Source: Gammaproteobacteria bacterium
Lineage (GTDB): Bacteria; Pseudomonadota; Gammaproteobacteria; JASBUN01
Assembly (NCBI GenBank): GCA_030147845.1
Contig: JASBUN010000041.1
Coordinates: 34,630-98,629, forward strand
DNA: 64,000 nucleotides
Direction of reading: 5' to 3'
Shown here: one piece after another, positions 1-64,000 of the stretch
Position numbering within the stretch: position 1 is the stretch's first letter
Layout: the number at the start of each line of letters is the position of its first letter
Program-made: the position numbers and the translations under genes
The notes under the pieces: generated by a model
Databases searched by the model: none
What the model was told of the DNA's origin: nothing
Seen by the model: the letters and a program-made list of their open reading frames with translations, nothing else

Positions 1-319
1 CGATGGCGATAGCCGCCAGCGGCAGCAACACGATACCTAAATTTTCGATCGGCTTGCGAATGGCGGTCAGCACGAGAATAAGCGCGATAATCCAGCTGAT
101 CAGCGAGCCGGCGTTGAAGAAGCCGAGATTGATGCCTTTGGGGCCGACCAGAGTCTGGTATAGCAGGCCGCCGTGCAGTATGACCGCGCCCATCGCCAAC
201 GCTAAAACGCTGGCCTTGCCCTCGTCCTGGTTATAGCCGCGCGCCAAGCGTACCGCCAGCAACACTCCGCTGGTGAGGTAGAGGAACACGCTGAGCAGAA
301 TCAAGATAATGTGGTTCAT
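1..319 (-). CDS. Cytochrome c assembly-family inner membrane protein (YpjD/CcsA-like), N-terminal part; the gene runs off the window
   Basis: Manual minus-strand translation from ATG at 319-317: MNHIILILLSVFLYLTSGVLLAVRLARGYNQDEGKASVLALAMGAVILHGGLLYQTLVGPKGINLGFFNAGSLISWIIALILVLTAIRKPIENLGIVLLPLAAIAI. It shows several hydrophobic helices. It lies near and divergent from ffh, as ypjD does in enterics. It is absent from the ORF track because it is truncated by the window edge. Confidence 0.6.
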   Translation of the reverse strand, partial: MNHIILILLSVFLYLTSGVLLAVRLARGYNQDEGKASVLALAMGAVILHGGLLYQTLVGPKGINLGFFNAGSLISWIIALILVLTAIRKPIENLGIVLLPLAAIAI

Positions 320-503
320 GGGGTGCCGGACTAGTGCGCGTTGCGGGCATAATCGCACAACTGCCGCCCACATTGAAGGCTGAACTATACACGGTGTGCT
401 GACGCGTTGTGACCAATTTGTGACTTGAGCTTTGTTTTCCTATCAATCAGTTATGGCATAATCGCGCAAGTGAACTAGGGTAACTGACAAGGTTGGCGGA
501 AAA

Positions 504-1268
504 ATGGAGCTACGGGTATTGGGCTGTAGCGGTGGCATCGGCGCCGATTTGCGCACCACCTCCCTGCTGCTTGGGGAGCATGTGCTGATCGATGCGGGCA
601 CCGGTATGTGCGATCTGCGGCTGGCGCAGTTGGCAAAAATTCGCCACATTTTTGTCACCCACTCGCACCTGGACCACGTCGCCGGTATCCCGCTATTGGT
701 CGATACCATTTTTGACACACTCGAATCGCCGTTGACCGTGCACGCCCGACGCGAAACACTCACCGCCCTGCGTGAGCATATTTTCAACGACATTATCTGG
801 CCGGATTTTACCCGCATCCCCAATCACCGCACGCCGGTACTGCGCTATCAAGAGATGGTCCCGGGCGAGCAGCGCACGATCGGCGAGTGCACGGTCGAAA
901 TGATTCCGGTGAATCATGCCGTGCCGGCGGCCGGTTATCGCCTGTCGGGGTCGTCCGGTACGGTCGCATTTTCGGGCGACACGAGCACAAATGACGAATT
1001 CTGGGGCGCCTTGAATCGCCACGACGAGCTGGATGCGCTCATCGTCGAGGCGGCGTTTCCCGACCGCGATCTGCAATTGTCGCGTTTGGCGCAGCACTAT
1101 TGCCCGCAGCTGTTGGCCGCCGACCTAGCCAAACTTAACCATCGCCCGCGCGTCTTTATTACCCACCTCAAGCCTGGTGATGAAGACTTGATCATGCGCG
1201 AGTGTCGTCATGCCATGCCGGATTTCGACCTGCAGCGGCTGCAGGTCGGCGAGAGTTTCTCGCTGTAG
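504..1268 (+). CDS. MBL-fold hydrolase, class II 3',5'-cyclic-nucleotide phosphodiesterase-like
   Basis: Motif THSHLDHVAGIPLLVD matches the HxHLDH signature of class II cAMP phosphodiesterases. The N-terminus LRVLGCSGG is typical of the family. Confidence 0.7.
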   Translation: MELRVLGCSGGIGADLRTTSLLLGEHVLIDAGTGMCDLRLAQLAKIRHIFVTHSHLDHVAGIPLLVDTIFDTLESPLTVHARRETLTALREHIFNDIIWPDFTRIPNHRTPVLRYQEMVPGEQRTIGECTVEMIPVNHAVPAAGYRLSGSSGTVAFSGDTSTNDEFWGALNRHDELDALIVEAAFPDRDLQLSRLAQHYCPQLLAADLAKLNHRPRVFITHLKPGDEDLIMRECRHAMPDFDLQRLQVGESFSL

Positions 1269-1347
1269 ACGCCGGCGTACTGATTCCCGCCGGCGGCGCG
1301 TATCCGCTACAATGGTGCTTCGATTCTTCAATTCCGCGTGATTCATC

Positions 1348-2706
1348 ATGTTTGATAGCTTGTCAGAACGCCTTGCGCTAACCATCAAGAAGTTGCGCGG
1401 TCAGGGCCGCCTCACCGAGGACAATATCCGCGACACGCTGCGCGAAGTGCGTATGGCGTTGTTGGAAGCGGATGTGGCGTTGCCGGTGGTGCGCACATTC
1501 GTTGATCGAGTGCGCGAACGCGCTATCGACAAGGAGGTGCTGGGCAGCCTGACGCCCGGTCAGGCGCTGGTCAAGGTGGTGCGTGACGAGTTGGTCGCGG
1601 TCATGGGTGACGCTTGCGACGATCTCGAGCTCAATGTGCCGCCACCGGCGGTGATACTCATGGCAGGATTGCAGGGCGCCGGCAAGACGACCACGGTGGC
1701 TAAGCTCGGCCGCTGGCTCGGCGAGCGCAAGAAGTCCGTGCTGGTGGTCAGCTGTGACGTATATCGGCCGGCGGCCATTGACCAGTTACGTACCCTGGCA
1801 AGCGAAGTCGGGGTGGATTTCTACGCCAGCGAGCCGACTCAGGATCCGGTCGCAATCGCCACCGCCGCCCTCGATCACGCGCGCCGGCAGTTCAAGGATG
1901 TGGTCATTGTCGATACCGCCGGCCGGCTGCACATCGACGCGCAGATGATGCAGGAAATTCAACGTCTGCACGCTGCGATACAGCCTGCCGAGACGTTATT
2001 CGTGGTCGATAGCATGACCGGCCAGGACGCCGCAAACGCTGCCCAGGCCTTCAGCGAGGCGTTGCCGCTGACCGGTGTCATACTGACCAAAACCGACGGC
2101 GATGCACGCGGCGGCGCGGCTTTGTCGATTCGCCAGATTACCGGCAAGCCGATCAAGTTTCTCGGCTCCGGCGAAAAAACGGCTGCACTGGAGCCGTTTT
2201 ATCCTGACCGTGTGGCGTCACGCATACTCGGCATGGGCGATGTGTTGAGCCTAGTGGAGGAGGTCGAACACCAGGTCGACAAGGACAAGGCGCAAAAGCT
2301 CGCCAAGAAGTTACAGAAAGGGAAAGGTTTCGACTTGGAGGATTTTCGTGACCAACTGCAACAAATGAGCGCCATGGGCGGCATTAGCAGCCTGCTGGAG
2401 AAGCTACCGGGCGTGTCCGGTTTGTCGCCCAAGATCAAGAGCCAAGTCAACGATCGCGACATGCTGCGTCTAGTCGCCATTATCAACTCGATGACGCCCA
2501 AAGAGCGGCGTTTTCCGGAAGTGATCAAGGGTTCACGAAAACGCCGGATTGCCGGCGGTTCGGGCACGCAAGTGCAGGACGTGAACCGCCTACTGAAACA
2601 GTTTGCCCAAATGCAGAAGATGATGAAAAAAGTGGCTAAAGGCGGTATGGGCAAGATGTTGCGCATGATGAAGGGCAAAATGCCGCCTGGCATGCCACCG
2701 ATGTAA
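1348..2706 (+). CDS. ffh: Signal recognition particle protein Ffh
   Basis: N-terminus MFDSLSERL, GTPase motifs GLQGAGKTTT / DTAGR / TKTDGD, and a Met-rich C-terminal M domain. Confidence 0.97.
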   Translation: MFDSLSERLALTIKKLRGQGRLTEDNIRDTLREVRMALLEADVALPVVRTFVDRVRERAIDKEVLGSLTPGQALVKVVRDELVAVMGDACDDLELNVPPPAVILMAGLQGAGKTTTVAKLGRWLGERKKSVLVVSCDVYRPAAIDQLRTLASEVGVDFYASEPTQDPVAIATAALDHARRQFKDVVIVDTAGRLHIDAQMMQEIQRLHAAIQPAETLFVVDSMTGQDAANAAQAFSEALPLTGVILTKTDGDARGGAALSIRQITGKPIKFLGSGEKTAALEPFYPDRVASRILGMGDVLSLVEEVEHQVDKDKAQKLAKKLQKGKGFDLEDFRDQLQQMSAMGGISSLLEKLPGVSGLSPKIKSQVNDRDMLRLVAIINSMTPKERRFPEVIKGSRKRRIAGGSGTQVQDVNRLLKQFAQMQKMMKKVAKGGMGKMLRMMKGKMPPGMPPM

Positions 2707-3259
2707 GCGCCGGCCCGCCGACCATGATTAGCCCTTTTTTGGTTCGTGCACAGCATTTATGGAGATTCCGATAAGGCGCATTTTCTCGCCAAGGCGCAAA
2801 GCGCGCCAAAGGGGGGCTCGCCAGGGTCGATGCGTGGCCCGCAGGTCGTCATGATCGAGCCCGGGTCGACGGTGGGCCGGCGCGTATTTGACCGTGTTGT
2901 CTTGCGTGCTTGGCGGCTTGGCTAGAGATCGACCGAGTCGAAATCCAGCCGCCGAAAATCAAGCCCGGCCTTTGGGCCGATTCTCGATAAAAAATCGTGT
3001 TATATCCAGCACTTGTCGATCGTCGTGAGGTTAATTTTTAGCCGCCAATTCGGCCGTTGAAGCGCTTCTTCCCGGTTGGTCGGAGTCCTTCCTTGCTGGT
3101 TGTAGTGCAGTTAGGCGGGCTGTGCCATGATGACCGCGGAGCCCCCGATTTGCACTTAGTCCTTCACTTTTGCGGCATTTCGGGTAGAATTGCCCGTTTC
3201 CCGCGCCCGCGCTAAGTCGTGGGCGTCAATCCGGTAAAGATTTCAGAGGAAGTTAGGTA

Positions 3260-3493
3260 ATGGTAACCATTCGTCTGGCCCGTGGTGGCGCTAAAAAGCG
3301 TCCGTATTACCACATCGTCGTCACCGACAGCCGCAACCGCCGCGACGGCCGCTACATCGAACGCCTGGGATTTTTCAACCCGGTCGCTTGCGGGCAGGCC
3401 GACACGCTGAGTGTCAATGCCGAGCGCGTGCAGTACTGGTTGTCGAAGGGAGCTCAGCCGTCTGACCGCGTCGCCAAGTTGATTAAACAGTAA
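3260..3493 (+). CDS. rpsP: 30S ribosomal protein S16
   Basis: [41 protein letters not shown]; canonical rpsP-rimM-trmD-rplS order. Confidence 0.95.
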
Positions 3494-3561
3494 ACGGACG
3501 GCAGCGGTCTCGGCGGTTGGCGTGCGCCGGCCAGCGCGATGGTGCCATTGAACACGACGGC

Positions 3562-4074
3562 ATGGCTGAGCAATCGCAGAAATTGGTTACTTTGGGCCGC
3601 ATATCCGGCCTATTCGGCGTTCAGGGGTGGGTAAAGCTGTTTTCCCACACCGAGCCACGCGAGAATATTATCGCTTATCGGGCTTGGTATGTGCGTCAAG
3701 GCGATGACTGGCGGCCCATGCAGGTGGCCGAAGGTCAACGCCACGGCAAGGGCGTGATTGCGCGCCTGGACGGTATCGACAATCGCGACGCAGCCAATGC
3801 GCTGGTTGGCGCCGATATCGCGGTACCGCGCGAACGACTACCGGCGCTGCAGGATGACGAGTTCTACTGGTCCGACCTTGAAGGGCTGCGAGTGGTCACC
3901 GTCGATGCGATCGAGTTGGGTACCGTCGATCATTTGATTGAGACCGGCGCCAATGACGTACTGGTGGTGAAGGGTGAGCGCGAGCGATTGATACCGTATG
4001 TGCGCGGCGATGTCGTTGTAGAGGTGGATTTAGACGCCGGTGTGCTACGTGTGAACTGGGATCCGGAGTTCTGA
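3562..4074 (+). CDS. rimM: Ribosome maturation factor RimM
   Basis: [29 protein letters not shown] is a typical RimM N-terminus. ATG at 3562 is preferred over the TTG at 3517 given in the ORF track. Confidence 0.9.
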
Positions 4075-4091
4075 CGGCGTTGACGCGCAAT

Positions 4092-4838
4092 ATGAGAATT
4101 GACGTCGTTACGTTGTTTCCGGACATGTTGCGCGCGTTGACCGGATACGGCGTCACCGGTCGCGCGGTTGAGCGCGGATTACTGCAACTGGAAACATGGA
4201 ACCCGCGCGATTACTGCCACGATCGGCATCGCACGGTGGATGACCGGTCTTACGGCGGTGGTCCCGGCATGGTGCTCAAGATTGAGCCGGTGCGCGATGC
4301 CATTCGCGCCGCACGTACGGCCGGCGGCGACGGTGGGCCGGTCATTTATCTCAGCCCGCAGGGCCGGAAGCTGGATCAGAAGGGTGTGCAGTATCTAGCG
4401 GCACTGCCGCATTTGATTCTGATTGCGGGGCGCTATGAAGGCATGGATGAGCGCGTGGTGGACATGGAGGTAGACCAGGAATGGTCGATCGGCGATTACG
4501 TGCTTAGCGGTGGTGAGTTGGCGGCCATGGTGATCGTCGATGCCGTAACGCGGTTGCAGCCGGGTGCTCTCGGCGATGAGACATCGGCGCAGCAGGATTC
4601 GTTTGTGGGCGAGCTGCTTGACCACCCGCATTATACGCGACCAGAGGTATTTGCCGGGCATCCGGTGCCGGCCGTGCTGTTGAGCGGTGACCACGCCGCG
4701 ATCGCGCGCTGGCGGCAAAAGCAGGCATTGGGCCGCACCTGGCTGCGGCGGCCGGAGTTACTGGAGCGCCTGCGGCTGACGGACGAACAACAGAAATTAC
4801 TGCAAGAGTTTATGCTTGAGCACGACGAACGAGATTGA
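4092..4838 (+). CDS. trmD: tRNA (guanine37-N1)-methyltransferase TrmD
   Basis: [12 protein letters not shown] start and the RYEGMDERV motif. ATG at 4092 lies in frame with the track ORF. Confidence 0.95.
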
Positions 4839-4860
4839 TTACAGGATATAGGGGTTGGCC

Positions 4861-5217
4861 ATGAGCAACATAATTGAACAGCTCGAAAAAGAGCAGATGA
4901 ACCGCGAAGTTCCAGTGTTCGGCGCCGGTGATACCGTGGTCGTGAACGTAAAGGTCAAAGAAGGCGATCGCGAACGCACCCAGGCTTTTGAGGGCGTAGT
5001 TATCGCTAAACGCAATCGCGGACTCAATTCATCCTTTACGGTGCGCAAGATTTCGCACGGCGAAGGCGTAGAGCGTGTGTTTCAGACCTACAGCCACGCG
5101 GTCGAGTCGATTGAGGTCAAGCGTCGCGGTGATGTGCGCCGTGCGAAGCTGTACTATTTGCGCGATCGACGCGGAAAATCGGCCCGTATCAAGGAAAAGC
5201 TGGCTACCCGCGGTTGA
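4861..5217 (+). CDS. rplS: 50S ribosomal protein L19
   Basis: [13 protein letters not shown]...[46 protein letters not shown]. Confidence 0.95.
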
Positions 5218-5263
5218 CGTTGTGCGCCGATTGTTGCGGCGCGCTGATTGGCCCTACAATGAG

Positions 5264-5291
5264 GGTGTCCCGGTAACGGGACACCTTTTTT
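5264..5291 (+). terminator. Rho-independent terminator of the rpsP-rplS operon
   Basis: Perfect 9-bp stem GGTGTCCCG (5264-5272) / CGGGACACC (5277-5285), loop GTAA, then TTTTTT (5286-5291). Confidence 0.8.
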
Positions 5292-5298
5292 GTTGCCT

Positions 5299-7134
5299 AT
5301 GAGCAAGCTAATTTGCCCACGAATCGGTAAGCAATGCGCCGGCGTGCTATCGGCCGTTGCGCTGTGTGCGCTGTTGCTGGCAGCGCCTCTGCGTTCCCGT
5401 GCCGCGGAACTGGACGACTTCATCAAACTCGCCGAACAGGGCGCGCCGACGCTGGCGCTGTATTTCTTGGACCGCGACCAGCCAAATGTCAGTAAAGATG
5501 TCGGCGGCTGGATGCGATGGGAGAGGGCGCGTATCGCGATTTATCGCCAGCGTAAGGATTGGCCTTCGATCGCTGCGCGCTTGTCGCATGTGCCCAGTGG
5601 CTTACCCCACAGCTTTGTTGTTTGGGCGTCGACTCAGCTTGCCGATGCGTACACGGCGGCCGGTGACGGGCGCGCGGCTTTGGCTGTGGTGCGCAAGCTT
5701 ATTTGGAGCGCCGGTCACGCCGCCGACGCGGCCGATTTGTCGCGCTGGCGGCGTGCTGTAATCGAGGCTTACCTCGCCGCAGGCGATGTTGACGACGCGC
5801 TGACGGCCATGTTGCGCTACCAGCAGGATTACGGCACCGGCGACAAGAATTGGAAACGCCTGCGCGCGCGCGTGCTATTGCGCGCCGGTCGGCCCGACGA
5901 AGTGCGCTCGTTACTGGCGCGCGACAACAGCGACAATGGGCGCGCGCTGTATCTGCTTGCCCGACTGCGCGATGGCAGTTTATCGCCGCAGAAAGTCCGG
6001 CGTGACGCCATCAAGTCGGCCGGCCGTAAAGGTATAAAGGCCGATGCTGCGTTTCGTTTCTGGATTGTAGCGGCGCAGGCGGCCGGGCGCGCGCATGAAC
6101 CCGAAGCCCAAATCAGCTCGTTGTCGCACGCGCTAGCGATCGACAGCCGCCGCCGAGTAGGCTTGTTCGCGGCCGATGGCGCCCAGCTTTGGCGTGCCTA
6201 CCTGAGTTACGGGCGCGCGCTTGGCAATGGTATGCAACTGCTCCTTGGGCGCGACTCGGATTGGTACGATGCGGCGGCTAAGCTGGCTAAAAAGCATCCG
6301 GTTCAGGCACGCGCGCTGTTCGCCGTGTTGGCGATCGACGGCGCCTCGCGCGGTGGCCGGCGGTTGGCTCACGAACGCTTCGCCGACGCTATTGATAAGA
6401 GCGACGGTGGACGCCTATTGCTGGTCGCCTTATATGTTGATAGCAATCGCTTTGCGGGCATCGCGCAGTTGCCGGACGCGCAACGCCGCGAGTTGGTCGA
6501 TGACGCGTTGGCGCGTTCCGATATCAAGCTCGCCTCGCGTCTGATCAGCGGCCTTACCACCGCGCCCAAGGGCGCTGACGCGCTATTTTGGCAAATGCGG
6601 CGCGCGCGTATTCTGATCATGGGCGGCGATGTCGACGCTGGTATCGACGCGCTACGGAGGCTGCTCGAACTACATCGAAAACTACCACGTAAACAAATCG
6701 ATCGTCTCATGCAGGTGCTGTTCGACCTTCAAAGCGTCGGTCGTAACCAAGCGGCGATCGAATTATTTCGGCGCCTGCCACTTAGTGACCAGGACGATCA
6801 GCTCAAACGTGAAGTGCTGTATTGGACGGCCGATTCTTATAAGGCCATGGGTCAGTACCAGGAGGCCGCGCGCCTGTATCTGCGCTCGGCCGGGTTGGTG
6901 CAACCCGAATCAATGGATCAGTGGGCGCAGACCGCGCGCTATCAGGCGGCGGAGGCCTTGGCGCAGGCGGGGCTGAGCGGCGACGCACGGCGAATCTATA
7001 ATGATCTGCTCGACGCGACCAAGGATCCCAGTCGACGCGCGGTGTTGCAGAGCAAGCTACAACAGTTGTGGTTGGTTCCCGAGCGCTCGGCCGTGCCGGT
7101 TACCAACTCCACTACGGCGGGCGGTTCACGGTGA
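5299..7134 (+). CDS. Secreted helical-repeat (TPR-like) protein of unknown function
   Basis: Signal-peptide-like N-terminus MSKLICPRIGKQCAGVLSAVALCALLLAAPLRSRAAE. The composition is Ala/Leu/Arg-rich and repetitive. No catalytic motif was recognised. Its stop overlaps the ogt start. Confidence 0.5.
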   Translation: MSKLICPRIGKQCAGVLSAVALCALLLAAPLRSRAAELDDFIKLAEQGAPTLALYFLDRDQPNVSKDVGGWMRWERARIAIYRQRKDWPSIAARLSHVPSGLPHSFVVWASTQLADAYTAAGDGRAALAVVRKLIWSAGHAADAADLSRWRRAVIEAYLAAGDVDDALTAMLRYQQDYGTGDKNWKRLRARVLLRAGRPDEVRSLLARDNSDNGRALYLLARLRDGSLSPQKVRRDAIKSAGRKGIKADAAFRFWIVAAQAAGRAHEPEAQISSLSHALAIDSRRRVGLFAADGAQLWRAYLSYGRALGNGMQLLLGRDSDWYDAAAKLAKKHPVQARALFAVLAIDGASRGGRRLAHERFADAIDKSDGGRLLLVALYVDSNRFAGIAQLPDAQRRELVDDALARSDIKLASRLISGLTTAPKGADALFWQMRRARILIMGGDVDAGIDALRRLLELHRKLPRKQIDRLMQVLFDLQSVGRNQAAIELFRRLPLSDQDDQLKREVLYWTADSYKAMGQYQEAARLYLRSAGLVQPESMDQWAQTARYQAAEALAQAGLSGDARRIYNDLLDATKDPSRRAVLQSKLQQLWLVPERSAVPVTNSTTAGGSR

Positions 7135-7628
7135 GCGGTGGCGGTCTATCCAGCGGATATCAGGCGGTGTTCGAGGCGCCGTGCGGACGGATCGGTATCC
7201 GTGTGCGTGAGGGCCGGCTCGCGTCGGTCGATTTTTTGCCGACCGACACCGATCTCGTGGCAGCCGGCGATGCCGTTACGCGCGCGGCGCTGGATCAACT
7301 GCGCCACTATATGCGAGATCCGCACTGGCGTTTTTCGTTACCGCTGGCAACCCAAGGCACCGCATTTCAGCGTCGCGTCTGGTCGGTGATGTTACGCATT
7401 CCGGTGGGCAGTACGCGCACCTACGGCGCTGTGGCGGCCGAACTGGGTAGCTCGGCGCGCGCGGTCGGCGGCGCCTGTAGGGCCAACCCGGTGCCGCTGG
7501 TGGTGCCTTGCCACCGCGTGGTCGCGGCTACCGGTATCGGTGGTTTCGGTGGTCATGTCGATGGCCCGGAACTGGCACGTAAGCGCTGGTTGCTGGGCCA
7601 CGAAGGTGCGCTGTTGGAACAGCCGTGA
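7131..7628 (+). CDS. ogt: Methylated-DNA--protein-cysteine methyltransferase
   Basis: Active-site PCHRVV, plus FQRRVW and RTYG motifs. The likely GTG start at 7131 overlaps the upstream TGA (GTGA). Confidence 0.85.
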   Translation: MSGGGLSSGYQAVFEAPCGRIGIRVREGRLASVDFLPTDTDLVAAGDAVTRAALDQLRHYMRDPHWRFSLPLATQGTAFQRRVWSVMLRIPVGSTRTYGAVAAELGSSARAVGGACRANPVPLVVPCHRVVAATGIGGFGGHVDGPELARKRWLLGHEGALLEQP

Positions 7629-7760
7629 TGGCATCGCGGCGTGACCGATAGGCGAGCAAAGCTTGAAATTTGTACAATCGGCCCCAGAACATAAGGGCGG
7701 TAGGGCATTCGTTTTCATTGTTTATACATCTGTTACAGATTTTCAGGAGAATTACCCATC

Positions 7761-9644
7761 ATGACGGTAAAGGCGCATAAGGAAACCCTGGACTTTCAGA
7801 CCGAAGTGCAGCAGTTGCTGCATCTGATGATTCACTCGCTGTATTCCAACAAGGAAATCTTCCTGCGCGAGTTGATCTCCAATGCTTCCGACGCCTGCGA
7901 CAAACTGCGTTTTGAGGCGCTTACCGACGACGCCTTGTATGAAGGCGCGACGGATCTGAAGATTGGTGTCGCGTTTGATAAAGACCAGCGTACGGTCACC
8001 ATTTCTGATAATGGTGTGGGCATGGACCGCGCCGAAGTCATCGACAACATCGGCACCATCGCCAAATCCGGCACGCGACAATTTTTTGAATCCTTGACCG
8101 GAGATCAGGCCAAGGACGCCAATCTCATCGGTCAGTTTGGCGTTGGCTTCTATTCCGCCTTTATTGTTGCCGATAAAGTGACGGTGAGTACGCGGCGTGC
8201 CGGACTGGGTGCGGAGCATGGCGTACGCTGGGAGTCGGATGGTAAGGGCGCGTACACGTTGGAGACGATTGAGCGCTCCGAGCGTGGCACCGAAGTGGTA
8301 TTGCATCTGAAGGCCGGGGAGGACGAGTTCCTCGATGCCTTCCGTTTGCGCCATATCATCAAGACCTACTCTGATCATATTAGTTTGCCCATCATGATGG
8401 CGGCGACCGATCCCGAGAAAGATGAAACCGAGGTGGTAAATCAGGCGTCGGCCCTATGGGCGCGCCCGAAGAGCGAGATCAGCGACGAGGAGTATAAGGA
8501 ATTCTATAAGCACGTTGCGCACGATTTCGAGGATCCGCTCGACTATGCGCACAGCCACGTGGAAGGCAATCAGTCTTACACGACACTGCTATATATCCCG
8601 AAACGCGCGCCGTTCGATTTATTCGACCGGGATCACCGTAACGGCATCAAACTGTATGTGCGGCGCGTCTTTATTATGGACGATGCCGAGCATTTGATGC
8701 CGCAGTATCTGCGCTACGTGCGTGGTGTGGTGGATTCCGATGATTTGCCGTTGAATGTCTCGCGCGAGATCCTTCAGCACAGTCGCATGATCGATACCAT
8801 TCGGGCAGCGTCGGTCAAGCGCGTGTTGGGCATGCTCGAAGCTATCGCCAAGAATGACGCGGATAAGTATGCGGAATTCTGGACACAGTTCGGCGCGGTG
8901 ATGAAAGAAGGCATTGCCGAGGATTTCGCCAATCGCGATCGCATCGCGAAACTGCTGCGCTTCGCGTCCACTCACAACGACGGCGAACAGCAGAATGTTT
9001 CGCTAAGCCAGTATGTCGAGCGCATGAAGGACGGCCAGGAAGCCATTTATTACATCGCCGCTGACGGTTTTGCAGCGGCGAAAAATAGTCCACACCTGGA
9101 AATTATGCGCAAAAAAGGTGTCGAGGTGTTGCTGCTGCACGAACGCGTCGACGAATGGATGATGTCACACTTGACCGAGTTCGAAGGCAAAAAGCTGGTG
9201 TCGGTTGCCAAGGGCGAACTTGATTTGGGTACGCTGGAGGACGAGCAGGAAAAGAAGGAAGTCGAGCAGGCTGCCGGCGAGTACAAAGACATATTGCAGC
9301 GCATACAGTCGGTATTGGGCGACAAGGTCAAGGAAGTACGCGTCAGTCACCGATTGGACCAGTCGCCGTGTTGTCTGGTGGTGGAAGAGGATGACATGGC
9401 GCTCAGTATGCGCAATCTTCTTAAGCAAGCCGGTCACCAGTTGCCACAGCTGCACCCGACGCTGGAGATCAATCCTAAGCACGCGTTGGTGCAGCATTTA
9501 CGCGATGAGAGTGATGAGCAGCGTTTTGCCGATTGGTCTAATCTGCTGTTCGAGCAGGCGTTGCTCAGCGAAGGCGGTCAGTTGGAAGATCCGGCCGCGT
9601 TCGTGCGCCGTCTCAACGAACTGTTGGTGAAGCTGGCCGGGTAA
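7761..9644 (+). CDS. htpG: Molecular chaperone HtpG (Hsp90)
   Basis: [32 protein letters not shown] and [11 protein letters not shown] motifs; length 627 aa. Confidence 0.97.
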
Positions 9645-9729
9645 ACACCATGCGGTGTCGGGCGAGGTCAGTGGGTTCCCGCGGCGCATGCGATCGGATA
9701 CGCTGTAGGCGGTGTGAAAGGCAAACTAG

Positions 9730-10167
9730 ATGGAGCGTCATCGCGTGAATGCAAAGCACAAGCATCGGCGCATCCGCGACCATGCGGCCCGAGTGGCGAC
9801 CATCATCGCCGAAGGTGCGACGTTTGTCGGCACACTCAAGGGAACGGCCAACTGTATTGTTTACGGCCAAGTGGAAGGTGACTGCGATGTTCAGGGCACG
9901 CTCGTGATCGAAGCGAGCGGAGTATGGCATGGCCGCATTCAGGCCGATAACGTCGTTATTGCCGGACACCTCGATGGTGAGGCAAATGCGCGTGAGCGCC
10001 TGGAACTGGCGCCCAGCGCGCGCGTATGCGGCAATATCCGGGGCGACGCGATCGCCATTGCCGAAGGCGCTGTGTGCGAAGGTCAGGTGCATACCAGCAA
10101 CGCGGCCGGACCTTCGCGTTTTACCGCGCGGCGCAATGCGGATGATCCGGCCGTGGTCGGGGAGTGA
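9730..10167 (+). CDS. Bactofilin-family polymer-forming protein
   Basis: Repetitive beta-helix pattern (G.v.G.i.a..v.I..G.v.G), for example IVYGQVEGDCDVQGTLVIEASGVWHGRIQADNVVIAGHLDGEA. Confidence 0.75.
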   Translation: MERHRVNAKHKHRRIRDHAARVATIIAEGATFVGTLKGTANCIVYGQVEGDCDVQGTLVIEASGVWHGRIQADNVVIAGHLDGEANARERLELAPSARVCGNIRGDAIAIAEGAVCEGQVHTSNAAGPSRFTARRNADDPAVVGE

Positions 10168-10583
10168 CCGCCGCTGTGAGCGGCGATGCCGATTCAGGCG
10201 CCAATTCACTGCGTGCGGACAAATGGTTATGGGCGGCACGTTGGTTCAAAACGCGGGCGCTCGCCGTCGAGGCACTCAATGGCGGCAAGGTGCATGTCAA
10301 CGGCATGCGGGTCAAGCCGTCACGACCGCTGCATGTCGGCGACGAGTTGCGGATACGACGCGGCTTTGATGAATATGTCGTTCACGTCCGCGCTTTGAGC
10401 GCCCGCCGTGGTCCGGCCGCGGATGCCCGGCATCTGTACGACGAGACCGCCGCGAGCATCGCTGCGCGTGAACACCTGGCCGCGCAGCGCAAGCTACAGG
10501 CATCGTCGGTGGCACACCCGGATCGGCGGCCCGACAAGCGCGCGCGCCGTCAAATCGTCCGCTTTACGCGCAAGTCGGACTGA
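10164..10583 (+). CDS. hslR: Ribosome-associated heat shock protein Hsp15 (S4 domain)
   Basis: [32 protein letters not shown] is the S4 RNA-binding motif. The GTG start overlaps the bactofilin TGA. Confidence 0.85.
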
Positions 10584-10621
10584 GATCCAGGTCTACCCGC
10601 CGTATACCTATCGAGGTTGCC

Positions 10622-11053
10622 ATGAGTCGTCCTATTACCCCTGCGCTGACCGTCGACATCATCATAGAACTGCCTGCCCGCGACGGTTGTCCGATCGTGC
10701 TGATCGAACGCCGTTATCCACCCTTGGGTTGGGCACTGCCGGGCGGCTTCGTTGACATCGGTGAGACCGTCGAGCACGCCGCGCTGCGCGAGGCGCGCGA
10801 GGAGACCGGGCTGCAGGTGGAGTTGGCGTGTTTGCTGGGCGTTTACTCAGCACCGGAGCGTGATCCGCGCGGACATACCGTTGGTCTGGTCTACGTCGGT
10901 CGTGCCGAGGGCGCACCGCGCGCCGACGATGATGCCAAGGGCGCGGATGTATTCGACCCCGATCAGGTACCGCGATTGGTGTTCGATCACGCCATGATTC
11001 TGGCCGACTATCGTCGTTACCGCGCCAGCGGAACGCTCACACCATTGCGCTGA
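10622..11053 (+). CDS. NUDIX hydrolase
   Basis: Nudix box [24 protein letters not shown]. Confidence 0.85.
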
Positions 11054-11165
11054 TGCGTGCGTGGGCGCTATGTTAGCGTCGTCTAATGCAGGCGTTTTTG
11101 CTATCCTGCAGTAACCGGTTAATCTTAATCCCGTTATTTTTATAACGTCATTTCAGGGAGGCCGA

Positions 11166-12212
11166 ATGCGCCCGGCACAGTTGTTCGTCATTATGGAGCG
11201 CGAGTTCCAAAGTACCCGCAGTGGTCATCACACGCCCGTGATGATGTGGGGGCCTCCCGGTATCGGTAAATCGCAAATGGTTGCGCAGGTGGCCGAACGG
11301 TACGATGTGCCGGTTATCGATATTCGTCTGTCGCAAATGGAGCCGAGTGACCTGCGCGGAATTCCGTTTCGGGTCGGCGAACACGTCGAGTGGGCCGTGC
11401 CGGCGATGTTGCCGGACGCCCGCCGCCATGGCGCGGCCGGCATCCTGTTTTTGGACGAACTCACTTCGGCGCCACCGAGTGTGTCAGCGGCGGCCTACCA
11501 GCTGATCTTGGATCGTTGCTTGGGTGCCTACGAGGTGCCGCGCGGGTGGGCGATATTCGCCGCTGGCAATCGCCAGGGCGATCGCGGTGTGACCTATAGC
11601 ATGCCGTCACCGTTGGCGAACCGCTTTTCGCATTTCGAACTGGACGTCAACCTCGACGATTGGGTGGCGTGGGCATATACGCATGGTATCGACGAACGCC
11701 TGATCGGTTTTTTGCGCTTCCGGCCCGAACTGTTGTTCGACTTCGACCCGGCACATAATCCTACTGCCTTTCCGTCGCCGCGCTCCTGGGAGTTTGCGCA
11801 CCGGGCGCTGTACAAGTTCGGCGATAATCGCGAAATGCTGATTGGCGCGTTGCAGGCTTGTGTCGGGCCGTCGGCCGGTATTGAATTGTCCGCTTTTGTC
11901 GAGAACTTGGATAAATTGCCGGATATCGATGCCATCGTGCGCGGCGAGCCGGTGCGTATGCCAAAAGAGATTGATCTCCAGTACGCCGTCGCTTCCGCGC
12001 TCGTCGGCCGGGCCATCAAGGTCAAGGGCAGCGACGACGCAACCAAGGTGATCGGTCACATCCTTGATTTTGCCGGCGGTTTCCCGCAACGCGAGATGGG
12101 CGTGATGTTGGTATCGGATATGCACCGCGCTATCGGTGAAGATTTGTTTACCGTTCCGCAGTTTTCCAACTGGGCGCAGGCGGTGGCCGACGTCATGTTA
12201 TTTAGCAACTGA
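11166..12212 (+). CDS. AAA+ ATPase, MoxR/CbbQ-like (AAA_5-type)
   Basis: Walker A GPPGIGKS and Walker B ILFLDEL. RGIPF and FAAGN motifs are typical of the MoxR/CbbQ-NorQ clade. Confidence 0.8.
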   Translation: MRPAQLFVIMEREFQSTRSGHHTPVMMWGPPGIGKSQMVAQVAERYDVPVIDIRLSQMEPSDLRGIPFRVGEHVEWAVPAMLPDARRHGAAGILFLDELTSAPPSVSAAAYQLILDRCLGAYEVPRGWAIFAAGNRQGDRGVTYSMPSPLANRFSHFELDVNLDDWVAWAYTHGIDERLIGFLRFRPELLFDFDPAHNPTAFPSPRSWEFAHRALYKFGDNREMLIGALQACVGPSAGIELSAFVENLDKLPDIDAIVRGEPVRMPKEIDLQYAVASALVGRAIKVKGSDDATKVIGHILDFAGGFPQREMGVMLVSDMHRAIGEDLFTVPQFSNWAQAVADVMLFSN

Positions 12213-12252
12213 CGTCGATACCCCCGGCGCCCGAAACCCTGAAACGGAAGTG

Positions 12253-13461
12253 ATGGCTCAGGACAACGAAACCAAGCTTAGCGCCGCGCGCACACGCTTA
12301 ATTCTTGATAAACCTTTTCTGGGCGCGCTGGTGTTGCGCCTGCCCCTGGTGGCAGGCGATCCGTCCTGGTGTAAGACGACCGGCACGGATGCGCGTGCGT
12401 TGTATTACAACGCCGATTACATCGCCGAGCTAAGCTTGGACCAGACGCAATTCGTGCTTGCGCATGAAGCGCTGCACTGCGCATTGTCGCACTTTGCCCG
12501 GCGCCAACATCGCGTCAAGCATCGTTGGGATCTGGCCTGTGACTTCGCCATCAATCCGATTCTCATCAGCGAGGGGCTGACGCCAACACCGGAAGCGCTG
12601 TATATGGAGACATTTGCCGGCATGACCGCCGAGGAAATCTATCCCATGCTGGACGACATGGAAAACGAAAGTCCCATGGACCAGCATCTCTACGACGGTG
12701 ACAGTGACGGCCAGGATAATCGCGCTGGCGCGGGTGGCAGCCGGCAAACATCGGCCGGCGATCGTTCCAACCAGGCACAGACCGACGCGCAGGTCGGCGG
12801 TGTGCCCCAGCCGCGACCATTGACGGCCGACGAACAGGAACGGCTGTCGGTGCAGTGGCGTCAGCGCATGGCGGGCGCGGCGCAGCAAGCCATGCAGGCC
12901 GGTAAAATGGGCGGCGCGCTGGCGCGGCTGGTCGATCATTTGCTGCAGCCGCAGTTGCCTTGGCGCATGTTGTTGGCGCGCTATATGACGGCGATGGCGC
13001 GGAACGATTATAACTACACGCGACCTTCGAGGCGTGAAGGCAGCGCCATTTTGCCCAGTTTGCGCAGTTCGCAGGTCGATTTACTGGTGGTGTTGGATAC
13101 CAGCGGATCCATTTCCGACGCCGAGATGCGCGCCTTCATGGCGGAAGTCGATGCCATCAAGGGGCAGGTCTGCGCGCGTATCACGCTACATGCCTGCGAC
13201 AGCCGTCTGGCTCCCGCCGGGCCTTGGGAGTTCGAGACCTGGGACGAATTTGAGCTGCCGGAAAATATCAGTGGTGGCGGCGGAACCAGTTTCGAGCCGG
13301 TGTTTGAATGGATGGACCGGCTTGGACGACGGCCGGACCTGCTGCTATATTTTACCGATGGCGAAGGCCGGTTTCCGCCGTTAGAACCCGCCTATCCGGT
13401 CATCTGGCTGGTGAAAGGGAAGGCCACGGTCCCGTGGGGGCAGCGCATACAGTTGAACTAA
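12253..13461 (+). CDS. Putative metallopeptidase-like domain plus VWA domain protein (partner of the AAA+ ATPase)
   Basis: HEALHCALSH (HExxH) lies in the N-terminal half. The C-terminal half has a VWA MIDAS-like motif LVVLDTSGSIS. ATG at 12253 is in frame with the track ORF. Confidence 0.7.
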   Translation: MAQDNETKLSAARTRLILDKPFLGALVLRLPLVAGDPSWCKTTGTDARALYYNADYIAELSLDQTQFVLAHEALHCALSHFARRQHRVKHRWDLACDFAINPILISEGLTPTPEALYMETFAGMTAEEIYPMLDDMENESPMDQHLYDGDSDGQDNRAGAGGSRQTSAGDRSNQAQTDAQVGGVPQPRPLTADEQERLSVQWRQRMAGAAQQAMQAGKMGGALARLVDHLLQPQLPWRMLLARYMTAMARNDYNYTRPSRREGSAILPSLRSSQVDLLVVLDTSGSISDAEMRAFMAEVDAIKGQVCARITLHACDSRLAPAGPWEFETWDEFELPENISGGGGTSFEPVFEWMDRLGRRPDLLLYFTDGEGRFPPLEPAYPVIWLVKGKATVPWGQRIQLN

Positions 13462-13555
13462 CGCACAGTTTGCGCAGTTGTTCGTGCGCTGGCCACTCAA
13501 ATCGATTAGGCTAAATTTACCGTATGGCCAAAGTCAGTCACCGGATGGGGGGCAC

Positions 13556-15001
13556 ATGACGGTCGCCAAGGTTCTAGAGTGTTTTCTCCGTGGGCACGGC
13601 GTTGCCTACGAGTTGTTAAATCATACTCCCACGGAAAGTCTTGAGCAGGCAGCACAGCTCGCTGATATTCCAGCCGACCAATTTGTGCGGGCGGTGGCGC
13701 TGCGTGTGGACGCTAAGCTGTGGGTAGTCGTGCTACCGCTAAGCTATGTGTTGAACTTCTCATCCTTGGCCGAATTGCTTGGCGGCGAACCGCAACCGGT
13801 GCCGGCCGATGATTTGGCGGACGAATTTTCCGATTGCGAGGGTGGTTGTATTCCGGCGTTGGCGGATGCCTATGGCATAGCGACGCTGTATGATCGCGTC
13901 GTCTTCGATGCGCCGGTGGTGGTATTCGAGGGCGGCAGTCACGGTAGTTTGGTACGCGTTGCAAGCCGCGATCTGCGCCGCATCGTCGCGGACACGAGCA
14001 TCGGGCGATTTTCCAAGACCATTCGGTCGCTACGCCCGCCACAATATGTGCGCAATCGCAAGCCGATTGCGGTGGCGGACGCAGCAGCCGGCCAAGGTGT
14101 GCAAGACCTTTCTCCGGCCGATAGCGTGCGCGATCGAATCGAGGCGATATACGCGCTGCCGCCGCTGCCGGCACACGCGCAGCGGATCCTGCAGTTGAGC
14201 CATGACGCCAATGCCTCGGCGGCGCAGTTGGCGCGTATTATCGACGAAGACCCTAGTCTCACCGCCCAGGTCTTACGCTATGCGCGTTCGCCCTTGTTTT
14301 CTTATCGCGGCGAAGTCGATTCAGTGCAAACGGCGATTTCGCGCGTATTGGGATTCGATCTGGTTATGCACCTGGCATTGGGTCTGGCCGCCCTGAAGTC
14401 ATTTAACAATCCTCCCGATGGGCCACTGGGGCTACAGGCATTTTGGCGTCACGCAAGCTTTAGCGCACTGCTGGCACCGCGCCTCGCAGCTGAACTTGCG
14501 CCCGAACTTCGTCCCCGCCCCGGACCGCTTCATCTAGCGGCACTGCTGCATAATTTTGGCTATCTGGTTATCGGCCATCTGTTTGCGCCGGAGTTTTACT
14601 TGCTGAATAAAATTGCTGCGGCCAATCCGTTGGTGCCGGTTACGACACTGGAACGACAAGTGTTGTGTATGGGGCAGGCGCGTGACGTAATGTGTGTCGG
14701 CCATGCGCGCGTCGGCGCTTGGCTCATGGCTTCCTGGGACATGCCCGAGGAGGTGGTGGTCGCCGCCGCCGAGCACCATAATGCCGACTACCAGGGTCCA
14801 AGTTACGTCTACGCTAACCTGATGCTGGCCGTCGATCATCTGCTATTGCAGTACGATATCGGTGACGCAGACCACCGAGAGTTGCCCGATTCAGTCTGCG
14901 CGCGCTTAGGCCTGTCAGTAGAGCAAGCTGTCGATATCGCCGGTGAATTGGTGGCGCGCGGCTCAGGCATGGACGAAATGGTTACACAGTGGGTAGCCTA
15001 A
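13556..15001 (+). CDS. YbaK/ProX-like deacylase domain fused to an HDOD signalling domain
   Basis: The N-terminal roughly 160 aa resemble YbaK/aminoacyl-tRNA editing domains (VAYELLNH...QFVRAVAL...GGCIPA). The C-terminal part has the HDOD pattern LPPLPAHAQRILQL...LARIIDEDPSLTAQVLRYARSPLF and HH...AAEHH. Confidence 0.7.
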   Translation: MTVAKVLECFLRGHGVAYELLNHTPTESLEQAAQLADIPADQFVRAVALRVDAKLWVVVLPLSYVLNFSSLAELLGGEPQPVPADDLADEFSDCEGGCIPALADAYGIATLYDRVVFDAPVVVFEGGSHGSLVRVASRDLRRIVADTSIGRFSKTIRSLRPPQYVRNRKPIAVADAAAGQGVQDLSPADSVRDRIEAIYALPPLPAHAQRILQLSHDANASAAQLARIIDEDPSLTAQVLRYARSPLFSYRGEVDSVQTAISRVLGFDLVMHLALGLAALKSFNNPPDGPLGLQAFWRHASFSALLAPRLAAELAPELRPRPGPLHLAALLHNFGYLVIGHLFAPEFYLLNKIAAANPLVPVTTLERQVLCMGQARDVMCVGHARVGAWLMASWDMPEEVVVAAAEHHNADYQGPSYVYANLMLAVDHLLLQYDIGDADHRELPDSVCARLGLSVEQAVDIAGELVARGSGMDEMVTQWVA

Positions 15002-15395
15002 GCGCGGCGCGGTGATTTCCACATAAAAACTATATATAATAATTTCGCTTGATCAAGCTTAGTTTGTGTCGAGCTCTTGACACTAGCCGTGTAGTCTGTT
15101 CAAGTCACCCGAGGGGGAAGTTGATCTCGGGAGGCGCATGGGTCTGCGTTTTGGACGGGGTGGCGATTGGCGTCGTTACTCTAGGCTTCCGATTCCGGTC
15201 AATTGAGTTGTGGGACGCATCTGCTGTTGTAGGACGTTCAACAACCTCCCCCTGTTGTGTCAATTATGGCTGCGCCGCAACCTAGGCATCCCCGCCACCC
15301 GCGCTATGCGGGTGCGTGGCAGGTCGCCAGGTGCTCCCCCCCCCGCGCACCTTGACGATCCGCTGTTGGGTGACAAGGTAGAGGGAGTCGTTCTG

Positions 15396-16817
15396 ATGAA
15401 CGGTGATAAAACGCAAGCCTCTAGCGCTGCGATGGCGCGTAAGGTATTGCAAATACTAGAAATTCTGCGGAGTTCACCGGCGGGCGCGGTGGTCTATCGT
15501 CAGGTTGAACAGGTGCTGGGCGATCTTGAGCACGCCCATCTGCGCGCCGAACGCACGTATGCCAATTTGCTCTATGCGCTGCTTGATGCCTATTTGCAGC
15601 ATCTGCCCATCGCCTCGCCTCTGTACGTTCAAGTCAAGGTACTGCAGCAGCGTTTGCAGCCGCCGTTGTCGCTGCTTGATTCCGACAGTCTTCGTGCGCA
15701 GATCGAGTCGTACGCCGATCACATCGCCAAAATCCAGGAGATCGACACGCAGCGCCTGGGGCGCGTGCTGGCGCCCCTGCTAAGCGACGATGGGCGGGAT
15801 GCCATCTTGGCGAACGAGGGGCGCGCGGCGGTGTTTGACGAGGGTCGCGCGGCGCGGCCGTCGGCAAAGAAAGATACGCCGGTATATGCCGGTCTGGTGG
15901 CGGGTGATGACCGCCGCAACACGATTCGGCAACTGCAGGAGTCGTTGTCCCGGGAAATTCGCGAGACGATTTCTCAAAATCAAGAGTTCGGTGTCATGCT
16001 GGACTTAGTCATGGGCGAGTTGCAACACGCCGATAGCCGTGACGAAATGAACGATATCCGCCAGCACCTGACTGACCAGGTGAAGCGTTTGCATCAGGGC
16101 CACTATGCGCTTGCTGAAAAGCTCGACAGCGCCGATCGGTATTTGCGCATCATCGAAATGGACAGCGAGCAACTCACAGCCGAACTCAGTGAAGCGCGGC
16201 AGATGAGTTTGACCGACGAGTTGACGGACTTGCCTAACCGCCGTGCGTTCCTCAACCGCCTCGAGGATGAAGTAGCCCGTGTGCAACGCTATGGCATGCC
16301 ACTGTCGCTCGCGATTATCGATTTGGATAGCTTCAAATTGATCAATGACCGCCACGGTCATGCAGTCGGCGATGCCGTGCTGCAGTGTTATGCCGGAGGT
16401 ATCTTTTCTATTTTTCGCCACCACGACATGGTGGCTCGCTATGGTGGCGAAGAGTTTGCCGTACTGCTTCCCAACACGGATAGTGAGGGTGCTTTACGCG
16501 CTATGCATAAGGTCCGTGAGCGCGCCTCCAGTCAGCTATGCAAGACCGATCAAGTGTCGCTGCGGTTGCCTACGTTTTCGGCCGGTCTGGCGGTCTATCG
16601 ACCCGGTGAGCCGCCGCATTCGTTCATCGAACGTGCCGACCATGCGCTCTACCGCGCCAAGCGTTTGGGCCGTAATCGCGTCGAGGTAGACGGACCGCTC
16701 ACGAGTACGGAAGGCGATAAGCCCGGCGCGGGAAATCCGCCAACTGCCGGAGCGGGAGATGATTCTCCTGATGCAGATCCGGACGACACGCTATTTACCA
16801 CCCCGTCCTTACAATAA
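15396..16817 (+). CDS. Diguanylate cyclase (GGDEF) with coiled N-terminal region
   Basis: LTDLPNRRAF, DLDSFKLINDRHGH, and the RHHD I-site followed by RYGGEEFAVLL. GAGGGAG Shine-Dalgarno at 15381-15387 precedes ATG 15396. Confidence 0.85.
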   Translation: MNGDKTQASSAAMARKVLQILEILRSSPAGAVVYRQVEQVLGDLEHAHLRAERTYANLLYALLDAYLQHLPIASPLYVQVKVLQQRLQPPLSLLDSDSLRAQIESYADHIAKIQEIDTQRLGRVLAPLLSDDGRDAILANEGRAAVFDEGRAARPSAKKDTPVYAGLVAGDDRRNTIRQLQESLSREIRETISQNQEFGVMLDLVMGELQHADSRDEMNDIRQHLTDQVKRLHQGHYALAEKLDSADRYLRIIEMDSEQLTAELSEARQMSLTDELTDLPNRRAFLNRLEDEVARVQRYGMPLSLAIIDLDSFKLINDRHGHAVGDAVLQCYAGGIFSIFRHHDMVARYGGEEFAVLLPNTDSEGALRAMHKVRERASSQLCKTDQVSLRLPTFSAGLAVYRPGEPPHSFIERADHALYRAKRLGRNRVEVDGPLTSTEGDKPGAGNPPTAGAGDDSPDADPDDTLFTTPSLQ

Positions 16818-16879
16818 GCGATAGCGTTCGTTATAATAAAAGAAGTCTACTTTTCCTCGTATTTTCAGGAGCTTTTATC

Positions 16880-17257
16880 GTGGCGACGGTGGAATTAACT
16901 AAGGACAATTTTGACCAAATCGTTGGCGGTAATGATTTTGTCATAGTCGATTTTTGGGCTTCTTGGTGCGGGCCGTGCAAGAATTTCGCGCCGATCTATG
17001 AAGCAGCTTCCGAAAACCACGATGATATCGTGTTCGGTAAAGTCGATACCGAAGCCCAACAAGAATTGGCTGCGCATTTTCAAATACGCTCGATCCCGAC
17101 ATTGATGATTTTCCGTGACCGGATCGTCGTATTTGCTCAGCCGGGGATGTTACCGGGCGAGGCGTTCGCGGAATTAATCGATAAAGCGCGGGCGCTTGAT
17201 ATGGAACAGGTGCGCAAGGATATCGAAACGCAGGCGAGCAGCGGGACTACGGATTAG
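16880..17257 (+). CDS. Thioredoxin
   Basis: WASWCGPCK active site; GTG start as given by the ORF track. Confidence 0.9.
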   Translation: MATVELTKDNFDQIVGGNDFVIVDFWASWCGPCKNFAPIYEAASENHDDIVFGKVDTEAQQELAAHFQIRSIPTLMIFRDRIVVFAQPGMLPGEAFAELIDKARALDMEQVRKDIETQASSGTTD

Positions 17258-17371
17258 TCCGTCGTGGCGGCGGCGTTGCTGCACCCGAGGGTTTTTCAAT
17301 AACCGGCTGTCGCTCGATCGAATAAATCCATTGTGCTACCTGCCGCGCGTAGCAGGCGACTGTGCCGGCGT

Positions 17372-18637
17372 TCAGATCAGCCCGTGAAACGGCTGTACCT
17401 CGACCGCTTCGCCGGCGCTTGCGCCCGAGCTTTCCGCCGGCAGGATGATGAAGCAATTGGCGCGACTCATGGATGTCAATACGTGCGAATCCTGTAGCCC
17501 GGTCGTTCGAACTACTAGTCGCCCATCACTGTCACGTTCGAGAATGCCGCGTTGATATTCGAGCCGACCCGGTTCTTTATGTAACGCGGTGATAGTCGGC
17601 ACACGAAGCAGCAGGCCGGTTTCGTGCCGATGACCCTGCATATGCCGCAGGGCCGGTTGTACAAACTGGTAAAAAGTCGCCATTACCGACACCGGATTGC
17701 CGGGCAAGCCGAAGAACAGTGTGCGCGCGATGCGCCCGACTGCTAAAGGCTTGCCCGGTTTCATCGCCATCCGCCAGAACTGGATTTCGCCTAACTCTTC
17801 CAGCGTTTCCTTGATGTAATCCGCTTCGCCTACCGATACGCCACCAGAAGATATGACCACGTCGGCAAGCGCCGACGCTTCACGTATGGCCTTGCGCACG
17901 TCGTCGCGGCGGTCGCGGATCACGCCCATATCGAGCGATTCGATGTCCAGGCGCGCGAGCATACCGTGAATGCTGTAGCGATTGCTGTCATGGATTTCTC
18001 CCGGCCCCAAGGTCTCGGCGGTACCGCGTAATTCATCCCCGGTGGAGAAAAACGCTACCCGCAAGCGTCGGAGCACGGTCACCTCGGCGACGCCAAGCGA
18101 CGCAAGCAAACCGAGTTCGGCCGGCGCGATCTGTGTTCCCGCGCCCAGTACTACGTCATCGGCACGCACATCCTCGCCGGCACGGCGCACGTCTTGTCCA
18201 CAACGGTGTCCGGCGGTGACGACGATTTGCGTGCCGTTGGCTCGCACCAGTTCCTGGGCAATCACGGTATCGGCGTTCAGTGGCAGTACGGCGCCGGTCA
18301 TGATCCGAATGCATTGCCCCGATTGCAGTATCGTCGTACTGGGTCTGCCGGCAAAGGCGCTGCCGACGATCTGCAGAGTGCGCTCGCCGTCATCGGGCAA
18401 GTCGCTTGCCATGACGGCATAGCCATCCATAGCGGAATTGTCGTGCGGGGGGACGTTGATTGGCGAAACAATGTCTTCGGCGAGCACGCGCCCGAGCGCA
18501 GCGCGGATGCCGAGCCTTTCGCGCCCACTCAGCGGGGATGCCAAGTCCATAATGCGTTGCTTGGCTTCGGCCACTGAAAGCAATTCGTGCGCTTGCGCGT
18601 CGCAGCCGCCAGCACCTTGGCGCCGTTCGGCGGTCAT
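17372..18637 (-). CDS. moeA: Molybdopterin molybdotransferase MoeA
   Basis: LLSVAEAKQRI, PPHDNSAMDGYAV and GGVSVGEADY motifs. Confidence 0.9.
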   Translation of the reverse strand: MTAERRQGAGGCDAQAHELLSVAEAKQRIMDLASPLSGRERLGIRAALGRVLAEDIVSPINVPPHDNSAMDGYAVMASDLPDDGERTLQIVGSAFAGRPSTTILQSGQCIRIMTGAVLPLNADTVIAQELVRANGTQIVVTAGHRCGQDVRRAGEDVRADDVVLGAGTQIAPAELGLLASLGVAEVTVLRRLRVAFFSTGDELRGTAETLGPGEIHDSNRYSIHGMLARLDIESLDMGVIRDRRDDVRKAIREASALADVVISSGGVSVGEADYIKETLEELGEIQFWRMAMKPGKPLAVGRIARTLFFGLPGNPVSVMATFYQFVQPALRHMQGHRHETGLLLRVPTITALHKEPGRLEYQRGILERDSDGRLVVRTTGLQDSHVLTSMSRANCFIILPAESSGASAGEAVEVQPFHGLI

Positions 18638-18685
18638 CGTCGCTTTGCGCCGCGTAGTACAGCTATATTCATGACGTCAAATTCA

Positions 18686-19222
18686 TCAAGTTGTCTCCGC
18701 ACCATGCAGCACCTTGTCTACAATGAATTGAACAATGTCGTCGGGCGCGTTGATATTCAATATGGGCAACGACGACGACTGCGGCAATTCTGTGTCACAG
18801 GCTACGGCAATGATATTCGGATCGGACAAGAATAACAGTGGCTGACGGAGTGCGGCTCGGTGAAGTTCGATTTTGGGGAAAGCCTCATGTTTGAAGCCCT
18901 CGACCAACAGCAAATCGGTATTGTCAGCATCGATATGACCGAGTAAGTCGCCGAGGCGCGGCTCGCGTTCGTCATTCTGTTCGGTCATCAACGCCCAGCG
19001 TTTGCGCGAGGCGATCAACGTCTGCCACGCTCCCGCCTTACGGAGTTCATAACTGTCTTTGCCCGGGTGATCAATGTCGAAGCTATGATGCGCGTGTTTG
19101 ATCAACGCAACACGGACACCGCGTTCGGTCAGTAGCGGAATCAATTGCTTCAGCAGCGTGGTTTTCCCGGTACCGCTGAAAGCAGCGAACCCCAACGCGG
19201 GTTTGCTGAAGATTAGAGACAT
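18686..19222 (-). CDS. mobB: Molybdopterin-guanine dinucleotide biosynthesis adaptor MobB
   Basis: FSGTGKTTLL P-loop and ALIKHAHHSFDIDHPGKDSY. Confidence 0.9.
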   Translation of the reverse strand: MSLIFSKPALGFAAFSGTGKTTLLKQLIPLLTERGVRVALIKHAHHSFDIDHPGKDSYELRKAGAWQTLIASRKRWALMTEQNDEREPRLGDLLGHIDADNTDLLLVEGFKHEAFPKIELHRAALRQPLLFLSDPNIIAVACDTELPQSSSLPILNINAPDDIVQFIVDKVLHGAETT

Positions 19223-19428
19223 GGGTGTGATCCCGACGAAAACATTCGAGCGTTACATTGTTATTCAACGCCCCTGAAAATGGTATACAGCCTTATGAAT
19301 TGTATGATCCGCCAAGGCCTACGTGCCGCCACAGTGAGTACGGAAAATTGCGCATCTCGGCGTGGGCAAGTCAGCGCGTGCCGGTTATTTTCAATCATAC
19401 GGTAAGTGGATCATGTCGTCACGGCGTT

Positions 19429-22251
19429 TCAGTCGACCAAGTCGGGCTCTCGGCATACCGCCAGTATGGCATGCCGGGCACGGTCGCGTAGATCCAGCGC
19501 ACCCTGCCAGTCGCCGCGATCGGCTCTCAAGCCCGGTAAGAACTCAATCTCAATATGCCCGCGACGGGGAAACCAGTGATCGCCTCTCAGTACGTTGCGC
19601 GTGCCGCGTATCGCTACCGGAATGACGGCGATATCGGCGCGTGCGGCACTTACGAACGCGCCCATGCGGAACGAGCGTAATCCCGGCGCCCGGGTAAATG
19701 TCCCCTCCGGAAAAAACACCAGCGACTGGCCTCGACGCACCGCTTGAATGATGCGGCTGGCGTCTTGCGCACTGCGCTTGGCATCGAAGCGTTCTACGAA
19801 CCAGGTGCCGGCTTTGTCAAGAAACTTGCGCAAAAACCAGGAGCGTGCGAGTTCGCGTTTGGCCACGAAGCGGTAGTCATGCGGCAAAGCGGAACTGAGC
19901 ACGAGGGCATCGAGATAGCTGGAATGATTGGCTACCACCACGTATGGCTGGCCGGCGACCAAGTGCTGTTGTCCGCGCACGGTCAGCGGCGTGAGCGTAA
20001 GCCAGGACAACAAACGCATGACTCCACGCACTACGGCATGCGGCATACGCCGGCCGGGAAGAATGACCACCAGCAGCCATACGGGTATAGCAAATATGCC
20101 GAATAAAAACCAGGAATAGGCGGCGAACAACCACGATTTGGTGGCCGTTGCGCCGCGTTTGAGCAAGGGCAGTAAGGTAGTGCCATAAAATGCAGCCAAC
20201 TGCGACCAGGAGGCTTCACGCCGGCCGGTTTTGCCGCGCTCGTACAGATCGCGACAGGCGCTGCGGCGTATTTTTCCACTTGAAGTTTTCAGCACGGCAC
20301 GTGGGGGCGCCAGAACGACGTCATCGGCCGGCAGTTGTACCAGTTCGGTGCATACCTGCTCAATCGCACGCATCAGTTCGCCGCGGCGGCCAGGATCGCG
20401 CTCGCGGGTTTCGGCCACAACGATCAACCGTTCGTTGCCGTCGTTAGGATCGATGCTGCCGAATACAGCCACAGCCCCGCCGCGGACGCCCGGCAAATCA
20501 CCGATGGCCTGTTCCAGGTCATATGGATAAATATTACGGCCGGCGCGGATGATGAGGTCTTTAGCGCGGCCGGTGACGAATATTTCGCCCTCGGCAAGAT
20601 AGGCGTAGTCGCCCGAGTCCAACCAGCCATCCTGGAGCAAACGGTTACTCGCCTCGATGTTGCGAAAATAGCCCTGTGTGGCGGATGGCCCGCGAAACTG
20701 CAGTCGGCCGATATGGCGCTCGGGCAGTTCACGCGCACTTCGGTCGACGATGCGCACTTCGTGTCCGCGCAGCGGCAGACCGCAGCCGACGATACGTAGC
20801 GCGTGCGCATTGCAGTCGACCACGCGAGCTTGGCCGCGCCTGCGGAACAGGTCGGCATCGACGCAGTCGATACGCACGCCACGCGCGGGTGGCGGAAATG
20901 CCAAGCCGACGCAATTTTCGGCCAAGCCGTATACCGGCGCCAGCGCTTTCGGGTCTAAGCCATAGGCGCGGAAACGGTCGATAAAACGCATCACCGTGTC
21001 AGCGTTCACCGGTTCGGCGCCGTTGCACATAAAACGTAATGTGCTGAGATCGAGTCCATCGATTTCCGCCTCGGTAATTTTGCGTGCGCACAGTTCGTAG
21101 GCGAAGTTCGGAGCGGCGGATAAGGTGCCGCCAAATCGGTTAATAGCCCACAGCCAGCGGTGCGGTCTGGCGATGAATGCGAGCGGTGACATCAGTACCA
21201 GCGGGATGCCGTGGTAAAGGGTGCCCAGCCATGCGCCGATCAACCCCATATCGTGATATAGCGGAAGCCAACTGACGAACACATCACTGGCGTCGATATG
21301 CAGCGCGGCGCCCATCGCACGGATATTGGCCAGCAGGTTGGCGTGCGTGAGTACCACGCCTTTCGGCATGCCGGTGCTGCCGGAGGTATATTGCATCAGT
21401 GCGACATCGGTGTCGTGGCACCGCACGCGCGCGCCGGCAGGCGAAGCGGCAAGTTCTTCGACCGTACATACTTCGCGCAAGCATGCGAGCCGGCTACGCA
21501 GAAACTGGCCGACCTTATGCGCTTCCGCAACGGTGATCAGAAGCACCGCTTCGGCATTGTCGAGGATGCCGGCTTGGCGTTGCAGGTGCTCGGTAAGCTG
21601 CGCCATGCGCGCCGGCGGATAGATCGGCACAGGTACTGCGCCGGCGAGCAAAATTCCGGCGAAAGCGTAAAAGAAATCCGCACTCGTGGGCAGCATGAGC
21701 GCGACACTTTGTCCAGGTTCGAGCGCACGTTCCCGCAGTCCGCCGGCGACGCGCTGGGCGCGTTCCCAAAGATCGATGTAGCGCAGCTTGGTTACTGCCG
21801 TACCGTCGGTGTCGAGCAGCAAGATATGCTCCCGTTCCGGCTGATTTTCGACATGCCACTGCAGCGCATCGGTCAGCGTCGCCGCCTGTGAAGGTGGTGC
21901 GTGAGCGGCTTTGGCGCTGATTCTGACAGCGCTCGTCGGCGCGAGCGCGCTCGGCGTGGTAGCGTTGCTCAAGGCGGCGATCAGGTCGGCGACGGTTTCG
22001 GCGGAAAAGATCGATTGTTCGGGCAACTGTACGTGAAAATTTGATTCCAGCCGTCGCAGCAGTTCGGTACGCCCGAGACTGTCGAGGCCGGCATCAGTGT
22101 CGACCGAGCTATGCTCGGTCAGTTGCAAATTGGTGCGCCCGGGGTTGATTTCCGCAGCCAGTTGTTCGACCGTTGCAATGATCTGTGCGCGGGTATCGAG
22201 GCTGGCGCCACCGGCGGATGGCTTGTCGGCAGGGTGGTCGGGTTTTGACAT
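19429..22251 (-). CDS. Fusion protein: acyl carrier domain + fatty-acid adenylating (AMP-ligase) domain + membrane segment + PlsC-type acyltransferase
   Basis: PP-attachment motif GLDSLGRTELL (Ser about aa 58). Adenylation core MQYTSGSTGMPKGVVLTH and SGDYAY. Hydrophobic stretch WLFAAYSWFLFGIFAIPVWLLVVILPG. Acyltransferase motifs NHSSYLD (HX4D) and FPEGTFTR. Confidence 0.8.
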   Translation of the reverse strand: MSKPDHPADKPSAGGASLDTRAQIIATVEQLAAEINPGRTNLQLTEHSSVDTDAGLDSLGRTELLRRLESNFHVQLPEQSIFSAETVADLIAALSNATTPSALAPTSAVRISAKAAHAPPSQAATLTDALQWHVENQPEREHILLLDTDGTAVTKLRYIDLWERAQRVAGGLRERALEPGQSVALMLPTSADFFYAFAGILLAGAVPVPIYPPARMAQLTEHLQRQAGILDNAEAVLLITVAEAHKVGQFLRSRLACLREVCTVEELAASPAGARVRCHDTDVALMQYTSGSTGMPKGVVLTHANLLANIRAMGAALHIDASDVFVSWLPLYHDMGLIGAWLGTLYHGIPLVLMSPLAFIARPHRWLWAINRFGGTLSAAPNFAYELCARKITEAEIDGLDLSTLRFMCNGAEPVNADTVMRFIDRFRAYGLDPKALAPVYGLAENCVGLAFPPPARGVRIDCVDADLFRRRGQARVVDCNAHALRIVGCGLPLRGHEVRIVDRSARELPERHIGRLQFRGPSATQGYFRNIEASNRLLQDGWLDSGDYAYLAEGEIFVTGRAKDLIIRAGRNIYPYDLEQAIGDLPGVRGGAVAVFGSIDPNDGNERLIVVAETRERDPGRRGELMRAIEQVCTELVQLPADDVVLAPPRAVLKTSSGKIRRSACRDLYERGKTGRREASWSQLAAFYGTTLLPLLKRGATATKSWLFAAYSWFLFGIFAIPVWLLVVILPGRRMPHAVVRGVMRLLSWLTLTPLTVRGQQHLVAGQPYVVVANHSSYLDALVLSSALPHDYRFVAKRELARSWFLRKFLDKAGTWFVERFDAKRSAQDASRIIQAVRRGQSLVFFPEGTFTRAPGLRSFRMGAFVSAARADIAVIPVAIRGTRNVLRGDHWFPRRGHIEIEFLPGLRADRGDWQGALDLRDRARHAILAVCREPDLVD

Positions 22252-22463
22252 ACGGTTCCTGTACGGCCGTGCGCGGCTTCGCCTTGTTTACCGAGTTACC
22301 GGCGATCGCTCCCTATGCGTTTCTGTCCGCTGTGAAAAGAATAGCGTACACCAAGATGCTGACATTACAGCGTACTTATTTCTAAATATAGTGTACCGTT
22401 GTTTTCGGGTTGTGGCTGTTCATTGGGTTCTATGCGTTAACTATTATGCACTCAGGATGCAGA

Positions 22464-23822
22464 ATGCTTCGAACACGGCACTCGTTGCACCGGCGTCTCG
22501 CACTTATGGTCGTGCTGGCCGGGTTGTCGATGTTGGTTGCCGGCGTGGTAGCCGCCGGCGGCGCGCGCAGCGATCGCGCTTTGTTGTTGCAACTCAAGGG
22601 CCCGATCGGACCCGCTAGTAGTGCTTATGTTTTGCGCGGTTTGGCGTACGCGCGCGCGCAAAGCATGCGCGTGGTCATCTTGCGCATCGACACTCCAGGT
22701 GGACTCGATACCTCCATGCGCGCCATCATCCAGGCAATCCTCGCGTCACCGGTGCCGGTGGTCTCGTATGTCAGTCCGGGCGGAGCACATGCGGCCAGCG
22801 CGGGCACCTATATTCTGTATGCCAGCCATATCGCCGCCATGGCGCCTGGCACCAATGTGGGCGCGGCCACACCGGTACAATTGGGCGCCGGCGGTTCGTC
22901 CGAGGCGAATTCTGAACACGGCAGCACGATGGAACGTAAGATGGTGAACGATGCGGTCGCCTATATTCGCAGTCTGGCTAAGTTGCGCCAGCGTAATGCG
23001 GATTGGGCCGAGCAAGCCGTACGCGGAGCCGCCAGTCTACCGGCCGATCAAGCCCTGAAGATGGACGTGATCGATGTTGTCGCCGACAACGTGGCACAAC
23101 TGTTACATGATATCGACGGTCGTAGTGTGATGGTGCAGGGCCGATTGGTCGTGTTGCATACCGGTGGTCTGCACGTGCAGCCGCTTGAACCCGATTGGCA
23201 TAACCGCTTATTGGCGACGATCACCGATCCGAATGTCGCCTACGTTCTGATGTTGATCGGAATCTATGGGTTATTTTTTGAACTGGTCAGTCCGGGACAT
23301 ATCCTGCCTGGGGTCGCGGGCGCCATTTGTCTGATATTGGCGCTGTACGCGTTTCAGACTCTGCCGGTCAACTACGCTGGGTTGGCGTTGATTTTGCTCG
23401 GTGTCGGCTTCATGGTCGCCGAGGCGTTCGTGCCGAGTTTCGGTGCGCTGGGTATCGGCGGCGTGATCGCTTTTGTGACAGGTTCTATCCTGCTTATGGA
23501 TACCGATTCCCCGTTATATCGTATTTCGCGACCGCTCATTTTCGGCGTTGCCATAGTCAGCGCCGGCTTGATCATTGCGCTCATGACGCTGATACTGAGG
23601 GCTCGACGGCGGCCCTTGGTCAGTGGATCAGAACTACTCATCGGTGCGCTCGCTGAGGTGGTGGACAGTTTCGATGGCCGCGGTTTGGTGCGCATACAAG
23701 GTGAGATTTGGCAGGCATGCGGCGCGCAGCCGCTGCGAAAGGGTGAGCAGGTTCGTGTGATCGGCCGTGATGGACTCGTGCTAAAAGTCGCATCGCAGTC
23801 CACGCCGGTTGCCTCGCGCTGA
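22464..23822 (+). CDS. NfeD-family membrane-bound ClpP-class serine protease
   Basis: Signal/anchor [27 protein letters not shown], a ClpP-like domain (LRIDTPGG...SAG), multiple TM helices, and a C-terminal OB-like domain ([10 protein letters not shown]). It precedes an SPFH gene. ATG 22464 follows AGGA. Confidence 0.8.
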
Positions 23823-23868
23823 ATCGGCGTCCGGCACAGTGCAATCCGTCGATAGGACGGTCGGAGGA

Positions 23869-24633
23869 ATGGCAATGACGGTATATACACTGTATGTGGC
23901 GATTGCCGTAGTCGTGGTAGTGATTGCGTCTTCGTTACGTGTGCTGCGCGAATACGATCGTGCGGTGATCTTTATGCTAGGCCGATTTTATAAAGTAAAG
24001 GGGCCGGGTTTGATATTGGTGATCCCGGTCGTTCAGCAAATGGTAAAGGTCGATCTGCGCGTCATTGTCATGGACGTGCCGAGTCAGGACGTTATTTCGC
24101 GAGATAATGTTTCGGTCAAGGTGAACGCGGTGGTGTACTTTCGTGTGCTCGATCCGCAGCGTTCCATCATTCAGGTCGAGAATTACTACGTTGCCACCAG
24201 TCAGTTGGCACAAACTACACTGCGGTCGGTATTGGGCAAGCATGATCTGGATGAAATGCTCGCCGAGCGCGATAAATTGAATGCCGATATACAGACTATT
24301 CTTGACAGCCAAACCGACGCATGGGGCATCAAGGTTGCTAACGTCGAGATCAAGCATATCGATTTAAATGAAAACATGGTGCGCGCCATTGCCCGCCAGG
24401 CGGAGGCTGAACGTGAGCGCCGTTCCAAGGTTATCCATGCGGAAGGTGAGATGCAGGCATCGGAAAAATTATTTCAGGCCGCGGAGGTGCTGGCGCAGAA
24501 CCCGAATTCCATCCTTTTGCGCTACTTGCAGACATTGACCGAGATCGGCGGCGAAAAGAATTCCACTATTGTATTTCCAGTTCCTGTCGATCTTTTGCGG
24601 CCGTTGATGAAGCTCGCAGAAAAAGACGACTAA
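23869..24633 (+). CDS. SPFH/stomatin-like (slipin) membrane protein
   Basis: [38 protein letters not shown] and AEAERERR motifs. GGAGG at 23863-23867 precedes the ATG. Confidence 0.9.
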
Positions 24634-24745
24634 GCGCGTGTTGTGCGCGGCTTTAGTCCAACCGGCCCAATGACGGTCGTAGCGGATATCCGACAGGCTG
24701 CTGTTGCGAATGGTTGCGCCGCAGCGAATGGTAGTCGATCTTTGT

Positions 24746-25678
24746 ATGGCTATGGATGATGGGCAAACAGTTACAGCGGCGGTTTCCGCGCGCGATCGAC
24801 AAGCGATCGAGTCATTTGCCGATGCGCTGTGGGTGGAACGCGGTCTGAGTGATAATACCCTCGAAGCCTATCGCGCCGATTTGCTGGGATTGGCCAAATG
24901 GCTGAATGGTGCCGGCAACGGCCTGCTGGGCGCCACTCGTGGCGATTTGCTTGCCTACCTTTCTCACCGGGTCAAGGTTGGTGCGCGGCCGCGCACCACC
25001 GCGCGTCTGTTATCGAGTCTACGGCGTTTTTACCGTTATCTGGTCCGCGAGGGGCGTATTCAGGCGGATCCGTCGGCGCGTATCGATGCGCCGAAGTTAG
25101 GTCGCGCGTTGCCACAGACGCTGACCGAGGCGGAAGTCGGAATGTTGCTTGAAAGCCCTAATATCGACGATCCATTAGGCATGCGCGATCGTACCATGCT
25201 GGAATTACTCTACGCTACCGGGTTGCGGGTATCCGAATTGGTCAATTTGAATGATGATCAGATCAATATGCGGCAGGGCGTGGTGCGTATTATCGGTAAG
25301 GGCAATAAGGAGCGCTTGGTGCCGATGGGTGAGGAAGCGATCGATTGGCTACAACGCTATATCGAGTCGGCGCGCCCGCAGCTTACCCGCGGTCGAGCCA
25401 GCGAATACTTATTCCCGAGTCGCCGCGCTGATCGCATGACGAGGCAGACGTTTTGGTATGTTATAAAACGTCACGCCGAACGCGCCGGTATCAGAAAACA
25501 TCTCTCTCCGCACACTTTGCGTCATGCGTTTGCCACTCACTTGCTCAACCATGGGGCGGACTTGCGCGTGGTGCAGATGCTGCTCGGCCACAGCGACCTA
25601 TCGACTACGCAGATTTACACGCACGTGGCGCGCGAGCGCCTAAAGGTAATTCATCAGCGCCACCACCCGCGCGGCTGA
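24746..25678 (+). CDS. xerD: Site-specific tyrosine recombinase XerD
   Basis: FADALWVERGLSDNTLEAYRADL, ATGLRVSELV, HTLRHAFATHLL and LLGHSDLSTTQIYTHV. The start is ambiguous among nearby ATGs (24704/24746/24752). Confidence 0.9.
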   Translation: MAMDDGQTVTAAVSARDRQAIESFADALWVERGLSDNTLEAYRADLLGLAKWLNGAGNGLLGATRGDLLAYLSHRVKVGARPRTTARLLSSLRRFYRYLVREGRIQADPSARIDAPKLGRALPQTLTEAEVGMLLESPNIDDPLGMRDRTMLELLYATGLRVSELVNLNDDQINMRQGVVRIIGKGNKERLVPMGEEAIDWLQRYIESARPQLTRGRASEYLFPSRRADRMTRQTFWYVIKRHAERAGIRKHLSPHTLRHAFATHLLNHGADLRVVQMLLGHSDLSTTQIYTHVARERLKVIHQRHHPRG

Positions 25679-25690
25679 TCTCCGCAGTGC

Positions 25691-26554
25691 TCAGTGCAGG
25701 GCGTTGAACATACGTCGGCGGTAGTGGCCGACGCGCGGATCGTCCTCGCCGAGCAGGCTGAAAATCGACAGCAGCGCTTTACGTCCCGCATCATCGCCAT
25801 ATTGGCGATCGCGCTGGGCAATGGCGAGAAAATGCCCCATGGCTTCTTCGTAGTCGCCCGCCAGCACTTTGCGTGCGCCTAGTTGGTAGCGCGCCTCGCT
25901 GTCATTGGGGTTGTTGCGCACCGCCGCCGTCAGCACGGATTCGTCGGCGGCATTTTCGGCCATGCGCGTGAATTCCATCTGCGCCATCAATACTGCGGCT
26001 TCCGGTTCCTGCGTAACGGCCAGCGGTAGCGTCTGGACGATTTGTTCGGCGGCCTGCAGATCGCCTTGCTCGAGGTGAATACGGATACGATCAAAGGCGA
26101 TCTGATGATTGTCCGGGTCCATTTCGGAGGCCCGGCTCAACAGTTTGAGCGCGCCGCCTACGTCGCCGCCTTGGTATGCTGCATCTGCTTGGCTGCGTAA
26201 CGTATCAGATTCGCGCGCGACATAGCGGTCGATCAACGCGCGGATAACCGATTCGGGCTGAGCGCCCTGCAATTCCTGCACCGGTTGGCCGTTTCTGAAT
26301 AATTTCAGCGTAGGAATGCTGCGTATGCCGTGCTGTGCGGCGAGCTCGCGTTCGGCTTCGGTATCGACTTTGGCTAGCAGAAACTTACCGGCGTAGTCCT
26401 GCACCAGCTTGTCCAACACTGGCATCAATACTTTGCATGGCCCACACCAGTCGGCCCAGAAATCAACCAACACCGGGATTTGGTTTGATTTGTCCCGTAC
26501 TGCGGTATCGAAATTCTGCGCCGTGGCGACGATGACATTGGCGGATGTGCTCAT
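25691..26554 (-). CDS. ybbN: Thioredoxin-domain/TPR co-chaperone YbbN (CnoX-like)
   Basis: VLVDFWADWCGPCK followed by a TPR-like C-terminal half; length 287 aa. Confidence 0.85.
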   Translation of the reverse strand: MSTSANVIVATAQNFDTAVRDKSNQIPVLVDFWADWCGPCKVLMPVLDKLVQDYAGKFLLAKVDTEAERELAAQHGIRSIPTLKLFRNGQPVQELQGAQPESVIRALIDRYVARESDTLRSQADAAYQGGDVGGALKLLSRASEMDPDNHQIAFDRIRIHLEQGDLQAAEQIVQTLPLAVTQEPEAAVLMAQMEFTRMAENAADESVLTAAVRNNPNDSEARYQLGARKVLAGDYEEAMGHFLAIAQRDRQYGDDAGRKALLSIFSLLGEDDPRVGHYRRRMFNALH

Positions 26555-26685
26555 AGAATATCCCTGAAAATTGCGAAGGTATTAAAATGGCAGAAGCGCT
26601 ATACGATGCATCGAGCGGACGCGGTAAGTCCGCTCGATGCGCGCGAGGGAGCGCACTCGCTTACAAAAATTGGGGCGCTTGATGA

Positions 26686-29600
26686 TTATTCAAGAGCGAC
26701 GCGGTGCAGGCGGCGGCAGGCGGTGAACAGTAATACGGTCTCGATCACCCGCTCGGGCCACAATCGAGCCGCACCCTGCGCGTACCAGCGCAGTTGCTCG
26801 ATATAGTTGCCCGCCAGTTGGTCCAAGTTTTCCGGTTGTGCGCCGGCGTGAGTCTTGTAGTCGACTATCAATATTCGTGTCGGGCTCACTATGACGCGGT
26901 CGATGACTCCGTGAACCAGATCTTGACCGGCATAATATTGAATCGCCACTTCGTTGTAGGCCCATTGCGCTGCGCTGCCGAACACGGATGCAAGTGCGGG
27001 ATCGTGCACGACTTGCCACGCTTCATCCCACCAACTTTGAAGGCGCTGGTCATCATTGTTGAGCGCAAGTTCGCGCGCCAACGCGCGCAAGGCATCGTCG
27101 CGCTTGGGCGCCGGCGCGACGCTTAGCCATTCCAACAAGCGATGGATGCCAAGCCCGCGTTGGCGGCCATCCTCGCCGGGCAGCGTGGTTGCATCTACCA
27201 TCGAAGTACTGCGGCTGGGGGCAATCTCGCGACGCCGGTTCAAGGTAGCTAGCGGCTGGCGCAGCCTCGCATCAAGGACCGGACCGCTAACCGCGGCCGT
27301 GGCTGCATCGGTTGCGCAACATTCCGGCGGTTGGACCGGTGAACGCAGTGTCAGCGTGGCGCCCTCTGGCTGCGCGATGGGCTCGAGTTGGCTGCGGATT
27401 TTTCCATACCAGCCTAAATCTTTGCCGCGCGCCGGTTCGCTACCGCTAATGATCAGATACTGGCGGGCGCGTGAAAGCGCCACATAAAGCAGATTGGCCT
27501 CTTCGCGGCGGGCGGCATCATCGTCGTGCTGTAACATGCGTGTGCTGATGGTATCCCGCTGCGCGCTCTTCGGCGCCAGGTAAAAGCTCGTTGGGCGTTC
27601 CGAGTCGGCCGGCCATTGCACCACCGTTCGCAGTGCCTCGCTGCGCGCCGTCGACGCGGTCGTGTCGGCCAAGAACACCACTGGCGCTTCCAGACCCTTC
27701 GACGCATGTATCGTCAGTATGCGAACGCGGTCGTCGGCACTGCCGGCGGGCGGCGCATCCGGCGCCTCGAGCCGATGGCGGCGCAGCTCCTGTAAACGAT
27801 GTATAAAGTGCGCGAGACTCGGGTAACGACCGCTATCGACTTCCAATGCCAGTTCCAGAAAGCGGGTTAAGTTCGAACGCGCGCGGGCGCGCAAGCCCTG
27901 CGGGAAAGCCGCTTCATAGCGACGAAGGACGTTGCCTTCGCTATAGATGCGGTCCAGCAGGTCGTGTACGGGTATCTGTCCGGCCCATGTACTCCAACGC
28001 TTCAGCAGGCGTTGTGCGCGCGCGAGTGTAGCGGTCGCCCCGGTGCTGTCGGCGAACTGTGCCAGGCGTTCATACCAGTATGCGCCACCGCCGTCCGCGG
28101 CCAAGCGTATGAGGTCTTCGTCGCTGACCGCGAACACGGGCGAACGTAGTACTTGTGCCAGCGCCAAATTGTTGTAGGGCATGACCAATATGGTTAGCAG
28201 GGCTTCCATATCCTGAATTTCCAGGCTGCTCAGCAGCGTACCGCGCTCGGCGCCGAGATAGGGGATATTCGCCTCGCGCAACGCCCTTTCGATGGCGTGG
28301 GCGTGCGTGCGCTTGCGCAGTAAAATAGAAATGTCACTGTATTGCACTGCCCGGTAGCCGTCACCGTCGACGATCGGTAGCGGTTGGCGAATCATTGCCT
28401 CAATGCGTGCGGCGATGCTGCGGCCTTCTTCGAAGTGACGCGCATCTTCCTCCACAATCCGCGCTGCATGCAGTGGGTTACGCAGTTCGGTTGCAGCGTG
28501 CGTGTTGGCGGCAGTGTCCATTGGTGGTGGCGCCGATAGTGGCAGCACATCGACCTGCCCCCAGAACGCGCGCCGGTGTGTATCGTGGGGCTTGAAGTTC
28601 GGTAAGTAGTCATTGAGTTCGCCACCGCCAAATACAGCATTGATGCAGTCGATGACGGCCGGCGAGGAACGCCAGGAGTGGTCCAGCGAATAAGATTGTG
28701 CGTCTAGATTCTGGCCCAGCCAGTCGGCGGCGCTGTCCATCAGACGAGGCTCGGCACGGCGGAATCGGTAGATCGACTGTTTTACGTCACCGACCAAAAA
28801 GACACTGCGCTGTCGTTCATTGTCGCCGGCGGCAAGCTCTTGCAGCAACGGCAGTAGCAGGCGCCATTGCGTGGGGTTCGTGTCTTGGAATTCATCGACC
28901 AGGAAATGATCGATGCGCTGGTCCAGTTTGTACTGGATCCAATGGGCGTTGTCGGCGTTATGTAGGAGTTCGTATGTTTTCCATTCCAGATCGTCGAAAT
29001 CGAGCCAGCGTTGCTCGCGCTTGATGCGTTGGTAGTGTTCCAGTAACCGCGTTCCGGCCCGGAACCATGCGCACGACAACCGCCACGTGTGGCGACGCCG
29101 GAGTTGGTCAAACAACTGTTCGAGGCGCTCGCAGAGCGAGTCGTGCAGTGCCAGGAATCGCTGTTGCGCCTCCGCGCCCATATTTTTTTCTTGGGTTTTA
29201 CTAGCCTTGCGTACGCGGCGTGTACCGCTGCCGGTAAAAAAGACTTGGCGCAGCAATGCCCAGCGTTGCTCGTCGTCGAGCTGGGTGTCCAGTGCCTGGG
29301 TCAAGAGACCGGCGTGCCCAAGGTTGCTGGCGGTTGCGTGTCGCTGCAGCAGCGCCGCAAAGTGGCTCACGTCGGCGCTCATTGCGGCTACAAACGCCGC
29401 GCCCGGATCGGCGTCGGGATCGATGTCGAGTAACCGTAACAGCGACTGTTCGGCATATGCCGGCGCGTCAGCCTGCCCCTCTGTGAATGCCCACCAGTCG
29501 CTACGGTGATGCAGAAAGGCGGATAGCGCCGCGTGCGTATTGTGTAAGCCGCCGCACTGGTCAAACAGTGTTTCCAGCGCGCGTGCGGTGGCGCCGTCTT

Positions 29601-30114
29601 GAGCCGCTGTGGCTTCGTTATAGAGTGCATCCCAGGCCTCGTTTTGGAGTAGCCCGGCGGTGTCGAGCAACTCGAACCCCGGCGGTACCGAGGCCTCCAG
29701 TGGAAAACGTTGTAGCGTGTCCTGGCAGAAGGCATGGAAGGTCGTGGCGCGCACCGGGTGTTCGCTAAACAGTAGTTCTTCGTAGAGGCGACGCGCCCGG
29801 GCCCGGGTTTCGGCGTTAGCGGTGGCGCCCAGCTCAGCCAGTGCCTGATCGAGTTGGCGTTCGGATAGGTGCACATAGCTGAGCAAGCGTTGGTTTAGCC
29901 GTGTCAGTATTTCCGCAGCCGCTTTACGCGTGAATGTGACGGCGAGAATACCGTCCGGGGGCGCGCCGGCGAGCAAAAGTCGCACCAGACGCGTGACCAA
30001 CAACCAAGTCTTGCCGGTGCCCGCGGAGGCCATGACGGTAGCGTTGTTAGATGGCGTGGCGGCCTGCAGGCTGGCGGACATGTCGATTCGGGTTCGAGTA
30101 ACGGTATTGCGCAT
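26686..30114 (-). CDS. addA: UvrD/Rep-family helicase-nuclease, AddA-like
   Basis: Walker A ASAGTGKTWLL, VDEFQDT helicase motif II, and C-terminal PD-(D/E)XK element ILIVDYKTH. Confidence 0.85.
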   Translation of the reverse strand: MRNTVTRTRIDMSASLQAATPSNNATVMASAGTGKTWLLVTRLVRLLLAGAPPDGILAVTFTRKAAAEILTRLNQRLLSYVHLSERQLDQALAELGATANAETRARARRLYEELLFSEHPVRATTFHAFCQDTLQRFPLEASVPPGFELLDTAGLLQNEAWDALYNEATAAQDGATARALETLFDQCGGLHNTHAALSAFLHHRSDWWAFTEGQADAPAYAEQSLLRLLDIDPDADPGAAFVAAMSADVSHFAALLQRHATASNLGHAGLLTQALDTQLDDEQRWALLRQVFFTGSGTRRVRKASKTQEKNMGAEAQQRFLALHDSLCERLEQLFDQLRRRHTWRLSCAWFRAGTRLLEHYQRIKREQRWLDFDDLEWKTYELLHNADNAHWIQYKLDQRIDHFLVDEFQDTNPTQWRLLLPLLQELAAGDNERQRSVFLVGDVKQSIYRFRRAEPRLMDSAADWLGQNLDAQSYSLDHSWRSSPAVIDCINAVFGGGELNDYLPNFKPHDTHRRAFWGQVDVLPLSAPPPMDTAANTHAATELRNPLHAARIVEEDARHFEEGRSIAARIEAMIRQPLPIVDGDGYRAVQYSDISILLRKRTHAHAIERALREANIPYLGAERGTLLSSLEIQDMEALLTILVMPYNNLALAQVLRSPVFAVSDEDLIRLAADGGGAYWYERLAQFADSTGATATLARAQRLLKRWSTWAGQIPVHDLLDRIYSEGNVLRRYEAAFPQGLRARARSNLTRFLELALEVDSGRYPSLAHFIHRLQELRRHRLEAPDAPPAGSADDRVRILTIHASKGLEAPVVFLADTTASTARSEALRTVVQWPADSERPTSFYLAPKSAQRDTISTRMLQHDDDAARREEANLLYVALSRARQYLIISGSEPARGKDLGWYGKIRSQLEPIAQPEGATLTLRSPVQPPECCATDAATAAVSGPVLDARLRQPLATLNRRREIAPSRSTSMVDATTLPGEDGRQRGLGIHRLLEWLSVAPAPKRDDALRALARELALNNDDQRLQSWWDEAWQVVHDPALASVFGSAAQWAYNEVAIQYYAGQDLVHGVIDRVIVSPTRILIVDYKTHAGAQPENLDQLAGNYIEQLRWYAQGAARLWPERVIETVLLFTACRRLHRVALE

Positions 30115-30327
30115 TCTCCCAGAATCGATCTCTGTGAGCGAACTGTGGCCGAGTGTGGTGAATTGGTTTGTAGGCCGAGTCTGATATTGCTGTAGGGAAT
30201 GCCTGGATGGTGATGTGCGACAACGCCTCGTTGTATAGCTTATTTTTCTTCTAATATATTGAACTTATTATGGTTGTTTGGTTGACGGGCGATGCCGGCT
30301 GGCGCCCAGCAGCACTGATTTCACGTT

Positions 30328-30355
30328 TTGCAACACGCGTAAATACCCGTATAAA
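30328..30355 (+). promoter_or_regulatory. Candidate sigma70 promoter of small RNA candidate 1
   Basis: TTGCAA (30328-30333), 16-nt spacer, TATAAA (30350-30355). It has the same architecture as the promoter proposed at 30589-30616. Confidence 0.4.
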
Positions 30356-30361
30356 TAGCCT

Positions 30362-30496
30362 CTAATCGTGCACTTTGGTGCCGATTAGACCAGGGAAGGT
30401 GAACAGGGAGGGTAACAAGGACGAAGTGGCAAATGGAATTGCCGGGGGCAGGATCGCCCTGAGGGACGAAAAGGCGGCGTAATGCCGCCTTTTCTT
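30362..30496 (+). ncRNA. Candidate CsrB/Rsm-type (CsrA/RsmA-sequestering) small RNA 1
   Basis: No coding potential. Six A(N)GGA motifs fall in about 75 nt (GGA at 30394, 30407, 30419, 30435, 30451, 30464). Two sit in hairpin loops (GGCAA-ATGGAA-TTGCC; GGGC-AGGATC-GCCC). There is a 5' hairpin TCTAATCG...CGATTAGA, and the element ends in an intrinsic terminator. Confidence 0.5.
30473..30496 (+). terminator. Intrinsic terminator (AAAA upstream makes it potentially bidirectional)
   Basis: GGCGGC (30473-30478), loop GTAAT, GCCGCC (30484-30489), then TTTTCTT. Confidence 0.7.
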
Positions 30497-30554
30497 ATAC
30501 AGGCGGGGAAATTTGGGTGATTATGGGAGTGGTGTAGGCGAACTCCGAAAATTC

Positions 30555-30572
30555 TGTAGGCCAAATCCTACA
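30555..30572. promoter_or_regulatory. GacA/UvrY-box-like palindrome
   Basis: TGTAGG-CCAAAT-CCTACA is a perfect 6-N6-6 palindrome. It differs from the Pseudomonas GacA upstream activating sequence TGTAAG-N6-CTTACA by one symmetric position. It is centred about 60 nt upstream of the predicted start of small RNA 2. Extra TGTAGG half-sites lie at 30533-30538 and 30191-30196. Confidence 0.45.
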
Positions 30573-30588
30573 AAAAATATACGTCATG

Positions 30589-30616
30589 TGGACAGAGTTA
30601 CAATAATTGATATAAA
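30589..30616 (+). promoter_or_regulatory. Candidate sigma70 promoter of small RNA candidate 2
   Basis: TGGACA (30589-30594), 16-nt spacer, TATAAA (30611-30616). Confidence 0.35.
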
Positions 30617-30622
30617 ACAATA

Positions 30623-30841
30623 TCTAACCACGTTACATCGGTGCGAACGGCGGGCGTGAGAGTGTGAGGCTGATACTGCGGCTGATTGCGTCGGTCACGA
30701 AATCCGCTCACACTAGCCCTTGCTGGGCCATCATGGATGGCCTCAAGGACCACACCGGATGGAGGAGCCATACGGCTGTGCATTGGGCCGGGAGGGCTCA
30801 TAATGGACACAAAAGGCGGCCTGCGGGCCGCCTTTTCATTT
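30623..30841 (+). ncRNA. Candidate CsrB/Rsm-type small RNA 2
   Basis: Seven GGA motifs are concentrated in 30733-30808 (CATGGAT, CAAGGAC, CCGGATGGAGGAG, CGGGAGG, AATGGAC); five fit A(N)GGA. The 5' part is structured (GAGTGTGAG...CTCACAC). A strong terminator closes it. The track ORFs here (30664..31134, 30686..31258) are antisense to addB and implausible. Confidence 0.45.
30815..30841. terminator. Bidirectional intrinsic terminator (small RNA 2 on plus strand, addB on minus strand)
   Basis: GGCGGCC (30815-30821), loop TGCG, GGCCGCC (30826-30832). It is flanked by AAAA upstream and TTTTCATTT downstream, and lies 29 nt beyond the addB stop. Confidence 0.7.
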
Positions 30842-30869
30842 GCCTCCGAAAAACATCACGCGCGGCCGA

Positions 30870-33800
30870 TCACGGCGCCGCCTGTGCGGATTCGAGCCAC
30901 GCCTCGCGTCGGCAAAGACCCGACATCGGACAGTGTTTGCATACCTGTTCGTCACCCCAGGCCGGTAAGGCCGCGCCGGCGGCGGCTTCATCCAAAACCG
31001 ATGCCAGGCGCCGGCGCACGCGATCGCGCAGTTCGCTCAGTTCGGTTCCGTCCAGCATCGAGGCCGATTCAACGTGCTCGCCATCGAGCCGGACGTATTC
31101 CACCTGCGTCGTCGAACCGTGCAGTATGGCGTAGCTCGCCAACTGCACCGCTTCGCCTTGCATCACCATGTCCGCGTTCGGGGTGGCGCCGGTTTTATAA
31201 TCGATCACGGCATGTTGGCCGGAGCCGTTGGCGTCGACGCGGTCCAGGCGTCCTTTGAGTCGCCAAGTCGGCCCGATGGTTTGTTCACAGGCGCTTTCCA
31301 CCGCCACGACTGACCAGTGCCGCTGACGTTCGATCTGCCAGTCGATATAGGCGGGGATCAGGCTCAGCCAACGTTTGAGCCATCCTCTGTGCATGAAATT
31401 GTCTTCCAGATCCTTGGCGAATTGCGCATGCGCAATCGCCTGCAGGCAATCAATCGCGCGCGCGCGGTTTTCCGCCGTAAGTGGTTCTGAGAATGGTCCC
31501 GGCAGACCATCCACAGTGGCGTGAAATGCCTGCAGGCAGCGATGCACGCGCTGTCCGTAGTCGGACTTTTCCAGCACTTCGCGAATTTCATCTACCGGCT
31601 TGAGTTGCAAGCAGTCGGCGGCGAAAAACTGATATGGACAATCCACCAAACGTTGGTGGGCGCTTGCGGATACTGCGTGCGGCAATTTGTCGGCCGCAAC
31701 TTGTGGGCGCGGATACGGCATCGGATGCGGTAGTTCTGCTTCGTCAAATGTACATACATCGGTGTCCGATGCCGACAACAGGTGGGTCAATCCGGCATCA
31801 TCCAGACCGCAGCCGAAGGCGCTATTGTGAAAGGTTTCAAGCGCCTCCAGCCACGGCGAAACGACCACCTCGTCGCCGTCCTGCTGGCGGTGACAAGTGA
31901 TCAGAACTCGATTTGAGGAACTCAGGAGGCGACGAAAATGATAAAAGCGCTCGGTGAGGGTTTCATGCCAGCTCGGCAGTTTGAGTTCGCCACGTACGGC
32001 GTCGTTGAAATACGGTGAAGGCGTGCCGCTACCGGGCAGATGACTGATTTCGGCGCCGGCGATGATCAGCGCGTCGAAACGGCATAAATGACTTTGTTCT
32101 AACGTCAGGAGTTGTACCGCACTGTTGGCGGTATTGGGTCGGAAGCTCGCGCGTTCCAGCGCGCGTCCCAACCAACCGCGGAATTCGCTCCAGTTCATGC
32201 GCACCTGCCGTTGGTCGGTGGCCGCGCGTAGCTGCTGAAGTTGTTGCAGTACACGAAACCCAGCCGCGTCGGCGGCTAACGTGCGGCGCAGCTCGAGTGC
32301 GTCGAGGCTGAAATCGAGTGCGTCCAAATAACGTTGTGGTAAATGCGGCCGTCCGCCAAACAGGGCCTGTAACGGCGCCGCGGCGTGCGCCAAATGATCG
32401 AGTAATTGCGCGATGCGTGCGGTTGCCGGCGCCGACCACTTGAGCCTGCGCGCACGGAAGCGTAGATGTCGACGATAGCGGGCGAGGCCGCGGGCGACGT
32501 TCTCGTGTAGAACGATATCCCGCTCGAGGCGATAAACCGCGGCGCGAAAACCATCGGCATCGTCCAGTGGTAGCAGGAACGGTGATTTGAGCAGATCGAG
32601 CAGCGGTTGATGTGCGAAATCCTCTTCCACCGTTTGTAGCCAGCGCTCGATGACGGTCGCGGCACTGGTGGTGGATAACGCCCAGCCACCAGTATCGTCC
32701 AGCACGATCTCGGCGCGTTCGAGCAATGCCCGTACACGGCGAGCGAGGCGACGATCCTCGGTGACAATGCCGATGCTCGCCATGCCCTCGAGCAGCCAAC
32801 GGCGTACTTGTAGGTCGATCGCCCGCGCTTCCTGTTCGGCGTCCTCGGCGTGGAAGCTCATCAAACGGTTACGTGCCGGACTGTCGGCGCCGGTTCCCCG
32901 CCTGAAGTTTCGTGCGCGCTCTGATAACGGATTATCGCGGTATGCGTACGTGGCATCAATGAACAGCGATAGCGCGTCGGTCGACTTGGTCGCGTGCGGC
33001 GCGATGTGCAGCATGGCGGTAAGCCGCGTGAGCGCCGCATCAGGGTGGTAGTGATCGCTGCCGAACGCGCCGTGCAAAATTAGTTCGAGCTGGCCGCGCT
33101 TCAGCAATGCTTGTAACCAGGCGCATTCAGCGCTGGTGGCACGATACCATCCGAGCACGAATATGGTCTGATTCGTACGGATACTGTCGAGCGATTGGCG
33201 CAGCCGCAATATATAGGCGCTATTAGGGTCGATGCGTCCATGCGCATGTAACTGTTGGTGCCACGCGCGCCACAGCGTGTGTACCAGGGTTGCTTCGCGT
33301 CCCAGGTGGGCCGGTGTCGTTGCGCGAGTGCCGTAGCCGCGGCCGATTCGGCTGATGAATTCGTCGACATTGTCCGGCAGTTGAACATCGAAACGGGTAA
33401 GCTCATCGAAAAATTGCAATAGGCTTTCGCAGAGTCGCCACGGATCGGCGTCGCCGAACAGCGTACGATGTTGTTGTAGTGCCTCCATGAGAATCAGGTC
33501 GCGACCGACATTTTGGACGGCCGGCGTGTGGGCGATGCAGAGGGAATCAAGCCAGCCAGGCAAGGTGTCGATGCGCGGACCGAGCAAGGCGCTAAGGCCG
33601 CGATCAGCCGCACCACGCAGTAGCAACTCGCGTAGGCGCGGTGCGGACTGGGTGTCGGGCAACAAAACGACGACCTGGTCGAGATCGGGCAAGGCATCGG
33701 CGTGCCGGGTCAATATGCGTTCGGCGGCAAACGCTAGCGGGTCGCCGTCATAGGGCAGCAGATGGATGGGTTGCGACACGTGGTGCGACACGGTATTGAT

Positions 33801-33896
33801 TGCTATCCCGAACGGCCGGATTGCTTCGGCAGGGGCGCGGCGCACGGCGTATACCGGTGGTTTGACGCCGGATTTTGCGATGACAATGCAAGCCAT
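30870..33896 (-). CDS. addB: PD-(D/E)XK nuclease-family double-strand break repair protein, AddB-like
   Basis: About 1000 aa, upstream of the addA-like gene. C-terminal nuclease element AVIDYKTGA followed by the Cys cluster CKHCPMSGLC. Confidence 0.8.
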   Translation of the reverse strand: MACIVIAKSGVKPPVYAVRRAPAEAIRPFGIAINTVSHHVSQPIHLLPYDGDPLAFAAERILTRHADALPDLDQVVVLLPDTQSAPRLRELLLRGAADRGLSALLGPRIDTLPGWLDSLCIAHTPAVQNVGRDLILMEALQQHRTLFGDADPWRLCESLLQFFDELTRFDVQLPDNVDEFISRIGRGYGTRATTPAHLGREATLVHTLWRAWHQQLHAHGRIDPNSAYILRLRQSLDSIRTNQTIFVLGWYRATSAECAWLQALLKRGQLELILHGAFGSDHYHPDAALTRLTAMLHIAPHATKSTDALSLFIDATYAYRDNPLSERARNFRRGTGADSPARNRLMSFHAEDAEQEARAIDLQVRRWLLEGMASIGIVTEDRRLARRVRALLERAEIVLDDTGGWALSTTSAATVIERWLQTVEEDFAHQPLLDLLKSPFLLPLDDADGFRAAVYRLERDIVLHENVARGLARYRRHLRFRARRLKWSAPATARIAQLLDHLAHAAAPLQALFGGRPHLPQRYLDALDFSLDALELRRTLAADAAGFRVLQQLQQLRAATDQRQVRMNWSEFRGWLGRALERASFRPNTANSAVQLLTLEQSHLCRFDALIIAGAEISHLPGSGTPSPYFNDAVRGELKLPSWHETLTERFYHFRRLLSSSNRVLITCHRQQDGDEVVVSPWLEALETFHNSAFGCGLDDAGLTHLLSASDTDVCTFDEAELPHPMPYPRPQVAADKLPHAVSASAHQRLVDCPYQFFAADCLQLKPVDEIREVLEKSDYGQRVHRCLQAFHATVDGLPGPFSEPLTAENRARAIDCLQAIAHAQFAKDLEDNFMHRGWLKRWLSLIPAYIDWQIERQRHWSVVAVESACEQTIGPTWRLKGRLDRVDANGSGQHAVIDYKTGATPNADMVMQGEAVQLASYAILHGSTTQVEYVRLDGEHVESASMLDGTELSELRDRVRRRLASVLDEAAAGAALPAWGDEQVCKHCPMSGLCRREAWLESAQAAP

Positions 33897-33970
33897 TGCA
33901 CCCCTAGGTCGCCGACCGCGTGCGTCCGTCGAGGACTAAGAGTAGCTGGAGCAAGGCGGTGCAATGGTGG

Positions 33971-34294
33971 TCAGCGTTCCAGGTATTGAAGTTTATCGGG
34001 CTTCCCGTCCCATTCCTCGGCGTCCGGCGGGGCATCCTTCTTCTCCGTGATGACCGGCCAGTCGCGGCATAACTCGGCATTTAATTCCGTCAAGTGCTGC
34101 TGCCCTTCCGGGACATCGTCTTCGGCGAATATGGCCTCGGCGGGACACTCGGGTTCGCACAAACTGCAGTCAATACACTCTTCGGGGTCGATAACTAAAA
34201 AATTCGGTCCCTCATGGAAGCAATCGACCGGGCAGACTTCGACACAATCGGTGTATTTGCATTTGATGCAATTTTCAGTAACGACGTAGGTCAT
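33971..34294 (-). CDS. fdxA: 7Fe ferredoxin
   Basis: [51 protein letters not shown]. Confidence 0.95.
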
Positions 34295-34433
34295 GTATCA
34301 AGCTCTTGAATTTTTTGTGGCAATAGCGGAAGCAGGCATGGGCGGGCAGCCCCGCCTAGTATTGTAGTCTTCGGGGGAGAATGCAACTGCGTGAACGTCG
34401 AGGTAAGGCGGCGGTCGTGGACGGCGGATCCGC

Positions 34434-35453
34434 CTAATTGGCCAGATCCGTGCGTGCGATGACCCGGTTGCGGCCCTGCTCCTTGGCTTCGTAGAGCGCT
34501 TTATCCGCCAACTCGATCAACATCTGTACACCGCTGTCGTTCGATGGTGTCAGCGTTGCTATTCCGGCGCTGATGGTCAGGTGGGTATCGACCGTGGAGC
34601 CTTTGTGCGGAATTTCGAGCGCCCGCACCGCCGCACGCACGCGTTCAGCGACCAAGGTAGCGCCGTGCGGATCCGTATTCGGCAAGACGACGGCAAACTC
34701 TTCACCGCCGTAGCGCGCTACCAAATCCGCCGGCCGACTGGCCGTTTTGTCGAGGATGCGAGCGACGCGTTGCAGGCAGTCGTCACCACCCTGGTGACCG
34801 TAGGTGTCATTGAACGGCTTGAAAAAATCAATATCGATGAGAATAAGCGAAAGCGTGCCGTGCTCACGTTCAATGCGCTTCCATTCAGCGTCCAGCGTGG
34901 TATCGAACTGTCGACGATTCGCAATTCCGGTCAGCCCATCCAGTGACGACAACCGCTGTAGTTCGGCGTTGGTTTTTTCGAGTTGACGTTGCATCTCGCG
35001 CAGAGCCATGAATGCGGCGTCGCGTTCGAGCTGCATAAGGTAATTTTTTGTGTGCGCGCGAATGCGGGCGATCAATTCGATTTTATTCGGGAGTTTTACC
35101 AGATAGTCGTTGGCGCCATTGGAAAAGGCGTCGCTCTTAATAACCGGATCCTCCTTGGAGGATAAAACGATGATCGGAATATCGCGGGTGACGTTATTGG
35201 CGCGGAAAAAGCGTACCAGCGTCATGCCGTCGATGTCGGGCATGATCAGATCCTGCAGAATGATAGTGGCATCGAGTTCGGATGCAGTTTGTATGGCGGC
35301 GGAAGGATCGGCGCAATAATGAAACTCCATATCGCTTTCGCCTTGCAACATGCGGCGGATGCCTTCGGCTACCATGGCTTGGTCGTCGACCAGGAGGACT
35401 TTTATGATTTTGTCATTGGAAATACTGGCGCTGAGCTCGTTATTATTGGTCAT
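34434..35453 (-). CDS. wspR: Response-regulator diguanylate cyclase (REC-GGDEF), WspR-like
   Basis: REC domain (VLLVDDQ...LIMPDIDG), RPAD I-site, and RYGGEEFAV. It is the last gene of the Wsp-order operon. The start at 35453 (MTNNNELS) overlaps the cheB-like stop. Confidence 0.85.
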   Translation of the reverse strand: MTNNNELSASISNDKIIKVLLVDDQAMVAEGIRRMLQGESDMEFHYCADPSAAIQTASELDATIILQDLIMPDIDGMTLVRFFRANNVTRDIPIIVLSSKEDPVIKSDAFSNGANDYLVKLPNKIELIARIRAHTKNYLMQLERDAAFMALREMQRQLEKTNAELQRLSSLDGLTGIANRRQFDTTLDAEWKRIEREHGTLSLILIDIDFFKPFNDTYGHQGGDDCLQRVARILDKTASRPADLVARYGGEEFAVVLPNTDPHGATLVAERVRAAVRALEIPHKGSTVDTHLTISAGIATLTPSNDSGVQMLIELADKALYEAKEQGRNRVIARTDLAN

Positions 35454-36501
35454 GGTGTTGCTGCCCCCTGGCTGGGTGTTCCTTCCCATTCCGGGTCAGT
35501 TCCCGGGTCAGTGCGTGGGCGATATCGCCGACTGGTAGAACGTCGGCTGCGGCGTTCAGTTCTACGGCGGCTTTTGGCATCCCATACACAGCGCAACTGT
35601 TTTTATCCTGAGCGATGGTATACATACCCCGGCGTTTTAATGCAAGCAGGCCGCTGGCGCCGTCGCGTCCCATACCCGTGAGTAATACGCCGATGGCGTC
35701 GTCCTGCCAGTAGGTGGCGACGCTGTCGAAAAAGACGTCTACCGACGGCCGATAGATATGCGCGGCGGGTTCCGCGGTGTAATGGAGACGGCCGTTTTTT
35801 CTTAGGATCAAGTGATCACTTGTGCCCGCGATGAGCACTGTTCCAGCCTGGGGGCGATCGCCGTCTTCGGCCAGACGCACGTTAAGTGGCGATTGATCAT
35901 TCAGCCACTGTGCCAGGCCGGGCGCGAAATGGCTATCGACATGCTGAATGATGACGATGCCGGCGCTGAAGTCGGCGGGCAGTGCACTTAGAATTTGTGC
36001 CAATGAGCCGGGGCCGCCGGTCGACGAGCCGATGGCGATTAGCGACGTGCTGAATTGTCCGCGTTGCGCCGGCAGGGCTGGCGCTGGCTGTGGTGCAGGC
36101 GTATGTCGCGAGATCAAATGACTGATGGAATCGAGCTTTTTCTTTAGACTCTGAATCCCATCGCGCGTGCGTGCGCCGCCAAGCGTAGGCGTGCTGATCG
36201 CGTCCAGCGCGCCGGCAGCCATGGCTTCGAACACCTTGGCGGAATTGCCGGTGACCGACGCGGTTACCACCAAGATTGCGCACGGTGTGGCGTCCATAAT
36301 GCGTTTGCTGGCTTCGATGCCGTCCATGTGCGGCATGATCAGATCCATGAGTATGGCGTCAGGGCGGTCGGCGGCGCATTGTTCGACCGCTTGAACGCCG
36401 TCGGCCGCGGTCCAGGCGATGGTGTGTTCCGTGTATTCCAAAATCACGTGGGTGAGCGCTGACACTACCATGCTGACATCATTGACGATCGCGATTCTCA
36501 T
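35443..36501 (-). CDS. wspF: Protein-glutamate methylesterase CheB (WspF-like)
   Basis: REC domain plus the methylesterase motif GSSTGGPGSL. Confidence 0.9.
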   Translation of the reverse strand: MRIAIVNDVSMVVSALTHVILEYTEHTIAWTAADGVQAVEQCAADRPDAILMDLIMPHMDGIEASKRIMDATPCAILVVTASVTGNSAKVFEAMAAGALDAISTPTLGGARTRDGIQSLKKKLDSISHLISRHTPAPQPAPALPAQRGQFSTSLIAIGSSTGGPGSLAQILSALPADFSAGIVIIQHVDSHFAPGLAQWLNDQSPLNVRLAEDGDRPQAGTVLIAGTSDHLILRKNGRLHYTAEPAAHIYRPSVDVFFDSVATYWQDDAIGVLLTGMGRDGASGLLALKRRGMYTIAQDKNSCAVYGMPKAAVELNAAADVLPVGDIAHALTRELTRNGKEHPARGQQHHDQ

Positions 36502-39203
36502 GCCGTCGCCGCTCCGATCAGGTCGTTGACCGAATTAATCAGCGTTTCGTCATGGAAACTGCCTTTGGCCAGGTAGTAATCCGCGCCTGCGTCAAGGCCG
36601 CGATCGCGGTCCTCCGGTCGATCTTTGTAGGACACGATCATCACCGGCAGCGCGCGCAACACCGGGTCTTTTTTAATCATGGTGACGAGCTCGATGCCGT
36701 TTAGACGCGGCATATCGATGTCGCTGATAATAAGGTCGTAATCGCCGGTGCGTACCGTGTTCCATCCATCCATTCCATCCACCGCCACATCCACCTCGTA
36801 ACCCTTGGATTGCAGCAATTTGCGTTCAACTTCGCGCACCGTTAGCGAATCGTCGACCACCAGAATGCGCTTGGTCGTACGCTTGTCTGCATTACTTGAG
36901 CGTTTGACTTTGTGCAGCCGCTTCCCTGAGACCAGGACGTCGATAGAACGCGCTAAATCGTCCACATCGAAGATCAATACCGGTTCGCCTTCCTCGGTTA
37001 TGGCTGCTGCGCTGATATCTTGAATCTTGCCTAAGCGTGGATCGATCGTGTGTACCGCTAGATCGCGGCGGCCGATGAACTGTTCTACGACGAGGCCATA
37101 ACTTGCGTTACGATCGCCGATCACCACCACCGGCAGGCTCATGTCTGAGTTTTCGCCATTCTTACGCCCGAGAACCTGAGTCGCATCCACCAAGCCGATG
37201 TGCTGATCTCCGTAGGTAATATATTGGCGGTCTTCCAGCGTCTCGATTTGACCACGTTCTATTTTTAGGATGTGCTCGATGCGCGCCAGTGGGAATGCGT
37301 AGAGCTCGCCGGCGATGCGTACGATGAGGCTGCGAATCACCGACAGAGTGAGTGGTAGCTGCAGATTGACGCACATCCCCTGGCCTGGATTAGTGGTCGA
37401 TCGAATTTGGCCACGCATTTCCTGCACCGTGCTGTGGACCACGTCCAAGCCGACACCGCGACCGGAAACTTCCGTGACCTCATCTCGGGTCGAAAACGCC
37501 GGCAGAAACAAGAAGTCGAGGAGTTCGGATTCCGATAAATCGGCCGCCATCGCCGCGCTGACCATTTCACGTTCGACGATCCGCTTGCGTAGTCCATCCA
37601 AATCGACCCCGCGTCCATCATCACTGATGACGATAGAAAGGAGCCCTGCGCTGTGAAGCGCCTCCAGGCGAATCGAACCGACCGCAGGCTTGCCGGCCTG
37701 CGCACGTTGTTCGGGCGATTCGATGCCGTGGTCAACGGCATTGCGCAGTAGATGGTTGAGTGGTGCTTCGATTTTTTCGAGGATATCGCGGTCGACCTGC
37801 GTATCCAGACCAGCAATATGCAACTCTACTTGTTTGCCAAGCGAGCGTGCGATATCACGGACCATGCGTTTGAAGCCTTGTACGGCGTCTCCGAATGGCC
37901 GCATACGGCTGGTGATGACCTCATGATTCAGGCGGCTGGTCAGGTTGCTGATACGGCGATCAAAGTCTTCCAGCTCCGAAATTCGCCCCGCCAGCGACTG
38001 ACGACACTCGTCCGCTTTAGACTGTGTTGTCTGTAGCATGTTTTTGGCGAGATCGTTCAGTGTGTTTTCGTCCAAGGCATTATGAAGGCGATCGAGATGT
38101 GCAAGCAATTCGGTGTGACGACGTTTTAAAATCAACAGGGAGTCGGCATATGAGCGCAGCCAGCCTGCCGAGACACGAAATTCGCCGGCGTAACCCACCA
38201 GGCGATTAACACGCTCAGCGCTGATTCTTAGTACGCGTTCGCCGCCCTTGGCGGCGGGAACTTGGGCAGCGGCGGGGTCGGGCTCGCGTCGCTGTACGTC
38301 CGGCTTGGCTTGTGGAGGCGATTTGTCGCCACGCAATATGCCTCCTAATTCGGCCGTAAGGGCGGCGATGGCCGGCTGATTCTGTTTACGCCACTGATTA
38401 TGTTGATCGTTCGGTAATTGAGCGATGCTTGCCAGCAGATCGACACCACGCAACAGTACGTCAATGTCATCGCCGAGCAATTGGATGCGTGCTTCCTGTG
38501 CAGCGACAAAACAGTCTTCCATGCTGTGTGCGACGTCAACCGCGCTGGCGACGTCCACTAAGCGCGCCGCGCCCTTGATCGAGTGCGCCGCGCGCATCAA
38601 TGCCTCCAGCAATTTGGCCTGGTCGGCGCTGCTCTCCAACTCCAAAAGCCCTTGTGTCAACGCGCCGGTATGGGTTTCCACTTCGATACGAAATAGATCG
38701 AGCATGTCGACATCGTGATCGGCGTGGGCGGCGGGGCGCGGTACGTTATCGGCGCACTGTGTATTGCGCACGGCGTTTGAGGCCGCCGGCTTGGAATTGT
38801 CGTCGCGTACTCTCGCCAACTGCGCGACTAATTGTTGTAACTCATGCTGTTCATCAACCGATTGCTGCTCGTGTTGATCGGCGCTCTGCTTCGCGATGCG
38901 CGACAGCATGTCGACGCCGGTAAGTAAGGTATCGACGTGTTCGGCACGCAAAATCAAGCGTCCCGCTTGTGCCGCGACGAAACAATCCTCCATGACATGA
39001 GCGATTTCCACCGCGCTAGGCACGTCAACTAAACGCGCAGCGCCTTTGATAGAATGAGCGGCGCGCATGAGAGATTCCAAAAGCGACGTATCGTTGGGTC
39101 GACTTTCCAGCGCCAGTAGTCCTTCGCTGAGCGCCGAGGCATGCGTGTCCGTTTCCAGACGGAACAGCTCAAGCATGGTATCGTCGTTGAATTGGCTGGA
39201 CAT
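36498..39203 (-). CDS. wspE: Hybrid CheA histidine kinase with two HPt domains, a CheW-like domain and a C-terminal REC (WspE-like)
   Basis: Two copies of LMRAAHSIKGAARLVDV (His codons at 39056-39054 and 38585-38583). HATPase motif GRGVGLDVV. C-terminal ILVVDDSLTVRE...DIDMPRLNG. Confidence 0.9.
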   Translation of the reverse strand: MSSQFNDDTMLELFRLETDTHASALSEGLLALESRPNDTSLLESLMRAAHSIKGAARLVDVPSAVEIAHVMEDCFVAAQAGRLILRAEHVDTLLTGVDMLSRIAKQSADQHEQQSVDEQHELQQLVAQLARVRDDNSKPAASNAVRNTQCADNVPRPAAHADHDVDMLDLFRIEVETHTGALTQGLLELESSADQAKLLEALMRAAHSIKGAARLVDVASAVDVAHSMEDCFVAAQEARIQLLGDDIDVLLRGVDLLASIAQLPNDQHNQWRKQNQPAIAALTAELGGILRGDKSPPQAKPDVQRREPDPAAAQVPAAKGGERVLRISAERVNRLVGYAGEFRVSAGWLRSYADSLLILKRRHTELLAHLDRLHNALDENTLNDLAKNMLQTTQSKADECRQSLAGRISELEDFDRRISNLTSRLNHEVITSRMRPFGDAVQGFKRMVRDIARSLGKQVELHIAGLDTQVDRDILEKIEAPLNHLLRNAVDHGIESPEQRAQAGKPAVGSIRLEALHSAGLLSIVISDDGRGVDLDGLRKRIVEREMVSAAMAADLSESELLDFLFLPAFSTRDEVTEVSGRGVGLDVVHSTVQEMRGQIRSTTNPGQGMCVNLQLPLTLSVIRSLIVRIAGELYAFPLARIEHILKIERGQIETLEDRQYITYGDQHIGLVDATQVLGRKNGENSDMSLPVVVIGDRNASYGLVVEQFIGRRDLAVHTIDPRLGKIQDISAAAITEEGEPVLIFDVDDLARSIDVLVSGKRLHKVKRSSNADKRTTKRILVVDDSLTVREVERKLLQSKGYEVDVAVDGMDGWNTVRTGDYDLIISDIDMPRLNGIELVTMIKKDPVLRALPVMIVSYKDRPEDRDRGLDAGADYYLAKGSFHDETLINSVNDLIGAATA

Positions 39204-39205
39204 GG

Positions 39206-39880
39206 TTATACCAACTTTCTGCTCAACGCATGAAATACAAGTTCATCGTCCAGGCAGCCGACGTGCACATCGTCGACATTGATAATTCCCTTAATGAACG
39301 TCGAAGCCGCTTTCGCCACGGTCGCCGGTGCGACTTCAATCTGATCCGCATGAAAGCGGAAAATATTCTTCACTTCACTGACGGGAAATACGTAACGTTC
39401 GCCGTTGCGTTCGGTTACCAGGATACGCTCGTGCGTTTTTATGCCTTCCATGGCGTGCGCCGAGCCTTTATCTAGACCGATAAGATGACCCAGAGAAACG
39501 CATAAGTGAAGTTCCCCTCGAAGATTGATTAGACCCTTTAGCACACGATCGTTGGTGTGCGGTATGCTATGTATCAGGCGCATATCAGCGATTTCACAAA
39601 TCAATCGATTGGGCAGACATAGCCATTCGTTGCCGATTCGAAACATCAGCGCGGATTCGAGTGTGTCGGTCGATGACGCGATCGGTGTGCTGAGGTTTTG
39701 CCCCCATTCATCGAGATAGCCGTCAGGCGCCGCACGGTCGAGCAGGTTACGTCCTGCCGACGAGTAGATGTTACAGTTGTGACAGTGGATGACCTGATCG
39801 AGCTTAGGACAGCGCGGACGCTCGTTGCCCCAAATGCCGATACGATTCCAGCAGTCTATTAGTTTGATATTGGCGCTCAT
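39206..39880 (-). CDS. wspD: CheW-domain coupling protein (WspD-like)
   Basis: The CheW-like region (FRIGNEWLCLP...INLRGEL) follows a Cys-rich N-terminal extension. The position matches wspD. Confidence 0.8.
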   Translation of the reverse strand: MSANIKLIDCWNRIGIWGNERPRCPKLDQVIHCHNCNIYSSAGRNLLDRAAPDGYLDEWGQNLSTPIASSTDTLESALMFRIGNEWLCLPNRLICEIADMRLIHSIPHTNDRVLKGLINLRGELHLCVSLGHLIGLDKGSAHAMEGIKTHERILVTERNGERYVFPVSEVKNIFRFHADQIEVAPATVAKAASTFIKGIINVDDVHVGCLDDELVFHALSRKLV

Positions 39881-39907
39881 CGGCTTTACTGTGGCTTATC
39901 GCACGAC

Positions 39908-41176
39908 TCAGTTCTTCGCGCGTTCGGCTCTCCTTCTAAGCAGCGCGGCGTTTTTGGCATCCCCGCGTTGTTCAACGATCAGCGCGAGGTGGACCAGCGA
40001 CTCGTAGTGTTGAGGGTCGAGGTAAACCGCCTTGCGCAAGTGCTCCTCGGCGGCAGTCGTCTCTCCTAGGGACTCTTCGATTAGGCCCAATAAAAAATAG
40101 CTGTCCCCACATGGGCCATCGCTACTAATCTGTTCCTGACAAATCGCTCTGGCGGCCTGCAAATCACCCTTATCCGCTAGCTGCCGCGCACGCTGCAATG
40201 GCTTGATCTTCGCCGCTGTTGCGTCGGCCGCCGGCGCCGTCGCTGTGATGCCCGTAGGCGCAGGCCTGACTTGCGTCGGTGCGTTTATGCGCTGATGCGG
40301 CGGCCGAGCGCTTGCATCGCGCCGCCGTATCGATGCCTTTTGTGCAGGACGATCGGCCGCATTCTTGCTTGCCTCAGGCAGCACCTTTCTGAACGAGAAG
40401 GCGCTCGCCGGCCCCAAGCTGGTAAATAGTGTCTGCGGAATGACGCCGCACTCGGCATGCCCCAAGAACAGAACTCCGTCGTCTTTTAATACGCGGTGCA
40501 AAGTCTTGTGTGCACGCTGCTTGGTCTGCTCGTCAAAATAGATGAGCAGGTTGCGACAAAAGATGATGTCGTAGTTATGTCCCGGTATACCGGTGGTATT
40601 GGACAGTATATTGCCTTGGCGGAAATAAACTTGATCGCGAATTTGCTTGGCGATTATGTAGCGATCGTGTTCGCGCTGGAAGTAACGCTCACGAATAGTC
40701 GGGTCCTGTTTGCCGCGAAACGAGTGCATTCCGTAGGAGCCGCGTAGTGCGTATTCAAGCGCTTGTTGACTGACGTCGATGGCATCGATTTTAAACTGCG
40801 CGGCGCGTAAACCGGCCTCAAACAGCGTGATGGCAATAGAGTAGGGTTCTTCGCCAGTTGAACATGGCAGGCTGAGTATGTGCAGCGGCTCTTGCTCGGT
40901 AATACGCCCAAAACGTTGATGCACGTTTTCTTTTAGGGTTACAAACGGCTTCGAATCACGAAAAAACCAAGTCTCGGGCACCACAACCGCTTCAATAAGC
41001 TGCTTAAGTTCACCTGGCGATGTTTGCAGATGATCGGCATATTCTTCCAATCGTTCAATGCGGCATACGGCCATACGCTGATGCGCGGCACTGTCGATTG
41101 CGGACGTGCCGACCGATTGCGCGTGTAGTCCGATGTGTTCCTTCAGCAGCTGAGCGATGCGGTCAAGAGTGTTCAT
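39908..41176 (-). CDS. wspC: CheR methyltransferase with C-terminal TPR (WspC-like)
   Basis: ETWFFRD, SLPCSTGEEPYSIAI and FCRNLLIYF motifs, with a TPR-like tail. Confidence 0.9.
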   Translation of the reverse strand: MNTLDRIAQLLKEHIGLHAQSVGTSAIDSAAHQRMAVCRIERLEEYADHLQTSPGELKQLIEAVVVPETWFFRDSKPFVTLKENVHQRFGRITEQEPLHILSLPCSTGEEPYSIAITLFEAGLRAAQFKIDAIDVSQQALEYALRGSYGMHSFRGKQDPTIRERYFQREHDRYIIAKQIRDQVYFRQGNILSNTTGIPGHNYDIIFCRNLLIYFDEQTKQRAHKTLHRVLKDDGVLFLGHAECGVIPQTLFTSLGPASAFSFRKVLPEASKNAADRPAQKASIRRRDASARPPHQRINAPTQVRPAPTGITATAPAADATAAKIKPLQRARQLADKGDLQAARAICQEQISSDGPCGDSYFLLGLIEESLGETTAAEEHLRKAVYLDPQHYESLVHLALIVEQRGDAKNAALLRRRAERAKN

Positions 41177-41711
41177 CGTTTACCACTGCCGGGGCGATCG
41201 ACACATGTGCGTCAATTGCGCATCTGGATGTGCTGGCGGAAGTTGGCGCAGGCGCGAGTTGGTCCGACTGAAACAGTCGCGCAAGCACCGAGTCCGGAAG
41301 CATGCGATTGTGATCGACTAGCTGAATGAGCCCATCGGCGTCGCTGCAGATACCTTCGAGAAAAGGGGCGGCTGCGACCGTGACTCCCGACGGGACTAAT
41401 TCGTCCTCGCGTCGATGTATGGTTCCATTTACCTGCTCGGCGATCAGGCCAAGGACGTGCGATGTAGCGGAAGCGGCTGTATGGCGAACCAAAATAATGC
41501 GCGTACTCATGCGCGTCAGGCTGGGGCGCTGTTCGAACAGCTGGCATAGATCGATTACCGGAACCGGCGTGCCGCGGTAACTGAAAATGCCGGCGACATA
41601 GGCATCCGATAACGGTAGCTGCTTCATGCGCACCACCGGCGTTATCTCGACAACCGCGTCTGTCCGCATTGCGTAACGTTCTTCGCCTATTGTGAAAGTT
41701 ACCAGTAGCAT
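41163..41711 (-). CDS. wspB: CheW coupling protein (WspB-like)
   Basis: LLVTFTIGEERYAM...IFSYRGTPVPVIDL is the CheW fold pattern. Confidence 0.85.
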   Translation of the reverse strand: MLLVTFTIGEERYAMRTDAVVEITPVVRMKQLPLSDAYVAGIFSYRGTPVPVIDLCQLFEQRPSLTRMSTRIILVRHTAASATSHVLGLIAEQVNGTIHRREDELVPSGVTVAAAPFLEGICSDADGLIQLVDHNRMLPDSVLARLFQSDQLAPAPTSASTSRCAIDAHVSIAPAVVNDEHS

Positions 41712-41723
41712 TGATCGGCGCGG

Positions 41724-43967
41724 CTACGACGCTACCCGGAAACGTGCGACCCCGGTTTGCAAATCTTGGGCCGCACCTTTCAGTTGTTGGATCGATTGGC
41801 TCGACTGGCGCAGTGAAGCTGCGGTTTGCTGCGCCGTTTCATTAAGCTGCGTCATGCTTTCGCTTATTTGTCCCGCAGCGTCCGATTGCGACTGCATGCC
41901 GTGATTCACTGTTTCAAAGCGCGGTGTGAGCGTCTGGACCTGTTCGATGATCTGTGCCAGCTGTCCACCAACTTGCGCGACTTCATCGACAGCGCGGGCA
42001 ACTTCTTCCGAGAATTTATCCATGCCCATCACTCCGGCAGAGACCGAGGATTGCATGTCTTTGACCATTTGCTCGATGTCCCAGGTGGAAACGGCCGTTT
42101 GGTCGGCAAGACGCCGTATTTCACTGGCAACCACCGAAAACCCGCGGCCATACTCACCGGCTTTTTCCGCCTCGATAGCAGCATTGAGCGACAACAGGTT
42201 GGTTTGATCGGCGACTTTGGTAATGGTCGTTACAACCGTGCTGATGTTGCCGGTTTTCTCGCTCAGGACGGCCAATTTTCCGGTGATTGTATCGGTTGCC
42301 TGGCGCATGCGATGCATGGTTTCCTGCATGCGCGCCAAAGCGCTATGACCGTCGGCGGCGGAGTCGGCGGTATCTTCGGCAACAGCGGTTACTTCCTCCA
42401 TCGTTTTGACCAATTCTTTGGAGGTCGCCGATATCTGAGTCACCGTTGCCATGACTTCATTCGTGCTGGCTGCCTGCTCGGTCGCAGTCGCCTCCTGCTG
42501 TCGAGCCGTGGCGGCAATTTCGGCCGCTGACGCGTTTACCTGGTTACCGGAGTGCTGAACCTGTGTCACCAAATTGTTGAGGTTGGCGATCATGATGTGA
42601 ATATTCTCAGCCAGCTCGTCGATGGTCTCGGTGCCGTGAAAATCGGCCAGCGTGCCGGTTAGATCGCCCCGTGCGGCCTTCTCGACCACCGACAATAGCA
42701 GTAACACTTTCTCTCGAAGCGCTTCGGATTGTTGATTTTGTCGGCATACAGCATCGTTTAACGCGGCGGTCATAGCATGTAGCGTGCTGGCGACGTTTTC
42801 GATCTCGTCGCCGCCGTGGATGTGTTCGAGGTGGGTCACCACGCCCTGGTCGTCGACACTTTGCATAACCTCGCCGATGGCGGTGACGCCGCTCTCGACG
42901 GCGCGCGTCATAGGGCGGATGATGCCGCGGGTCAGCAGTACGGCGAGCGCGATGACGGCACCGATGGCGAGCGCCAGCATGATCAGCACGACGCTGACGG
43001 TGTGGGTGGACTGCCTTACCAATGCGTCGCCAATCTGTTGAATATTGGTTACCTGCATTGCCACCAATTGCTCGATGTCGTGATTGAGTGTCTGTACAAG
43101 TGGGCCCAATTCTGTGCGTATCAAGTAGGCGTCCTGACGCCATTGGTCGCTGTCGTGCGTTTTGAGGATATATTTGAAATGCTCATCGAATTTTTGCAAT
43201 AGCGCAGGGATTTGCGCCATCGCTGCATCTTGATCCAATGCCAGCGATTTTCCATATGTGTCGCGTAAATGCGTCATTTGTTGCGCAAAATACTCGCGAT
43301 AATTTTTTACCTCATCGACGGCCGAGGCTGCCCGAAAACCAAGGTATCCGCGCAGGCCGCCCATGAGTCGAGCCCAGGCATAGCGCATCTCGTTGGCATC
43401 GTGAATCAATCCGCTGCGTTCGTGTCCTGCGCCGCGATCCTCTTCGGCGCGCAGAATGGTATCGACGTCTTGCAGCAGCTGCTGGCTAAGCGGGTTGACG
43501 TTGCGCGCCGAATAACTCATCGCGGGAAAATTCTTATTACGGTCGGTTGCCAGGGTAAACATCGTTTCCTGGTAGGTCTTGAACTTATTCATATCCGATT
43601 CAATTTTGTGCACCAGCCGCGCGGCTTTGGGATCGGAGCGCACGCTCGATTCTTGCTTAAGTTTTACCAAGAGCGTATTGGCCATCTTTAAGTGGTTGAG
43701 ATAATCGAGCTGATGGCGCTTCTCTTTACCCAGTAGGTAAAAGCCGAGTTCGCCGAGCGCCGCCTTGAGGTCGGCGGACAGCTCCAGGGAACGAATGACG
43801 GTGCGCTGATGCTCTTCGACCACTTCCGAAGTCGCGTGCCGAATGGATAACAAACTGGCCACGGTTTGCGCGGCCACCACGGCGAGAATCAGCAAGAGGG
43901 CGCCGAAGCCAACGAACATCTTGCGCTTCACGCTCATGCGTTTGAATCCTGAAATGATAAATGACAC
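41724..43967 (-). CDS. wspA: Methyl-accepting chemotaxis protein (WspA-like)
   Basis: Signalling-domain core [36 protein letters not shown], with two TM segments and a HAMP region. The start could also be a downstream ATG (M11 or M17). Confidence 0.9.
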
Positions 43968-44193
43968 TGGGGCACCCCTGCCGCCATGCGAACGGCCTTA
44001 TTGTAGGCAGACCATGGCCCGTAACTCCCTGCCGTGGACGCCAGCAGTGCGGCGTCGGGTCGGCGCGAAACGGCGAATCAATCCGATGGTCTGCCAACGG
44101 ACGCCGGCTGGCGCCCGCAGTCATGTCTGACTATCGGCATGAAGCACCATAGTCTTTAGGTGTAAATCAACTACATAGTTAAATGAGAAGGGG

Positions 44194-46770
44194 CTATTCG
44201 GAAAGCCCTGATTTGAGTGCGTAAAGGCACTCCAGGGCCTGTCGCGGGGTCAGTGCGTCGGGGTCAATAGCACGCAAACGCTGTACTACCGGGTGCTCCT
44301 CGTTGGCTGCAAACAGCGCCATCTGTGGCGGCTCGGCAGCGCCCGCACTCGACAGCGGGGTCAAGTCGTTGCGTTCCAACACTTCCAGCCGCGCACGCGC
44401 CTGCGCGATGACGCCCTGCGGGACGCCGGCCAGCGCGGCGACGTGCAGCCCGTAGCTGCGATCCGCCGGACCGTCCTTTAGCGCATGCAGAAACACGATC
44501 GAGTCGCCATGCTCGATAGCGTCCAAGTGCGCATTGCGGATGGCGGGATAGGTGCTCGGCAGTTGTGTCAGTTCGAAATAGTGGGTGGCAAACAGGGTAT
44601 AGGCCCGAACGTGGGTGGCGAGGTGGACGGCGACCGCCCAGGCCAACGATAATCCATCGTAAGTGCTTGTTCCACGTCCAATTTCATCCATCAGCACGAG
44701 ACTGGTCGCGGTCGCATTGTGTAAAATATTGGCGGTTTCGGTCATTTCCACCATAAACGTCGAACGGCCGCTGGCGAGGTCGTCCGAAGCCCCGATACGG
44801 GTGAAAATACGGTCCACCGGGCCCAGCTCGACGTGTTTTGCGGGGACAAAACTACCGATATACGCCATTAGCACGATCAGTGCAGTTTGCCGCATATAGG
44901 TCGATTTTCCGCCCATGTTCGGGCCGGTTATTATCAGCATCGGGTGCTGATCGTCGACTTCGGTGTGGTTGGGCACAAAGGCGTGTTCGAGCACACGCTC
45001 GACCACCGGGTGGCGGCCGTCGCGGATAACGATGCCGGGCGCGTCGCTGAGTTCGGGGCACGTATAGTCGAGTGAATCGGCGCGCTCGCTGAGATTGACC
45101 AGTACGTCCAGTTCGGCCAGCGCTGCGGCGCTGAGCTGCAATACCCCCAGGTGCTCGACGAGCTGATCGAGTAAGCCTTCATACAAGGCCTTTTCACGTG
45201 CCAACGCGCGTTCCCGGGCGCTCAGTACCTTGTCCTCGAAGGCCTTCAATTCGGCCGTGATGTAGCGTTCGGCATTCTTCAGTGTTTGGCGGCGGGTGTA
45301 GTCTGCCGGTACCTGTTCCGACTGGCTGCGGCTGACTTCGATATAGAAGCCGTGCACCCGGTTGTAAGCGACCTTCAGGCCGGCGATGCCGCTACGCTGG
45401 CGTTCGCGCGCCTCCAGCTCGACCAAAAAGTGATCGGCGTTTTGGCTCAGGGCGCGCAATTCATCCAGTTCGGCGTCGTAGCCGCCGGCAATGACACCAC
45501 CGTCGCGCACCAACATGGCGGGGGATTCGACCAGCGCCGATGTCAGCAAGGTTTCGATGTGCGGGTGTTGCGCGATCTCGCCTGCCAGGGAACGCAGACG
45601 TGGCGAATCCAACGGCGCCAAATGACGCTGCAATTCCGGCAGTTGGCCGAGCGCGGCGCGCAGGGTAGTGAGATCGCGCGGGCGCGCGGAACGCAGCGCC
45701 ACACGTGCGAGTATGCGCTCGATGTCGCCAATGCCGCGCAGATGGTCGTGCAGCGCCGAGTAGGCGTGTTCGTCGAGCAAGGTTTGAATGACGTGGTGGC
45801 GCATGCGCAGCACTCGCCGGTCGCGCAAGGGCCGATGAATCCAGCGGCGCAGTAACCGACTGCCCATGGCGGTGGCGGTGTGATCCAGCACACCCGCCAG
45901 GGTGAATTCGTGGCGCCCGGTGATGCTGGTGTCGAGTTCCAGATTGCGACGCGTTGCGGCGTCCAGAATAACACTGTCATCGCGCGCCTCGACGGTCAGG
46001 GCGCGCCAATGCGGCAGTGCGGTACGCTGGGTCTCTTGCACATATTGCAGCAGGCAACCGGCGGCGGCGACGGCCGCGGGCATGTCGTCACAGCCGAAAC
46101 CCGACAAATCGTGTGTGCCGAACTGGGTGTTCAACAAGCGCTGGGCGGTGTCGGCTTCAAAGTGCCACGGCGGGCGGCGGCGCAAACCGGGCCGGGCGCC
46201 GATGACGTCGGCAACTTCGCTGTCCTCGCTGAGCAGGAGTTCGGCCGGCTTCAGGCGTTCCAGCTCGCTGGACAATGCTTCGCCGCCGCTGACTTCCTGC
46301 ACACTGCATCGACCGCCACTGAGGTCGAGCGCGGCGATTCCGTATCGGTCACGCTGTTGATGTACGGCAACGAGAAGATTGTCGCGACGTTCGCCGAGCA
46401 GCGCCTCGTCGGTCACGGTGCCGGGCGTGACGATGCGCACCACCTGTCGCTCGACCGGCCCTTTGCTGAGTGCCGGGTCGCCGATTTGTTCGCAAATGGC
46501 GACCGACTCGCCGGCGCGTACCAACTTGGCCAGATAACCGTCGGCGGCATGGTAGGGCACGCCGGCCATGGGGATGGGTTGACCGCCCGATTGCCCGCGC
46601 GCGGTCAAGGTAATGTCGAGCAGACGGGCGGCCTTGCGCGCATCGTCATAGAACAATTCGTAGAAATCGCCCATGCGATAGAACAGCAAAATGTCCGCAT
46701 GTTCCGCCTTGATGCGTAAATATTGCTGCATCATTGGCGTATGCGGCACATTTATTTCTAATGAGCTCAT
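44194..46770 (-). CDS. mutS: DNA mismatch repair protein MutS
   Basis: [27 protein letters not shown] and STFMVEM motifs; 858 aa. Confidence 0.97.
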
Positions 46771-46843
46771 GCCGTTACGCTGCTCTACTTATTGAAATAT
46801 AAATATTTATAGTTTTTCCCTCGTCTCTTAACGTCTCATTGGG

Positions 46844-46940
46844 TCTCACGAAATATCATCCAATCTCACGAAAAAGTGTAACTTGAAGTGTAACTTTTGC
46901 TGGTGTAACTTTTGTTGAAATCCAAAAGTTACACTTTTTT
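46844..46940. repeat. Repeat array between mutS and the integrase
   Basis: TCTCACGAAA occurs twice (46844-46853 and 46864-46873, 20 bp apart). GTGTAACTT occurs three times direct (46876, 46888, 46903). The 12-mer GTGTAACTTTTG lies at 46888-46899 and 46903-46914, with its exact inverse CAAAAGTTACAC at 46923-46934. The last pair forms a 12-bp stem with an 8-nt loop, followed by TTTTTT (46935-46940). Confidence 0.75.
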
Positions 46941-46975
46941 CCTTTCCCAGGACAAACTGACATCAACCCAAGAGG

Positions 46976-48286
46976 ATGCCAATGGGAACAGTACAGAGTA
47001 CCAAACCTCTATCTTCCCGGACAGTGGAGACGATGAAGCCGGGAGATAAGATTAAGGCCGACACGGGAGAAAACATTGGGTTGCGAGTGAAATGTGGGGC
47101 TACCGGCGTAAAGACATTTTTCTATCGCTATACCAGCCCGATCACCTCAAAGCTCGTTCAGGTGAAAATCGGCAACTTCCCGGAGACCTCCCTGGCCGAA
47201 GCGAGATTGAAGCTCCAGGGACTTAAACAAATTCGCCGCCAGGGGCACTGCCCGGCAACTGAGGCCAAAGAGGAGAAACGGCAGAAACGGGAGCAAGCCC
47301 AGGAATTGGAACAGGGACGAGTAGAGTCAGTAGAGAAGCCCTTCACCGCGGAGAACCTCGTAGAACTCTACCTGACCCAGTATATCGAAGACCGGAAATC
47401 TCCAAGCGGAAGAAAAATCGCCGGTGCACGAAAACCGAAAGGTCAGTCTGAGACGCGCAGAACCCTCTATGGCGATGTGATTCCCAAGTTGGGGGAGATG
47501 CCGGCAAATGCTGTCACGCGAAAGGCTGTGGTGGATATGATCATGGCAATTGTTCAACGTGGGGCAAATGTTCAAGCAGGAAATGTACTGAGAGAGCTTG
47601 CCGCCGCCTACGAATTTGCGATTGGTCTGGGCTATTTTTCAGATGAGTTTGCAAATCCGGCAATTCTCGCCAAATCAAGCCTCAAACAGGCCAAGGTGAA
47701 GCTTACCCATCAACGAGGAAAAAGAGTCCTCTCTGATACCGAGTTGGCGACGTTGCTGAAATGGTTGCCTGGCGCTGATTACACCGCAACACAAAAGAAT
47801 GTTCTTCGATTTACCCTCTGGACAGGGTGTCGTACCGGAGAGGTCTGCAATGCGGCCTGGAAGGACATCGACTTGAAGAAACGGACATTCCACATAAGGG
47901 AGAGTAAGACGGAGGTCGAGCGCTATGTACAATTGCCCCGTCAGGCGGTGGAATTCTTAACAACTCTTCGCCTGACCACTGGAGACTATCTGTTCCCATC
48001 CCAGAAAACGCGGCTGCCTATCCAGCAAAAACAACTAACCGAGCAGGCCTGGCGGATGAGGCAAAGCAACAGCATGGTAAATCTTCCGTCCTGGACACCT
48101 CATGATCTGCGCAGAAGTGTCAGGACTGGTCTGTCACGCTTGCAATGTCCTAACGAAGTGGCTGAAGCGGTATTGGGGCATTCACGTAAGGGGATTGAAG
48201 GAACCTACGATTTGCACAGGTACGAGGCGGAGTGTAGGCAGTGGTTACAGAAATGGGCGGATCATCTGGACTCGCTTATTCGTTAG
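46976..48286 (+). CDS. int: Tyrosine integrase, P4/CP4-57-like with N-terminal arm-binding (DUF4102-like) domain
   Basis: N-terminus LRVKCGATGVKTFFYRYTSP...VKIGNFPETSLAEARLK. Catalytic elements WTGCRTGEV, HDLRRSVRT and LGHSRKGIEGTYDLHRY. Confidence 0.92.
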   Translation: MPMGTVQSTKPLSSRTVETMKPGDKIKADTGENIGLRVKCGATGVKTFFYRYTSPITSKLVQVKIGNFPETSLAEARLKLQGLKQIRRQGHCPATEAKEEKRQKREQAQELEQGRVESVEKPFTAENLVELYLTQYIEDRKSPSGRKIAGARKPKGQSETRRTLYGDVIPKLGEMPANAVTRKAVVDMIMAIVQRGANVQAGNVLRELAAAYEFAIGLGYFSDEFANPAILAKSSLKQAKVKLTHQRGKRVLSDTELATLLKWLPGADYTATQKNVLRFTLWTGCRTGEVCNAAWKDIDLKKRTFHIRESKTEVERYVQLPRQAVEFLTTLRLTTGDYLFPSQKTRLPIQQKQLTEQAWRMRQSNSMVNLPSWTPHDLRRSVRTGLSRLQCPNEVAEAVLGHSRKGIEGTYDLHRYEAECRQWLQKWADHLDSLIR

Positions 48287-48578
48287 TAGTTGAGGCTCGA
48301 TCTTACAGTAAGTGCCAGTCTTCAACTGGCCGTGTTCGACCCGTTCCCGTCATTCCGGCGAATGCCGGAGTCCAGGCAGCCGCAAGGAAACGCGGGTCTT
48401 GGAACGATCCTAAGCAGACGGTTAGTCGTGTAAACTGTCCCCAGAATTCCTCCAGGTATTCTGTTGACCGAAAAACCGGGCTGCTTTACACGGATAATGA
48501 CAAACAAACTGCGGTTACTTAAGGCAAGACTGATGAAGCCTGTAGTGGCCGTTCTACCGATCAAAGGAGGTAAACGCC

Positions 48579-51464
48579 ATGATGGCGCGCGGTTCGGAGT
48601 GGAGAAGATGGGACCTTCACGTCCATACGCCAGACACGGCGCTTGAGGACAATTACGGAAGCTGGGACGAGTATATCGCGGGTATAGTCGCCCAGAATGA
48701 AGTCCGGGTCATTGGCGTTACCGATTACTTCCTGTTTGATAATTACGGTAAGCTAAAGGGTCACCATGAAAGCGGTGCATTGCCCGAAATTGATCTGCTC
48801 ATCCCCAATATCGAGTTCCGCATAGCGCCGCCGACCGATAAAGCAACTGCTTTGAATATTCATCTACTGGTCTCGCCGGAGGACCCTAACCACCAGCAAG
48901 AGATTCATAATGCACTCGCCCGGCTGACATGGGAGTATGGCGGCAAGAATTATTCGTGCATTCGTGACCAACTGATTGATCTTGGAAAAGCGTACGATCC
49001 CACTAAGACAGAAGAAAAGGGCGCACTCGCGGTTGGCGTTACGCAGTTCAAAATTGACTTTTCCAGTTTTCGAAATTGGTTTAAAAGAGAGCCCTGGATC
49101 AGGGGCAATTCCATTATCGTAGCGGCAGCAGGTGATGACGGTCTCTCGGGTTTTTATACCGACGGCGGATGGGCAGGCTGGCGCGAAGAAATCACAAGGT
49201 TTAGTCCTGCGCTATTTTGCGGCCGTCCGGGTGAACGCGACTTCTGGCTCTGCCGTACAACAGAAGAGCATAAAGAAACCGTAATGAAACTGGGAGGGAT
49301 GAAGCCGTGCCTGCACGGTTCCGATGCGCACGGCATGGACAAACTTTTCAAACCTGATCAGGACCGGTATTGCTGGATCAAGGCGGATACGACATTTGAC
49401 GGGCTCAAGCAGGTCCTTTACGAACCTGAAACCCGCGTCCATATCGGTCCGACAGAGCCGGTCTATCATGATGAATCCCGTGTCATCCGCAATATCCGAT
49501 TGTCCGGCTCGGACGGATGGTTTGATGATATAGAAATTCCGCTTAATGCCGGGCTGGTGTCCATCATCGGGCAAAAAGGCTCGGGTAAATCCGCATTGGC
49601 CGAAGTAACGGCCTTTGCTGCCGGAAGCTGGGCGACTGATGAAAAGGGCAGCTTTTTACGCCGCGCTGGCGGACTACTTAATGGCATGCAAGTCGAGCTT
49701 GAATGGTGCGATGGTGAAACAACGTCGGCAGTGCTTGGCGAAGAGCAGTCAGATGATTGTGCCGTGCGCTACCTGTCACAAAAATTTGTAGAGCATTTAT
49801 GTTCTGATGACCGGCTCGGCGACGAGCTTGTCAATGAAATAGAAAATGTCATCTTTTCCTATATTGACGAGAGTGAAAAGCTCAATGCCTCGTCATTTAA
49901 AGAACTCCGGGCAATAAAGACTGAAGGAACCCTCGCACAAGGGCAACGTCTTAGCGACGATATCAAACGCCTCATTGCCGAAGATTGTGAACTGCGCGAC
50001 AAAGCCCGTGCGCTGCCCGAAAAAAAATCGCGGATCAAGACGCTCGCCGATGAGAGGGCGGGGCTTGTCAAACAGATGCCAAAGGCCAGTACACCGGAAG
50101 AGCAAAAAACCCAGCAAGCCTTACAGCAGGCACGTACCACCCTGGCTGGCTTGCAAAAATCGGCAGGAGAAGACAAACAAAAGTTACAGAAGATCAAGAA
50201 TATCAGAACTGAAATCACGTCCTTTGAAACACGTATGCAACGGTTCTATGACGAACTGGAACCGGACCTCATCGAAGTCGATGTTCCACAGGAAAAGCGT
50301 GCGCGTTACAAGCCGGCATTTCCAGGAGAAACAGAGCCACCGCTTGCCGCGCGTGAAACGGCTATCAAAGCCACTATTAATACAAGGCTTGGCACAGAAG
50401 ACGCGCCTGCTTCCGGAACTATCCGCGCCATACAAAAAGAAATCGAAGCTTTGAGCAAGATAGACACTGCTGACAAGGCGCGAGCCAAACGGATTGAAGA
50501 AATCCAAAAACGCATTGCAGCGATTGATACCGAGACGGAAAGGCTCAACAAAGAAATCGAGCAGATTGAAGGTCCTGATAGAAATCGCGTCGGCGCCATC
50601 GGGACAGAACGCATGACGACCTATCGCACCTATTTCGAAAACCTCAAGGACGAGCATGCAACGCTTGCGGAATTGTACTCGCCGATCACGGCCCGTATTC
50701 AATCGGACGCTTCATTATCACAGGAACAAGCTCTCGAATTTTCCATTCGCTGGGAAGTCGATCTTGATACGTGGTTGACACGCGGCGAAGGCCTTTTCGA
50801 TCAGCGCCGGACCATTCCGTATAACACTATGGCCGGACTTAGAAAGGCAGCCCAAGAAAAACTCGTCCCCGCTTGGGCTTCGGGCGATCCCGACCAGATA
50901 AAACCTGCCATGGACGAATTTTTAACCGCGTTTCGGGACAAGAAGTTGCCGCCTTCACAATATATGCGCACAGGAATCACCGTGCAGGACTTGTTCGACT
51001 GGCTTTACGAGACGGAACATATCCGGCTGAGTTACGGCCTCAAATATAACGGTACAGAGCTTGAAAAACTCTCGCCCGGAACAAAGGGGATCGTTCTACT
51101 TATTCTATATCTCGGTATGGACGTGTCGGATTCACGGCCACTGATTGTCGACCAGCCGGACGAAAACCTCGATAACGAGTCGATTTACGAGTTGCTTACC
51201 GGGTACTTCAAAGCGGCAAAGTCAAGGCGGCAGATTATCCTGATTACCCACAACCCCAACCTTGTTGTAAACGCGGATTCAGAACAAGTCATTATCGCGA
51301 CCTGCGCGCGGCGTGAAAATGGCTTGCCGCATATCACCTATGAAGCGGGCGCGCTTGAAAATCCGCGTATCAGGGCACAGGTCTGTCGCATTCTGGAAGG
51401 CGGCACGACGGCCTTTCGCAAGCGTGAAAAACGCTACGCGCTTAATGCTGCCCAGTCGGTATAA
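48579..51464 (+). CDS. PHP-domain phosphoesterase fused to a Rad50/SMC-like ABC ATPase with long coiled-coil insert
   Basis: PHP motifs WDLHVHTP, GVTDY and LHGSDAH. Walker A GQKGSGKSA and Q-loop RYLSQKF. About 300 aa of E/K/Q/L-rich coiled-coil sequence. Signature-like LSPGTKG, Walker B LIVDQPDENLD and H-loop ILITHNPN. GGAGG at 48566-48570 lies 8 nt before the ATG. Confidence 0.8.
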   Translation: MMARGSEWRRWDLHVHTPDTALEDNYGSWDEYIAGIVAQNEVRVIGVTDYFLFDNYGKLKGHHESGALPEIDLLIPNIEFRIAPPTDKATALNIHLLVSPEDPNHQQEIHNALARLTWEYGGKNYSCIRDQLIDLGKAYDPTKTEEKGALAVGVTQFKIDFSSFRNWFKREPWIRGNSIIVAAAGDDGLSGFYTDGGWAGWREEITRFSPALFCGRPGERDFWLCRTTEEHKETVMKLGGMKPCLHGSDAHGMDKLFKPDQDRYCWIKADTTFDGLKQVLYEPETRVHIGPTEPVYHDESRVIRNIRLSGSDGWFDDIEIPLNAGLVSIIGQKGSGKSALAEVTAFAAGSWATDEKGSFLRRAGGLLNGMQVELEWCDGETTSAVLGEEQSDDCAVRYLSQKFVEHLCSDDRLGDELVNEIENVIFSYIDESEKLNASSFKELRAIKTEGTLAQGQRLSDDIKRLIAEDCELRDKARALPEKKSRIKTLADERAGLVKQMPKASTPEEQKTQQALQQARTTLAGLQKSAGEDKQKLQKIKNIRTEITSFETRMQRFYDELEPDLIEVDVPQEKRARYKPAFPGETEPPLAARETAIKATINTRLGTEDAPASGTIRAIQKEIEALSKIDTADKARAKRIEEIQKRIAAIDTETERLNKEIEQIEGPDRNRVGAIGTERMTTYRTYFENLKDEHATLAELYSPITARIQSDASLSQEQALEFSIRWEVDLDTWLTRGEGLFDQRRTIPYNTMAGLRKAAQEKLVPAWASGDPDQIKPAMDEFLTAFRDKKLPPSQYMRTGITVQDLFDWLYETEHIRLSYGLKYNGTELEKLSPGTKGIVLLILYLGMDVSDSRPLIVDQPDENLDNESIYELLTGYFKAAKSRRQIILITHNPNLVVNADSEQVIIATCARRENGLPHITYEAGALENPRIRAQVCRILEGGTTAFRKREKRYALNAAQSV

Positions 51465-51600
51465 AGTCTGTCCAAGAATACATTCTTTTCATAAGGATTT
51501 GTGAAGACCATCGGCATGGAATGAAGGTTTATGGGTTGACCGTTTAGGGCAATGCGTAACTACCTTGCACTTTAACGAATATATTTAGATTTTGATTTTA

Positions 51601-54600
51601 ATGGATGATCTAAACAAGCAAATACCGCCGCCAAAATCATGGATGGATTTTGAGAATCTATGCCATGGCCTTTTTAGTGCAATCTGGAGTGATCCTTATG
51701 CCCAAAAGAACGGCAGGAGTGGCCAGCCGCAACACGGTGTAGACGTTTTCGGATCGAAAAATCAGGAGTATGGCGTTTACGATGGTGTCCAATGCAAAGG
51801 CAAAAACGCCAATTATGGTAGTCAAGCAGATATAGAGGAAATCGAACAGGAAATCGCGAAAGCGGAGAAGTTTTCTCCGGATCTGCGTCACTGGATATAT
51901 GCGACGACTGCGCCCGTAGATTCCAAGTTACAAGAAGCCGCGCGAGAGATTTCGAAAGCGCGGGCGGCCAAGAATCAGTTTACCGTCTCTGTATTCGGAT
52001 GGGAGCAAATAGAATTCTTGCTGTGTAAGCATAAAGAGGTTTTGCGTGCCTTTTATCCCGAATTGGGATTTGATCCAAACGCCTTCATTGAAGAGCTTCG
52101 TAAACAACTTCAATCAGAAATATCCGATCTCACGTGTTTTCTTTCCTCTGCCACGACAAAAGAGGAGCAAAGCCGAAGCATTGTGGGCGATCCTGTGTGG
52201 GTCCCCGTAAAGTTCGGCCAGGGGCGCGGACTCGGGCCAGCCCTCATGGGCCGCTCGATGAGCGCGAGTGACGCCATTTCGTGTCCACAACTACCGGAAG
52301 TATCCGGAGTCATTGCTGACTTATCGCGTGCCTATGCATCGCGCATTGTTGGAGAGCCTGGCTCAGGAAAATCGCTTTCTGCCTTCCAGGCGATGAGACA
52401 CTTTGCCTCCGCAGGGTGGCAGATTTACAAGCTCGTCGATCCGCGCCGACAGGATATAAACATTCCTGATAAATCGAACGGTAGCAAAATACTTCTCTTT
52501 ATCGATGATGCTCACATCATCGATGAATCCCGTCTCAAATTGCTTGAAGAGAAGACCGGGCCGGATCTGTATGTTCTTTCAACCCACAATTCCGAAGACG
52601 GGCGCACATCCTTCCGCAATGCGATTGCTATTGATAGCAGCAGGGCCGTAACGGTAATTGCGAATGCGCTCATGCGCGATCCCCACAGGACGTTAGGAGA
52701 GGTCAGTAAAGTCGATAAGGATGTCGGTGAAAAGATGATGGATATCGGTCTTGAGGACCGCATAAGTGATGCACGGGAACGGGCGAATTGCCCATGGCAG
52801 TTTTGTTTCATTCTTGGTGGTGGCTGGCGTAGAGCAAGTGAATTAGCTGATGCTGCGCGGCACGCAAAGGCCGATATCATTCTTGCAGGTCTTGCGTGCC
52901 GTCAGTTGATATCCAGAGATGAACCTCTCGAAATCGAAGTTGCTCTAAAGCTCCTGTCTTGTGCCGGTATTGATGAAAAATCGGTCAATAACAGTATAGA
53001 TTGGCTCGTATCGCAGCGGTTGCTACTTTCAAGGGAAGATCTGAGAACACCGCATCAGCGATTTTCCGCCATCGTTCTCGGCAAGATTCTTCAAGGTCAG
53101 GATTTACCTGGCAGGGACACAATTGGAAAGCTTCTGCAGCACATGCTCAGAGATGAGTCCTATTCACTTGCAGGAAAGCGCATGCTGCTTCATGAATTGC
53201 GGTTTCAGGGCAATTATGGACGGTGGGCATATCTTGTGCCCGCAGACACACTTGGTGGTGATCTCGCAAAATGCTGGCAGGCAAGTAGCGCGGAAGAAAG
53301 ACTCCACGCCTGCTATTTTCTGAGTGAACTGGATTGCTACTATAATGGCTGGCCGGAGGCGTTGTTTAAAGACCACGAACAAGTTATTGCCGACTGGATT
53401 TCCGCTCCCCAAACACCTGTAGGGTGGGGGCTGGCCCGTCTCATACACGGAATTGGTAACCAGCATCGGGAATATATTTCTTCAATCATTGAAAAAGCCG
53501 ATCCGCTCTGCATAGCCCGAGTGGTGAATAATGTTGATGTTGATAGTACGGCCCATCTTGGGGAACTTGTCGGTGCCCTTGGCTATGTAAGGAACACGGA
53601 TTGGCACCGCGAATTTGCTTCCAAACTAGATAGAGATGCCTTACTAAATTTACCTGGACACTGGCCGGATGGTGAGGACCTCTGGGCTTTTGCCAAGTTG
53701 TGTCAAGCGCTTGACGGAGTGGACGAGAGTCTCGGACTGGACCTGGCTGCAAAGTTTATTCCCGTGGCCCAAAAAGCATATGACCGCGATCCGGTAGAAG
53801 CGTTTCACTTTCTGCACGACATGAATATGTCAGTGTTGAGGATTTACGATCCATTAGGCATTTATGTCGGGAAATTGGGTCCAAGAAATCGTCATCGCCA
53901 GATCGCCCGCCAAATGTTTAAGGAGATCAATGTCCAAAAGCTGGCATATCAGATATCTGAAACCCGGCTCCGCGATATGCAGTCCGCAGCAGGCCTTCTA
54001 TCGATGTTGCACAACGTTTCACCCGCAAAATATGAAAAGGTTATTGATGGTATAGATTGGAACTGCATTGCTGAAACCATCGGGCATCATTGGGACAACC
54101 TACCACATGAGGCGGAAGTGTTTCTTGGTGTTTGCTATGGGGCCGAACCCTCGCGTCACAAGCTGGACGGGCTCATCCTTGATAATCTTGAGAGGATACG
54201 GCTTTTCCCGCCCCGTATTGCTATCGTGAGCCCCGATGCAGCAATTCGTCACGTTGAGGCGGGAAAGGAAATCCGTATTGCGCAGCACGATCATGTCGAT
54301 TGGACATTTGGCCCAGTTGTCCTCGCATTGTTTGATGAAAGGAAGCCAGAACGACTAGAGTCCGCGGTGCAGAGTGCGGAGGCCACCGCAAGCAAGACGT
54401 TTTCGCAGAGAAACCATAGCTGGTTTAAAGACGCGTATGAGTACATCAATATCTTGAATAAAGTAGCGCCAAAAAGTTTGGAGCGAATTCTGGATGGTGT
54501 GGATGTTTCCGGTGCTTCGGAAGGGTGGGCTGATTCCTTGAAGAAGGGAGGAGGCCCAGCCAAGACAGTGGCATTTCTAATTGCGCGCAGCCTTAAGCGC

Positions 54601-54681
54601 GAAGACAAGCTTGGAGAGCTTGCGCAATCATTAAGAAAGCGTTTCCCGCGTAAATCCGTCCTACCGAAAAATAATTCGTGA
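51601..54681 (+). CDS. Mrr-like PD-(D/E)XK nuclease domain + P-loop NTPase + large C-terminal helical region (STAND/Avs-like architecture)
   Basis: N-terminus FENLCHGLFSAIW...GVDVFG...GVQCKG follows the Mrr catalytic-domain pattern (D...QxK). Walker A GEPGSGKS and Walker B ILLFIDDAH. About 650 further residues carry no recognised motif. ATG 51601 is preferred to TTG 51592. Confidence 0.75.
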   Translation: MDDLNKQIPPPKSWMDFENLCHGLFSAIWSDPYAQKNGRSGQPQHGVDVFGSKNQEYGVYDGVQCKGKNANYGSQADIEEIEQEIAKAEKFSPDLRHWIYATTAPVDSKLQEAAREISKARAAKNQFTVSVFGWEQIEFLLCKHKEVLRAFYPELGFDPNAFIEELRKQLQSEISDLTCFLSSATTKEEQSRSIVGDPVWVPVKFGQGRGLGPALMGRSMSASDAISCPQLPEVSGVIADLSRAYASRIVGEPGSGKSLSAFQAMRHFASAGWQIYKLVDPRRQDINIPDKSNGSKILLFIDDAHIIDESRLKLLEEKTGPDLYVLSTHNSEDGRTSFRNAIAIDSSRAVTVIANALMRDPHRTLGEVSKVDKDVGEKMMDIGLEDRISDARERANCPWQFCFILGGGWRRASELADAARHAKADIILAGLACRQLISRDEPLEIEVALKLLSCAGIDEKSVNNSIDWLVSQRLLLSREDLRTPHQRFSAIVLGKILQGQDLPGRDTIGKLLQHMLRDESYSLAGKRMLLHELRFQGNYGRWAYLVPADTLGGDLAKCWQASSAEERLHACYFLSELDCYYNGWPEALFKDHEQVIADWISAPQTPVGWGLARLIHGIGNQHREYISSIIEKADPLCIARVVNNVDVDSTAHLGELVGALGYVRNTDWHREFASKLDRDALLNLPGHWPDGEDLWAFAKLCQALDGVDESLGLDLAAKFIPVAQKAYDRDPVEAFHFLHDMNMSVLRIYDPLGIYVGKLGPRNRHRQIARQMFKEINVQKLAYQISETRLRDMQSAAGLLSMLHNVSPAKYEKVIDGIDWNCIAETIGHHWDNLPHEAEVFLGVCYGAEPSRHKLDGLILDNLERIRLFPPRIAIVSPDAAIRHVEAGKEIRIAQHDHVDWTFGPVVLALFDERKPERLESAVQSAEATASKTFSQRNHSWFKDAYEYINILNKVAPKSLERILDGVDVSGASEGWADSLKKGGGPAKTVAFLIARSLKREDKLGELAQSLRKRFPRKSVLPKNNS

Positions 54682-55113
54682 GCGATAAGTAGTTCTGTTA
54701 TAGCAATTGTTTTCACTATTGCGCGGTATTCGCCTAACGACAAACGTTCTCTTATTGTTCTTGACTCTTGCGCGTGAATGAGTCATGAGTCGGTCATGGC
54801 TATCGAACCGGAGTATGGTAGTACCTTAAAGAGAAAGGCAAAGAATGAGCGTCAGTGACATCGATATCTACCTTACCGCCAATGTTGGCCTGGGGTCTTT
54901 GAATTTGGATTTTCTCAATGCCCGCTCCTGGCTTATTGCTGTCGTTGTCCGGTAATCAGCGATTGTCTCGACTAGGGTGGAAGTTAGCATTCGGGTTGTC
55001 TGAAATCGCCTCCCGCTAACATCCATTCATGGCCGTTCTGAACCACTGTCAGACGGATAGGGCGCGCGACCTCATTTGACAAGGTCTATCGCTCGAGTCT
55101 GAGCTCAAGCAGC

Positions 55114-55392
55114 TTATTGGTGACAAACAATCACATAAGCTGCCAGATTCTGCCGTTTTTCAATGAGAAGTTTTACCACGGCTTGAAGTTCCTCTGTTGT
55201 TTTTCCCGAGGCAAATGCATTTAACATGGTATCCACTTCATGGGCCAGCCAGCCGACAGAACGATTACCAAGGGAAACCCCAGGAGGGAACAAGCCTTCA
55301 CTGATTCGACGATAGAGGGTCGCGTGACTCATCCCGGTTCGATTTAACACCGCTGGTTTTCTTTCGATTCGGATTGCGTGATGCTCAGACAT
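55114..55392 (-). CDS. alpA: AlpA-family phage/island transcriptional regulator (HTH)
   Basis: LNRTGMSHATLYRRISEGLFPPGVSLGNRSVGWLAHEVDTML matches the AlpA pattern. Confidence 0.85.
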   Translation of the reverse strand: MSEHHAIRIERKPAVLNRTGMSHATLYRRISEGLFPPGVSLGNRSVGWLAHEVDTMLNAFASGKTTEELQAVVKLLIEKRQNLAAYVIVCHQ

Positions 55393-55748
55393 ACGCGATG
55401 AATACAGGCTGGTGTGCGATTGTCGGGTGCTTCATGGGTTCACGTGCTCCACCGTGCTTTGATACACAGTTCATACTAACGGTGAGTCGTGCGAGAAAAA
55501 CCTGGGAAAGCGGGCAGACCGGGGCGGGCTTTCGTCATTGAAATCGCGCCGGTGCGTGTCGATGAGCGGCGGCGATTACAGATACTTTTTGAAGTACGCC
55601 ACGCTCACAAGCACGGAGAGGCCTTGACGCTTCTGTCGTAAGTCTTTGGTGTGATGGAGTGGGCCCGGACCAGCGGGCACCGTGATCTTCGGGTACTGCA
55701 GAATGTCAATTATGCACCATCAGTGAAAGACCTGTCCGAAAAGCTCGA

Positions 55749-56015
55749 CTAGGCAACCCGGTTCTCCTGATGTTTCTCAGTCCAGGCAATCACTTCCTTG
55801 GCCTTCCACAAGGGTTGCCCGCGGCGTTTACTGCCGGCGACTGGCAACCTGATGGCCTGGGGAAACCCGGGGAGAGCAGTGATGCGGTCACGAACGACCG
55901 ATTCGGAGCGCTTCAAATAAGCGGCGATCTCTTTCACCGTCCATAAGTCCACCGTAATCGGGATACGCGGGGAAAGGTTGTTGATCGCATCCAGTAGTAT
56001 TTCGATCTGATTCAT
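55749..56015 (-). CDS. Excisionase-like HTH DNA-binding protein
   Basis: WTVKEIAAYLKRSESVVRDRI...PLWKAKEVIAWTE is typical of small MerR/excisionase-type HTH proteins in mobile elements. Confidence 0.65.
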   Translation of the reverse strand: MNQIEILLDAINNLSPRIPITVDLWTVKEIAAYLKRSESVVRDRITALPGFPQAIRLPVAGSKRRGQPLWKAKEVIAWTEKHQENRVA

Positions 56016-56414
56016 ACTTGTTCCATGGCTTCATCGTTTTCGATGCAATGATTGTATTGGCCTGGTCACAAGGGAATTAGGTCGAAACCCCGGATCCAGC
56101 AGCGGCTTTTCCGCGTATTTTTCGGTACGCGCCGTCCTTCCAGCCGTCTAGTTCACACATACCGGTCGCAGCGTTACTAATAAAGCAGGAAAGCGACTCT
56201 AGAGGGACGTGCTTTCGGAGACGTTTATTTTTGTCCAGGCCACTAACATCCGAAGGGAAGAAATTCATGAAGGAGAAAGTGGTGAAAATCGAACTTTGCA
56301 GTGGCAACCAGCCGTATTTGAATCATGTTTGCGACATCGCACGTAAAGATCCCACTATCGCTTCGCTTCCGCGGGCAACGCCATCCAATCTGGCTTTCCT
56401 ATAGGGTACCGCCA

Positions 56415-57998
56415 ATGGCTAGCCAAGACTCTAGCGCCATGCAGGAACCGGGCATTCGTGACGCGGCCACGACAATCATGCTGGATGTGTGTCGTATCAA
56501 GCCCTATGAACGCAATCCGCGTCGCAGCGAGAATCCGGAATACGATCGCATCAAGGCCTCCATCCGTGCCAATGGCATTGATCAGCCCTTGGTAGTCACG
56601 TGTCGACCCGGCGAAACCGACTACGTCGTCGGTGCCGGCGGCAACACGCGGTTGCACATCCTGCAGGCGTTGTACCAGCAAACGGGTGACGAGCGATTCC
56701 AGTGGGTCGATTGCCTGTTCAAGCCGTGGCGTGAAGAGTCGGATGTGCTGCTGGCACATTTAAGGGAAAACGATCTGCGCGGTGGACTGAGTTTCATCGA
56801 CAAGGCGCAGGCCGTCTTCGAAGCCAAACAACTTCTCGAAGAGGAAATGGGCAACGATAGCCTTTCGCAGCGACGCCTCGAAACGATACTTCGAGATCGC
56901 GGCTACAGCTTGAGTCACGGGCTGATCTCCCAGATGGGCTACGCTGTTCACACCTTGCTCCCGGTGATTCCCCAGGCGCTGAAGTCGGGTCTCGGCCGAC
57001 CGCAGGTGGAGCGGATTCGTGCGCTGGACAGGGCCGCGCGCGCCCTCTGGAAAAAACGCAAGCTGGGTGATGACGAATCCTTCGATGCAGTGTTCGCGGC
57101 ATTGTGTGAACGATACGACGGTCCCGAGTGGGATCTCGAACTGTTGCGCAATGCCATTGAGATTGAGGTTGCGGAAGAGCTCGAGGTGAGCATCCAGGCC
57201 ATTCGTGTTGAACTGGACGCGCACCTTTTAGGGCGCGAGATCGAAACCCCAATCCTTGAGAACGATCATGACGCGGATACACCAGAAGAAAGAGCGCCTT
57301 CTTTTAATGCCATTACGACAAAAGCAAAAAGTGCTGCCGAGGAAAAGATACTTGGTGACTCACGCGGCAACAACGCGGATAAGGCATCCAAGGGTGAAGT
57401 GCCTCCACCGCAACGACCATCGCTTGTCATCGCGCCAGATCCATCGGAGGAAGACTCAGAGGAGCAGCCGGCTAACCCTATAGAGTCAGAGGCGGGTTTC
57501 ATCGCAAGTTCGATCACGCCCAGCCAACTCGCTTCCACGGATCTCAAATCATTGCGTGCTCGGGCCTGGACGCTGGCGGCTCGTCTCGCGCAACGCAACG
57601 GCATCGGCGGCCTGGTCGCGCCGCTGTCCGGCAAGGGACTCGGGTTCATCCTCCGCGACGTACCGGATTCCTCGTTGGCCGAACAGTTGGACGCCGACAC
57701 GCTTGGCCAGGTCTCCATGTTGTGGTGGCACCTGGCGGCTTGTGCGGAGATGACCGTGGCACCACTGGATGCCGTTATCGCCACCTTGTCTGACGACTCG
57801 ATCCTGCGCCAGGCGCTCGAGAACCAGGATGCCGGCCTGCTCTTCAACAGTGTCTGGACCCTCGACCCGGGACATACCGGCTATCGGCTGTGGCGCCAAC
57901 TCGGCGACCAGGACTGGCAGGACTTGCTCAACCTGATGGATACCTACCGCCGCATACATCGTGCGGCGGAGGCCTCGCAGGTCCGGCTCTGGGAGTAG
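56415..57998 (+). CDS. ParB-like nuclease-domain protein (ICE type)
   Basis: IKPYERNPRRSENPEYDRIKASIRANGIDQPLVV and VVGAGGNTRLHIL give the ParB/Srx-fold N-terminal pattern. ATG 56415 lies in the track ORF frame. Confidence 0.8.
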   Translation: MASQDSSAMQEPGIRDAATTIMLDVCRIKPYERNPRRSENPEYDRIKASIRANGIDQPLVVTCRPGETDYVVGAGGNTRLHILQALYQQTGDERFQWVDCLFKPWREESDVLLAHLRENDLRGGLSFIDKAQAVFEAKQLLEEEMGNDSLSQRRLETILRDRGYSLSHGLISQMGYAVHTLLPVIPQALKSGLGRPQVERIRALDRAARALWKKRKLGDDESFDAVFAALCERYDGPEWDLELLRNAIEIEVAEELEVSIQAIRVELDAHLLGREIETPILENDHDADTPEERAPSFNAITTKAKSAAEEKILGDSRGNNADKASKGEVPPPQRPSLVIAPDPSEEDSEEQPANPIESEAGFIASSITPSQLASTDLKSLRARAWTLAARLAQRNGIGGLVAPLSGKGLGFILRDVPDSSLAEQLDADTLGQVSMLWWHLAACAEMTVAPLDAVIATLSDDSILRQALENQDAGLLFNSVWTLDPGHTGYRLWRQLGDQDWQDLLNLMDTYRRIHRAAEASQVRLWE

Positions 57999-58003
57999 GC
58001 TCG

Positions 58004-58612
58004 ATGGACGGGACCAAGGAATCCGATTTGATCACGGCCGTGCTGATGTACGCGATCCGCTGCCTGGCCGAAGGGGATCAAGCCGCGTTGCGCAACATGA
58101 ATTTCGGACCGCGCGAAATCGAGGCGTTGCGCGAGATGAACCTGGCCGATCTCTATCGCGTCGAATCCTTGCGCGCCCATTGCCTGGATATCGTTCTCAA
58201 TCGGGACGTGTACTGGCCCATGATCGAGCATCTGCGCCGTCAGCGCGAATCCGAGGAACTGCAACAAGTGCTCATTGCCGCCGACGCACCGTTGGAGATG
58301 ATGCAAACGCTCTTCGGCTTGGGCTCCCGCGAATACACGCGCCTGCGCCGTATGCTCACTGTCGATCCTTCGGTCGGCCGGCCGGCGGAACCCGATGAAG
58401 CGAGCACGCACAAGCTCTGGAACGCCTGGGTCCAACGGACGGACACCGAAGAAGAGGGTCCGCTCCCCCCGGACGAGTATCTCGCCATCCACCGTGAAAC
58501 CGGTATCTCTATGCGGGCCATATGGAACTTGACGCAACGCTGGAATCAATACGGTGACTTGACGGGTCGAAGCAGTCACGACCCTGTGGAGCGAGCGTGT
58601 TCGGATGGATGA
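58004..58612 (+). CDS. Conserved ICE protein (DUF2857-like by recollection)
   Basis: MDGTKESDLITAVLMYAIRCLAEGDQAALRNMNFGPREIEALREMNLADLYRV. The gene starts 6 nt after the ParB-like stop and overlaps the next gene by 8 nt. The family name is unverified. Confidence 0.55.
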   Translation: MDGTKESDLITAVLMYAIRCLAEGDQAALRNMNFGPREIEALREMNLADLYRVESLRAHCLDIVLNRDVYWPMIEHLRRQRESEELQQVLIAADAPLEMMQTLFGLGSREYTRLRRMLTVDPSVGRPAEPDEASTHKLWNAWVQRTDTEEEGPLPPDEYLAIHRETGISMRAIWNLTQRWNQYGDLTGRSSHDPVERACSDG

Positions 58613-59864
58613 GGGTTCTCGCGGACTCCGGCCCGAGACCCACGCACTGGATGCACTGATACAGGCGACCATCGAACGCGTACAACAGGAATCGGGTAGC
58701 AAGCAGTCCGATACCATGCTGTTCATGGGCAACCGCCATCAGGCGTTCCCCACGCTGGTAGTGCAAGACCCCGTGCTCGAACCCGTGGACAAGTTGGTGT
58801 GGATGGTCATCATGCTGCAGGCCCAGGAGATCGGCGGCAGCACGGCGTTCCCCAGTTACGAGTATCTGGCCAAGAAAACCAACGTCTCCTCCACATCGAC
58901 CATCTCCCGGGCTATCGCCATTCTGCGCGCCACCCGTTGGCTGACCTTGTGTGCGCGGCTGCGGGAGGCGAGCGGCCGCTTCCGCGGCAACGTCTATGCG
59001 TTACACGATGAACCCTTGCCGTTGGTCGACGTCCTGCACCTGGACCCGGACTATATGCAGTTCCTGCAGCAGTCGCTCGGGCATCATCATGCTCGGGTGC
59101 GCCTGGTCGCCAAGGGGGTGTTGGATACCATCGACGAGGACATCCAGGAGGGTCTCGATATCTGCGCCCAAGGCCATCCGCTCGAACGTCGCATGCAAGC
59201 GGCGGAGGCGATCCAGCAGGATTCACCGCGGCGTTATTTCGCATTCAGCGCAAAGGTGATGACCCGTCTGCGCAACGTGGTCGGGGAAGGCGGTACGGAT
59301 CACCGGGACCAAAATTCAAAGGCGGATGAAACAGGGTTCCAAATTTCGAACCCACAAAATTCAAAGTCGAGTAGTTGTAGTAGTTATATAAATAAAACTA
59401 CTACTACAGAACCCGCTGAAGAGAAAATAATTAGCGGCCACGCAGAGGGGGAGCCGTCCCTGATCTACCCCAAGCGTCTCTCTGACAACCAGCGCGAGCT
59501 CGCGGATCGTTATTTGAAATCCGTTTCCGAAACTGCACGTCAGCCCATCCTCGATGAGCTGGAAGGCCGGTTTCGTTCGGAACAGAAGGGCATGAAGCCG
59601 GTGTACGACGAAATGCGCTTCCTGCACTTCTTATGTCGCGCCGCGAACAAGGGTGAGTTCGTGCCGAACCTCGGCATCAAGGTGCATGACGAACGCATCG
59701 AGCGGAAGAAGGCGCGCTTGAGGTACCTGAAGCAACAGGAGCAAAGCCTGGCGGAAGTGAAGCGTCGCGATAGTTCCAGCGCCTCAGGTCAACAACAGCT
59801 CGCCGAGCTACGCAAATCGCTCAACCTGCCGGCGCGTCCACAGACCGACGACGAGTCGGACTGA
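58605..59864 (+). CDS. ICE/pathogenicity-island replication-protein-like winged-helix protein (STY4528-like by recollection)
   Basis: FPSYEYLAKKTNVSSTSTISRAIAILRATRWL is HTH-like. A low-complexity linker (QNSK...QNSKSSSCSSYINKTTTT) separates two domains. The family name is unverified. Confidence 0.55.
   Translation: MDEGSRGLRPETHALDALIQATIERVQQESGSKQSDTMLFMGNRHQAFPTLVVQDPVLEPVDKLVWMVIMLQAQEIGGSTAFPSYEYLAKKTNVSSTSTISRAIAILRATRWLTLCARLREASGRFRGNVYALHDEPLPLVDVLHLDPDYMQFLQQSLGHHHARVRLVAKGVLDTIDEDIQEGLDICAQGHPLERRMQAAEAIQQDSPRRYFAFSAKVMTRLRNVVGEGGTDHRDQNSKADETGFQISNPQNSKSSSCSSYINKTTTTEPAEEKIISGHAEGEPSLIYPKRLSDNQRELADRYLKSVSETARQPILDELEGRFRSEQKGMKPVYDEMRFLHFLCRAANKGEFVPNLGIKVHDERIERKKARLRYLKQQEQSLAEVKRRDSSSASGQQQLAELRKSLNLPARPQTDDESD
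59310..59404. repeat. Iteron-like direct repeats plus AT-only tract flanked by an inverted repeat, inside the replication-protein-like gene
   Basis: CAAAATTCAAAG lies at 59310-59321 and 59355-59366 (perfect 12-mers), with a related AAATTTCGAA at 59341-59350 inside GGTTC...GAACC. GTAGTAGTT (59377-59385) and AACTACTAC (59396-59404) flank a pure A/T spacer. A 14-nt A/T-only run spans 59384-59397. Confidence 0.7.
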
Positions 59865-59880
59865 CCGATACCCGAAATGC

Positions 59881-59901
59881 AGTGGTTACAGTGTAACCAC
59901 T
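59881..59901. repeat. Perfect 21-bp palindrome in the intergenic region
   Basis: AGTGGTTACA-G-TGTAACCACT, 17 nt after the stop of the replication-protein-like gene. Confidence 0.8.
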
Positions 59902-60032
59902 CTCAGCACTCTCTCCCCGGTTATTGTGTCTCGGCGTCAACCACGCCGAACCGTGCGGGAATAATTCCTTGTCGGCCGGCTCTCGTCATGGATTGATGGG
60001 CGACTCATTCACCAGGATGAAGGATATGCCAC

Positions 60033-60833
60033 ATGAGTTCCGGTAAGTCAGACCCAGAACAACAGAACCACCCGGAAGACGCGAGCGTCGATGCCGGGCC
60101 GGGTGCGCTGCGTGGGCAGGTGTGGCTGACGGTCCAGACCCGGCAGGCGCAACGGCTGATCCGGGGGCGCAACGGCAACGCCGACAAACCGGCGATCATC
60201 GGGCTAGTGGGATTTGCCGATCGGCTGCGTGTGATCTGGCAAGCGGCACGCAATGACGATCCCTACGCCGATTGGTGGCTGGTCAAGGTGCACGAGGCGC
60301 TGGAACGGGTGCGTGACCTGATCAAGAACGACCAGGCGGCGTTAGACGCGCAGCTCGAACAGCTCACCGCCCTGGAAGTGGCCGTGGCGGAGTCGATGAA
60401 GCCATACCGGATCGCGCTCCAGTTCGCCAACCCCTACGCCTATCGAGGCGCACAACTGATCGCCGAGTACGACAGGTTTGTGCGCACGTTGTTGACCGCC
60501 CACCATGTGGGAGTGTTGACCGGGGCCGCGATGGAAGGCTCACTCAATGCGGGTGCGCGCAAGATCCGCGGCGCGTTCGCGGTACCGCAAGGTTATCACT
60601 TCCTCAACGTCGATCGCGCGGCACTCCAACAAGGCACCGCCAACGCGAGTCGCGCCAGCCAGCTCATGGGCGAAGTCCCGGAAGACGTATTGAACAGAGC
60701 ACACCAGGCACCACTGGTACCCCGCAAAGTCCGATTCCCCGAAGAGGCGGCCAAGCACATCCGTCTCAAGCCCGTTGATGCCGCACCAAGAGCGGGTATC
60801 GCCGTGGGAAACGACGACGAGGTTAGCACCTAG
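60033..60833 (+). CDS. Conserved ICE protein (PFL_4669/TIGR03761-like by recollection)
   Basis: Long ORF co-oriented with the ICE core; LTVQTRQAQRLIRGR...DPYADWWLVKVHEALE. The family name is unverified. Confidence 0.5.
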   Translation: MSSGKSDPEQQNHPEDASVDAGPGALRGQVWLTVQTRQAQRLIRGRNGNADKPAIIGLVGFADRLRVIWQAARNDDPYADWWLVKVHEALERVRDLIKNDQAALDAQLEQLTALEVAVAESMKPYRIALQFANPYAYRGAQLIAEYDRFVRTLLTAHHVGVLTGAAMEGSLNAGARKIRGAFAVPQGYHFLNVDRAALQQGTANASRASQLMGEVPEDVLNRAHQAPLVPRKVRFPEEAAKHIRLKPVDAAPRAGIAVGNDDEVST

Positions 60834-60908
60834 TTTTCGCTGGTATGCAACGCGTCGCCCGCCATACTACTGCGACGACATGATTAATGCCGGTAGGGCC
60901 GAAGCCGT

Positions 60909-61289
60909 ATGACTAAGGCGACAGCAGGCAAACGTATCGCACTTCTGCTCGACCCGCGGGTGGCGTTTGAGGCCCTGATCCTGAACCGGCTGGAGCGAAT
61001 TCCGGAAGTCCGGCGTCAAGAGTGGCTGCGCGGGCTCCTGGTGCAGGGCTTTCGCCAGGAATGCCAATCGTTGCGGGTGGTACAGGACGAGGTTGTTCCG
61101 CAACCGATGAGACCACCACAAGGCCAAGGCGTGTCAACGAGGCAACCGCGAACCGCGTTTGCCGCCTGGTTGGCGCAACCATCGGCTCCACGCGTCATCG
61201 AGACCGCGGCGACGCCGGCGGCGGTCGAAGTGAACACCGCAGCGGGTCAGGCTAAGCCCTTCGCCGGCTTGAGAAAGGTGATCGGTTGA
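60909..61289 (+). CDS. Hypothetical small ICE protein
   Basis: ORF directly upstream of the ParM-like gene. Its N-terminus is KRIALLLDPRVAFEALILNRLERIP. No motif was recognised. Confidence 0.4.
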   Translation: MTKATAGKRIALLLDPRVAFEALILNRLERIPEVRRQEWLRGLLVQGFRQECQSLRVVQDEVVPQPMRPPQGQGVSTRQPRTAFAAWLAQPSAPRVIETAATPAAVEVNTAAGQAKPFAGLRKVIG

Positions 61290-61328
61290 GGCTGGTTGCA
61301 TAAAAGACGAGACAAGAACGGAGGAGAA

Positions 61329-62354
61329 ATGATGACAGAATCCAATACGGTGTCGCCCATCCAAGTCGGTCTCGATGACGGGTATGCCTTTACGAAGGTG
61401 GCCCTGCCGGATGGCAGGCTGATCGCCATTCCCTCGCGGGCCAGGGTCGGCATGTCCGGCGTCACTTGGATCGATAACGGCCGGCAGCGCATCTTCGAGT
61501 ACGAAACCGAAGGGGCGATGTATGCGGTGGGCGCCGTCGACGGTGCGCCCACGCATTTCGAGGGCTATCCCACCTCGGGACTGAACCGCGTCATCGTACA
61601 GCATGCCCTCCAGGAAGCCGGGCTGTCCGGCCGCTCCATTCATGCGGTCTCCGGACTCCCCGTCAGCGCCTTCTACAAGAAGAACGGTGAGCAGCGTCGC
61701 GACACCATCGAGAGGAAGCGCCTCAGCTTGAAGCAGGCGGTGCAACCGAAGTCGGAGCGGCTGCCGGCCGCGATCGCGTTCCACGAGGTGATCCCGGAGG
61801 CGCTGGCCGCGTGGTACGACTACGTCATCGTCACCCAAGCCAATGATGTCATTCTTGATGAAGCGCGCTTGTCGGTGCCGATCGCCATCGTGGACATCGG
61901 CGGGCGCACCACCGACTACGTGGTCGTGAAGGACCAGGGCGTCGTTCACGCATCGTCGGGTTCCTTACAGGGCGGCATGTTGGACGTGAAACAGCAGGTG
62001 GCCAACGGCATCCAGGAACGCTTCGACCTCGAGAACGTGGGCGAGCAGCTGGTGTCATCGGCCGTCGAACGCGGCGTCGTACGTTTGCACGGCAAGGATC
62101 ACGATGTCGCGGCACTGGTGGACGCCGCCAAGCGGGAGCTGGTGGAACGGCTCTATGCCGAGAGCCGTCGCCAACTCGGGCTGGGCGTGGAACTGGATCG
62201 GATTGTGTTCGTCGGCGGTGGCACGGTAGCGCTGGCGGAACACATCGCCAATTGGTTTCCCAACCAGGCCATCGCCGAACACCCGGCCTTCGCCAACGCG
62301 CGCGGCATGCTGAAGTATCTGCAATACGTCTGTGAAGAGTCGGACGTGGCCTGA
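61329..62354 (+). CDS. ParM/StbA-like actin-fold ATPase
   Basis: Actin-fold phosphate and adenosine motifs VGLDDGYAFTKVA, VDIGGRTTDYVVV and VFVGGGTVAL. GGAGGAG lies before ATG 61329. Confidence 0.7.
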   Translation: MMTESNTVSPIQVGLDDGYAFTKVALPDGRLIAIPSRARVGMSGVTWIDNGRQRIFEYETEGAMYAVGAVDGAPTHFEGYPTSGLNRVIVQHALQEAGLSGRSIHAVSGLPVSAFYKKNGEQRRDTIERKRLSLKQAVQPKSERLPAAIAFHEVIPEALAAWYDYVIVTQANDVILDEARLSVPIAIVDIGGRTTDYVVVKDQGVVHASSGSLQGGMLDVKQQVANGIQERFDLENVGEQLVSSAVERGVVRLHGKDHDVAALVDAAKRELVERLYAESRRQLGLGVELDRIVFVGGGTVALAEHIANWFPNQAIAEHPAFANARGMLKYLQYVCEESDVA

Positions 62355-62482
62355 CAATGGTTTTATACGTGGTCACTGCGGTCTCAGTGATAAACAAGGC
62401 GCCTTAGGACCGTGCGACAGGCGCCGTGGCGAAAGCCTCGGTCCAGCTTCAAGGAAACACAATCGTTTCCGTTTTTCACCAA

Positions 62483-62510
62483 CCCTGCCGGGTAAGCCTT
62501 CCCGCCAGGG
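62483..62510 (+). repeat. ICE intergenic hairpin motif, copy 1 (upstream of the DUF3577-like gene)
   Basis: CCCTG-CCGGGTAAGCCTTCCCGC-CAGGG, preceded by TTTTTCACCAACCC (62472-62485). It shares the leader and the GCCGGGWAAGC core with copy 3. Confidence 0.6.
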
Positions 62511-62553
62511 TCGCGCTTGCTCCGGATGAAACCAACCTGAAGGAGTAAGCGCT

Positions 62554-62958
62554 ATGTCCAACAACGAAAGTACCAAGTATTTCGATCTTCACACCAACGG
62601 CATCGGTTATCTCAACCGTGTCCGGGAAGTGTCACCGGAAGAGGGGACCCCCTTTCTGAGTGTCACCATCGCTGCCCTTCGCGGCAGTGTCGACGACGTC
62701 CAGTACACGCATTTCGAGTGTCCCGTGTCCGGCAAGAAGGCGCAGGAAGTCGTGCGCCAACTCAAATCGGCCGTGGAGGGCAAGTTGAAGGTGCTCATCG
62801 GATTCACGCTCAGTGATCTGTATGCGGAGCCCTTTACCTTCAAGAACGGTGACAAGGCCGGCGAGACCGGTGTCAGCCTGAAGGCCCGACTGCTTCGCGT
62901 GTCATGGGCCAAGGTCGACGGCCAGCCGTTCTTCACGGAGCAAGATAGCGCTGCGTAA
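62554..62958 (+). CDS. DUF3577-like (ssDNA-binding-like) ICE protein, by recollection
   Basis: MSNNESTKYFDLHTNGIGYLNRVREV...FLSVTIAALRGS. It occupies the conserved position before radC in this ICE family. The name is unverified. Confidence 0.55.
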   Translation: MSNNESTKYFDLHTNGIGYLNRVREVSPEEGTPFLSVTIAALRGSVDDVQYTHFECPVSGKKAQEVVRQLKSAVEGKLKVLIGFTLSDLYAEPFTFKNGDKAGETGVSLKARLLRVSWAKVDGQPFFTEQDSAA

Positions 62959-62968
62959 ATCAACATCC

Positions 62969-62993
62969 GGCCGGGTAACTGAGTTACCCGGCC
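62969..62993 (+). repeat. ICE intergenic hairpin motif, copy 2
   Basis: Perfect 11-bp stem GGCCGGGTAAC / GTTACCCGGCC with loop TGA, 11 nt after the upstream stop. A second hairpin GGGGGAT-C-ATCCCCC lies at 63009-63023. Confidence 0.7.
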
Positions 62994-63062
62994 ACCTTTC
63001 AACCCATCGGGGGATCATCCCCCCGCGGGTCTGGTCTCCCGGTCTATTCGAGGAGATCAGTC

Positions 63063-63554
63063 ATGAAGAACACGGACGACCGGTTCGCCGGTCTGAAGCC
63101 GTCGGAGCTCAACGACGTGGAGAAGCAATCAGTGATGATGTTGGCGATGAAGGTGTTGGCGATCAAGCATCGCGCCGGGAGAACCTTGAGCAGTCCAGTC
63201 GAGACACGAGATTTTCTGCGTCTGCGCCTGGCCGACTACCGCAACGAGGTATTCGGATGTCTGTTTCTGGATAACCGGCATCGGATCATTGCTGTGCGTG
63301 AGTTGTTTCAGGGCACCATCGACGGTGCTTCGGTTCATCCGCGCGTCGTCGTGCAACACGCCATGGAGGTGAACGCGGCCGCCATGGTCTTTTTCCACAA
63401 TCACCCCTCCGGAGTCGCGGAGCCCAGCCGTGCGGATGAAATGCTCACCCGCCGGCTGAAAGAGGCGCTGGCACTGGTCGATGTGCGCGTGCTCGACCAC
63501 TTCGTGGTGTCGGCGGGTGACAGCGTGTCTTTCGCGGAACGTGGCTTGCTCTGA
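63063..63554 (+). CDS. radC: RadC-like JAB-domain protein
   Basis: FFHNHPSGVAEPSRADEMLTRRLKEAL and VLDHFVV give the JAMM/RadC motif. Confidence 0.9.
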   Translation: MKNTDDRFAGLKPSELNDVEKQSVMMLAMKVLAIKHRAGRTLSSPVETRDFLRLRLADYRNEVFGCLFLDNRHRIIAVRELFQGTIDGASVHPRVVVQHAMEVNAAAMVFFHNHPSGVAEPSRADEMLTRRLKEALALVDVRVLDHFVVSAGDSVSFAERGLL

Positions 63555-63579
63555 CATTCGTAATTTTTCACAACCCCAG

Positions 63580-63603
63580 CCGGGAAAGCTTCCTCTTTCC
63601 CGG
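63580..63603 (+). repeat. ICE intergenic hairpin motif, copy 3
   Basis: Perfect 9-bp stem CCGGGAAAG / CTTTCCCGG with loop CTTCCT, preceded by TTTTTCACAACCCC (63565-63577). Confidence 0.7.
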
Positions 63604-63651
63604 TCGGGAAGGAGGTGTGACCCGGTGTTCATTCCACACAGGAGAAACACC

Positions 63652-64000
63652 ATGTCCAACTCTTCAAATGATCGCAGCACTGAATCGTTCTTCGGTGAGG
63701 TCATCTCAACCTATACCCGGGCCCAGGCCATCGAAGACGGTGTCCTGATCGACGCAGGCAGCATGGCACAGGAGGCCGGTTTCAAATGGCCGGTGGCCGT
63801 GACATCCGCTGCTTGGGCCGATTGCGTGGCCTGGTCAGAGGACGACAGCGACAAGCAGGCTCATCAGGACGAGTCCGGCCGCTTGTGGGATGTGCTCTTC
63901 ATGGCGTCCCACGCCATTCGAGCCCGCTCAGGTTCCGGTGATCGGCTGCTGTTCCAGCTCTACCGGGTACCTCGCGACGGGCGGTCGACAAAGGCGGAGC
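63652..64000 (+). CDS. Hypothetical ICE protein, N-terminal part (runs off the window)
   Basis: Manual translation from ATG 63652 after AGGAGA: MSNSSNDRSTESFFGEVISTYTRAQAIEDGVLIDAGSMAQEAGFKWPVAVTSAAWADCVAWSEDD... The frame stays open to the window end. Confidence 0.5.
   Translation, partial: MSNSSNDRSTESFFGEVISTYTRAQAIEDGVLIDAGSMAQEAGFKWPVAVTSAAWADCVAWSEDDSDKQAHQDESGRLWDVLFMASHAIRARSGSGDRLLFQLYRVPRDGRSTKAE

Follow-up and report, generated by a model that had tools for sequence, protein, structure and literature searches.

Csr/Rsm sponge RNAs serve as the control knob for a major post-transcriptional network in Gammaproteobacteria; they evolve fast, and each lineage needs its own model. In the stretch of DNA analysed here, 64,000 nucleotides long and called the window below, the spacer between addA and addB holds a GGA-rich unit that an initial annotation had read as a sponge of this kind, and the question is whether the locus encodes a Csr/Rsm RNA and how such an RNA relates to those already known. 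Kulkarni et al. 2006 described criteria for CsrA-regulating sRNAs, namely an intergenic location, a high density of AGGA/ARGGA motifs, a terminator, GGA triplets in loops or free regions and an upstream site (PMC1488887). These five criteria, together with the conservation of the GGA motifs, covarying hairpins and a csrB-like upstream promoter geometry, support the sponge reading. The unit at 30363-30497 on the plus strand, hereafter sRNA1, is likely to be a CsrA/RsmA sponge sRNA activated by a GacA/UvrY-type regulator and one of a tandem pair, where we infer transcription, activator and CsrA binding from the sequence.

Anatomy of the unit in the addA-addB spacer

The spacer that hosts sRNA1 is 755 nt long and lies between addA and addB; addB is directly preceded by fdxA (ferredoxin gene, 33971-34294), with mutS 10 kb beyond. 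sRNA1 is encoded on the plus strand, opposite to addA and addB, and overlaps neither coding region. The two genes and the parts of sRNA1 are as follows, R2 being a covariance model described in the next section.

26686-30114, minus strand: addA (AddA-type helicase-nuclease), with UvrD-helicase, UvrD_C and PD-(D/E)XK domains
30328-30355, plus strand: promoter-like TTGCAA-16-TATAAA of sRNA1 (TTGCAA 30328-30333, TATAAA 30350-30355), from sequence reading
30361-30389, plus strand: 5' hairpin of sRNA1, without GGA, in the MFE and centroid structures
30363-30497, plus strand: sRNA1, non-coding RNA of ~135 nt and putative CsrA/RsmA sponge (5' end predicted; R2 model match)
30392-30423, plus strand: three GGA sites, CAGGGAA, CAGGGAG and CAAGGAC, within a largely unpaired segment (P(unpaired) 0.97, 0.61 and 0.82)
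30428-30443, plus strand: helix 1, GGCAA-AUGGAA-UUGCC, with GGA in the hexaloop (MFE and centroid; GGA P(unpaired) 0.99)
30445-30460, plus strand: helix 2, GGGGC-AGGAUC-GCCCU, with GGA in the loop (R2 alignment; GGA P(unpaired) 0.83)
30462-30468, plus strand: last GGA site, GAGGGAC, unpaired and directly before the terminator (P(unpaired) 0.85)
30469-30496, plus strand: intrinsic terminator AAAAGGCGGC-GUAAU-GCCGCCUUUUCUU (DNA arms AAAAGGCGGC/GCCGCCTTTTCTT, loop GTAAT), from sequence and fold
30870-33896, minus strand: addB (AddB-type nuclease), with a PD-(D/E)XK domain

The promoter TTGCAA-16-TATAAA, the 8-bp opening hairpin, the six GGA motifs in their quoted contexts and the terminator GGCGGC-GTAAT-GCCGCC-TTTTCTT reported by the initial annotation are all present. 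The outer 8-bp stem of the 5' hairpin is formed by TCTAATCG (30361-30368) and CGATTAGA (30382-30389) and encloses an inner 4-bp stem, GCAC/GTGC. The six GGA triplets start at 30394, 30407, 30419, 30435, 30451 and 30464. At the 3' end, a G+C-rich stem of 11 bp is followed by UUUUCUU, which is the Rho-independent terminator of the third criterion of Kulkarni et al. 2006. A consensus scanner called neither the promoter, because its -10 TATAAA ends in A and not in the canonical T, nor the terminator; on our reading the latter was passed over since the stem continues through A/U pairs at its base into the U-run and uses part of it. The whole unit folds at -52.6 kcal/mol (z = -3.7), and 0 of 200 shuffles were equally stable. 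Two claims held in part. Of the two hairpins said to present GGA in their loops, GGCAA/TTGCC appears in the MFE structure, whereas GGGGC/GCCCT, our helix 2, is missing from the single-sequence MFE of sRNA1 but is backed by the family model, in which it aligns to the family helix 2 with zero non-standard pairs (R2). The statement that the unit has no ORF was too strong as worded, as a 35-codon ORF (30375-30482, plus strand) and a 59-codon ORF (minus strand), both with TTG starts, overlap it; these short ORFs are all that overlaps sRNA1, which is thus intergenic as in the first criterion. The unit as such is non-coding, and the indels between relatives are not multiples of three.

With five A(N)GGA motifs in 136 nt, sRNA1 marks the maximum of the 64-kb window on both strands (window mean 0.38), and its ANGGA count rises to seven when AGGA is included; this is the high AGGA/ARGGA density of the second criterion. 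The sole other non-coding stretch of comparable A(N)GGA density, 30671-30868, is the adjoining unit. Several other GGA-dense stretches were discarded: 33913-34171 on the minus strand is ferredoxin coding sequence, 9199-9373, 52622-52822 and 57885-58045 lie inside long ORFs, and 3028-3222 (minus strand) and 51511-51651 (plus strand) displayed no terminator or hairpin pattern upon reading. The initial annotation had made its sponge reading depend on GGA motifs that are single-stranded, and in sRNA1 the predicted mean P(unpaired) is 0.85 for GGA bases versus 0.36 for other Gs. With mononucleotide shuffles as the accessibility control, the GGA bases had a higher P(unpaired) than other Gs in 14 of 14 RNAs (the two window units and 12 relatives). 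The predicted placement of GGA in loops and free regions, two of them in the loops of covarying stems, is that of the fourth criterion.

A family of units between addB and addA

A search with the AddA N-terminus in GTDB genomes and metagenome contigs gave 80 genome and 55 metagenome loci (n = 135). Nearly all are labelled Gammaproteobacteria and most come from uncultured MAGs, with names such as Chromatiales, Ectothiorhodospiraceae, Thiohalomonadales and Acidiferrobacterales. Close relatives of the window were absent from these AddA N-terminus scans of GTDB genomes and metagenome contigs, in which the best identity was just 52-53%. At many of the loci an ANGGA-dense unit with a terminal hairpin lies directly upstream of addA on the opposite strand. 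Single-sequence nhmmer searches of the 135 loci with sRNA1, with the adjoining unit (sRNA2) and with their upstream regions gave marginal matches only (best E 0.024), so that profiles were needed. A profile HMM built from three units (L001, L002 and L008) matched the window at 30384-30494 (E 0.0019) and 30729-30834 (E 0.15).

Covariance model R1 found full-length units (E < 1e-3) in at least 31 of the 135 addA loci, each of them on the strand opposite to addA and upstream of it, with none elsewhere in ~810 kb. Model R2, of length 143, consists of 13 sequences that are all from other genomes, with no window sequence among them. It matched sRNA1 at 30365-30497 with 48.3 bits (E 2.1e-10; model positions 1-143 of 143) and sRNA2 at 30708-30840 with 30.5 bits (E 4.5e-6), and at E values up to 10 these are exactly the two matches in the 64-kb window. 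A DNA-pattern scan of GTDB genomes that was independent of addA returned six known members and two new ones (L144 and L145), whose units also sit between addB and addA. Pattern matches in Thermoleophilia, Paracoccaceae and Planobispora were set aside as chance, with zero model matches in all three.

Among 46 analysable genome loci, addB and addA overlap or abut without an sRNA in 12 and are separated by more than 250 nt in 33. These 33 spacers carry 196 ANGGA motifs on the anti-addA strand versus 42 on the sense strand. The units of L011, L024, L038 and L040 are far longer, with up to ~27 GGA in the spacer, and the length of the L011 unit comes from visibly repeated GGA modules. A full-text literature search returned no paper on Csr/Rsm sRNAs in these lineages.

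The family consensus begins with a variable 5' hairpin and an open stretch with the GGA sites ACAAGGAAGG, CUCAAGGA and AAAGGAAGU, continues with helix 1 (GUCACAGGAUGUGAC, GGA in the loop), helix 2 (G(G)GA in the loop) and the unpaired GUAUGGAGGUA, and ends with the terminal hairpin GAAGGCGGC...GCCGCCUUC. The CAGGGAA, CAGGGAG and CAAGGAC sites of sRNA1 align with conserved GGA columns of the family, and its GAGGGAC is the counterpart of the invariant GUAUGGAGGUA site in relatives. Conservation of the GGA motifs in homologous loci, on which the initial annotation had also relied, is clear, as the triplets are invariant or nearly invariant columns outside the terminal hairpin. The stem GGCGGC/GCCGCC of that hairpin is nearly invariant across the family, and no U-run follows the 3' hairpin in the closest relatives.

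The fold and covariation check proposed earlier gave, besides the z-score above, compensatory changes in both GGA-loop hairpins of the family, with three such pairs in helix 1 and two in helix 2. In an alignment of 15 sequences, 94.5% of the cells pair and 7 of 21 pairs have changes on both sides. Among 500 shuffles, none matched the percentage of cells paired, the cells changed on both sides or the covariation score, and two matched the number of pairs with changes on both sides; when the partners were slid by 1-3 columns, pairing fell to 29-45%. Fitting this alignment to the model biases it towards the structure, yet the margin is wide.

The search with Infernal and the Rfam families, likewise suggested earlier, went the other way. 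In neither the 64-kb window nor 20 related loci did a family of Rfam 15 attain its gathering score, and sRNA1 stayed below the gathering score of CsrB (RF00018), CsrC (RF00084), PrrB_RsmZ (RF00166), RsmY (RF00195) and RsmX (RF02144). In a permissive search the sole Csr-clan match on sRNA1 was PrrB_RsmZ with 13.9 bits (gathering 44, E 1.1). The addB-addA spacer sRNAs are thus a conserved, syntenic family that is not in Rfam, and sRNA1 shares its marks: the R2 match, the position between addB and addA, the opposite strand and three helices with standard pairs.

The sibling unit and its promoter lie between sRNA1 and addB.

30589-30616, plus strand: promoter-like TGGACA-16-TATAAA of sRNA2, inferred from sequence reading, in the same format as the sRNA1 promoter
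30623-30841, plus strand: sRNA2, ~218 nt with 7 GGA (R2 match; 5' end predicted)

The terminator of sRNA2, AAAAGGCGGCC-UGCG-GGCCGCCUUUUCAUUU, is 29 nt from the addB stop codon. Transcription of the sRNAs and of addB would converge on two-way terminators. A long 5' hairpin predicted for sRNA2 lacks support, as strain L147 alters one of its arms without compensation. sRNA1 and sRNA2 form a putative tandem paralogous pair whose members are related at the profile level only.

Upstream boxes, proposed action and alternatives

Four box-like elements precede the two promoters.

30169-30186, plus strand: sRNA1 upstream box TGTAGGCCGAGTCTGATA, imperfect inverted repeat of 18 bp and candidate site of GacA/UvrY type (family conservation)
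30191-30199, plus strand: half-site TGTAGGGAA, 4 nt past the sRNA1 box, with TGT at equal offset in 14 of 14 members
30533-30550, plus strand: sRNA2 upstream box TGTAGGCGAACTCCGAAA (sequence)
30555-30572, plus strand: sRNA2 upstream box TGTAGGCCAAATCCTACA, a perfect palindrome, the sole perfect TGTAGG-N6-CCTACA in the 64-kb window

The centre of the sRNA1 box is ~185 nt before the predicted start, and all 14 close members (sRNA1 and 13 relatives) have a TGTAGG-N6 box with a TGT half-site 175-197 nt upstream of the RNA; more distant family members have no recognisable box. At 3 of the 12 specified positions the sRNA1 box departs from the palindrome TGTAGG-N6-CCTACA. The window holds 17 matches with up to three mismatches versus 11.5 expected, so that this box alone is at chance level, and it carries weight only because its position is conserved across the family. 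The conserved upstream site of csrB/rsmY type, the fifth criterion, is therefore present through the family, the box of sRNA1 itself being imperfect. Direct reading of the E. coli csrB region gave a similar order of elements, with TGTGAGAGATCTCTTACA centred ~182 nt upstream, TGTAGGAGA 5 nt later and then an AT-rich spacer; the UvrY inverted repeat of E. coli csrB is centred at -183 and is bound by phosphorylated UvrY (PMC4682653). In Pseudomonas, the upstream activating sequences of rsmY and rsmZ are TGTAAGCATTCTCTTACA and TGTAAGCATTCGCTTACT (PMC4353343). The two sRNA2 boxes are 22 bp apart and about 60-80 nt from the predicted sRNA2 promoter, and ~0.008 perfect copies of TGTAGG-N6-CCTACA (12 fixed bases) are expected in the window. 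In the window and its nearest relatives, 55-90 nt separate the putative GacA/UvrY-type boxes from the start of addA. On reading the spacers of relatives, the distance from box to addA varies from ~55 to more than 300 nt.

Strain-level relatives were obtained through an exact-protein look-up of the ferredoxin, which gave two Logan contigs with the same gene order and 99% identity to the window across the spacer. Sequencing runs that contain the locus are SRR13206479, SRR23576960, SRR33270641 and SRR13206476. In these two strain variants sRNA1, its promoter and the four boxes are free of substitutions, the sRNA1 promoter being invariant in three strain-level variants. About 24 variable columns over 781 nt of spacer are located in the linkers and in the initial ~80 nt of sRNA2; an even spread would give ~4 changes in sRNA1, where we observed none.

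In the mode of action that we propose, a GacA/UvrY-type response regulator would bind the TGTAGG-N6 box and half-site ~185 bp upstream and, across the AT-rich spacer, switch on the TTGCAA-16-TATAAA promoter. The resulting transcript would start with a protective 5' hairpin, end at the intrinsic terminator and display six GGA motifs, four in unpaired stretches and two in short hairpin loops. With two sites per dimer, these motifs would capture up to about three CsrA/RsmA dimers on each molecule and keep them away from their mRNA targets. The much shorter distance of the sRNA2 boxes from their own promoter may give sRNA2 a separate regulatory input, as in sibling Csr/Rsm RNAs elsewhere.

Three other explanations were weighed. 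That the unit is a chance cluster of GGA in a non-transcribed spacer would agree with the silence of the consensus scanners on promoter and terminator, but it is extremely improbable given an R2 match at E 2e-10 from a model without window sequences, synteny in at least 31 loci, covariation, the strand asymmetry of 196 versus 42 and the zero substitutions among strain variants. We also regard as very unlikely that the units act mainly in cis on addB and addA, with antisense transcription and two-way terminators uncoupling or throttling the repair genes and no function of the RNA in trans. The units are indeed invariably placed between the two genes on the opposite strand, the sRNA1 box is just 55 nt away from the annotated start codon of addA, and in both terminators the stem follows an A-run and precedes a U-run, so that, from a reading of the sequence, they could stop transcription in either direction; moreover, addB and addA overlap without a spacer in 12 of 46 relatives, which indicates that the insertion splits a former addB-addA operon. 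However, the box holds its distance to the sRNA start (175-197 nt) and not to addA (~55 to >300 nt), sRNA1 is outside both coding regions, and selection on RNA features such as the GGA columns and compensatory pairs would be needless for pure transcription interference.

An explanation of another kind is that the unit is a real conserved sRNA acting without CsrA, either by Hfq- or ProQ-dependent base-pairing or as a decoy for another RNA-binding protein, the GGA being incidental or meant for that partner. No Rfam Csr/Rsm model matches the unit, and tblastn for csrA was negative in the 64-kb window and ~850 kb of related loci, as would fit such an sRNA. The genes gacA/uvrY and gacS/barA are absent from the 64-kb window and the related loci, and in a CsrA scan of the genome collection Enterobacterales and their relatives fill the listed matches, with none from an sRNA-bearing assembly among them. 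The 3' hairpin GAAGGCGGC/GCCGCCUUC is nearly invariant and, in close relatives, is not followed by a U-run, which also hints at a sequence-specific partner that the sponge model leaves unexplained. Yet conservation falls precisely on the GGA triplets, two of which are in hairpin loops, and on their A/C-A context, and apart from the GGA sites there is no long conserved single-stranded seed. A high-affinity CsrA hairpin is known from SELEX, and the helix 1 consensus GUCACAGGAUGUGAC resembles it. Related units expand by multiplying GGA modules, up to ~27 GGA, which fits titration and not base-pairing, and the upstream box agrees with the activating sites of csrB, rsmY and rsmZ (PMC4353343). Action without CsrA is for these reasons unlikely.

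With the GacA/UvrY-activated CsrA/RsmA sponge as the preferred reading, the understanding of the Csr/Rsm system is unchanged: this is an ordinary kind of regulator and would not surprise a specialist. A family model is now available for a large, mostly uncultured group outside Rfam 15, with the addB-addA spacer as a landmark, and the csrB-type promoter layout (inverted repeat at about -185, half-site and AT-rich spacer) would not be limited to enteric bacteria. The model may serve for better annotation of metagenome-assembled genomes and as an entry to Gac/Csr control in sulfur-cycling bacteria. It is doubtful that the placement of the sRNAs in a split addB-addA operon is itself functional, coupling AddAB expression to Gac/Csr signalling, or that the invariant 3' hairpin has a special role. 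If it were so, the nearness of the boxes to the addA start and the convergence on two-way terminators would tie expression of the AddAB double-strand-break repair enzyme to Gac/Csr signalling, or a turnover or processing factor would recognise the hairpin GAAGGCGGC/GCCGCCUUC, beyond its role as terminator.

Comparison with known Csr/Rsm RNAs

Like CsrB of E. coli and Salmonella (RF00018), sRNA1 is non-coding, has an intrinsic terminator at its 3' end and presents GGA repeatedly, in loops as well as in free regions. The promoters of E. coli csrB and sRNA1 are also alike, both with an 18-bp inverted repeat ~183-185 nt upstream, a TGTAGG half-site after 4-5 nt and an AT-rich spacer. The two differ in size, CsrB being annotated at 369 nt with 16 single-stranded AGGA/ARGGA sites (PMC1488887) and sRNA1 measuring ~135 nt with 6 GGA, and in genomic neighbours, which are syd and yqcC for E. 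coli csrB and addB and addA for sRNA1. At the RNA level, sRNA1 and sRNA2 gave no score at all against RF00018, and E. coli csrB gave no significant score with the addB-addA family model, so we do not claim homology to CsrB at that level. The syntenic unit L020 matched the full Rfam CsrB model with 33.1 bits (E 1e-5; gathering score 71).

In Vibrio and Photobacterium, sibling csrB copies within one genome were predicted by the five sequence criteria given above (Kulkarni et al. 2006, PMC1488887; PMC6262261). The window shares with them the duplication of Csr sRNA genes in one genome, its copies being in tandem. The Vibrio CsrBs are ~400 nt long and can be found from one another by BLAST, whereas the window copies are related at the profile level only.

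RsmX, RsmY and RsmZ are roughly 115-130 nt long and have a handful of GGA sites. The Pseudomonas RNAs RsmZ/PrrB, RsmY and RsmX are thus near sRNA1 in size and GGA number, and they too carry GGA in short hairpin loops and linkers and occur, as do the window units, in several sibling copies per genome. They differ from sRNA1 in sequence, which is not alignable, with no match from RsmY or RsmX, and in position, Rsm RNAs lying beside rpoS and the window units within the addB-addA spacer. The Pseudomonas palindrome TGTAAG-N6-CTTACA (PMC4353343) and the TGTAGG-N6-CCTACA of the window are separated by one symmetrical change per half. Pseudomonas rsmZ has fdxA and mutS as neighbours (PMC4353343), and the window has a similar neighbourhood, with fdxA directly before addB and mutS 10 kb on. 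In its motifs and predicted fold, sRNA1 has the architecture of a Csr/Rsm sponge and represents a new sequence family of a known kind, outside every Rfam Csr/Rsm family; it is nearest to RsmX, RsmY and RsmZ in size and number of sites, and nearest to csrB in promoter layout.

The second predicted sRNA unit in the addB-addA spacer

The spacer that holds sRNA1, the putative CsrA/RsmA sponge RNA, also carries a sibling unit downstream on the same strand. The features concerned are:

30533-30841, + strand: sRNA2 with its upstream elements, a paralogous GGA-rich sRNA in tandem with sRNA1, predicted from sequence
30603-30576, - strand: promoter-like TTGTAA-16-TATATT, a consensus call
30081-30114, - strand: 5' end of addA, from the annotated start to the next in-frame ATG

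sRNA2 contains seven GGA motifs, is preceded by a promoter-like element (TGGACA-16-TATAAA) and has two TGTAGG boxes of its own, one of which is a perfect 18-bp palindrome. Its terminator lies 29 nt from the addB stop codon, and between strains its initial ~80 nt differ without compensation. Consensus calling gave a single promoter-like site in the spacer, the minus-strand element, which is placed between both sRNA genes and directed at the sRNA1 terminator and addA. In many relatives the match to AddA starts no earlier than residue 12, the position of the next in-frame ATG (30081), so addA may begin 11 codons downstream of its annotated longest-ORF start (30114).

Terminal hairpin and size of the units in relatives

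The units of related addA loci concerned include:

L008:2643-2670: unit 3' end without a U-run
L011:2221-2486; L038 and L040, spacer about 2450-2990; L024: longer syntenic units
L020:2629-2873, - strand: syntenic unit of a Chromatiales MAG matching Rfam CsrB (RF00018)

The closest relatives (L001, L002, L005, L006, L008, L016, L081, L086 and L090) lack a U-run after the conserved terminal hairpin GAAGGCGGC/GCCGCCUUC and have CACC or CGCUCG there instead. The stem of this hairpin hardly varies in sequence between genomes whose AddA proteins are only about 50% identical, and instead of simply ending transcription the hairpin might mark the RNA for processing or turnover. In L011, L024, L038 and L040 the units in the same syntenic slot are far longer, and GGA motifs number as many as about 27 in a 545-nt spacer. 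Since the GGA motifs of L011 form visibly repeated modules, this suggests that internal duplication expands the sRNA family from RsmZ size to CsrB size. The L020 unit covers the full CsrB model with 33.1 bits (E 1e-5), below the gathering score of 71.

Gene neighbourhood and likeness to csrB and rsmZ

Outside the spacer, the window contains:

33971-34294, - strand: fdxA-type ferredoxin gene (Fer4 plus DUF3470)
34434-43967, - strand: Wsp-like chemosensory operon (MCP, CheW, CheR-TPR, CheW, hybrid CheA, CheB, response regulator with GGDEF)
44194-46770, - strand: mutS
46976-64000: tyrosine integrase adjoining mutS, then SMC/AAA_21-like ATPase, large proteins without Pfam match, DUF2857, HTH protein, AcaB, ParM-like actin and RadC

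The gene content of the last region suggests an integrated mobile element. The whole window yielded no tRNA gene.

TGTAAGC stands directly 5' of the -35 element in L001, L002, L008 and L081, as it does in E. coli csrB (L231:760-775), where a second UvrY crosslinking site has reportedly been located; the motif is absent from this position in sRNA1. In several relatives (L139:3723-4043; L136:8-154; L057; L059), as in the window, addB is immediately preceded by the ferredoxin gene; the window mutS follows 10 kb beyond it. Both fdxA and mutS are likewise neighbours of Pseudomonas rsmZ (PMC4353343), and this common vicinity may go back to shared ancestry.

Follow-up and report, generated by a model that had tools for sequence, protein, structure and literature searches.

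A candidate Csr/Rsm-type small RNA gene, addB-proximal member of a tandem pair in the addA-addB spacer of a gammaproteobacterial contig

The stretch of DNA analysed here, referred to as the window, comprises 64 kb of a contig from an uncultured gammaproteobacterium. On its minus strand it carries addA (26686-30114; 1142 aa; NCBIfam addA_alphas, 631 bits), addB (30870-33896; 1008 aa; NCBIfam addB_alphas, 186 bits, plus PDDEXK_1) and the ferredoxin gene fdxA (33971-34294; NCBIfam FdxA_Protbact, 168 bits, above cutoff). The 755-nt addA-addB spacer, between 30114 and 30870, contains two units in tandem on the plus strand: RNA 1 (30169-30497), divergent from addA, and RNA 2 (30533-30841), convergent with addB and the subject of this analysis. 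Such an intergenic position is the first of five criteria for CsrA-regulating sRNAs (Kulkarni et al., 2006; PMC1488887). About a dozen relatives lack such a spacer, their addB and addA genes abutting or overlapping. The fdxA-addB adjacency recurs in related loci L091, L093 to L096, L098 and L100; fdxA, which the rsmZ locus of Pseudomonas has as well, serves as a synteny anchor. Within the 64-kb window no csrA, gacA/uvrY or gacS/barA gene was found, nor any NarL/FixJ-type regulator among the roughly 30 larger ORFs scanned.

The RNA 2 unit opens with two 18-nt boxes. Box B (30555-30572), a putative GacA/UvrY-type dimer site, reads TGTAGG-CCAAAT-CCTACA; its 6-nt arms are perfectly complementary and its 6-nt spacer is asymmetric. 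As had been noticed in an earlier, sequence-only reading of this DNA, the palindrome is one symmetric change (A>G and T>C) away from the GacA-box consensus TGTAAG-N6-CTTACA (PMC3171408). The search for more TGTAGG-N6-CCTACA sites that this reading had proposed, run on the 64 kb, returned box B as the single exact match, and 100 dinucleotide shuffles gave none. Box A, TGTAGG-CGAACT-CCGAAA (TGTAGGCGAACTCCGAAA), lies just upstream on the plus strand (30533-30550), with a conserved left half-site and a degenerate right half. The boxes are separated by 4 nt and their TGTAGG motifs are 22 nt apart. The arrangement TGTAGG-N16-TGTAGG has just two occurrences in the window (30169 and 30533), each on the plus strand of the addA-addB spacer, against an expectation of about 0.05 matches even with one mismatch allowed.

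Both boxes are conserved. In box A, TGTAG and G15/A16 are invariant in seven lineages (alignment A4), and L099 and L100 have the same box A as the window; in box B, across nine lineages, the arms are conserved and the 6-nt spacer varies. Variants of box B include TGTAAG-N6-CCTACA in L100 and cGTAAG-N6-CTTACg in L094, where both arms have switched together between GTAGG/CCTAC and GTAAG/CTTAC. Arms that change in concert around a variable spacer fit a dyad-symmetric protein site, and in L094, L044, L073 and L022 the box grades into the canonical GacA box. The relaxed pattern GTARG-N6-CYTAC, designed, like the other box patterns, after the data were seen, had 16 exact matches in 100 loci, nearly all of them upstream of these RNAs. 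The double box, present in nine lineages, corresponds to the conserved UvrY/GacA-box-type upstream sequence of the fifth criterion, and its conservation supports the palindrome as part of a putative GacA/UvrY-type upstream element. To our knowledge, the TGTAGG variant has been known only as the accessory half-site of csrB and never as the full site of a GacA homologue.

At the other end of the unit stands an Rsm-like core of about 120 nt on the plus strand (30720-30841), recognised by a covariance-model match, its fold and its covariation. It is closed by an intrinsic terminator, the third criterion, formed by AAAAGGCGGCC-TGCG-GGCCGCCTTTT (30811-30836) followed by CATTT (to 30841), with an 11-bp G+C-rich stem, a 4-nt loop and a T-rich tail, so that the strong terminator claimed earlier is confirmed. 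All RNA 2 orthologues share one and the same stem sequence. A strict-rule scan of the plus strand reported neither promoter nor terminator here; the simple scan probably missed the terminator because its T run is partly absorbed into the extended stem. The hairpin is symmetric: its reverse strand, 34 nt past the addB stop codon, scores as a terminator too, and the same element could thus also end addB transcription arriving on the minus strand.

Seven GGA motifs had been claimed for the transcript, five of them of the A(N)GGA type, and seven were found (30735, 30747, 30757, 30761, 30764, 30791 and 30805), with five or six fitting A(N)GGA and only two the strict AGGA/ARGGA form, a high concentration of which is the second criterion. 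The bias towards the plus strand is strong (GGA:TCC of 7:1, and seven GGA to no TCC within 88 nt). GGA density alone is not discriminating, since nine other 150-nt windows in the 64 kb hold at least eight GGA, compared to the seven of RNA 2. The core is predicted to fold at -55.8 kcal/mol (z -3.8) into SL1 (30725-30743), with AUGGA at the edge of its loop, a single-stranded AAGGA (about 30745-30749), SL2 (30755-30775), with an AGGAG loop, and SL3 (30777-30809), with a GGGAG loop and a partly exposed AUGGA (30803-30807) on the 3' strand of its outer stem. This predicted structure places GGA motifs in loops and unpaired regions, as in the fourth criterion. Only three of the seven are fully exposed (30747, 30764 and 30791; mean unpaired probability 0.7-1.0) and those at 30735, 30757 and 30805 partly so; the mean unpaired probability for RNA 2 is 0.53-0.62, compared to 0.85 for RNA 1.

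The window species has no close relatives. The next-closest AddB is 55-57% identical, and the closest-relative searches reached 55% AddA identity in a genome scan, 55% in a JGI metagenome scan and 57% in a search of 5.8 billion proteins; two contigs of the same species, L081 and L082, are identical across RNA 1 and RNA 2. The species also occurs in the Logan samples SRR23576960, SRR33270641 and SRR25158359. Covariation from close relatives was rejected as an approach for this reason. Eight distant relatives, whose AddB is only about 55% identical, were found to have orthologous RNA 2 units, likewise in the addB-addA spacer and oriented as in the window, that measure 295-314 nt from box A to terminator. 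Their order is constant: the half-degenerate box, TGTAGG-N6-CCGAAA, is followed after 4 nt by the full palindrome, which reads TGTAGG-N6-CCTACA, with one lineage having the canonical GTAAG-N6-CTTAC instead; then come an AT-rich patch, a weak promoter, the GGA-rich RNA and its terminator. The twin, RNA 1, is also present in six of the eight.

A covariance model, R2, was built from the eight relatives, leaving the window sequence out. It found RNA 2 (30720-30841) as the top match in the 64 kb (59 bits, E 1.2e-14), also matched RNA 1 (52.8 bits), and gave as its only other significant match the reverse strand of the RNA 2 terminator (17.1 bits); in six relatives it gave two matches per spacer, all antisense to the add genes. 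These results bear out the earlier suggestion of a tandem Csr/Rsm-like pair. The structure is 89.6% paired, compared to at most 55% when pairing partners are slid, and in 13 pairs both partners have changed; covariation is seen in the penultimate hairpin and in the terminator. Among single-stranded positions, the GGA motifs, which lie in loops, are conserved best across the orthologues. The alignment positions conserved for GGA include the penultimate hairpin's loop and an unpaired stretch immediately ahead of the terminator. A descriptor of this module (GGA-loop hairpin, single-stranded GGA, terminator), likewise designed after the data were seen, matched only RNA 1 and RNA 2 in the window, with 0.07 matches expected, and 10 of its 13 matches in 962 kb from relatives were addA-adjacent. 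What is directly observed, then, are the features in the sequence, the way in which they are conserved and covary over nine lineages, their conserved spacing and the tandem organisation.

A second model, R1, describes a broad addA-linked family and was made from 13 distant addA-linked RNAs. RNA 1 was its sole match in the window (23.5 bits, E 8e-5); RNA 2 was missed with default filters and scored 11.2 bits (E 0.006) in a 3-kb search with filters off. RNA 2 is recognised so weakly by R1 that it is placed in a separate sub-family, captured by R2. Searches of 90 loci with both units by blastn-short and nhmmer returned nothing; the RNAs are too diverged for sequence similarity, and models based on structure and motifs are needed. 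The best-matching genomes are labelled Thiohalomonadales, Ectothiorhodospiraceae, Chromatiales or unclassified MAGs. On the plus strand of the window, RNA 1 itself has a double box TGTAGGCCGAGTCTGATA-TTGC-TGTAGGGAATGCCTGGAT (30169-30208), a promoter TTGCAA-16-TATAAA (30328-30355) and a predicted transcript with six exposed GGAs (about 30363-30497), and it gives a weak match to PrrB_RsmZ. Outside the boxes and the 3' module, no similarity was detected between RNA 1 and RNA 2. The two copies are old and diverged, in a pair conserved across at least seven deep lineages.

Where transcription of RNA 2 begins is less certain, since the -10 (CACACT) of the proximal promoter is weak and a distal site is near consensus. 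The proximal promoter (30686-30714, plus strand) consists of a -35 TTGCGT (30686-30691), a 17-nt spacer and the -10 at 30709-30714; its predicted start near 30721 would give an RNA of about 120 nt. A -35 of the form TTGCnT or TTGAnT with a -10 is found in all nine lineages, 124-138 nt after box B and just upstream of the GGA domain (for example TTGCGT-16-CACACT in L093 and TTGCTT-16-CACACT in L100), and it forms a conserved block in the L093/L100 footprint. The distal site lies in an AT-rich patch on the plus strand (30573-30625), which holds TGGACA (30589-30594), TG (30608-30609) and TATAAA (30611-30616). An AT-rich peak occurs 20-50 nt past box B in 10 of 10 units, and the patch is partly conserved between L093 and L100; it may serve as a distal promoter, second to the proximal one, or else as an accessory site or one for DNA bending. 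An IHF consensus was found three times in the AT-rich linker, against 0.7 expected, a count matched by 9 of 200 shuffles and not significant.

The sequence-only reading had taken TGGACA-16-TATAAA as the promoter of a transcript of roughly 220 nt. All the sequence features it listed are present at their positions, these sites included, but their role as the promoter is probably mistaken, the match being strong only in the window species, and so probably is the length, given the position-conserved TTGCnT-16/17-(-10) element of nine lineages. A form of this proposal is nevertheless possible, if clearly not favoured: an RNA of about 218 nt, starting near 30623 from TGGACA-16-TGaTATAAA, with a GGA-free structured 5' domain ahead of the Rsm-like domain and with box B as a class-I-type activator site centred near -60; the short form may coexist with it. 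The site is indeed close to consensus (5/6, a 16-nt spacer, an extended TG, 5/6) and scores highest of the unit for sigma-70 (11.1), it agrees with the RNA 1 promoter in -10 sequence and spacer length, the longer RNA folds at -95 kcal/mol (z -3.86), and an AT-rich patch is kept at this position in all units. At the corresponding position, however, the orthologues are poor promoter matches (scores 2-6), and the sequence of the 5' domain is unconserved: its divergence from L093 to L100 is similar to that of the untranscribed linker in unit 1, and its own fold has a z around 0 in seven of nine lineages. A conserved structured 5' domain was accordingly rejected, having neither conservation nor significant folding. 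Geometry also argues against the longer RNA, which would depart from RNA 1 and csrB: its promoter would put the box at -60 in RNA 2 compared to -185 in RNA 1. From the proximal start, the boxes lie near -179 and -157, matching those of RNA 1 at -185 and -163. The earlier claim of the same promoter geometry in both RNAs therefore fails with the promoter then proposed and holds with the revised one, which places boxes near -180 and -160 in both. In the window species, an isoform of about 218 nt from the distal promoter is possible.

It is unlikely that RNA 2 is a conserved structured sRNA that does not act on CsrA, working instead by base-pairing or by binding another protein, with incidental GGAs and a palindrome serving a regulator other than GacA/UvrY. 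Consistent with such an RNA, neither CsrA nor the regulator is seen in the window, the GGAs are exposed only in part, and Rfam gave no Csr/Rsm family match for RNA 2 at the gathering score or at E up to 10. At the gathering score there was nothing in the window or in 10 related loci, and a permissive search of the orthologues gave only chance-level matches. Below threshold, RNA 1 reached 13.9 bits with PrrB_RsmZ, RNA 2 nothing, and a distant family member 16 bits with RsmY, where the gathering scores are 44-57. Against it stand the placement of the GGAs in loops as the most conserved single-stranded positions, the extreme GGA strand bias across the addA-linked family (24:3, 22:4 and 28:5), the gradation into the canonical GacA box and an architecture equal to that of csrB.

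The sequence-only reading had itself named the possibility that there is no independent transcript, the hairpin at 30811-30836 being a terminator or 3' UTR of addB and the remainder spacer DNA. The symmetry of the hairpin, its distance of 34 nt from the addB stop codon and the abutting or overlapping addB and addA of about a dozen relatives would agree with this, but a 120-nt block with covarying hairpins, GGA loops and a double box has been kept at about 55% AddB identity and all features are polar to the plus strand (GGA:TCC of 7:1), which makes it very unlikely. The region had also been called free of ORFs, a description that does not hold mechanically, as ORFs at 30513-30659 and 30664-31134 (plus strand) and 30598-30810 (minus strand) overlap it, although neither of the two contained in the spacer matches a Pfam family and the orthologues do not keep the antisense frame. 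That the last encodes a 70-aa protein can practically be dismissed: the ORF exists and a gene finder called a 61-aa version on contig L081, but it was left uncalled on the identical contig L082, it lacks a Pfam match, the longest stop-free antisense frame in orthologues shifts relative to a fixed anchor with indels that are not multiples of three, and high G+C yields such ORFs by chance; it was rejected as a candidate.

The reading that best accounts for the locus, and that we consider likely, is that 30533-30841 constitutes a complete gene for a CsrA/RsmA-sequestering sRNA of the Csr/Rsm class, and that within the conserved tandem pair it is the copy nearer to addB. All five of the Kulkarni et al. 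(2006; PMC1488887) criteria appear to be at least partly represented in its sequence. From these features we infer the transcription of RNA 2, its start site, the identity of its activator and its binding of CsrA. A phosphorylated response regulator of the GacA/UvrY type would bind the two 18-bp boxes, which face the same side of the helix at a distance of 22 bp. The weak sigma-70 promoter TTGCGT-17-CACACT would lie about 157 bp downstream of box B and 179 bp downstream of box A, and the AT-rich patch in the intervening DNA would probably assist bending, a part that IHF plays at csrB and rsmZ. An RNA of about 120 nt would be made, beginning at about 30721 and ending with the terminator (30836-30841). 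Its GGAs, some in the loops of hairpins (AGGAG, GGGAG, AUGGA) and others in linkers that are single-stranded (AAGGA, AUGGA), would bind CsrA/RsmA dimers and titrate them away from mRNAs. RNA 2 is an added example of a well-known system and implies no new mechanism of regulation.

A close architectural parallel is with csrB. In E. coli, UvrY binds an 18-nt inverted repeat centred at -183 of csrB, with an extra TGTAGGAGA located 5 bp downstream of the repeat and an intervening IHF site (Zere et al., 2015; PMC4682653). The csrB genes of E. coli and Salmonella share with RNA 2 a remote 18-nt inverted repeat and a second half-site 4-5 bp downstream, which in csrB is literally TGTAGGAGA; the csrC repeat, TGTGAGACATTGCCGATA, has a degenerate right arm like that of RNA 1 box 1, TGTAGGCCGAGTCTGATA. 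Also common to csrB/csrC and RNA 2 are an AT-rich or IHF region, a weak promoter, a GGA-rich RNA and an intrinsic terminator. They differ in size (CsrB has about 370 nt and about 18-22 sites, RNA 2 about 120 nt and seven), in the arms (TGTGAG/CTTACA in csrB/csrC, TGTAGG/CCTACA in RNA 2) and in box order, since in the RNA 2 unit the full palindrome comes after the degenerate box; they are not similar in sequence or by Rfam, and the context, an addB-addA spacer, is different.

RsmZ and RsmY of Pseudomonas (RF00166 and RF00195; clan CL00106) resemble RNA 2 in length (about 115-135 nt), in their short GGA-loop hairpins and single-stranded GGAs, including one just before the terminator, and in a palindromic box, that of RNA 2 being one symmetric substitution from TGTAAG-N6-CTTACA. 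RNA 2 is also convergent with fdxA and near mutS, like Pseudomonas rsmZ (Kulkarni et al., 2006, Table 1; PMC1488887). In contrast, the RNAs are here separated from fdxA by addB, the locus lacks rpoS and the upstream box is double. Tandem Csr/Rsm genes have been described as csrB1/2 in Colwellia and Shewanella, csrB1-3 in Photobacterium and rsmX-1/2 in P. brassicacearum (PMC1488887; PMC3171408; PMC7911923); these loci likewise hold at least two sponge RNAs head to tail, each with its own GacA/UvrY box and terminator, whereas the RNA 1 and RNA 2 copies are old and diverged and their pair splits DNA-repair genes. The addA-linked Rsm-like family of uncultured Gammaproteobacteria described by R1 is similarly antisense to and upstream of addA, with GacA-type boxes upstream and a 3' module of GGA-loop hairpin, single-stranded GGA and terminator. 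The combination of a remote double box, an AT-rich linker and a weak promoter, as in csrB, with fdxA/mutS linkage, as in rsmZ, points to an old conserved promoter design; it suggests that one such design served sponge RNAs and that they perhaps descend from one ancestral locus.

The position of the pair also allows a speculative and rather doubtful extension, namely that, beyond titrating CsrA, it may couple the capacity for double-strand-break repair to the Gac/Rsm lifestyle switch. In many relatives addB and addA abut or overlap; here the pair would have come in between them, bringing transcription that converges on addB and two terminators that are symmetric and bidirectional. When Gac activates the sRNAs, their transcription could then set the read-through from addB to addA; alternatively, addA could be forced onto its own promoter beside the upstream element of RNA 1.

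The Gac-Csr/Rsm system governs lifestyle switches, biofilm formation and secondary metabolism in Pseudomonas, Vibrio, Legionella and enterobacteria. The R1 and R2 covariance models, for the addA-linked family and the RNA 2 sub-family, respectively, are usable for annotating these genomes, and the variant box TGTAGG-N6-CCTACA in its 22-bp double arrangement could serve both annotation and the prediction of Gac regulons. If the proposed function is correct, the Gac-Csr/Rsm circuit would reach into a deep, largely uncultured group of Gammaproteobacteria, where Rfam models currently detect none of these RNAs.

RNA 2, a candidate Csr/Rsm-type small RNA gene (unit 30533-30841, plus strand), lies in a 755-nt intergenic spacer (30115-30869) between two minus-strand genes assigned by NCBIfam as addA (26686-30114) and addB (30870-33896). 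Comparative analysis of the sequence gives good support to the core of the sequence-only reading, that RNA 2 is an Rsm/Csr-type sponge RNA, one of a tandem pair, with putative Gac-box control and putative CsrA binding. The elements listed in that reading were all located: the palindrome TGTAGG-CCAAAT-CCTACA (box B, 30555-30572), the promoter-like hexamers TGGACA (30589-30594) and TATAAA (30611-30616), separated by 16 nt and with an extended -10 TG ahead of TATAAA, seven GGA motifs between 30735 and 30807 as against a single TCC, and the terminator hairpin AAAAGGCGGCC-TGCG-GGCCGCCTTTT (30811-30836). A half-degenerate box, TGTAGGCGAACTCCGAAA (box A, 30533-30550), occurs just 5' of the palindrome. 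The exact palindrome is found once in the 64 kb and in none of 100 shuffles, and TGTAGG-N16-TGTAGG has exactly two matches in the window (about 0.05 expected), at 30169, 5' of the sister gene RNA 1, and at 30533, 5' of RNA 2. GGA density by itself is ordinary for the G+C-rich window. The transcript had been called ORF-free, which is not literally so, as ORFs overlap the region; an antisense small ORF (30598-30810) was rejected, having no family match and no conserved frame.

The final 120 nt or so of the units align well, with GGA at fixed positions: in CAnGGAyG, in an AGGGA, in the loop of the penultimate hairpin (GGGCC-GGGAu-GGCCC), and single-stranded a few nt ahead of the terminator. For this sub-family a covariance model, R2, built from eight relatives only, scored 59 bits (E 1.2e-14) on positions 30720-30841 and 52.8 bits on RNA 1; the one other significant match in the 64 kb (17 bits) was the reverse strand of RNA 2's terminator. 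Across the related loci R2 recovered the two RNAs of every tandem pair, in each case on the strand opposite the add genes. Over 23 aligned matches the helices were 89.6% paired, as against no more than 55% with slid partners, and changes on both sides were seen in 13 pairs; this alignment had been fitted to R2, a procedure biased towards the structure. An independent descriptor, drawn up with the data already in view, combined a hairpin with GGA in its loop, an unpaired GGA and a terminator; within the window it matched the two RNAs and nothing else (0.07 in shuffles), and 10 of its 13 matches in 962 kb of relatives were adjacent to addA. The predicted fold of the 120-nt RNA 2 has three stem-loops that carry GGA, followed by the terminator (-55.8 kcal/mol, z -3.8). 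The terminator stem AGGCGGCC/GGCCGCCT (30811-30836; alignment A6) is invariant in nine of nine RNA 2 orthologues despite AddB identity of about 55%, which is unusual for a terminator.

For orthologues, the contigs of the eight closest AddB proteins were taken. The window's layout of two tandem GGA-rich RNAs, each with a terminator, in the addB-addA spacer recurs in six lineages (L091/92, L093, L094, L095, L099, L100), bearing out the proposed tandem pair; two others (L096, L097) have a single RNA. Every addB-proximal unit opens with the double box, box A TGTAG[G/T]-N6-CyGAAw followed after 4 nt by box B TGTAGG-N6-CCTACA, and in nine of nine lineages the unit spans 295-314 nt, box A through terminator. 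The arms are kept while the 6-nt spacers vary in nearly all lineages; L094 has switched both arms at once, giving the canonical Pseudomonas-type core cGTAAG-N6-CTTACg, and box B of L100 is a hybrid of the two arm types. Such a pattern is the signature of a putative dyad-symmetric protein-binding site and ties the TGTAGG variant to the GacA/UvrY box, in agreement with the earlier view of the palindrome as a near-consensus GacA box. The core GTARG-N6-CYTAC has 16 matches in 100 loci, almost always at the double-box positions.

The promoter and the transcript of about 220 nt first proposed for RNA 2 fared less well. In all nine lineages a TTGCnT/TTGAnT -35-like element, a 16-17 nt spacer and a -10-like hexamer occur 124-138 nt 3' of box B, with 9-19 nt between them and the first conserved GGA (TTGCGT-17-CACACT at 30686-30714 in the window; TTGCGT-16-CACACT in L093; TTGCTT-16-CACACT in L100). 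Pairwise comparison of L093 with L100 left as conserved blocks the boxes, part of an AT-rich patch, this proximal promoter and the RNA, whereas the would-be 5' domain of a long RNA diverged to roughly the extent of unit 1's untranscribed linker; only its length is conserved (134-153 nt), and it had no significant fold of its own in seven of nine lineages. These features favour a short RNA, about 120 nt, with its predicted start near 30721. In the window species the distal promoter may also yield a longer isoform; there TGGACA-16-TATAAA is the best sigma-70 match of the unit and the 218-nt version also folds well (z -3.86), but the orthologues have only poor matches at the equivalent position. 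The AT-rich patch (30573-30625), between the boxes and the conserved promoter, carries the near-consensus extended -10 promoter (TGGACA-16-TGaTATAAA) in the window species only, although an AT-rich peak 20-50 nt 3' of box B is present in ten of ten units. A promoter, a bending site or a second regulator site are candidate roles; the IHF consensus was not significantly enriched in this region.

With the GGA loops as the conserved feature, a function for RNA 2 other than CsrA binding is disfavoured. The 64-kb window has no csrA-like ORF, and among the roughly 30 of its larger ORFs that were scanned no NarL/FixJ-type (GacA-like) regulator was found. The suggestion that the region is a mere addB 3' UTR or terminator leaves unaccounted for a 120-nt block that is conserved, covarying and strand-polar and has a conserved element upstream.

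The unit of RNA 1 (30160-30500) has its double box at 30169-30208 and a promoter, TTGCAA-16-TATAAA, at 30328-30355; its predicted transcript of about 135 nt, starting about 30363, has six well-exposed GGAs. Counted from the proximal start, boxes A and B of unit 2 are centred near -179/-157, and those of RNA 1 at -185/-163, so that the shared promoter geometry claimed for the pair holds with this start, not with the promoter originally assigned to RNA 2. In E. coli and Salmonella, ChIP-exo and footprinting placed an 18-nt inverted repeat centred at -183 of csrB, with an extra TGTAGGAGA 5 bp downstream and an IHF site between repeat and promoter, and the csrC repeat has a degenerate right arm, TGTGAGACATTGCCGATA (PMC4682653). 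Both units here resemble csrB, by sequence, in a remote double box followed by a promoter, and box 1 of RNA 1 resembles csrC in its degenerate right arm.

GGA-rich RNAs antisense to and upstream of addA were found in about 20 of 80 related loci, all from uncultured Gammaproteobacteria plus Thioalkalivibrio. They end in a terminator and have extreme strand bias (GGA:TCC 24:3, 22:4, 28:5). Thirteen (L004, L015, L019, L022, L038, L044, L050, L051, L056, L061, L067, L073, L074) could be aligned over about 175 nt as four hairpins with GGA in the loop plus the terminator, 90% paired versus about 30% with slid partners, with nine pairs showing compensatory changes; others occur in L005, L008/9, L020, L024 and L064. 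The covariance model of these thirteen, R1, recovered six more members in 1 Mb of loci, all antisense-upstream of addA, with zero false positives. RNA 1 was its sole match in the window (30370-30497; 23.5 bits, E 8e-5), RNA 2 reaching 11.2 bits with filters off only; judged by this model, of the two RNAs it is RNA 1 that matches the widespread family. The 700-nt region upstream of addA is 6.6-fold enriched in GacA-type boxes (TGTARG-N6-CYTACA with at most 2 mismatches), among them perfect canonical boxes TGTAAGTAATGTCTTACA in L044 and L073. The family matched no Rfam family at threshold and appears to be undescribed so far. In L005 (5445-5853), L024 (5507-5848) and L034 (5168-5550) the RNA has grown to 300-400 nt and 22-28 GGA as an internal unit of about 40 nt duplicated in tandem, which looks like CsrB-style expansion.

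Genes run in the order mutS (44194-46770), a Wsp-like chemosensory cluster that includes a GGDEF response regulator (34434-43967), fdxA (33971-34294), addB, RNA 2, RNA 1 and addA, and relatives keep fdxA next to addB. In Pseudomonas, rsmZ is convergent with fdxA (PMC1488887, Table 1), and the two loci may be positional orthologues. Precedents for sponge-RNA genes in tandem within a single intergenic region exist in Colwellia, Photobacterium, Shewanella and P. brassicacearum. Both sRNA terminators (30468-30494, 30811-30836) are symmetric (A-run, stem, T-run) and, by sequence, should also stop minus-strand transcription from addB; addA would thus need its own promoter, about 30115-30170, adjoining the upstream element of RNA 1. 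About a dozen relatives lack a spacer, their addB and addA abutting or overlapping. An integrative conjugative element of the PFGI-1 type lies right beside mutS (46976-64000), with a tyrosine integrase (46976-48286), an ICE ParB (56325-57998), STY4528-family, PFL_4669-family and ParM-like proteins, and RadC; the window yielded no tRNA gene.

Sequence searches of 90 loci queried with the RNAs found no match. Two Logan contigs of the window species carry both RNAs without a single difference, and the next AddA or AddB has at most 55-57% identity (185,579 species genomes, JGI metagenomes and a 5.8-billion-protein collection), a distance by which the source organism is judged phylogenetically isolated. 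The window had no Rfam match at gathering score; permissive settings gave a chance-level PrrB_RsmZ match for RNA 1 (13.9 bits) and nothing relevant for RNA 2. RNA 2 would represent a new member or sub-family of a well-known kind of RNA that current Rfam models do not cover.

Follow-up and report, generated by a model that had tools for sequence, protein, structure and literature searches.

A TrlF-family gene and an Avs-like STAND gene as probably independent cargo of the integrase–alpA slot in an ICE-type element beside mutS

Organization of the locus and its cargo slot

The window analyzed here, the whole 64,000-nucleotide stretch of DNA, was read by means of its open reading frame listing, which gave the gene order mutS, integrase, gene 1, gene 2 and alpA (Table 1). 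alpA is convergent with gene 2, and the spacers measure 292 nt between the integrase and gene 1, 127 or 136 nt between the two large genes and 432 nt between gene 2 and alpA. All remaining open reading frames of at least 85 amino acids between the integrase and alpA lie within the two large genes, on the opposite strand or in another frame. The listing and its coordinates thus agree with the first-pass annotation of this DNA, in which the two genes had been described as co-oriented, 127–136 nt apart depending on the start codon and the sole cargo between a P4-type integrase and alpA. The domain set of the integrase (Arm-DNA-bind_3, Phage_int_M and Phage_integrase) is the P4-type architecture, and the assignment of alpA was likewise confirmed by Pfam. 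To the right of alpA lies an ICE-type backbone comprising DUF2857, HTH_36, AcaB, ParM-like, DUF3577 and RadC genes.

Table 1. Features of the mutS–alpA region, in window coordinates
Feature	Position	Strand	Basis or remark
mutS	44194-46770	-	Left neighbour of integrase
P4-type tyrosine integrase, 436 aa	46976-48286	+	Pfam Arm-DNA-bind_3 2.8e-12, Phage_int_M 7e-7, Phage_integrase 3e-23; GC 0.52
Gene 1, TrlF-family, 961 aa	48579-51464	+	ORF listing and NCBIfam NF045780
N terminus of gene 1 (residues 1-300), a putative metal-dependent phosphoesterase/nuclease of PHP type	48579-49478	+	Motifs, short Ppl match
ABC ATPase head of gene 1, interrupted by a ~270-residue coiled coil (~440-708)	49485-51437	+	Motifs, AF2, Foldseek
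Intergenic spacer gene 1/gene 2, AT-rich, 136 nt, 36% GC	51465-51600		
Gene 2, Avs-like STAND, 1029/1026 aa	51592/51601-54681	+	ORF listing, AF2, Foldseek
Gene 2 N-terminal Mrr-type PD-(D/E)xK nuclease domain, presumed effector	51601-52071	+	Pfam Mrr_cat in relatives, conserved residues
P-loop NTPase core of gene 2, nSTAND3-type at family level	52297-52791	+	Walker motifs, family-level Pfam
Gene 2 C-terminal all-helical region, presumed sensor	52792-54678	+	AF2, Foldseek
Right-hand breakpoint of exchangeable cargo	55030		Sibling-ICE homology starts here and runs rightwards
alpA-family regulator/excisionase-like gene	55114-55392	-	Pfam Phage_AlpA (PF05930) 9.9e-14

The integrase stands directly beside mutS and forms the left edge of a low-GC block, with a GC content of ~50% from the integrase to alpA as compared with 60–62% in the flanking sequence (integrase 52.0%, gene 1 51.4%, gene 2 49.8% and alpA 47.3%; mutS 62.2% and ICE backbone 60.1%). 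When G+C was counted per 60-nt line, the two large genes gave a mean of 30.1 (range 18–41), against 37.6 for mutS and 36.0 for the backbone. The GC contrast reported earlier is therefore real, although smaller than had been claimed, and low GC is common to the integrase and alpA, not just to the two large genes. Searches of the cassette against Rfam gave no family match, a tRNA search found none and a repeat search returned nothing linked to the cassette. Promoter and terminator scanning detected no site in the 136-nt gap at the thresholds used, and fewer sites in the cassette than in shuffled controls. Since both genes read in the same direction and no terminator was detected between them, they may be co-expressed and may act in synergy within the island.

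The interval between the integrase and alpA is the variable-cargo slot of an ICE-type integrative element inserted beside mutS, which upholds the first reading of it as an integrase-proximal slot. The locus combines Arm-DNA-bind_3 and catalytic tyrosine recombinase domains with an AlpA-family gene, and its conserved flanks enclose cargo that varies. Sibling ICEs (L171, L172, L173 and L175) align with the window at 96–97% identity from position 55030 on, and the two longest of these continue through the window end at 64000. To the left of position 55030, the sibling ICEs, in which AcaB is identical, carry an RND efflux operon in place of the two genes. Exact look-ups of alpA and of an 88-amino acid protein, made for the left side of the RND cargo, gave nothing useful, and a literature search for mutS as "core defense hotspots" returned nothing.

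Predicted architecture of the two proteins

Profile comparison places gene 1, over its full length, in the TrlF family. It scored 605.7 bits against NCBIfam NF045780 (TrlF_fam_ATP, cutoff 350), and the alignment ran end to end, with residues 4–953 corresponding to positions 1–943 of the 944-position model. More than 4000 homologues were found, many with 60–82% identity. The N-terminal domain is putatively PHP-type, on the basis of its motifs, which include WDLHVHTP and HGSDAH, and of a short collinear match to Ppl. Residues D12, H14, H16, D49, E79, H95, H246, D249 and H251 are invariant in the family, and residues 243–287 match positions 198–239 of the Ppl models of both NCBIfam (3e-4) and PADLOC (8.5e-5). 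The Pfam PHP model matched none of the 20 TrlF sequences searched, with E values of up to 1 allowed, and a PDB sequence search with the TrlF N-terminal profile gave no informative match. The AF2 model of gene 1 is poor in this PHP-motif region.

The remainder of gene 1 matched SMC_N, AAA_21, AAA_23 and AAA_15 in Pfam and carries ATPase motifs that are invariant across 20 sequences, namely Walker A (GQKGSGKS, 331–338), Q-loop (Q401), signature (LSPGTKG, 831–837), Walker B (LIVD858-Q859-PDE) and H-loop (H891). In the AF2 model, residues 440–708 form long helices; because this model is of low confidence (pLDDT 67.6), the Foldseek result, in which Rad50, MukB, Smc and JetC came out on top, was applied solely to the SMC/Rad50-like head and coiled coil. 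As in Mre11–Rad50/SbcCD, JetC and LmuB, the predicted ABC head is split by a coiled coil and a candidate nuclease is coupled to the ATPase. Gene 1 differs from these systems in its short coiled coil (~270 residues) and in having Gln, not Glu, after Walker B, and unlike Mre11/SbcD or JetD its nuclease candidate is a PHP-motif domain fused in cis rather than a separate subunit.

A further comparison could be made with Ppl, a single-gene anti-phage exonuclease (PMC12904381, PMC11482910), for which metal-dependent 3'-5' action at ssDNA and dsDNA ends and inhibition by NTPs are reported. Like this PHP-ATPase, which acts alone in E. coli, gene 1 is a single polypeptide with a putative PHP-type domain and a P-loop ATPase, and the two are collinear at both ends, with the ABC C-lobe of gene 1 (823–952) corresponding to Ppl 759–881 in addition to the N-terminal segment given above. 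Gene 1 reached only 103.6 bits against NCBIfam Ppl_antiphage (cutoff 1000), far under the cutoff, and therefore belongs to a different family from Ppl. With PADLOC, gene 1 gave 89.9 bits to Ppl in partial stretches and a weak match to LmuB.

Gene 2 probably begins at the ATG at 51601, since homologues open with MDD and the gene caller gives 1026 amino acids in locus L082. The 546 homologues are mostly full-length (~1025 amino acids) and annotated as hypothetical; among GTDB species genomes there were 448 matches. The AF2 model (pLDDT 87.8) had as its best Foldseek match the EfAvs5 SIR2–STAND protein (9jap_A, E 4.8e-6), at ~12% sequence identity and a low global TM-score of 0.25–0.30, and also matched an AVAST5 filament structure. 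The predicted nuclease domain has D51, Q67 and C68 as invariant residues, with K69 conserved at 90% or more (HGVDVFG...GVQCKGK), and Pfam Mrr_cat matched 5 of 21 family members (best 1.2e-6). The NTPase core contains Walker A (GEPGSGKS, 254–261, with K260 invariant) and Walker B (D305-D306). The nSTAND3 assignment holds at family level: 19 of 21 members matched Pfam nSTAND3 (best 4.5e-8) and 16 of 21 matched nSTAND_NTPase5, whereas gene 2 of the window itself scored 21.3 bits, under the nSTAND3 gathering score of 27.2. The C-terminal region was modeled at a pLDDT of about 90 or above as a helical/winged-helix part followed by an ARM/HEAT-like solenoid, for which Foldseek returned karyopherins, SF3B1, CAND1 and beta-catenin. 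As judged from the sequences of relatives, effector swapping occurs within this family; some members have a trypsin-like or other domain in place of the Mrr-type N terminus, and in L081 the Mrr-type domain is fused to a different NTPase of 1600 amino acids.

Gene 2 thus has the general architecture of antiviral STAND proteins, with an effector domain, an NTPase with intact and invariant Walker A and B motifs and a C-terminal repeat region as presumed sensor. It resembles Avs5, built as Sir2–nSTAND3–repeats (PMC12931631), in its predicted order of effector, NTPase and helical-repeat sensor and in an nSTAND3 type that is assigned at family level, but differs in its effector, which is of the Mrr_cat type (D51...Q67xK69); Sir2 was looked for and gave no match. 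With Avs1–4, which sense conserved phage proteins (PMC12931631), it shares a predicted layout of a nuclease effector at the N terminus, then a STAND NTPase, then a repeat region as sensor at the C terminus, and it departs from them in its probable nSTAND3 NTPase clade, its ARM/HEAT-like instead of TPR sensor and the lack of an HMM match to those families. No PADLOC v2 Avs model was matched by gene 2; the PADLOC check suggested with the first-pass annotation gave the partial Ppl and weak LmuB matches of gene 1. PDB sequence searches with both proteins gave just marginal matches to the Rad50 P-loop, APS-kinase and WbbZ. At the level of predicted domains, the original reading of both genes as defence-type fusions of a nuclease and an NTPase was upheld. 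Mapping of each gene to a named single-gene system had been listed at the outset as a further observation that would count against the pairing; gene 1 falls in the named TrlF family, which is related to the single-gene system Ppl, and the gene-2 family is unnamed.

Linkage and genomic company of the two families

Gene neighbourhoods were compared at 84 TrlF and 81 gene-2 loci, which are subsets of the larger families (>4000 and ~450, respectively). No gene-2 homologue was found within 7–10 kb of TrlF at any of the 84 TrlF loci, and a TrlF-like gene was present within 10 kb of gene 2 at 1 of the 81 gene-2 loci; this single TrlF-like gene has 28% identity and is not adjacent, standing 5.6 kb away with a 1728-amino acid gene in between. 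The closest TrlF relative (82% identity) has no gene 2 beside it, and the closest gene-2 relatives (58–59%) have no TrlF. The adjacent pair was found solely in copies of the same island, with 94–99.8% nucleotide identity, where its retention reflects shared ancestry and so is not independent evidence of cooperation. At the loci compared, the two genes thus lack the adjacency across many unrelated genomes that would be expected of a conserved multi-gene system. Non-adjacency of homologues elsewhere had been named at the outset as the observation that would count against a cooperative two-gene cassette, and on that test the cooperative proposal fails.

The neighbourhoods of both families are of defence-island type, with company that varies by locus. 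TrlF neighbours include HsdR/HsdM/HsdS, ResIII, methylases, HEPN-DUF499, TIR and DUF4917 genes, among them type I and type III restriction–modification (R-M) genes. The gene-2 family has CBASS and toxin–antitoxin genes as direct neighbours on a plasmid-like contig; Abi_C and further giant NTPases are also among the genes nearby.

The genomic setting of gene 1 may also be compared with the temperature-restriction locus of Photorhabdus laumondii, trlR–trlF–trlG (PMC7554251). Gene 1 is of the same size as the Photorhabdus TrlF and shares its layout of a "histidinol-phosphatase-like" N terminus and an ATPase (PMC7554251). Unlike the TRL operon, it has no adjoining trlG (AlbA_2 plus HATPase_c_4) or recognisable trlR, and its neighbours are just the integrase and the Mrr–nSTAND3 protein, neither with AlbA_2 or HATPase_c_4. 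Fusion of TrlG into gene 2 was considered and rejected, as gene 2 gave no signal for either domain.

Functional interpretation

The slot probably holds two immune-type genes gathered next to each other, each complete in itself and functionally independent of the other; this is the alternative of two single-gene systems that the first-pass annotation had also offered and that fits the data. Independence is suggested by the absence of conserved linkage in both directions at the loci compared, with the nearest relatives of each gene standing alone, and by each protein bringing both an NTPase and a nuclease-type domain, the catalytic residues of which are invariant. The sole experimental paper on a TrlF locus, which ties the operon to temperature restriction by way of TrlG instead of TrlF and leaves phage unmentioned, speaks against an immune role (PMC7554251). 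Read from their sequences, the two genes are ordinary defence-island cargo, separate candidate single-gene modules and not a new two-gene system. Gene 1 would be a single-chain analogue of the Mre11/Rad50-type machine, combining a PHP-motif phosphoesterase with an ABC/SMC-like ATPase, and by analogy with Ppl its most likely activity is binding to NTPs and to DNA ends, with breakdown of foreign DNA that is invading or replicating. For gene 2, the precedent of Avs1–5 suggests that the C-terminal ARM/HEAT-like solenoid most likely senses a phage or MGE protein, upon which the nSTAND3 NTPase would drive oligomerisation and the oligomer would switch on the N-terminal Mrr-type nuclease, leading to DNA cutting.

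An unlikely alternative is that TrlF acts as a promiscuous accessory to adjoining DNA-targeting systems (type I or III R-M, TrlG or, here, the STAND nuclease), in a synergistic, non-obligate manner; that it does so by processing DNA ends created by neighbouring systems is similarly doubtful. At ~16 loci TrlF abuts hsdR/hsdS/hsdM, ResIII, methylase or DUF499 genes with gaps of ~0–190 nt, pYR3 has its TRL genes interspersed among type I R-M genes (PMC7554251) and Ppl reportedly requires 3'-OH ends produced by other nucleases (PMC12904381). Against this, 67 of the 98 TrlF neighbours are singletons and many loci are without a nuclease neighbour, and, given that any defence island commonly carries R-M genes, adjacency may be mere co-location. 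It is improbable that the family as a whole, rather than standing alone, is a portable and widespread processor of DNA ends that couples to adjacent DNA-cutting systems. If it were, the STAND nuclease would cut first after sensing a phage protein and TrlF, as an NTP-gated Rad50-like exonuclease, would complete the degradation, making the pair a sensor–cutter and a degrader without a conserved operon.

It appears quite unlikely that one or both genes serve the physiology of the element or host, through addiction or stabilisation, exclusion of competing ICEs or plasmids, or growth restriction linked to stress or temperature. Both genes are carried by an ICE, the TRL operon limits Photorhabdus growth at 36 °C (PMC7554251) and the families are nearly absent from viral contigs, scans of which gave one TrlF locus and no gene-2 locus, so that phages and satellites do not typically carry either family. 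In Photorhabdus, however, the selected mutations were confined to trlG and spared trlF (PMC7554251), and a trlG-type gene is absent here. Both families, moreover, have domain architectures and neighbourhoods of the type associated with anti-MGE immunity.

An obligate cooperative unit, in which one protein is the sensor (e.g. SMC-like TrlF, acting on DNA) and the other the executor (e.g. the STAND nuclease), would accord with the co-orientation, the 136-nt gap without a predicted terminator, the similar GC of the two genes and their joint retention in island copies, but is very unlikely given the unconserved adjacency, the solitary nearest relatives, the shared ancestry of the near-identical islands and the NTPase and nuclease-type domain already combined in each protein.

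With two functionally independent genes as the preferred reading, the tempting false lead of a new SMC-plus-STAND two-gene system is removed and two single-gene candidates remain. Gene 1 represents a large and highly conserved family whose sole phenotype so far is indirect, and its sequence suggests a relative of Ppl, frequently found within R-M operons. Gene 2 represents an unnamed Mrr–nSTAND3–solenoid family with ~450 members in GTDB species genomes that was missed by the PADLOC v2 HMMs used. The integrase–alpA slot beside mutS provides a clean example of cargo exchange within one ICE lineage, defence-type genes in one case and an efflux pump in the other. Should either gene prove to be protective against phage, a widespread family would be added to the catalogue of single-gene defences and to the models of defence-finding programs.

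Cargo of the integrase–alpA interval

The ORF map and Pfam domains bore out the first-pass annotation in that two large genes stand alone between a P4-type integrase and alpA. All other ORFs of at least 85 aa in the interval lie within these two genes, in different frames or on the opposite strand, and the spacers measure 292, 136 and 432 nt. Translation of gene 2 most likely begins at the ATG at 51601 (1026 aa), because homologues begin MDD... and gene calling on a near-identical contig also yields 1026 aa. A tRNA search found none in the whole 64-kb window, and an Rfam search found no families present. The low GC noted at first pass is real, but its size had been counted too large: gene 1 (TrlF) and gene 2 have 51.4 and 49.8%, respectively, with int at 52.0% and alpA at 47.3%, vs 62.2% for mutS and 60.1% for 56325–64000. 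The right flank is an ICE-type backbone (DUF2857, HTH_36, AcaB, ParM-like, DUF3577 and RadC).

Features of the interval and conserved ATPase motifs of gene 1
Feature	Position	Strand	Basis
mutS	44194–46770	-	Pfam MutS_I-V
Four repeat copies	46871–46939		
Tyrosine integrase, P4-type	46976–48286	+	Pfam Arm-DNA-bind_3, Phage_int_M, Phage_integrase
Gene 1, 961-aa ORF	48579–51464	+	ORF map
Gene 2, 1029-aa ORF	51592–54681	+	ORF map
AlpA-family gene	55114–55392	-	ORF map
88-aa ORF	55749–56015	-	
Walker A GQKGSGKS	gene 1 residues 331–338		alignment of 20 members
Q-loop Q401	gene 1		alignment of 20 members
Signature LSPGTKG	gene 1 residues 831–837		alignment of 20 members
Walker B ...LIVD858	gene 1		alignment of 20 members
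H-loop H891	gene 1		alignment of 20 members

The integrase lies directly upstream of mutS (spacer 46771–46975) rather than beside a tRNA, and the element extends beyond the window at its far end. Immediately 5' of the integrase start, a 37%-GC spacer holds (A)GTGTAACTT four times, three times in direct orientation and once inverted, giving a 13–14-bp hairpin; the repeats, which are kept in the metagenome contig L082, may be arm-type or operator sites of the integrase. Between alpA and the backbone, the 88-aa ORF has no Pfam match and is called in all sibling ICE contigs retaining that region; judged by its sequence, it looks like an HTH/excisionase-type protein.

Sibling ICEs encoding an identical AcaB (contigs L171, plus 17 similar places, L172, L173 and L175) share the backbone and alpA region. 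In these contigs the space left of alpA is taken up by an RND efflux operon, comprising MFP, a 1097-aa ACR_tran protein and a 191-aa ORF; the slot can therefore take at least two kinds of cargo, of which the putative defence pair is one. The exact base at which these contigs become homologous to the window is 55030, within the gene 2–alpA spacer, and it marks the right-hand boundary of a slot whose cargo can be swapped. The earlier view of the slot as a hotspot holds in the sense of exchangeable cargo.

Between ~47500 and 55628 of the window, L082, a contig from a farmland metagenome, matches at 99.8% identity; the figure falls to ~95% in the initial 500 bp of int and to ~80–87% across the mutS 5' end and spacer (lower-identity stretch, 46294–47500). 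This pattern indicates a breakpoint of recombination or transfer inside the integrase gene. Set against a mutS flank at only ~80%, the near-identity of the island suggests that the segment bearing the cargo recently moved laterally, or recombined, between related hosts.

Gene 1, a TrlF-family ATPase

On its profile score, gene 1 is a true member of NCBIfam NF045780, "TrlF family AAA-like ATPase" (605.7 bits against a curated cutoff of 350 bits, with end-to-end coverage). A homologue search returned more than 4000 matches, many at 60–82% identity, showing a very large, conserved family. Its name comes from trlR-trlF-trlG, the "temperature restriction locus" of Photorhabdus laumondii, where the selected mutations all fell in trlG, encoding an AlbA_2 + HATPase_c_4 protein, and where TrlF is assigned no role beyond its annotation as a histidinol phosphatase (PMC7554251).

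Alignment of 20 members revealed a complete set of ABC-ATPase motifs. In the predicted structure, a low-confidence model used for gross shape only, the ATPase head is interrupted by long helices (~440–708), and its nearest Foldseek neighbours are Rad50, MukB, Smc and JetC, an SMC/Rad50-like shape. The Walker B stretch (51150–51164, residues 858–862) reads LIVD-Q-P-D-E and is invariant in 20/20 sequences. In ABC ATPases a catalytic Glu normally follows the Walker B Asp, a position held in TrlF by Gln (Q859). Speculatively, D858-Q859 may serve slow or regulatory turnover or nucleotide sensing, not fast hydrolysis or a motor.

Within the first 300 residues, WDLH14VH16TP, D49, E79, H95 and H246GSD249AH251 are invariant, and we take these to be the hallmark metal ligands of the PHP superfamily. 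Pfam PHP was not detected in any TrlF member scanned and PDB sequence searches with gene 1 were empty, so the PHP assignment is made at the level of motifs, not models. Residues 243–287 are collinear with models of the PHP-ATPase Ppl at Ppl 198–239, and the C-lobe matches Ppl 759–881. The family to which gene 1 belongs already has a name and is related to a single-gene system that has also been named. Ppl itself was ruled out as the identity of gene 1 (103.6 bits vs a 1000-bit cutoff). Ppl is a single-gene anti-phage system (PMC12904381; also PMC11482910), an ssDNA 3'-5' exonuclease restrained by bound NTPs and switched on at 3'-OH ends (reviewed in PMC12904381). By analogy, TrlF would form an NTP-binding Rad50-like dimer whose fused, putative PHP-type domain degrades DNA from its ends.

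Gene 2, a predicted nuclease–STAND–solenoid protein

Gene 2 belongs to a new family, still without a name, of the well-known nuclease-STAND-repeat sensor type, with 448 confirmed matches across GTDB species genomes; full-length members have ~1025 aa and are annotated as hypothetical or "nSTAND3 domain-containing NTPase". Among 21 members, Pfam detected nSTAND3 in 19, nSTAND_NTPase5 in 16 and Mrr_cat in 5 (best E-value 1.2e-6); in the window's own protein nSTAND3 scored below threshold. NCBIfam gave no match at the threshold applied, and PADLOC gave only a marginal one (PDC-S73, E = 0.006). In the family alignment D51 and Q67 are invariant and K69 is at least 90% conserved, which fits a D...QxK Mrr-type nuclease site, and G254-x-x-G-x-G-K260-S and D305-D306 fit a P-loop NTPase.

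The AlphaFold model is good (pLDDT 87.8) and has three regions: a small N-domain and an NTPase, both alpha/beta, and then an all-helical C-terminal solenoid of ~600 residues. Its top PDB match by Foldseek is the SIR2-STAND protein EfAvs5 (9jap_A, E 4.8e-6); it also matches the AVAST5 filament 9nc9, the other matches being ARM/HEAT solenoids. Avs5 proteins are Sir2-nSTAND3-repeat sensors (PMC12931631). As in Avs proteins, binding of a phage or MGE protein to the solenoid would be followed by nSTAND3-driven oligomerisation, which would switch on the Mrr nuclease.

The effector is exchanged within the family: the N-terminus is a trypsin-like protease domain in homologue P0105 and a different domain in P0080, several loci match only downstream of ~residue 195, and in Sphingobium (L081, 9992–14794) a 1600-aa P-loop protein of unrelated type carries the same Mrr-like N-domain, at 52% identity. 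An exchangeable N-terminal effector is typical of STAND immune proteins. In one ICE copy 95% identical to the window (L167, 3–2225), the STAND gene is split into two called ORFs (408 and 327 aa), which could be a frameshift/pseudogene or an assembly error.

Linkage of the two genes

The first-pass annotation had raised a cooperative two-gene system and proposed neighbourhood co-occurrence as its test. This was run both ways, over 81 gene 2 loci (flanks up to 10 kb) and 84 TrlF loci. A gene 2 homologue was found at 0/84 TrlF loci, and a TrlF-like gene near 1/81 gene 2 loci, L033 of Caballeronia, at 28% identity and 5.6 kb upstream with a 1728-aa NTPase gene between. In L033 (Caballeronia ptereochthonis, 1338–13072) the three genes are co-oriented in a row, in what resembles a defence island made up of single-gene systems. 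Adjacency of the pair recurred only in copies of the same island: L082, L168 (94.5% identity, TrlF 3' end kept), L169 (95%, gene 2 region only) and L167 (STAND gene and backbone), a recurrence explained by common descent that does not count as independent conservation.

Both families have highly variable neighbourhoods, singletons making up 67/98 neighbour clusters for TrlF and 88/120 for gene 2. The closest TrlF relative (82%) lies behind a small integrase and ahead of small ORFs and a DUF4917 gene; of the closest gene 2 relatives (58–59%), one, on a plasmid-like contig, has a CBASS operon and toxin-antitoxin pairs for neighbours, and the other is near Abi_C and DUF4917 genes. Recurrent neighbours are type I and type III R-M genes, a HEPN-DUF499 gene, TIR and DUF4917 for TrlF, and other giant NTPases and HsdS for gene 2.

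TrlF was seen beside type I (hsdR/hsdS/hsdM) or type III (ResIII, methylase) R-M genes, or HEPN-DUF499, at loci L089, L090, L096, L097, L127, L103, L121, L125, L143, L152, L159, L091, L092, L128, L131 and L163. The gaps are often 0–25 nt, which suggests that TrlF is frequently tied to R-M systems at operon level. That TrlF is a portable accessory cooperating with adjacent DNA-cutting systems, this STAND nuclease included, seems to us quite unlikely.

With no conserved adjacency beyond island copies among the loci surveyed, and with each protein predicted to be self-sufficient in its own NTPase and its own nuclease, a cooperative cassette is not supported; what is supported is the alternative also raised at first pass, that these are two single-gene systems independent of each other. 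Two such genes side by side in an ICE cargo slot are an ordinary case of defence-island juxtaposition.

What the first reader, a model, noticed from the sequence alone, without database searches (positions are those of the whole stretch)
48579..51464. Single polypeptide joining a PHP phosphoesterase to a Rad50/SMC-like ABC ATPase
The 961-aa product starts with a full set of PHP metal-binding motifs (WDLHVHTP, GVTDY, LHGSDAH). It continues into an ABC ATPase head split by a roughly 300-aa coiled-coil-like segment. The head motifs are Walker A GQKGSGKSA and Q-loop RYLSQKF before the segment, then LSPGTKG, LIVDQPDENLD and ILITHNPN after it. This amounts to an SbcCD/Rad50-Mre11 machine in one chain, with a PHP domain in place of the calcineurin-type nuclease. 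ATPase-plus-nuclease logic of this kind recurs in anti-phage systems (OLD/Gabija, PARIS, Lamassu, Wadjet). The gene sits in low-GC cargo right after an integrase. I cannot tell by eye whether this architecture already has a family name.
Basis: partly seen in the sequence, partly recalled or inferred. Interest (0 to 1): 0.8.

Follow-up and report, generated by a model that had tools for sequence, protein, structure and literature searches.

The report
TrlF-family PHP nuclease–ABC ATPase gene
The gene is real and does fuse a PHP-type nuclease domain to a Rad50/SMC-like ATPase, but this design already has a name (the TrlF family, sister to the characterised anti-phage protein Ppl), so it is a new copy of a known kind carried on a mobile element.

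Summary
ORF 48579-51464 (+) encodes 961 aa with a divergent PHP-fold N-terminal domain and an ABC head split by about 270 aa of coiled coil.

The protein matches NCBIfam NF045780, "TrlF family AAA-like ATPase", end to end (605.7 bits, cutoff 350). It is collinear over 826 columns with the anti-phage protein Ppl (hhalign E = 4e-39). Ppl is reported to be an NTP-inhibited PHP 3'-5' ssDNA exonuclease that senses 3'-OH DNA ends.

The family is large (2,061 50%-identity clusters at E <= 1e-30) and common on conjugative plasmids. It has no obligate partner. Its neighbours include RM, CBASS, Abi, TA genes and integrases. A TrlG (AlbA_2) partner is facultative and absent here.

Here it is cargo of an integrative element, next to an unrelated Mrr-like/STAND gene. 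The most likely function is a Ppl-like single-gene defence nuclease, but no TrlF-family member has been shown experimentally to defend against phage.

Two family-wide departures are worth recording: an invariant Gln replaces the Walker B catalytic Glu, and Tyr replaces a PHP metal-ligand His.

Novelty: new member of a known kind.

The parts
48579..51464 (+). trlF: 961-aa TrlF-family PHP-ABC ATPase, whole gene including stop codon
   Evidence: ORF. NCBIfam NF045780 at 605.7 bits against cutoff 350, covering residues 4-953 against model positions 1-943/944. More than 4,000 homologues.
48579..49463 (+). N-terminal divergent PHP-fold phosphoesterase domain (residues 1-295) with a helical insertion at about residues 100-240
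   Evidence: Domain model pLDDT 91.8. Foldseek ranks 1-19 are all PHP fold: RNase AM 9etk at 8e-7, 3o0f, 7ug9, Pol III alpha PHP. No Pfam or PDB sequence hit.
48618..48626 (+). PHP motif I, H14-V-H16
   Evidence: H14 in 70/71 and H16 in 71/71 sequences. Aligned to Ppl 'HNH'.
48720..48728 (+). PHP motif II variant, T48-D49-Y50. Tyr stands where Ppl has His ('SDH'); canonical PHP domains have His here from general knowledge.
   Evidence: Y50 in 71/71 sequences. Ppl alignment shows 'ISDH' opposite 'VTDY'.
49317..49331 (+). PHP motif IV, G247-S-D249-A-H251
   Evidence: D249 in 71/71 and H251 in 70/71 sequences. Identical 'GSDAH' in Ppl.
49476..49868 (+). ABC head N-lobe (residues 300-430) with Walker A G331-S338 (nt 49569-49592) and Q-loop Q401 (nt 49779-49781)
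   Evidence: Invariant G331, G336, K337 and Q401. Rad50 and SMC N-terminal head alignments.
49896..50708 (+). Antiparallel coiled-coil arm (residues 440-710). Poorly conserved in sequence, with no CxxC zinc hook.
   Evidence: Helices 440-477, 479-498, 506-566, 586-604, 615-628 and 633-709 in the model. Profile hits to SMC coiled coils. Only one Cys in this stretch.
50721..51443 (+). ABC head C-lobe (residues 715-955). Contains signature LSPGTKG (nt 51069-51089), Walker B/D-loop LIVDQPDENLD (nt 51141-51173), H-loop H891 (nt 51249-51251) and the family-specific C-terminal 'LEGGxxAFxxRxxRY' motif.
   Evidence: Invariant S832, G834, G837, D858, Q859, P860, N863, D865, H891, E940, G941 and R949. 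34% identity to the Ppl C-terminus. Rad50 alignment puts Q859 opposite the catalytic Glu.
46976..48286 (+). Context: P4-type tyrosine integrase of the integrative element that carries trlF
   Evidence: Pfam Phage_integrase 3e-23, Arm-DNA-bind_3 and Phage_int_M.
47000..55000 (.). Context: low-GC cargo block (GC 0.48-0.52 against about 0.58) holding the integrase, trlF and the STAND gene
   Evidence: Composition profile.

Best explanation
The gene is a TrlF-family member. It is a self-contained, single-polypeptide nuclease-ATPase carried as cargo of an integrative mobile element, and most probably an anti-phage or anti-foreign-DNA effector that works like its homologue Ppl.

Shown here:
- A PHP-fold metal-dependent phosphoesterase domain is fused to a Rad50/SMC-type ABC head whose two lobes are joined by a coiled-coil arm of about 270 aa.
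- Active-site and nucleotide-binding residues are under strong conservation across the family.
- The family has no obligate partner gene and lives in mobile and defence neighbourhoods.

Inferred by homology to Ppl (as reported in a review and in citing papers):
- Nucleotide binding to the ABC head, and possibly to the PHP site, keeps the enzyme off.
- When phage replication depletes NTPs and free 3'-OH DNA ends appear, the PHP domain degrades DNA exonucleolytically and infection is halted.

The invariant Gln at the position of the Walker B catalytic Glu is shared with Ppl. It fits a head that mainly binds and senses NTP, perhaps through NTP-dependent head engagement, rather than one that turns over ATP quickly.

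In some clades a TrlG (AlbA_2) protein is added as a facultative partner. It is absent here.
For: Family assignment: NF045780 equivalog at 605.7 bits (cutoff 350), end to end. RefSeq uses the same name for plasmid homologues.

Homology to Ppl: BLASTP over both termini, E = 2e-9 and 8e-18. hhalign probability 100%, E = 4e-39, 826 aligned columns, TrlF 7-958 against Ppl 2-892.

Fold: PHP; SMC, Rad50, JetC and LmuB heads.

Conservation of catalytic residues.

Ppl function: it defends against T7 and is countered by Bas63 gp130 (PMC11482910). It is an NTP-inhibited PHP 3'-5' ssDNA exonuclease that senses 3'-OH ends (PMC12904381; Xu et al. Mol Cell 2026, cited in PMC13434339).

No obligate partner: no neighbour family occurs in more than 6 of 84 loci.

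Defence and mobile context:
- type III RM plus PIN/PhD
- MmeI-like RM plus SIR2
- CBASS
- Abi
- HicAB
- embedded in a type I RM operon
- integrases (and this window)
- TIR, HEPN-Toprim, HipA and ABC-3C among the flanking genes
- 213 plasmids with near-full-length copies; matching plasmid records are mostly conjugative
Against: - No experiment on any TrlF-family protein was found. The only genetic study (Photorhabdus TRL operon, PMC7554251) recovered about 20 independent suppressors, all in trlG and none in the larger trlF. TrlF was therefore not required for that phenotype, and phage defence was not tested.
- The protein fails the Ppl model cutoff by a wide margin (103.6 against 1000). PADLOC v2 has no model that covers it.
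- One PHP ligand position is Tyr instead of His across the whole family, so chemistry or metal content may differ.
- The nearest structural neighbours of the PHP domain are RNases (RNase AM) rather than DNases.
- The defence-island association is qualitative. No enrichment statistic against a genomic background was computed.
- The Ppl mechanism is taken from a review and from citing papers. The primary paper could not be read.
Confidence: 0.6

Rival explanations
1. An RNA-directed enzyme. The PHP domain acts as an exoribonuclease like RNase AM/TrpH, and the ABC/coiled-coil module gates it. The system would act on phage or host RNA (abortive infection or stress response) rather than on DNA ends.
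For: - The top structural matches of the PHP domain are RNase AM (9etk, 7ug9) and a TrpH-like phosphoesterase (3o0f).
- The facultative partner TrlG is annotated 'RNA-binding domain-containing protein' / Schlafen AlbA_2.
- The phage counter-defence protein against Ppl is Ro60-like, i.e. an RNA-binding fold (PMC11482910).
Against: - Ppl, the characterised homologue, is reported as an ssDNA 3'-5' exonuclease.
- Pol III alpha PHP domains, which are associated with DNA, match almost as well.
- The ATPase resembles DNA-binding SMC and Rad50 heads.
Confidence: 0.12
2. A mobile-element maintenance or competition factor rather than a phage-defence gene. It would process DNA ends or secondary structures for the ICE or plasmid itself, or exclude rival plasmids (Wadjet-like), which would explain its abundance on conjugative plasmids and ICEs.
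For: - 1,147 plasmid records hold a match, including Ppl and partial matches. 823 of them are conjugative and 213 are near full length.
- Positions next to relaxase/mob and partition genes.
- Here it lies in an ICE next to the integrase and near ParB.
- Structural similarity to JetC and MukB.
Against: - Defence genes are themselves typical plasmid and ICE cargo, so location does not discriminate.
- The gene also occurs in chromosomal RM/CBASS/TA islands without conjugation genes.
- No conserved linkage to any replication or transfer gene.
Confidence: 0.13
3. An orphaned or decoupled component of a TRL-type two-gene growth-restriction (toxin-like) module that needs TrlG. Without trlG and trlR the copy in this window is inactive or vestigial.
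For: - In the founding locus the phenotype maps to trlG.
- In the closest well-assembled clade, 3 of 4 loci carry an AlbA_2 gene starting 1-2 nt after trlF.
- The window has no TrlG homologue and no trlR-like ORF.
Against: - Only 3 of 92 surveyed loci have TrlG.
- The closest homologues (82% and 70% identity) also lack it.
- The ORF is intact and every catalytic residue is preserved.
- Ppl works as a single gene.
Confidence: 0.1
4. A housekeeping DNA double-strand-break repair enzyme, a fused functional analogue of SbcCD/Mre11-Rad50.
For: ABC head plus coiled coil plus nuclease is the SbcCD logic. Rad50 and RecN are among the structural hits.
Against: - Patchy, accessory distribution on plasmids, ICEs and islands.
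- Low-GC cargo beside an integrase.
- No zinc hook.
- The Walker B catalytic Glu is replaced by an invariant Gln.
- No match to any repair-family model above cutoff.
Confidence: 0.03

Closest known systems
TrlF (NCBIfam NF045780, 'TrlF family AAA-like ATPase'). Founding member: trlF of the Photorhabdus laumondii temperature restriction locus, trlR-trlF-trlG.
   Same: Full-length match above the curated cutoff. Same length class, and same PHP-like N-terminus (the founder was annotated 'histidinol phosphatase') followed by an ABC ATPase. RefSeq annotates plasmid homologues with this name.
   Different: The window lacks the trlR and trlG partners of the founding operon. Enterobacterial plasmid copies that RefSeq annotates as TrlF are only about 30-32% identical to the window protein; identity to the founder itself was not measured. 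No function has been demonstrated for TrlF itself.
Ppl (NCBIfam NF042955; PADLOC 'Ppl'), the single-gene anti-phage system of E. coli and Klebsiella plasmids
   Same: Collinear homologue over 826 columns (hhalign E = 4e-39). Same PHP motifs (HxH, E, H, GSDAH), the same 'CW[IL]K..FDGL' linker, Walker A, 'SPGxKG' signature, the 'DQPE' Walker B with Gln in place of Glu, the H-loop and the 'EGGxxAFRxR' tail. Encoded as a single gene.
   Different: Only 24-34% identity in the alignable ends. It fails the Ppl model cutoff (103.6 against 1000). TrlF has Tyr where Ppl has His in PHP motif II. It is 66 aa longer, with a larger PHP insertion. Trigger and phage range are unknown.
Spaf_1101 family AAA-like ATPase (NCBIfam NF045781)
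   Same: Third branch of the same superfamily. It shares the C-terminal half-head (131.9 bits, residues 795-954).
   Different: Below cutoff (475). Found in Firmicutes plasmids and prophages. The N-terminal part was not compared.
Rad50-Mre11 / SbcCD, and the SMC-like defence ATPases JetC (Wadjet) and LmuB (Lamassu)
   Same: ABC head split by an antiparallel coiled coil and coupled to a nuclease. Best structural and profile matches for the ATPase part.
   Different: The nuclease is fused in cis and is PHP-fold, not calcineurin-like or Toprim/Cap4. There is no zinc hook or hinge and no kleisin or accessory subunits. The catalytic Glu is replaced by Gln. PADLOC scores to LmuB are marginal (30 bits).
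PHP-fold nucleases: RNase AM/TrpH (YciV) and the Pol III alpha PHP domain
   Same: Same fold (Foldseek E = 8e-7 to 1e-4). Same HxH...E...H...DxH metal-site pattern.
   Different: No sequence-profile similarity is detectable. TM-score is only 0.4-0.5. There is a large helical insertion. Motif II is Tyr. It is fused to an ABC ATPase.

Membership tests
TrlF family AAA-like ATPase (NF045780) | Whole-protein HMM score at or above the curated equivalog cutoff (350 bits) | tested here: met
   605.7 bits, E = 2.5e-181
TrlF family AAA-like ATPase (NF045780) | End-to-end coverage of the model, i.e. the same domain order along the full length | tested here: met
   Residues 4-953 align to model positions 1-943 of 944 in a single stretch. 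More than 100 full-length collinear representatives.
TrlF family AAA-like ATPase (NF045780) | Operon context of the founding locus, trlR-trlF-trlG. This is a context feature, not part of the HMM definition. | tested here: not met
   No TrlG homologue in the window. No trlR-like ORF in the 290-bp upstream gap. TrlG is present in only 3 of 92 homologous loci, so it is facultative.
Ppl anti-phage protein (NF042955 / PADLOC Ppl) | HMM score at or above the curated cutoff (1000 bits) | tested here: not met
   103.6 bits in NCBIfam. 89.9 bits in PADLOC, as two partial stretches.
Ppl anti-phage protein (NF042955 / PADLOC Ppl) | Collinear PHP + ABC-N + coiled coil + ABC-C architecture homologous to Ppl | tested here: met
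   hhalign probability 100%, E = 4e-39, 826 columns. BLASTP over both ends.
Ppl anti-phage protein (NF042955 / PADLOC Ppl) | NTP-inhibited 3'-5' ssDNA exonuclease activity and a phage-protection phenotype | not testable with these tools
   Requires biochemistry and plaque assays. Known for Ppl only through the literature.
PHP (polymerase and histidinol phosphatase) superfamily | Match to a PHP sequence profile (e.g. Pfam PHP) or to PHP proteins in the PDB by sequence | tested here: not met
   No Pfam family at E <= 10 for residues 1-300. No PDB sequence at E <= 10 with a 29-sequence profile.
PHP (polymerase and histidinol phosphatase) superfamily | PHP fold (distorted alpha/beta barrel) | tested here: met
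   Foldseek ranks 1-19 are exclusively PHP proteins with probability about 1.0, then a drop to 0.12 or less. TM-score is 0.39-0.53.
PHP (polymerase and histidinol phosphatase) superfamily | Conserved metal-ligand motifs: HxH, motif II His, Glu, His, DxH | tested here: inconclusive
   H14, H16, E79, H95, D249 and H251 are conserved in 70-71 of 71 sequences, but the motif II His is an invariant Tyr (Y50).
Rad50/SbcC-type ABC ATPase | Walker A, Q-loop, signature, Walker B, D-loop and H-loop on two lobes separated by an antiparallel coiled coil | tested here: met
   Invariant motif residues. Model helices 440-709. Rad50 and SMC structural and profile hits.
Rad50/SbcC-type ABC ATPase | Catalytic Glu immediately after the Walker B Asp | tested here: not met
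   D858-Q859, with Gln in 71/71 sequences. Q859 aligns to the Glu of Rad50 'DEP'. Ppl also has 'DQP'.
Rad50/SbcC-type ABC ATPase | CxxC zinc hook at the coiled-coil apex, and a separate Mre11/SbcD calcineurin-type nuclease partner | tested here: not met
   There is a single Cys (C470) in residues 440-710 and no conserved apex column. No conserved neighbour gene.
Lamassu / Wadjet / Gabija / PARIS | Significant full-length match to LmuB, JetC, GajA or AriA models together with their partner genes | tested here: not met
   Only partial, weak PADLOC hits: LmuB 30 bits, AriA 27 bits, GajA 15 bits. No partner genes nearby.

The most novel reading that the evidence does not exclude
The TrlF family is an experimentally unvalidated anti-phage or anti-plasmid clade, distinct from Ppl and far larger than its annotation suggests: 2,061 50%-identity clusters at E <= 1e-30, hundreds of clinical conjugative plasmids, ICEs, and insertions inside RM operons.

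It would have its own trigger logic. The evidence for that is an altered PHP metal site (invariant Tyr50), a natively 'EQ-like' ABC head that senses NTP rather than hydrolysing it, and in some clades a Schlafen-like TrlG co-factor.

Heat-induced misfiring of such a system would also explain the Photorhabdus temperature-restriction phenotype as defence autoimmunity.
Probability: 0.45. Interest if true: 0.45.

Novelty: new member of a known kind. Interest (0 to 1): 0.3.

Why it matters
For this window it matters little. The gene is one more copy of an already named family, whose sister Ppl has a published mechanism.

The wider value is as a pointer. The TrlF family is abundant on conjugative Enterobacteriaceae plasmids and ICEs and sits inside RM, CBASS and Abi neighbourhoods. 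Yet no direct test of its function was found, and it has no model of its own in PADLOC v2.

Showing that TrlF proteins are Ppl-like NTP-gated nucleases would add a widespread single-gene defence family. It would test whether an invariant Walker B Gln is a general signature of 'nucleotide-sensor' ABC heads. It might also reinterpret the Photorhabdus temperature-restriction phenotype as defence autoimmunity.

Tried and rejected
1. Pfam on the N-terminal 300 aa, even at E <= 10, gave nothing. A single-sequence PDB search gave only marginal Rad50 hits. An N-terminal-domain profile against PDB sequences gave nothing. PHP had to be established by fold.

2. Literature searches for 'TrlF' collided with the spectroscopy acronym TRLFS and with tropolone trl genes. 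The right source was found only through the trlF+trlG co-occurrence search.

The family alignment against metagenome contigs worked instead.

4. The idea that the downstream 1029-aa gene is a functional partner was rejected. No homologue of it occurs in any of about 90 other trlF loci. It belongs to its own widespread nSTAND3 family.

5. The idea that TrlG is an obligate partner was rejected. It occurs in 3 of 92 loci.

6. The promoter and terminator scan around the gene was no better than shuffles.

7. The search for a trlR-like small ORF upstream found only low-complexity, overlapping ORFs without Pfam hits.

8. The search for an earlier comparative-genomics description of a PHP-ABC fusion was unproductive.

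9. The primary Ppl paper (Xu et al. 2026) is not held. Its claims are cited second-hand.

10. The PADLOC and Pfam scans of 135 flanking genes list only the top 25 families, so no quantitative defence-enrichment figure could be derived.


Full report
**1. Observation**

The ORF at 48579-51464 (+) exists as described: ATG start, 961 codons plus stop.

The gene lies in a block of reduced GC, 0.48-0.52 between about 47 and 55 kb against about 0.58 for the rest of the window. It sits 290 bp downstream of a P4-type tyrosine integrase at 46976-48286, which carries Phage_integrase, Arm-DNA-bind_3 and Phage_int_M domains. That integrase abuts the 5' end of mutS (44194-46770, minus strand). There is no tRNA gene in the window.

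**2. Is it more than chance?**

Yes. The protein has more than 4,000 database relatives at E <= 1e-5. The best 120 are all about 960 aa and 59-82% identical.

An exhaustive search of 50%-identity representatives found 8,240 clusters at E <= 1e-3 and 2,061 at E <= 1e-30. Well over 100 of these are full-length collinear matches at 32-50% identity.

In a 71-sequence alignment at 29-81% identity the following are invariant:
- Proposed PHP positions: H16, E79, H95, D249. D12, H14 and H251 are conserved in at least 90% of sequences.
- ABC motifs: Walker A G331/G336/K337, Q-loop Q401, signature S832/G834/G837, Walker B D858, D-loop D865, H-loop H891.

**3. Domain identities**

*ATPase.*
- Pfam gives sub-threshold or marginal SMC_N, AAA_21, AAA_23 and AAA_15 hits.
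- The family profile hits SMC5/6, SMC3/4 and Rad50 heads and coiled coils in the PDB, down to E = 4e-11.
- A full-length AlphaFold model is confident (pLDDT 89.4, pTM 0.75). It shows two head lobes (about 300-430 and 715-955) joined by long helices at 440-709.
- Foldseek returns Smc head with coiled coil, Rad50, MukB, JetC, RecN, LmuB, cohesin and condensin.
- There is no CxxC hook. The only Cys in residues 440-710 is C470, and no coiled-coil column is conserved.

*N-terminal domain.*
- Sequence methods fail. Pfam finds nothing at E <= 10, and a 29-sequence profile finds nothing in PDB sequences at E <= 10.
- Fold succeeds. The domain model (pLDDT 91.8, pTM 0.91) gives only PHP-fold proteins as Foldseek ranks 1-19: RNase AM 9etk (E = 8e-7), the TrpH-like 3o0f, 7ug9, and many Pol III alpha PHP domains. 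Probability then falls from about 1.0 to 0.12 or less.
- TM-scores of 0.39-0.53 indicate a divergent PHP domain with a helical insertion at about residues 100-240.

**4. Two family-wide peculiarities**

(a) PHP motif II is 'TDY', with Tyr50 invariant in 71/71 sequences. Ppl has 'SDH' at this position. Canonical PHP enzymes have a metal-binding His here (general knowledge of the superfamily).

(b) The residue after the Walker B Asp is Gln859 in 71/71 sequences. The HMMER alignment to Rad50 places it opposite the catalytic Glu of 'DEP', and Ppl also has 'DQPE'. In Rad50, SMC and ABC transporters, E-to-Q at this position is the classic hydrolysis-dead, ATP-trapping mutation (established knowledge). 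I infer that the TrlF/Ppl head is primarily an NTP-binding switch or sensor, or that it uses the nearby E861/E862 as an alternative base.

**5. What it is called**

NCBIfam NF045780, 'TrlF family AAA-like ATPase' (an equivalog model), matches residues 4-953 to model positions 1-943/944 at 605.7 bits against a cutoff of 350. RefSeq already annotates plasmid homologues with that name.

The name comes from the 'temperature restriction locus' trlR-trlF-trlG of Photorhabdus laumondii (PMC7554251). In that study:
- All mapped temperature-tolerant suppressors hit trlG, an AlbA_2 + HATPase_c_4 protein mis-annotated as RecG.
- None hit the larger trlF, which was annotated 'histidinol phosphatase'.
- Deleting the whole operon relieved the restriction.
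- No biochemical function was assigned to TrlF.

Weaker, below-cutoff hits go to two sister models: Spaf_1101 (131.9 bits against 475) and the anti-phage protein Ppl (103.6 against 1000). PADLOC's best hit is also Ppl, and it is partial.

**6. Relation to Ppl**

I compared the window protein with a bona fide RefSeq-annotated ppl gene from Klebsiella plasmid pKP91 (L009).
- BLASTP aligns the PHP domain plus Walker A (2-347 against 1-308, 24% identity, E = 2e-9) and the C-lobe (804-952 against 750-892, 34%, E = 8e-18).
- Profile-to-sequence hhalign gives probability 100%, E = 4e-39, over 826 columns spanning TrlF 7-958 and Ppl 2-892 of 895.

TrlF and Ppl are therefore end-to-end homologues with the same architecture.

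What is reported about Ppl:
- It is a single-gene system with 'an ATPase domain and a PHP domain'. It impairs T7 and is countered by Bas63 gp130 (PMC11482910).
- A 2026 review summarises it as an ssDNA 3'-5' exonuclease. NTPs bound to both the PHP and NTPase domains inhibit it. It is activated by phage-induced nucleotide depletion together with 3'-OH ends made by phage homing endonucleases (PMC12904381).
- The primary reference is Xu et al., Mol Cell 2026;86:180, identified through PMC13434339. It is not held, so I could not read it.

**7. Genomic context of the family**

*Close homologues on long contigs:*

| Locus | Identity | Neighbours |
|---|---|---|
| L001/L002 | 82% | after two integrases; followed by YozE-like, DUF4917 and PAAR/AHH toxin genes |
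| L003 | 70% | type III RM and PIN/PhD |
| L004 | about 63% | TrlG-like AlbA_2 gene 2 nt downstream; MmeI-like RM and SIR2 |
| L005 | about 61% | among IS elements |
| L090 | about 62% | AlbA_2 partner, two integrases, a CBASS operon (SMODS + bacHORMA + Cap8 + AAA) |
| L091 | about 61% | AlbA_2 partner, ParB, two integrases |
| L092 | about 60% | HicAB |

*Plasmids:*
- 1,147 records match, including Ppl and partial hits. 213 records have at least 80% coverage. 823 of the matching records are conjugative.
- E. coli IncFII: beside an Abi-family gene.
- Bradyrhizobium: beside CBASS cyclase and SAVED genes.
- Y. ruckeri pYR4: Abi - TrlF - PLD.
- Klebsiella IncFIB: hsdR - trlF - TrlG-like - hsdS - AAA - hsdM, that is, embedded in a type I RM operon.

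*Systematic survey.* I surveyed 80 diverse metagenomic loci (27-59% identity) together with the loci above.
- All-vs-all clustering of flanking ORFs found no neighbour family in more than 6 of 84 loci.
- A TrlG profile hits only 3 of 92 loci and nothing in the window.
- Pfam scans of 135 nearest flanking genes show no dominant family, but a defence and mobilome flavour: TIR_2, HEPN_Toprim_N, HipA_C, Methylase_S, ABC-3C CTD10, ResIII, PIN_3, integrases, transposases, DUF4917 and a YhcG PDDEXK nuclease. Some housekeeping genes are mixed in.

*Conclusion.* TrlF is a self-contained module. TrlG is a facultative, clade-restricted partner. The neighbourhoods are typical of defence islands and mobile elements. 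This association is qualitative; I could not compute an enrichment statistic.

**8. This window's element**

Downstream of trlF, in order:
- a 1029-aa gene (51592-54681)
- AlpA (55114-55392, minus strand)
- ICE PFGI-1-type ParB (56325-57998; TIGR03764, 293 bits)
- DUF2857, an HTH_36 protein, AcaB, a ParM-like actin and RadC

This is an integrative, probably conjugative or mobilisable, element inserted next to mutS that runs off the window end.

The 1029-aa gene has a weak Mrr-type nuclease N-terminus and weak nSTAND3/5 hits. It belongs to its own widespread family of about 1025-aa 'nSTAND3 domain-containing NTPases', some with recognisable Mrr_cat domains. None of its relatives occurs in any other trlF locus. 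It is an independent Avs-like module, not a partner of trlF.

**9. Mechanism**

Shown:
- the architecture
- the conserved catalytic and nucleotide-binding residues
- autonomy from partner genes
- mobile and defence context
- end-to-end homology to Ppl

Inferred:
- A homodimer forms through NTP-dependent head engagement, as in all Rad50/SMC-type heads.
- The NTP-bound state is auto-inhibited.
- The PHP exonuclease is released on DNA ends when nucleotide pools fall during infection, by transfer from Ppl.

I put 0.6 on 'Ppl-like defence nuclease'. The specific trigger is less certain.

Rivals:

| Rival | Confidence | Main reasons |
|---|---|---|
| RNA-directed nuclease | 0.12 | RNase AM is the closest fold; TrlG is annotated as RNA-binding; the Ppl counter-defence protein is Ro60-like |
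| Element maintenance or plasmid competition | 0.13 | abundance on conjugative plasmids and ICEs |
| Orphaned TRL component | 0.10 | the TRL phenotype maps to trlG, which is absent here |
| Housekeeping repair | 0.03 | ABC head plus nuclease resembles SbcCD logic |

**10. Novelty and verdict**

Its open question, whether this architecture has a family name, is answered yes: TrlF, with Ppl as the characterised sister.

This gene is a new member of a known kind. Residual interest lies in the lack of any experimental test of the TrlF family itself, and in the family-wide Tyr50 and Gln859 substitutions.

Interest: 0.3.

Noticed in passing
window 51592-54681 (+): A 1029-aa gene immediately downstream of trlF. 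It has a weak Mrr-type restriction-endonuclease N-terminus (Mrr_cat/Mrr_cat_2, E about 0.01-0.02) and weak nSTAND3/nSTAND5 NTPase hits. It belongs to a widespread family of about 1025-aa 'nSTAND3 domain-containing NTPases' (546 hits at E <= 1e-5), some with clear Mrr_cat domains. That makes it an Avs-like nuclease-STAND candidate defence gene with no PADLOC or NCBIfam model. It is not linked to trlF in any other locus.
   Followed up: partly
window 46876-46934: The 9-mer GTGTAACTT occurs four times, three direct and one inverted, within 59 bp between the mutS start and the integrase start, and nowhere else in the window (expected 0.13; 0 of 100 shuffles reach 4). It is probably an array of protein-binding sites (integrase arm sites, an excisionase site or an operator) at the island boundary.
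   Followed up: partly
window 46976-64000: An integrative element inserted next to the 5' end of mutS with no tRNA target. Gene order: P4-type integrase, cargo (trlF, STAND gene), AlpA (55114-55392, minus strand), ICE PFGI-1-type ParB (56325-57998), DUF2857, an HTH_36 protein, AcaB (60033-60833), a ParM-like actin (61296-62354), RadC (63063-63554). It runs off the window end. The att sites and the far boundary were not determined.
   Followed up: partly
L094 (Klebsiella pneumoniae plasmid NZ_CP016810.1), locus coordinates 1-10450: trlF and a TrlG-like 'RNA-binding domain-containing protein' are embedded inside a type I restriction-modification operon: hsdR - trlF - trlG-like - hsdS - AAA ATPase - hsdM, with overlapping or abutting reading frames. 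This position is typical of accessory defence genes.
   Followed up: no
A1 alignment; window residues 858-862 (nt 51150-51164): The Walker B motif is D-Q-P-[ED]-E, with Gln invariant in 71/71 TrlF sequences and also present in Ppl, at the position of the catalytic Glu of Rad50, SMC and ABC transporters. This is a natural 'EQ' head, which may mark nucleotide-sensing rather than hydrolysing ABC modules.
   Followed up: partly
plasmid collection and phage collection: TrlF, Ppl and Spaf_1101 relatives occur on 1,147 plasmid records, 823 of them conjugative. Escherichia accounts for 353 and Klebsiella for 336. In contrast only 7 phage records match, and just one of those is a long match (59% coverage; Microcystis phage Mwe-JY31, H31).
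   Followed up: no
L090 13128-15912 (-): A complete-looking type III CBASS operon (SMODS cyclase, bacHORMA_2, Cap8, AAA/Trip13-like) lies 3 kb from a trlF-trlG pair and between integrase genes. This is an example of a compact defence island carrying the family.
   Followed up: no
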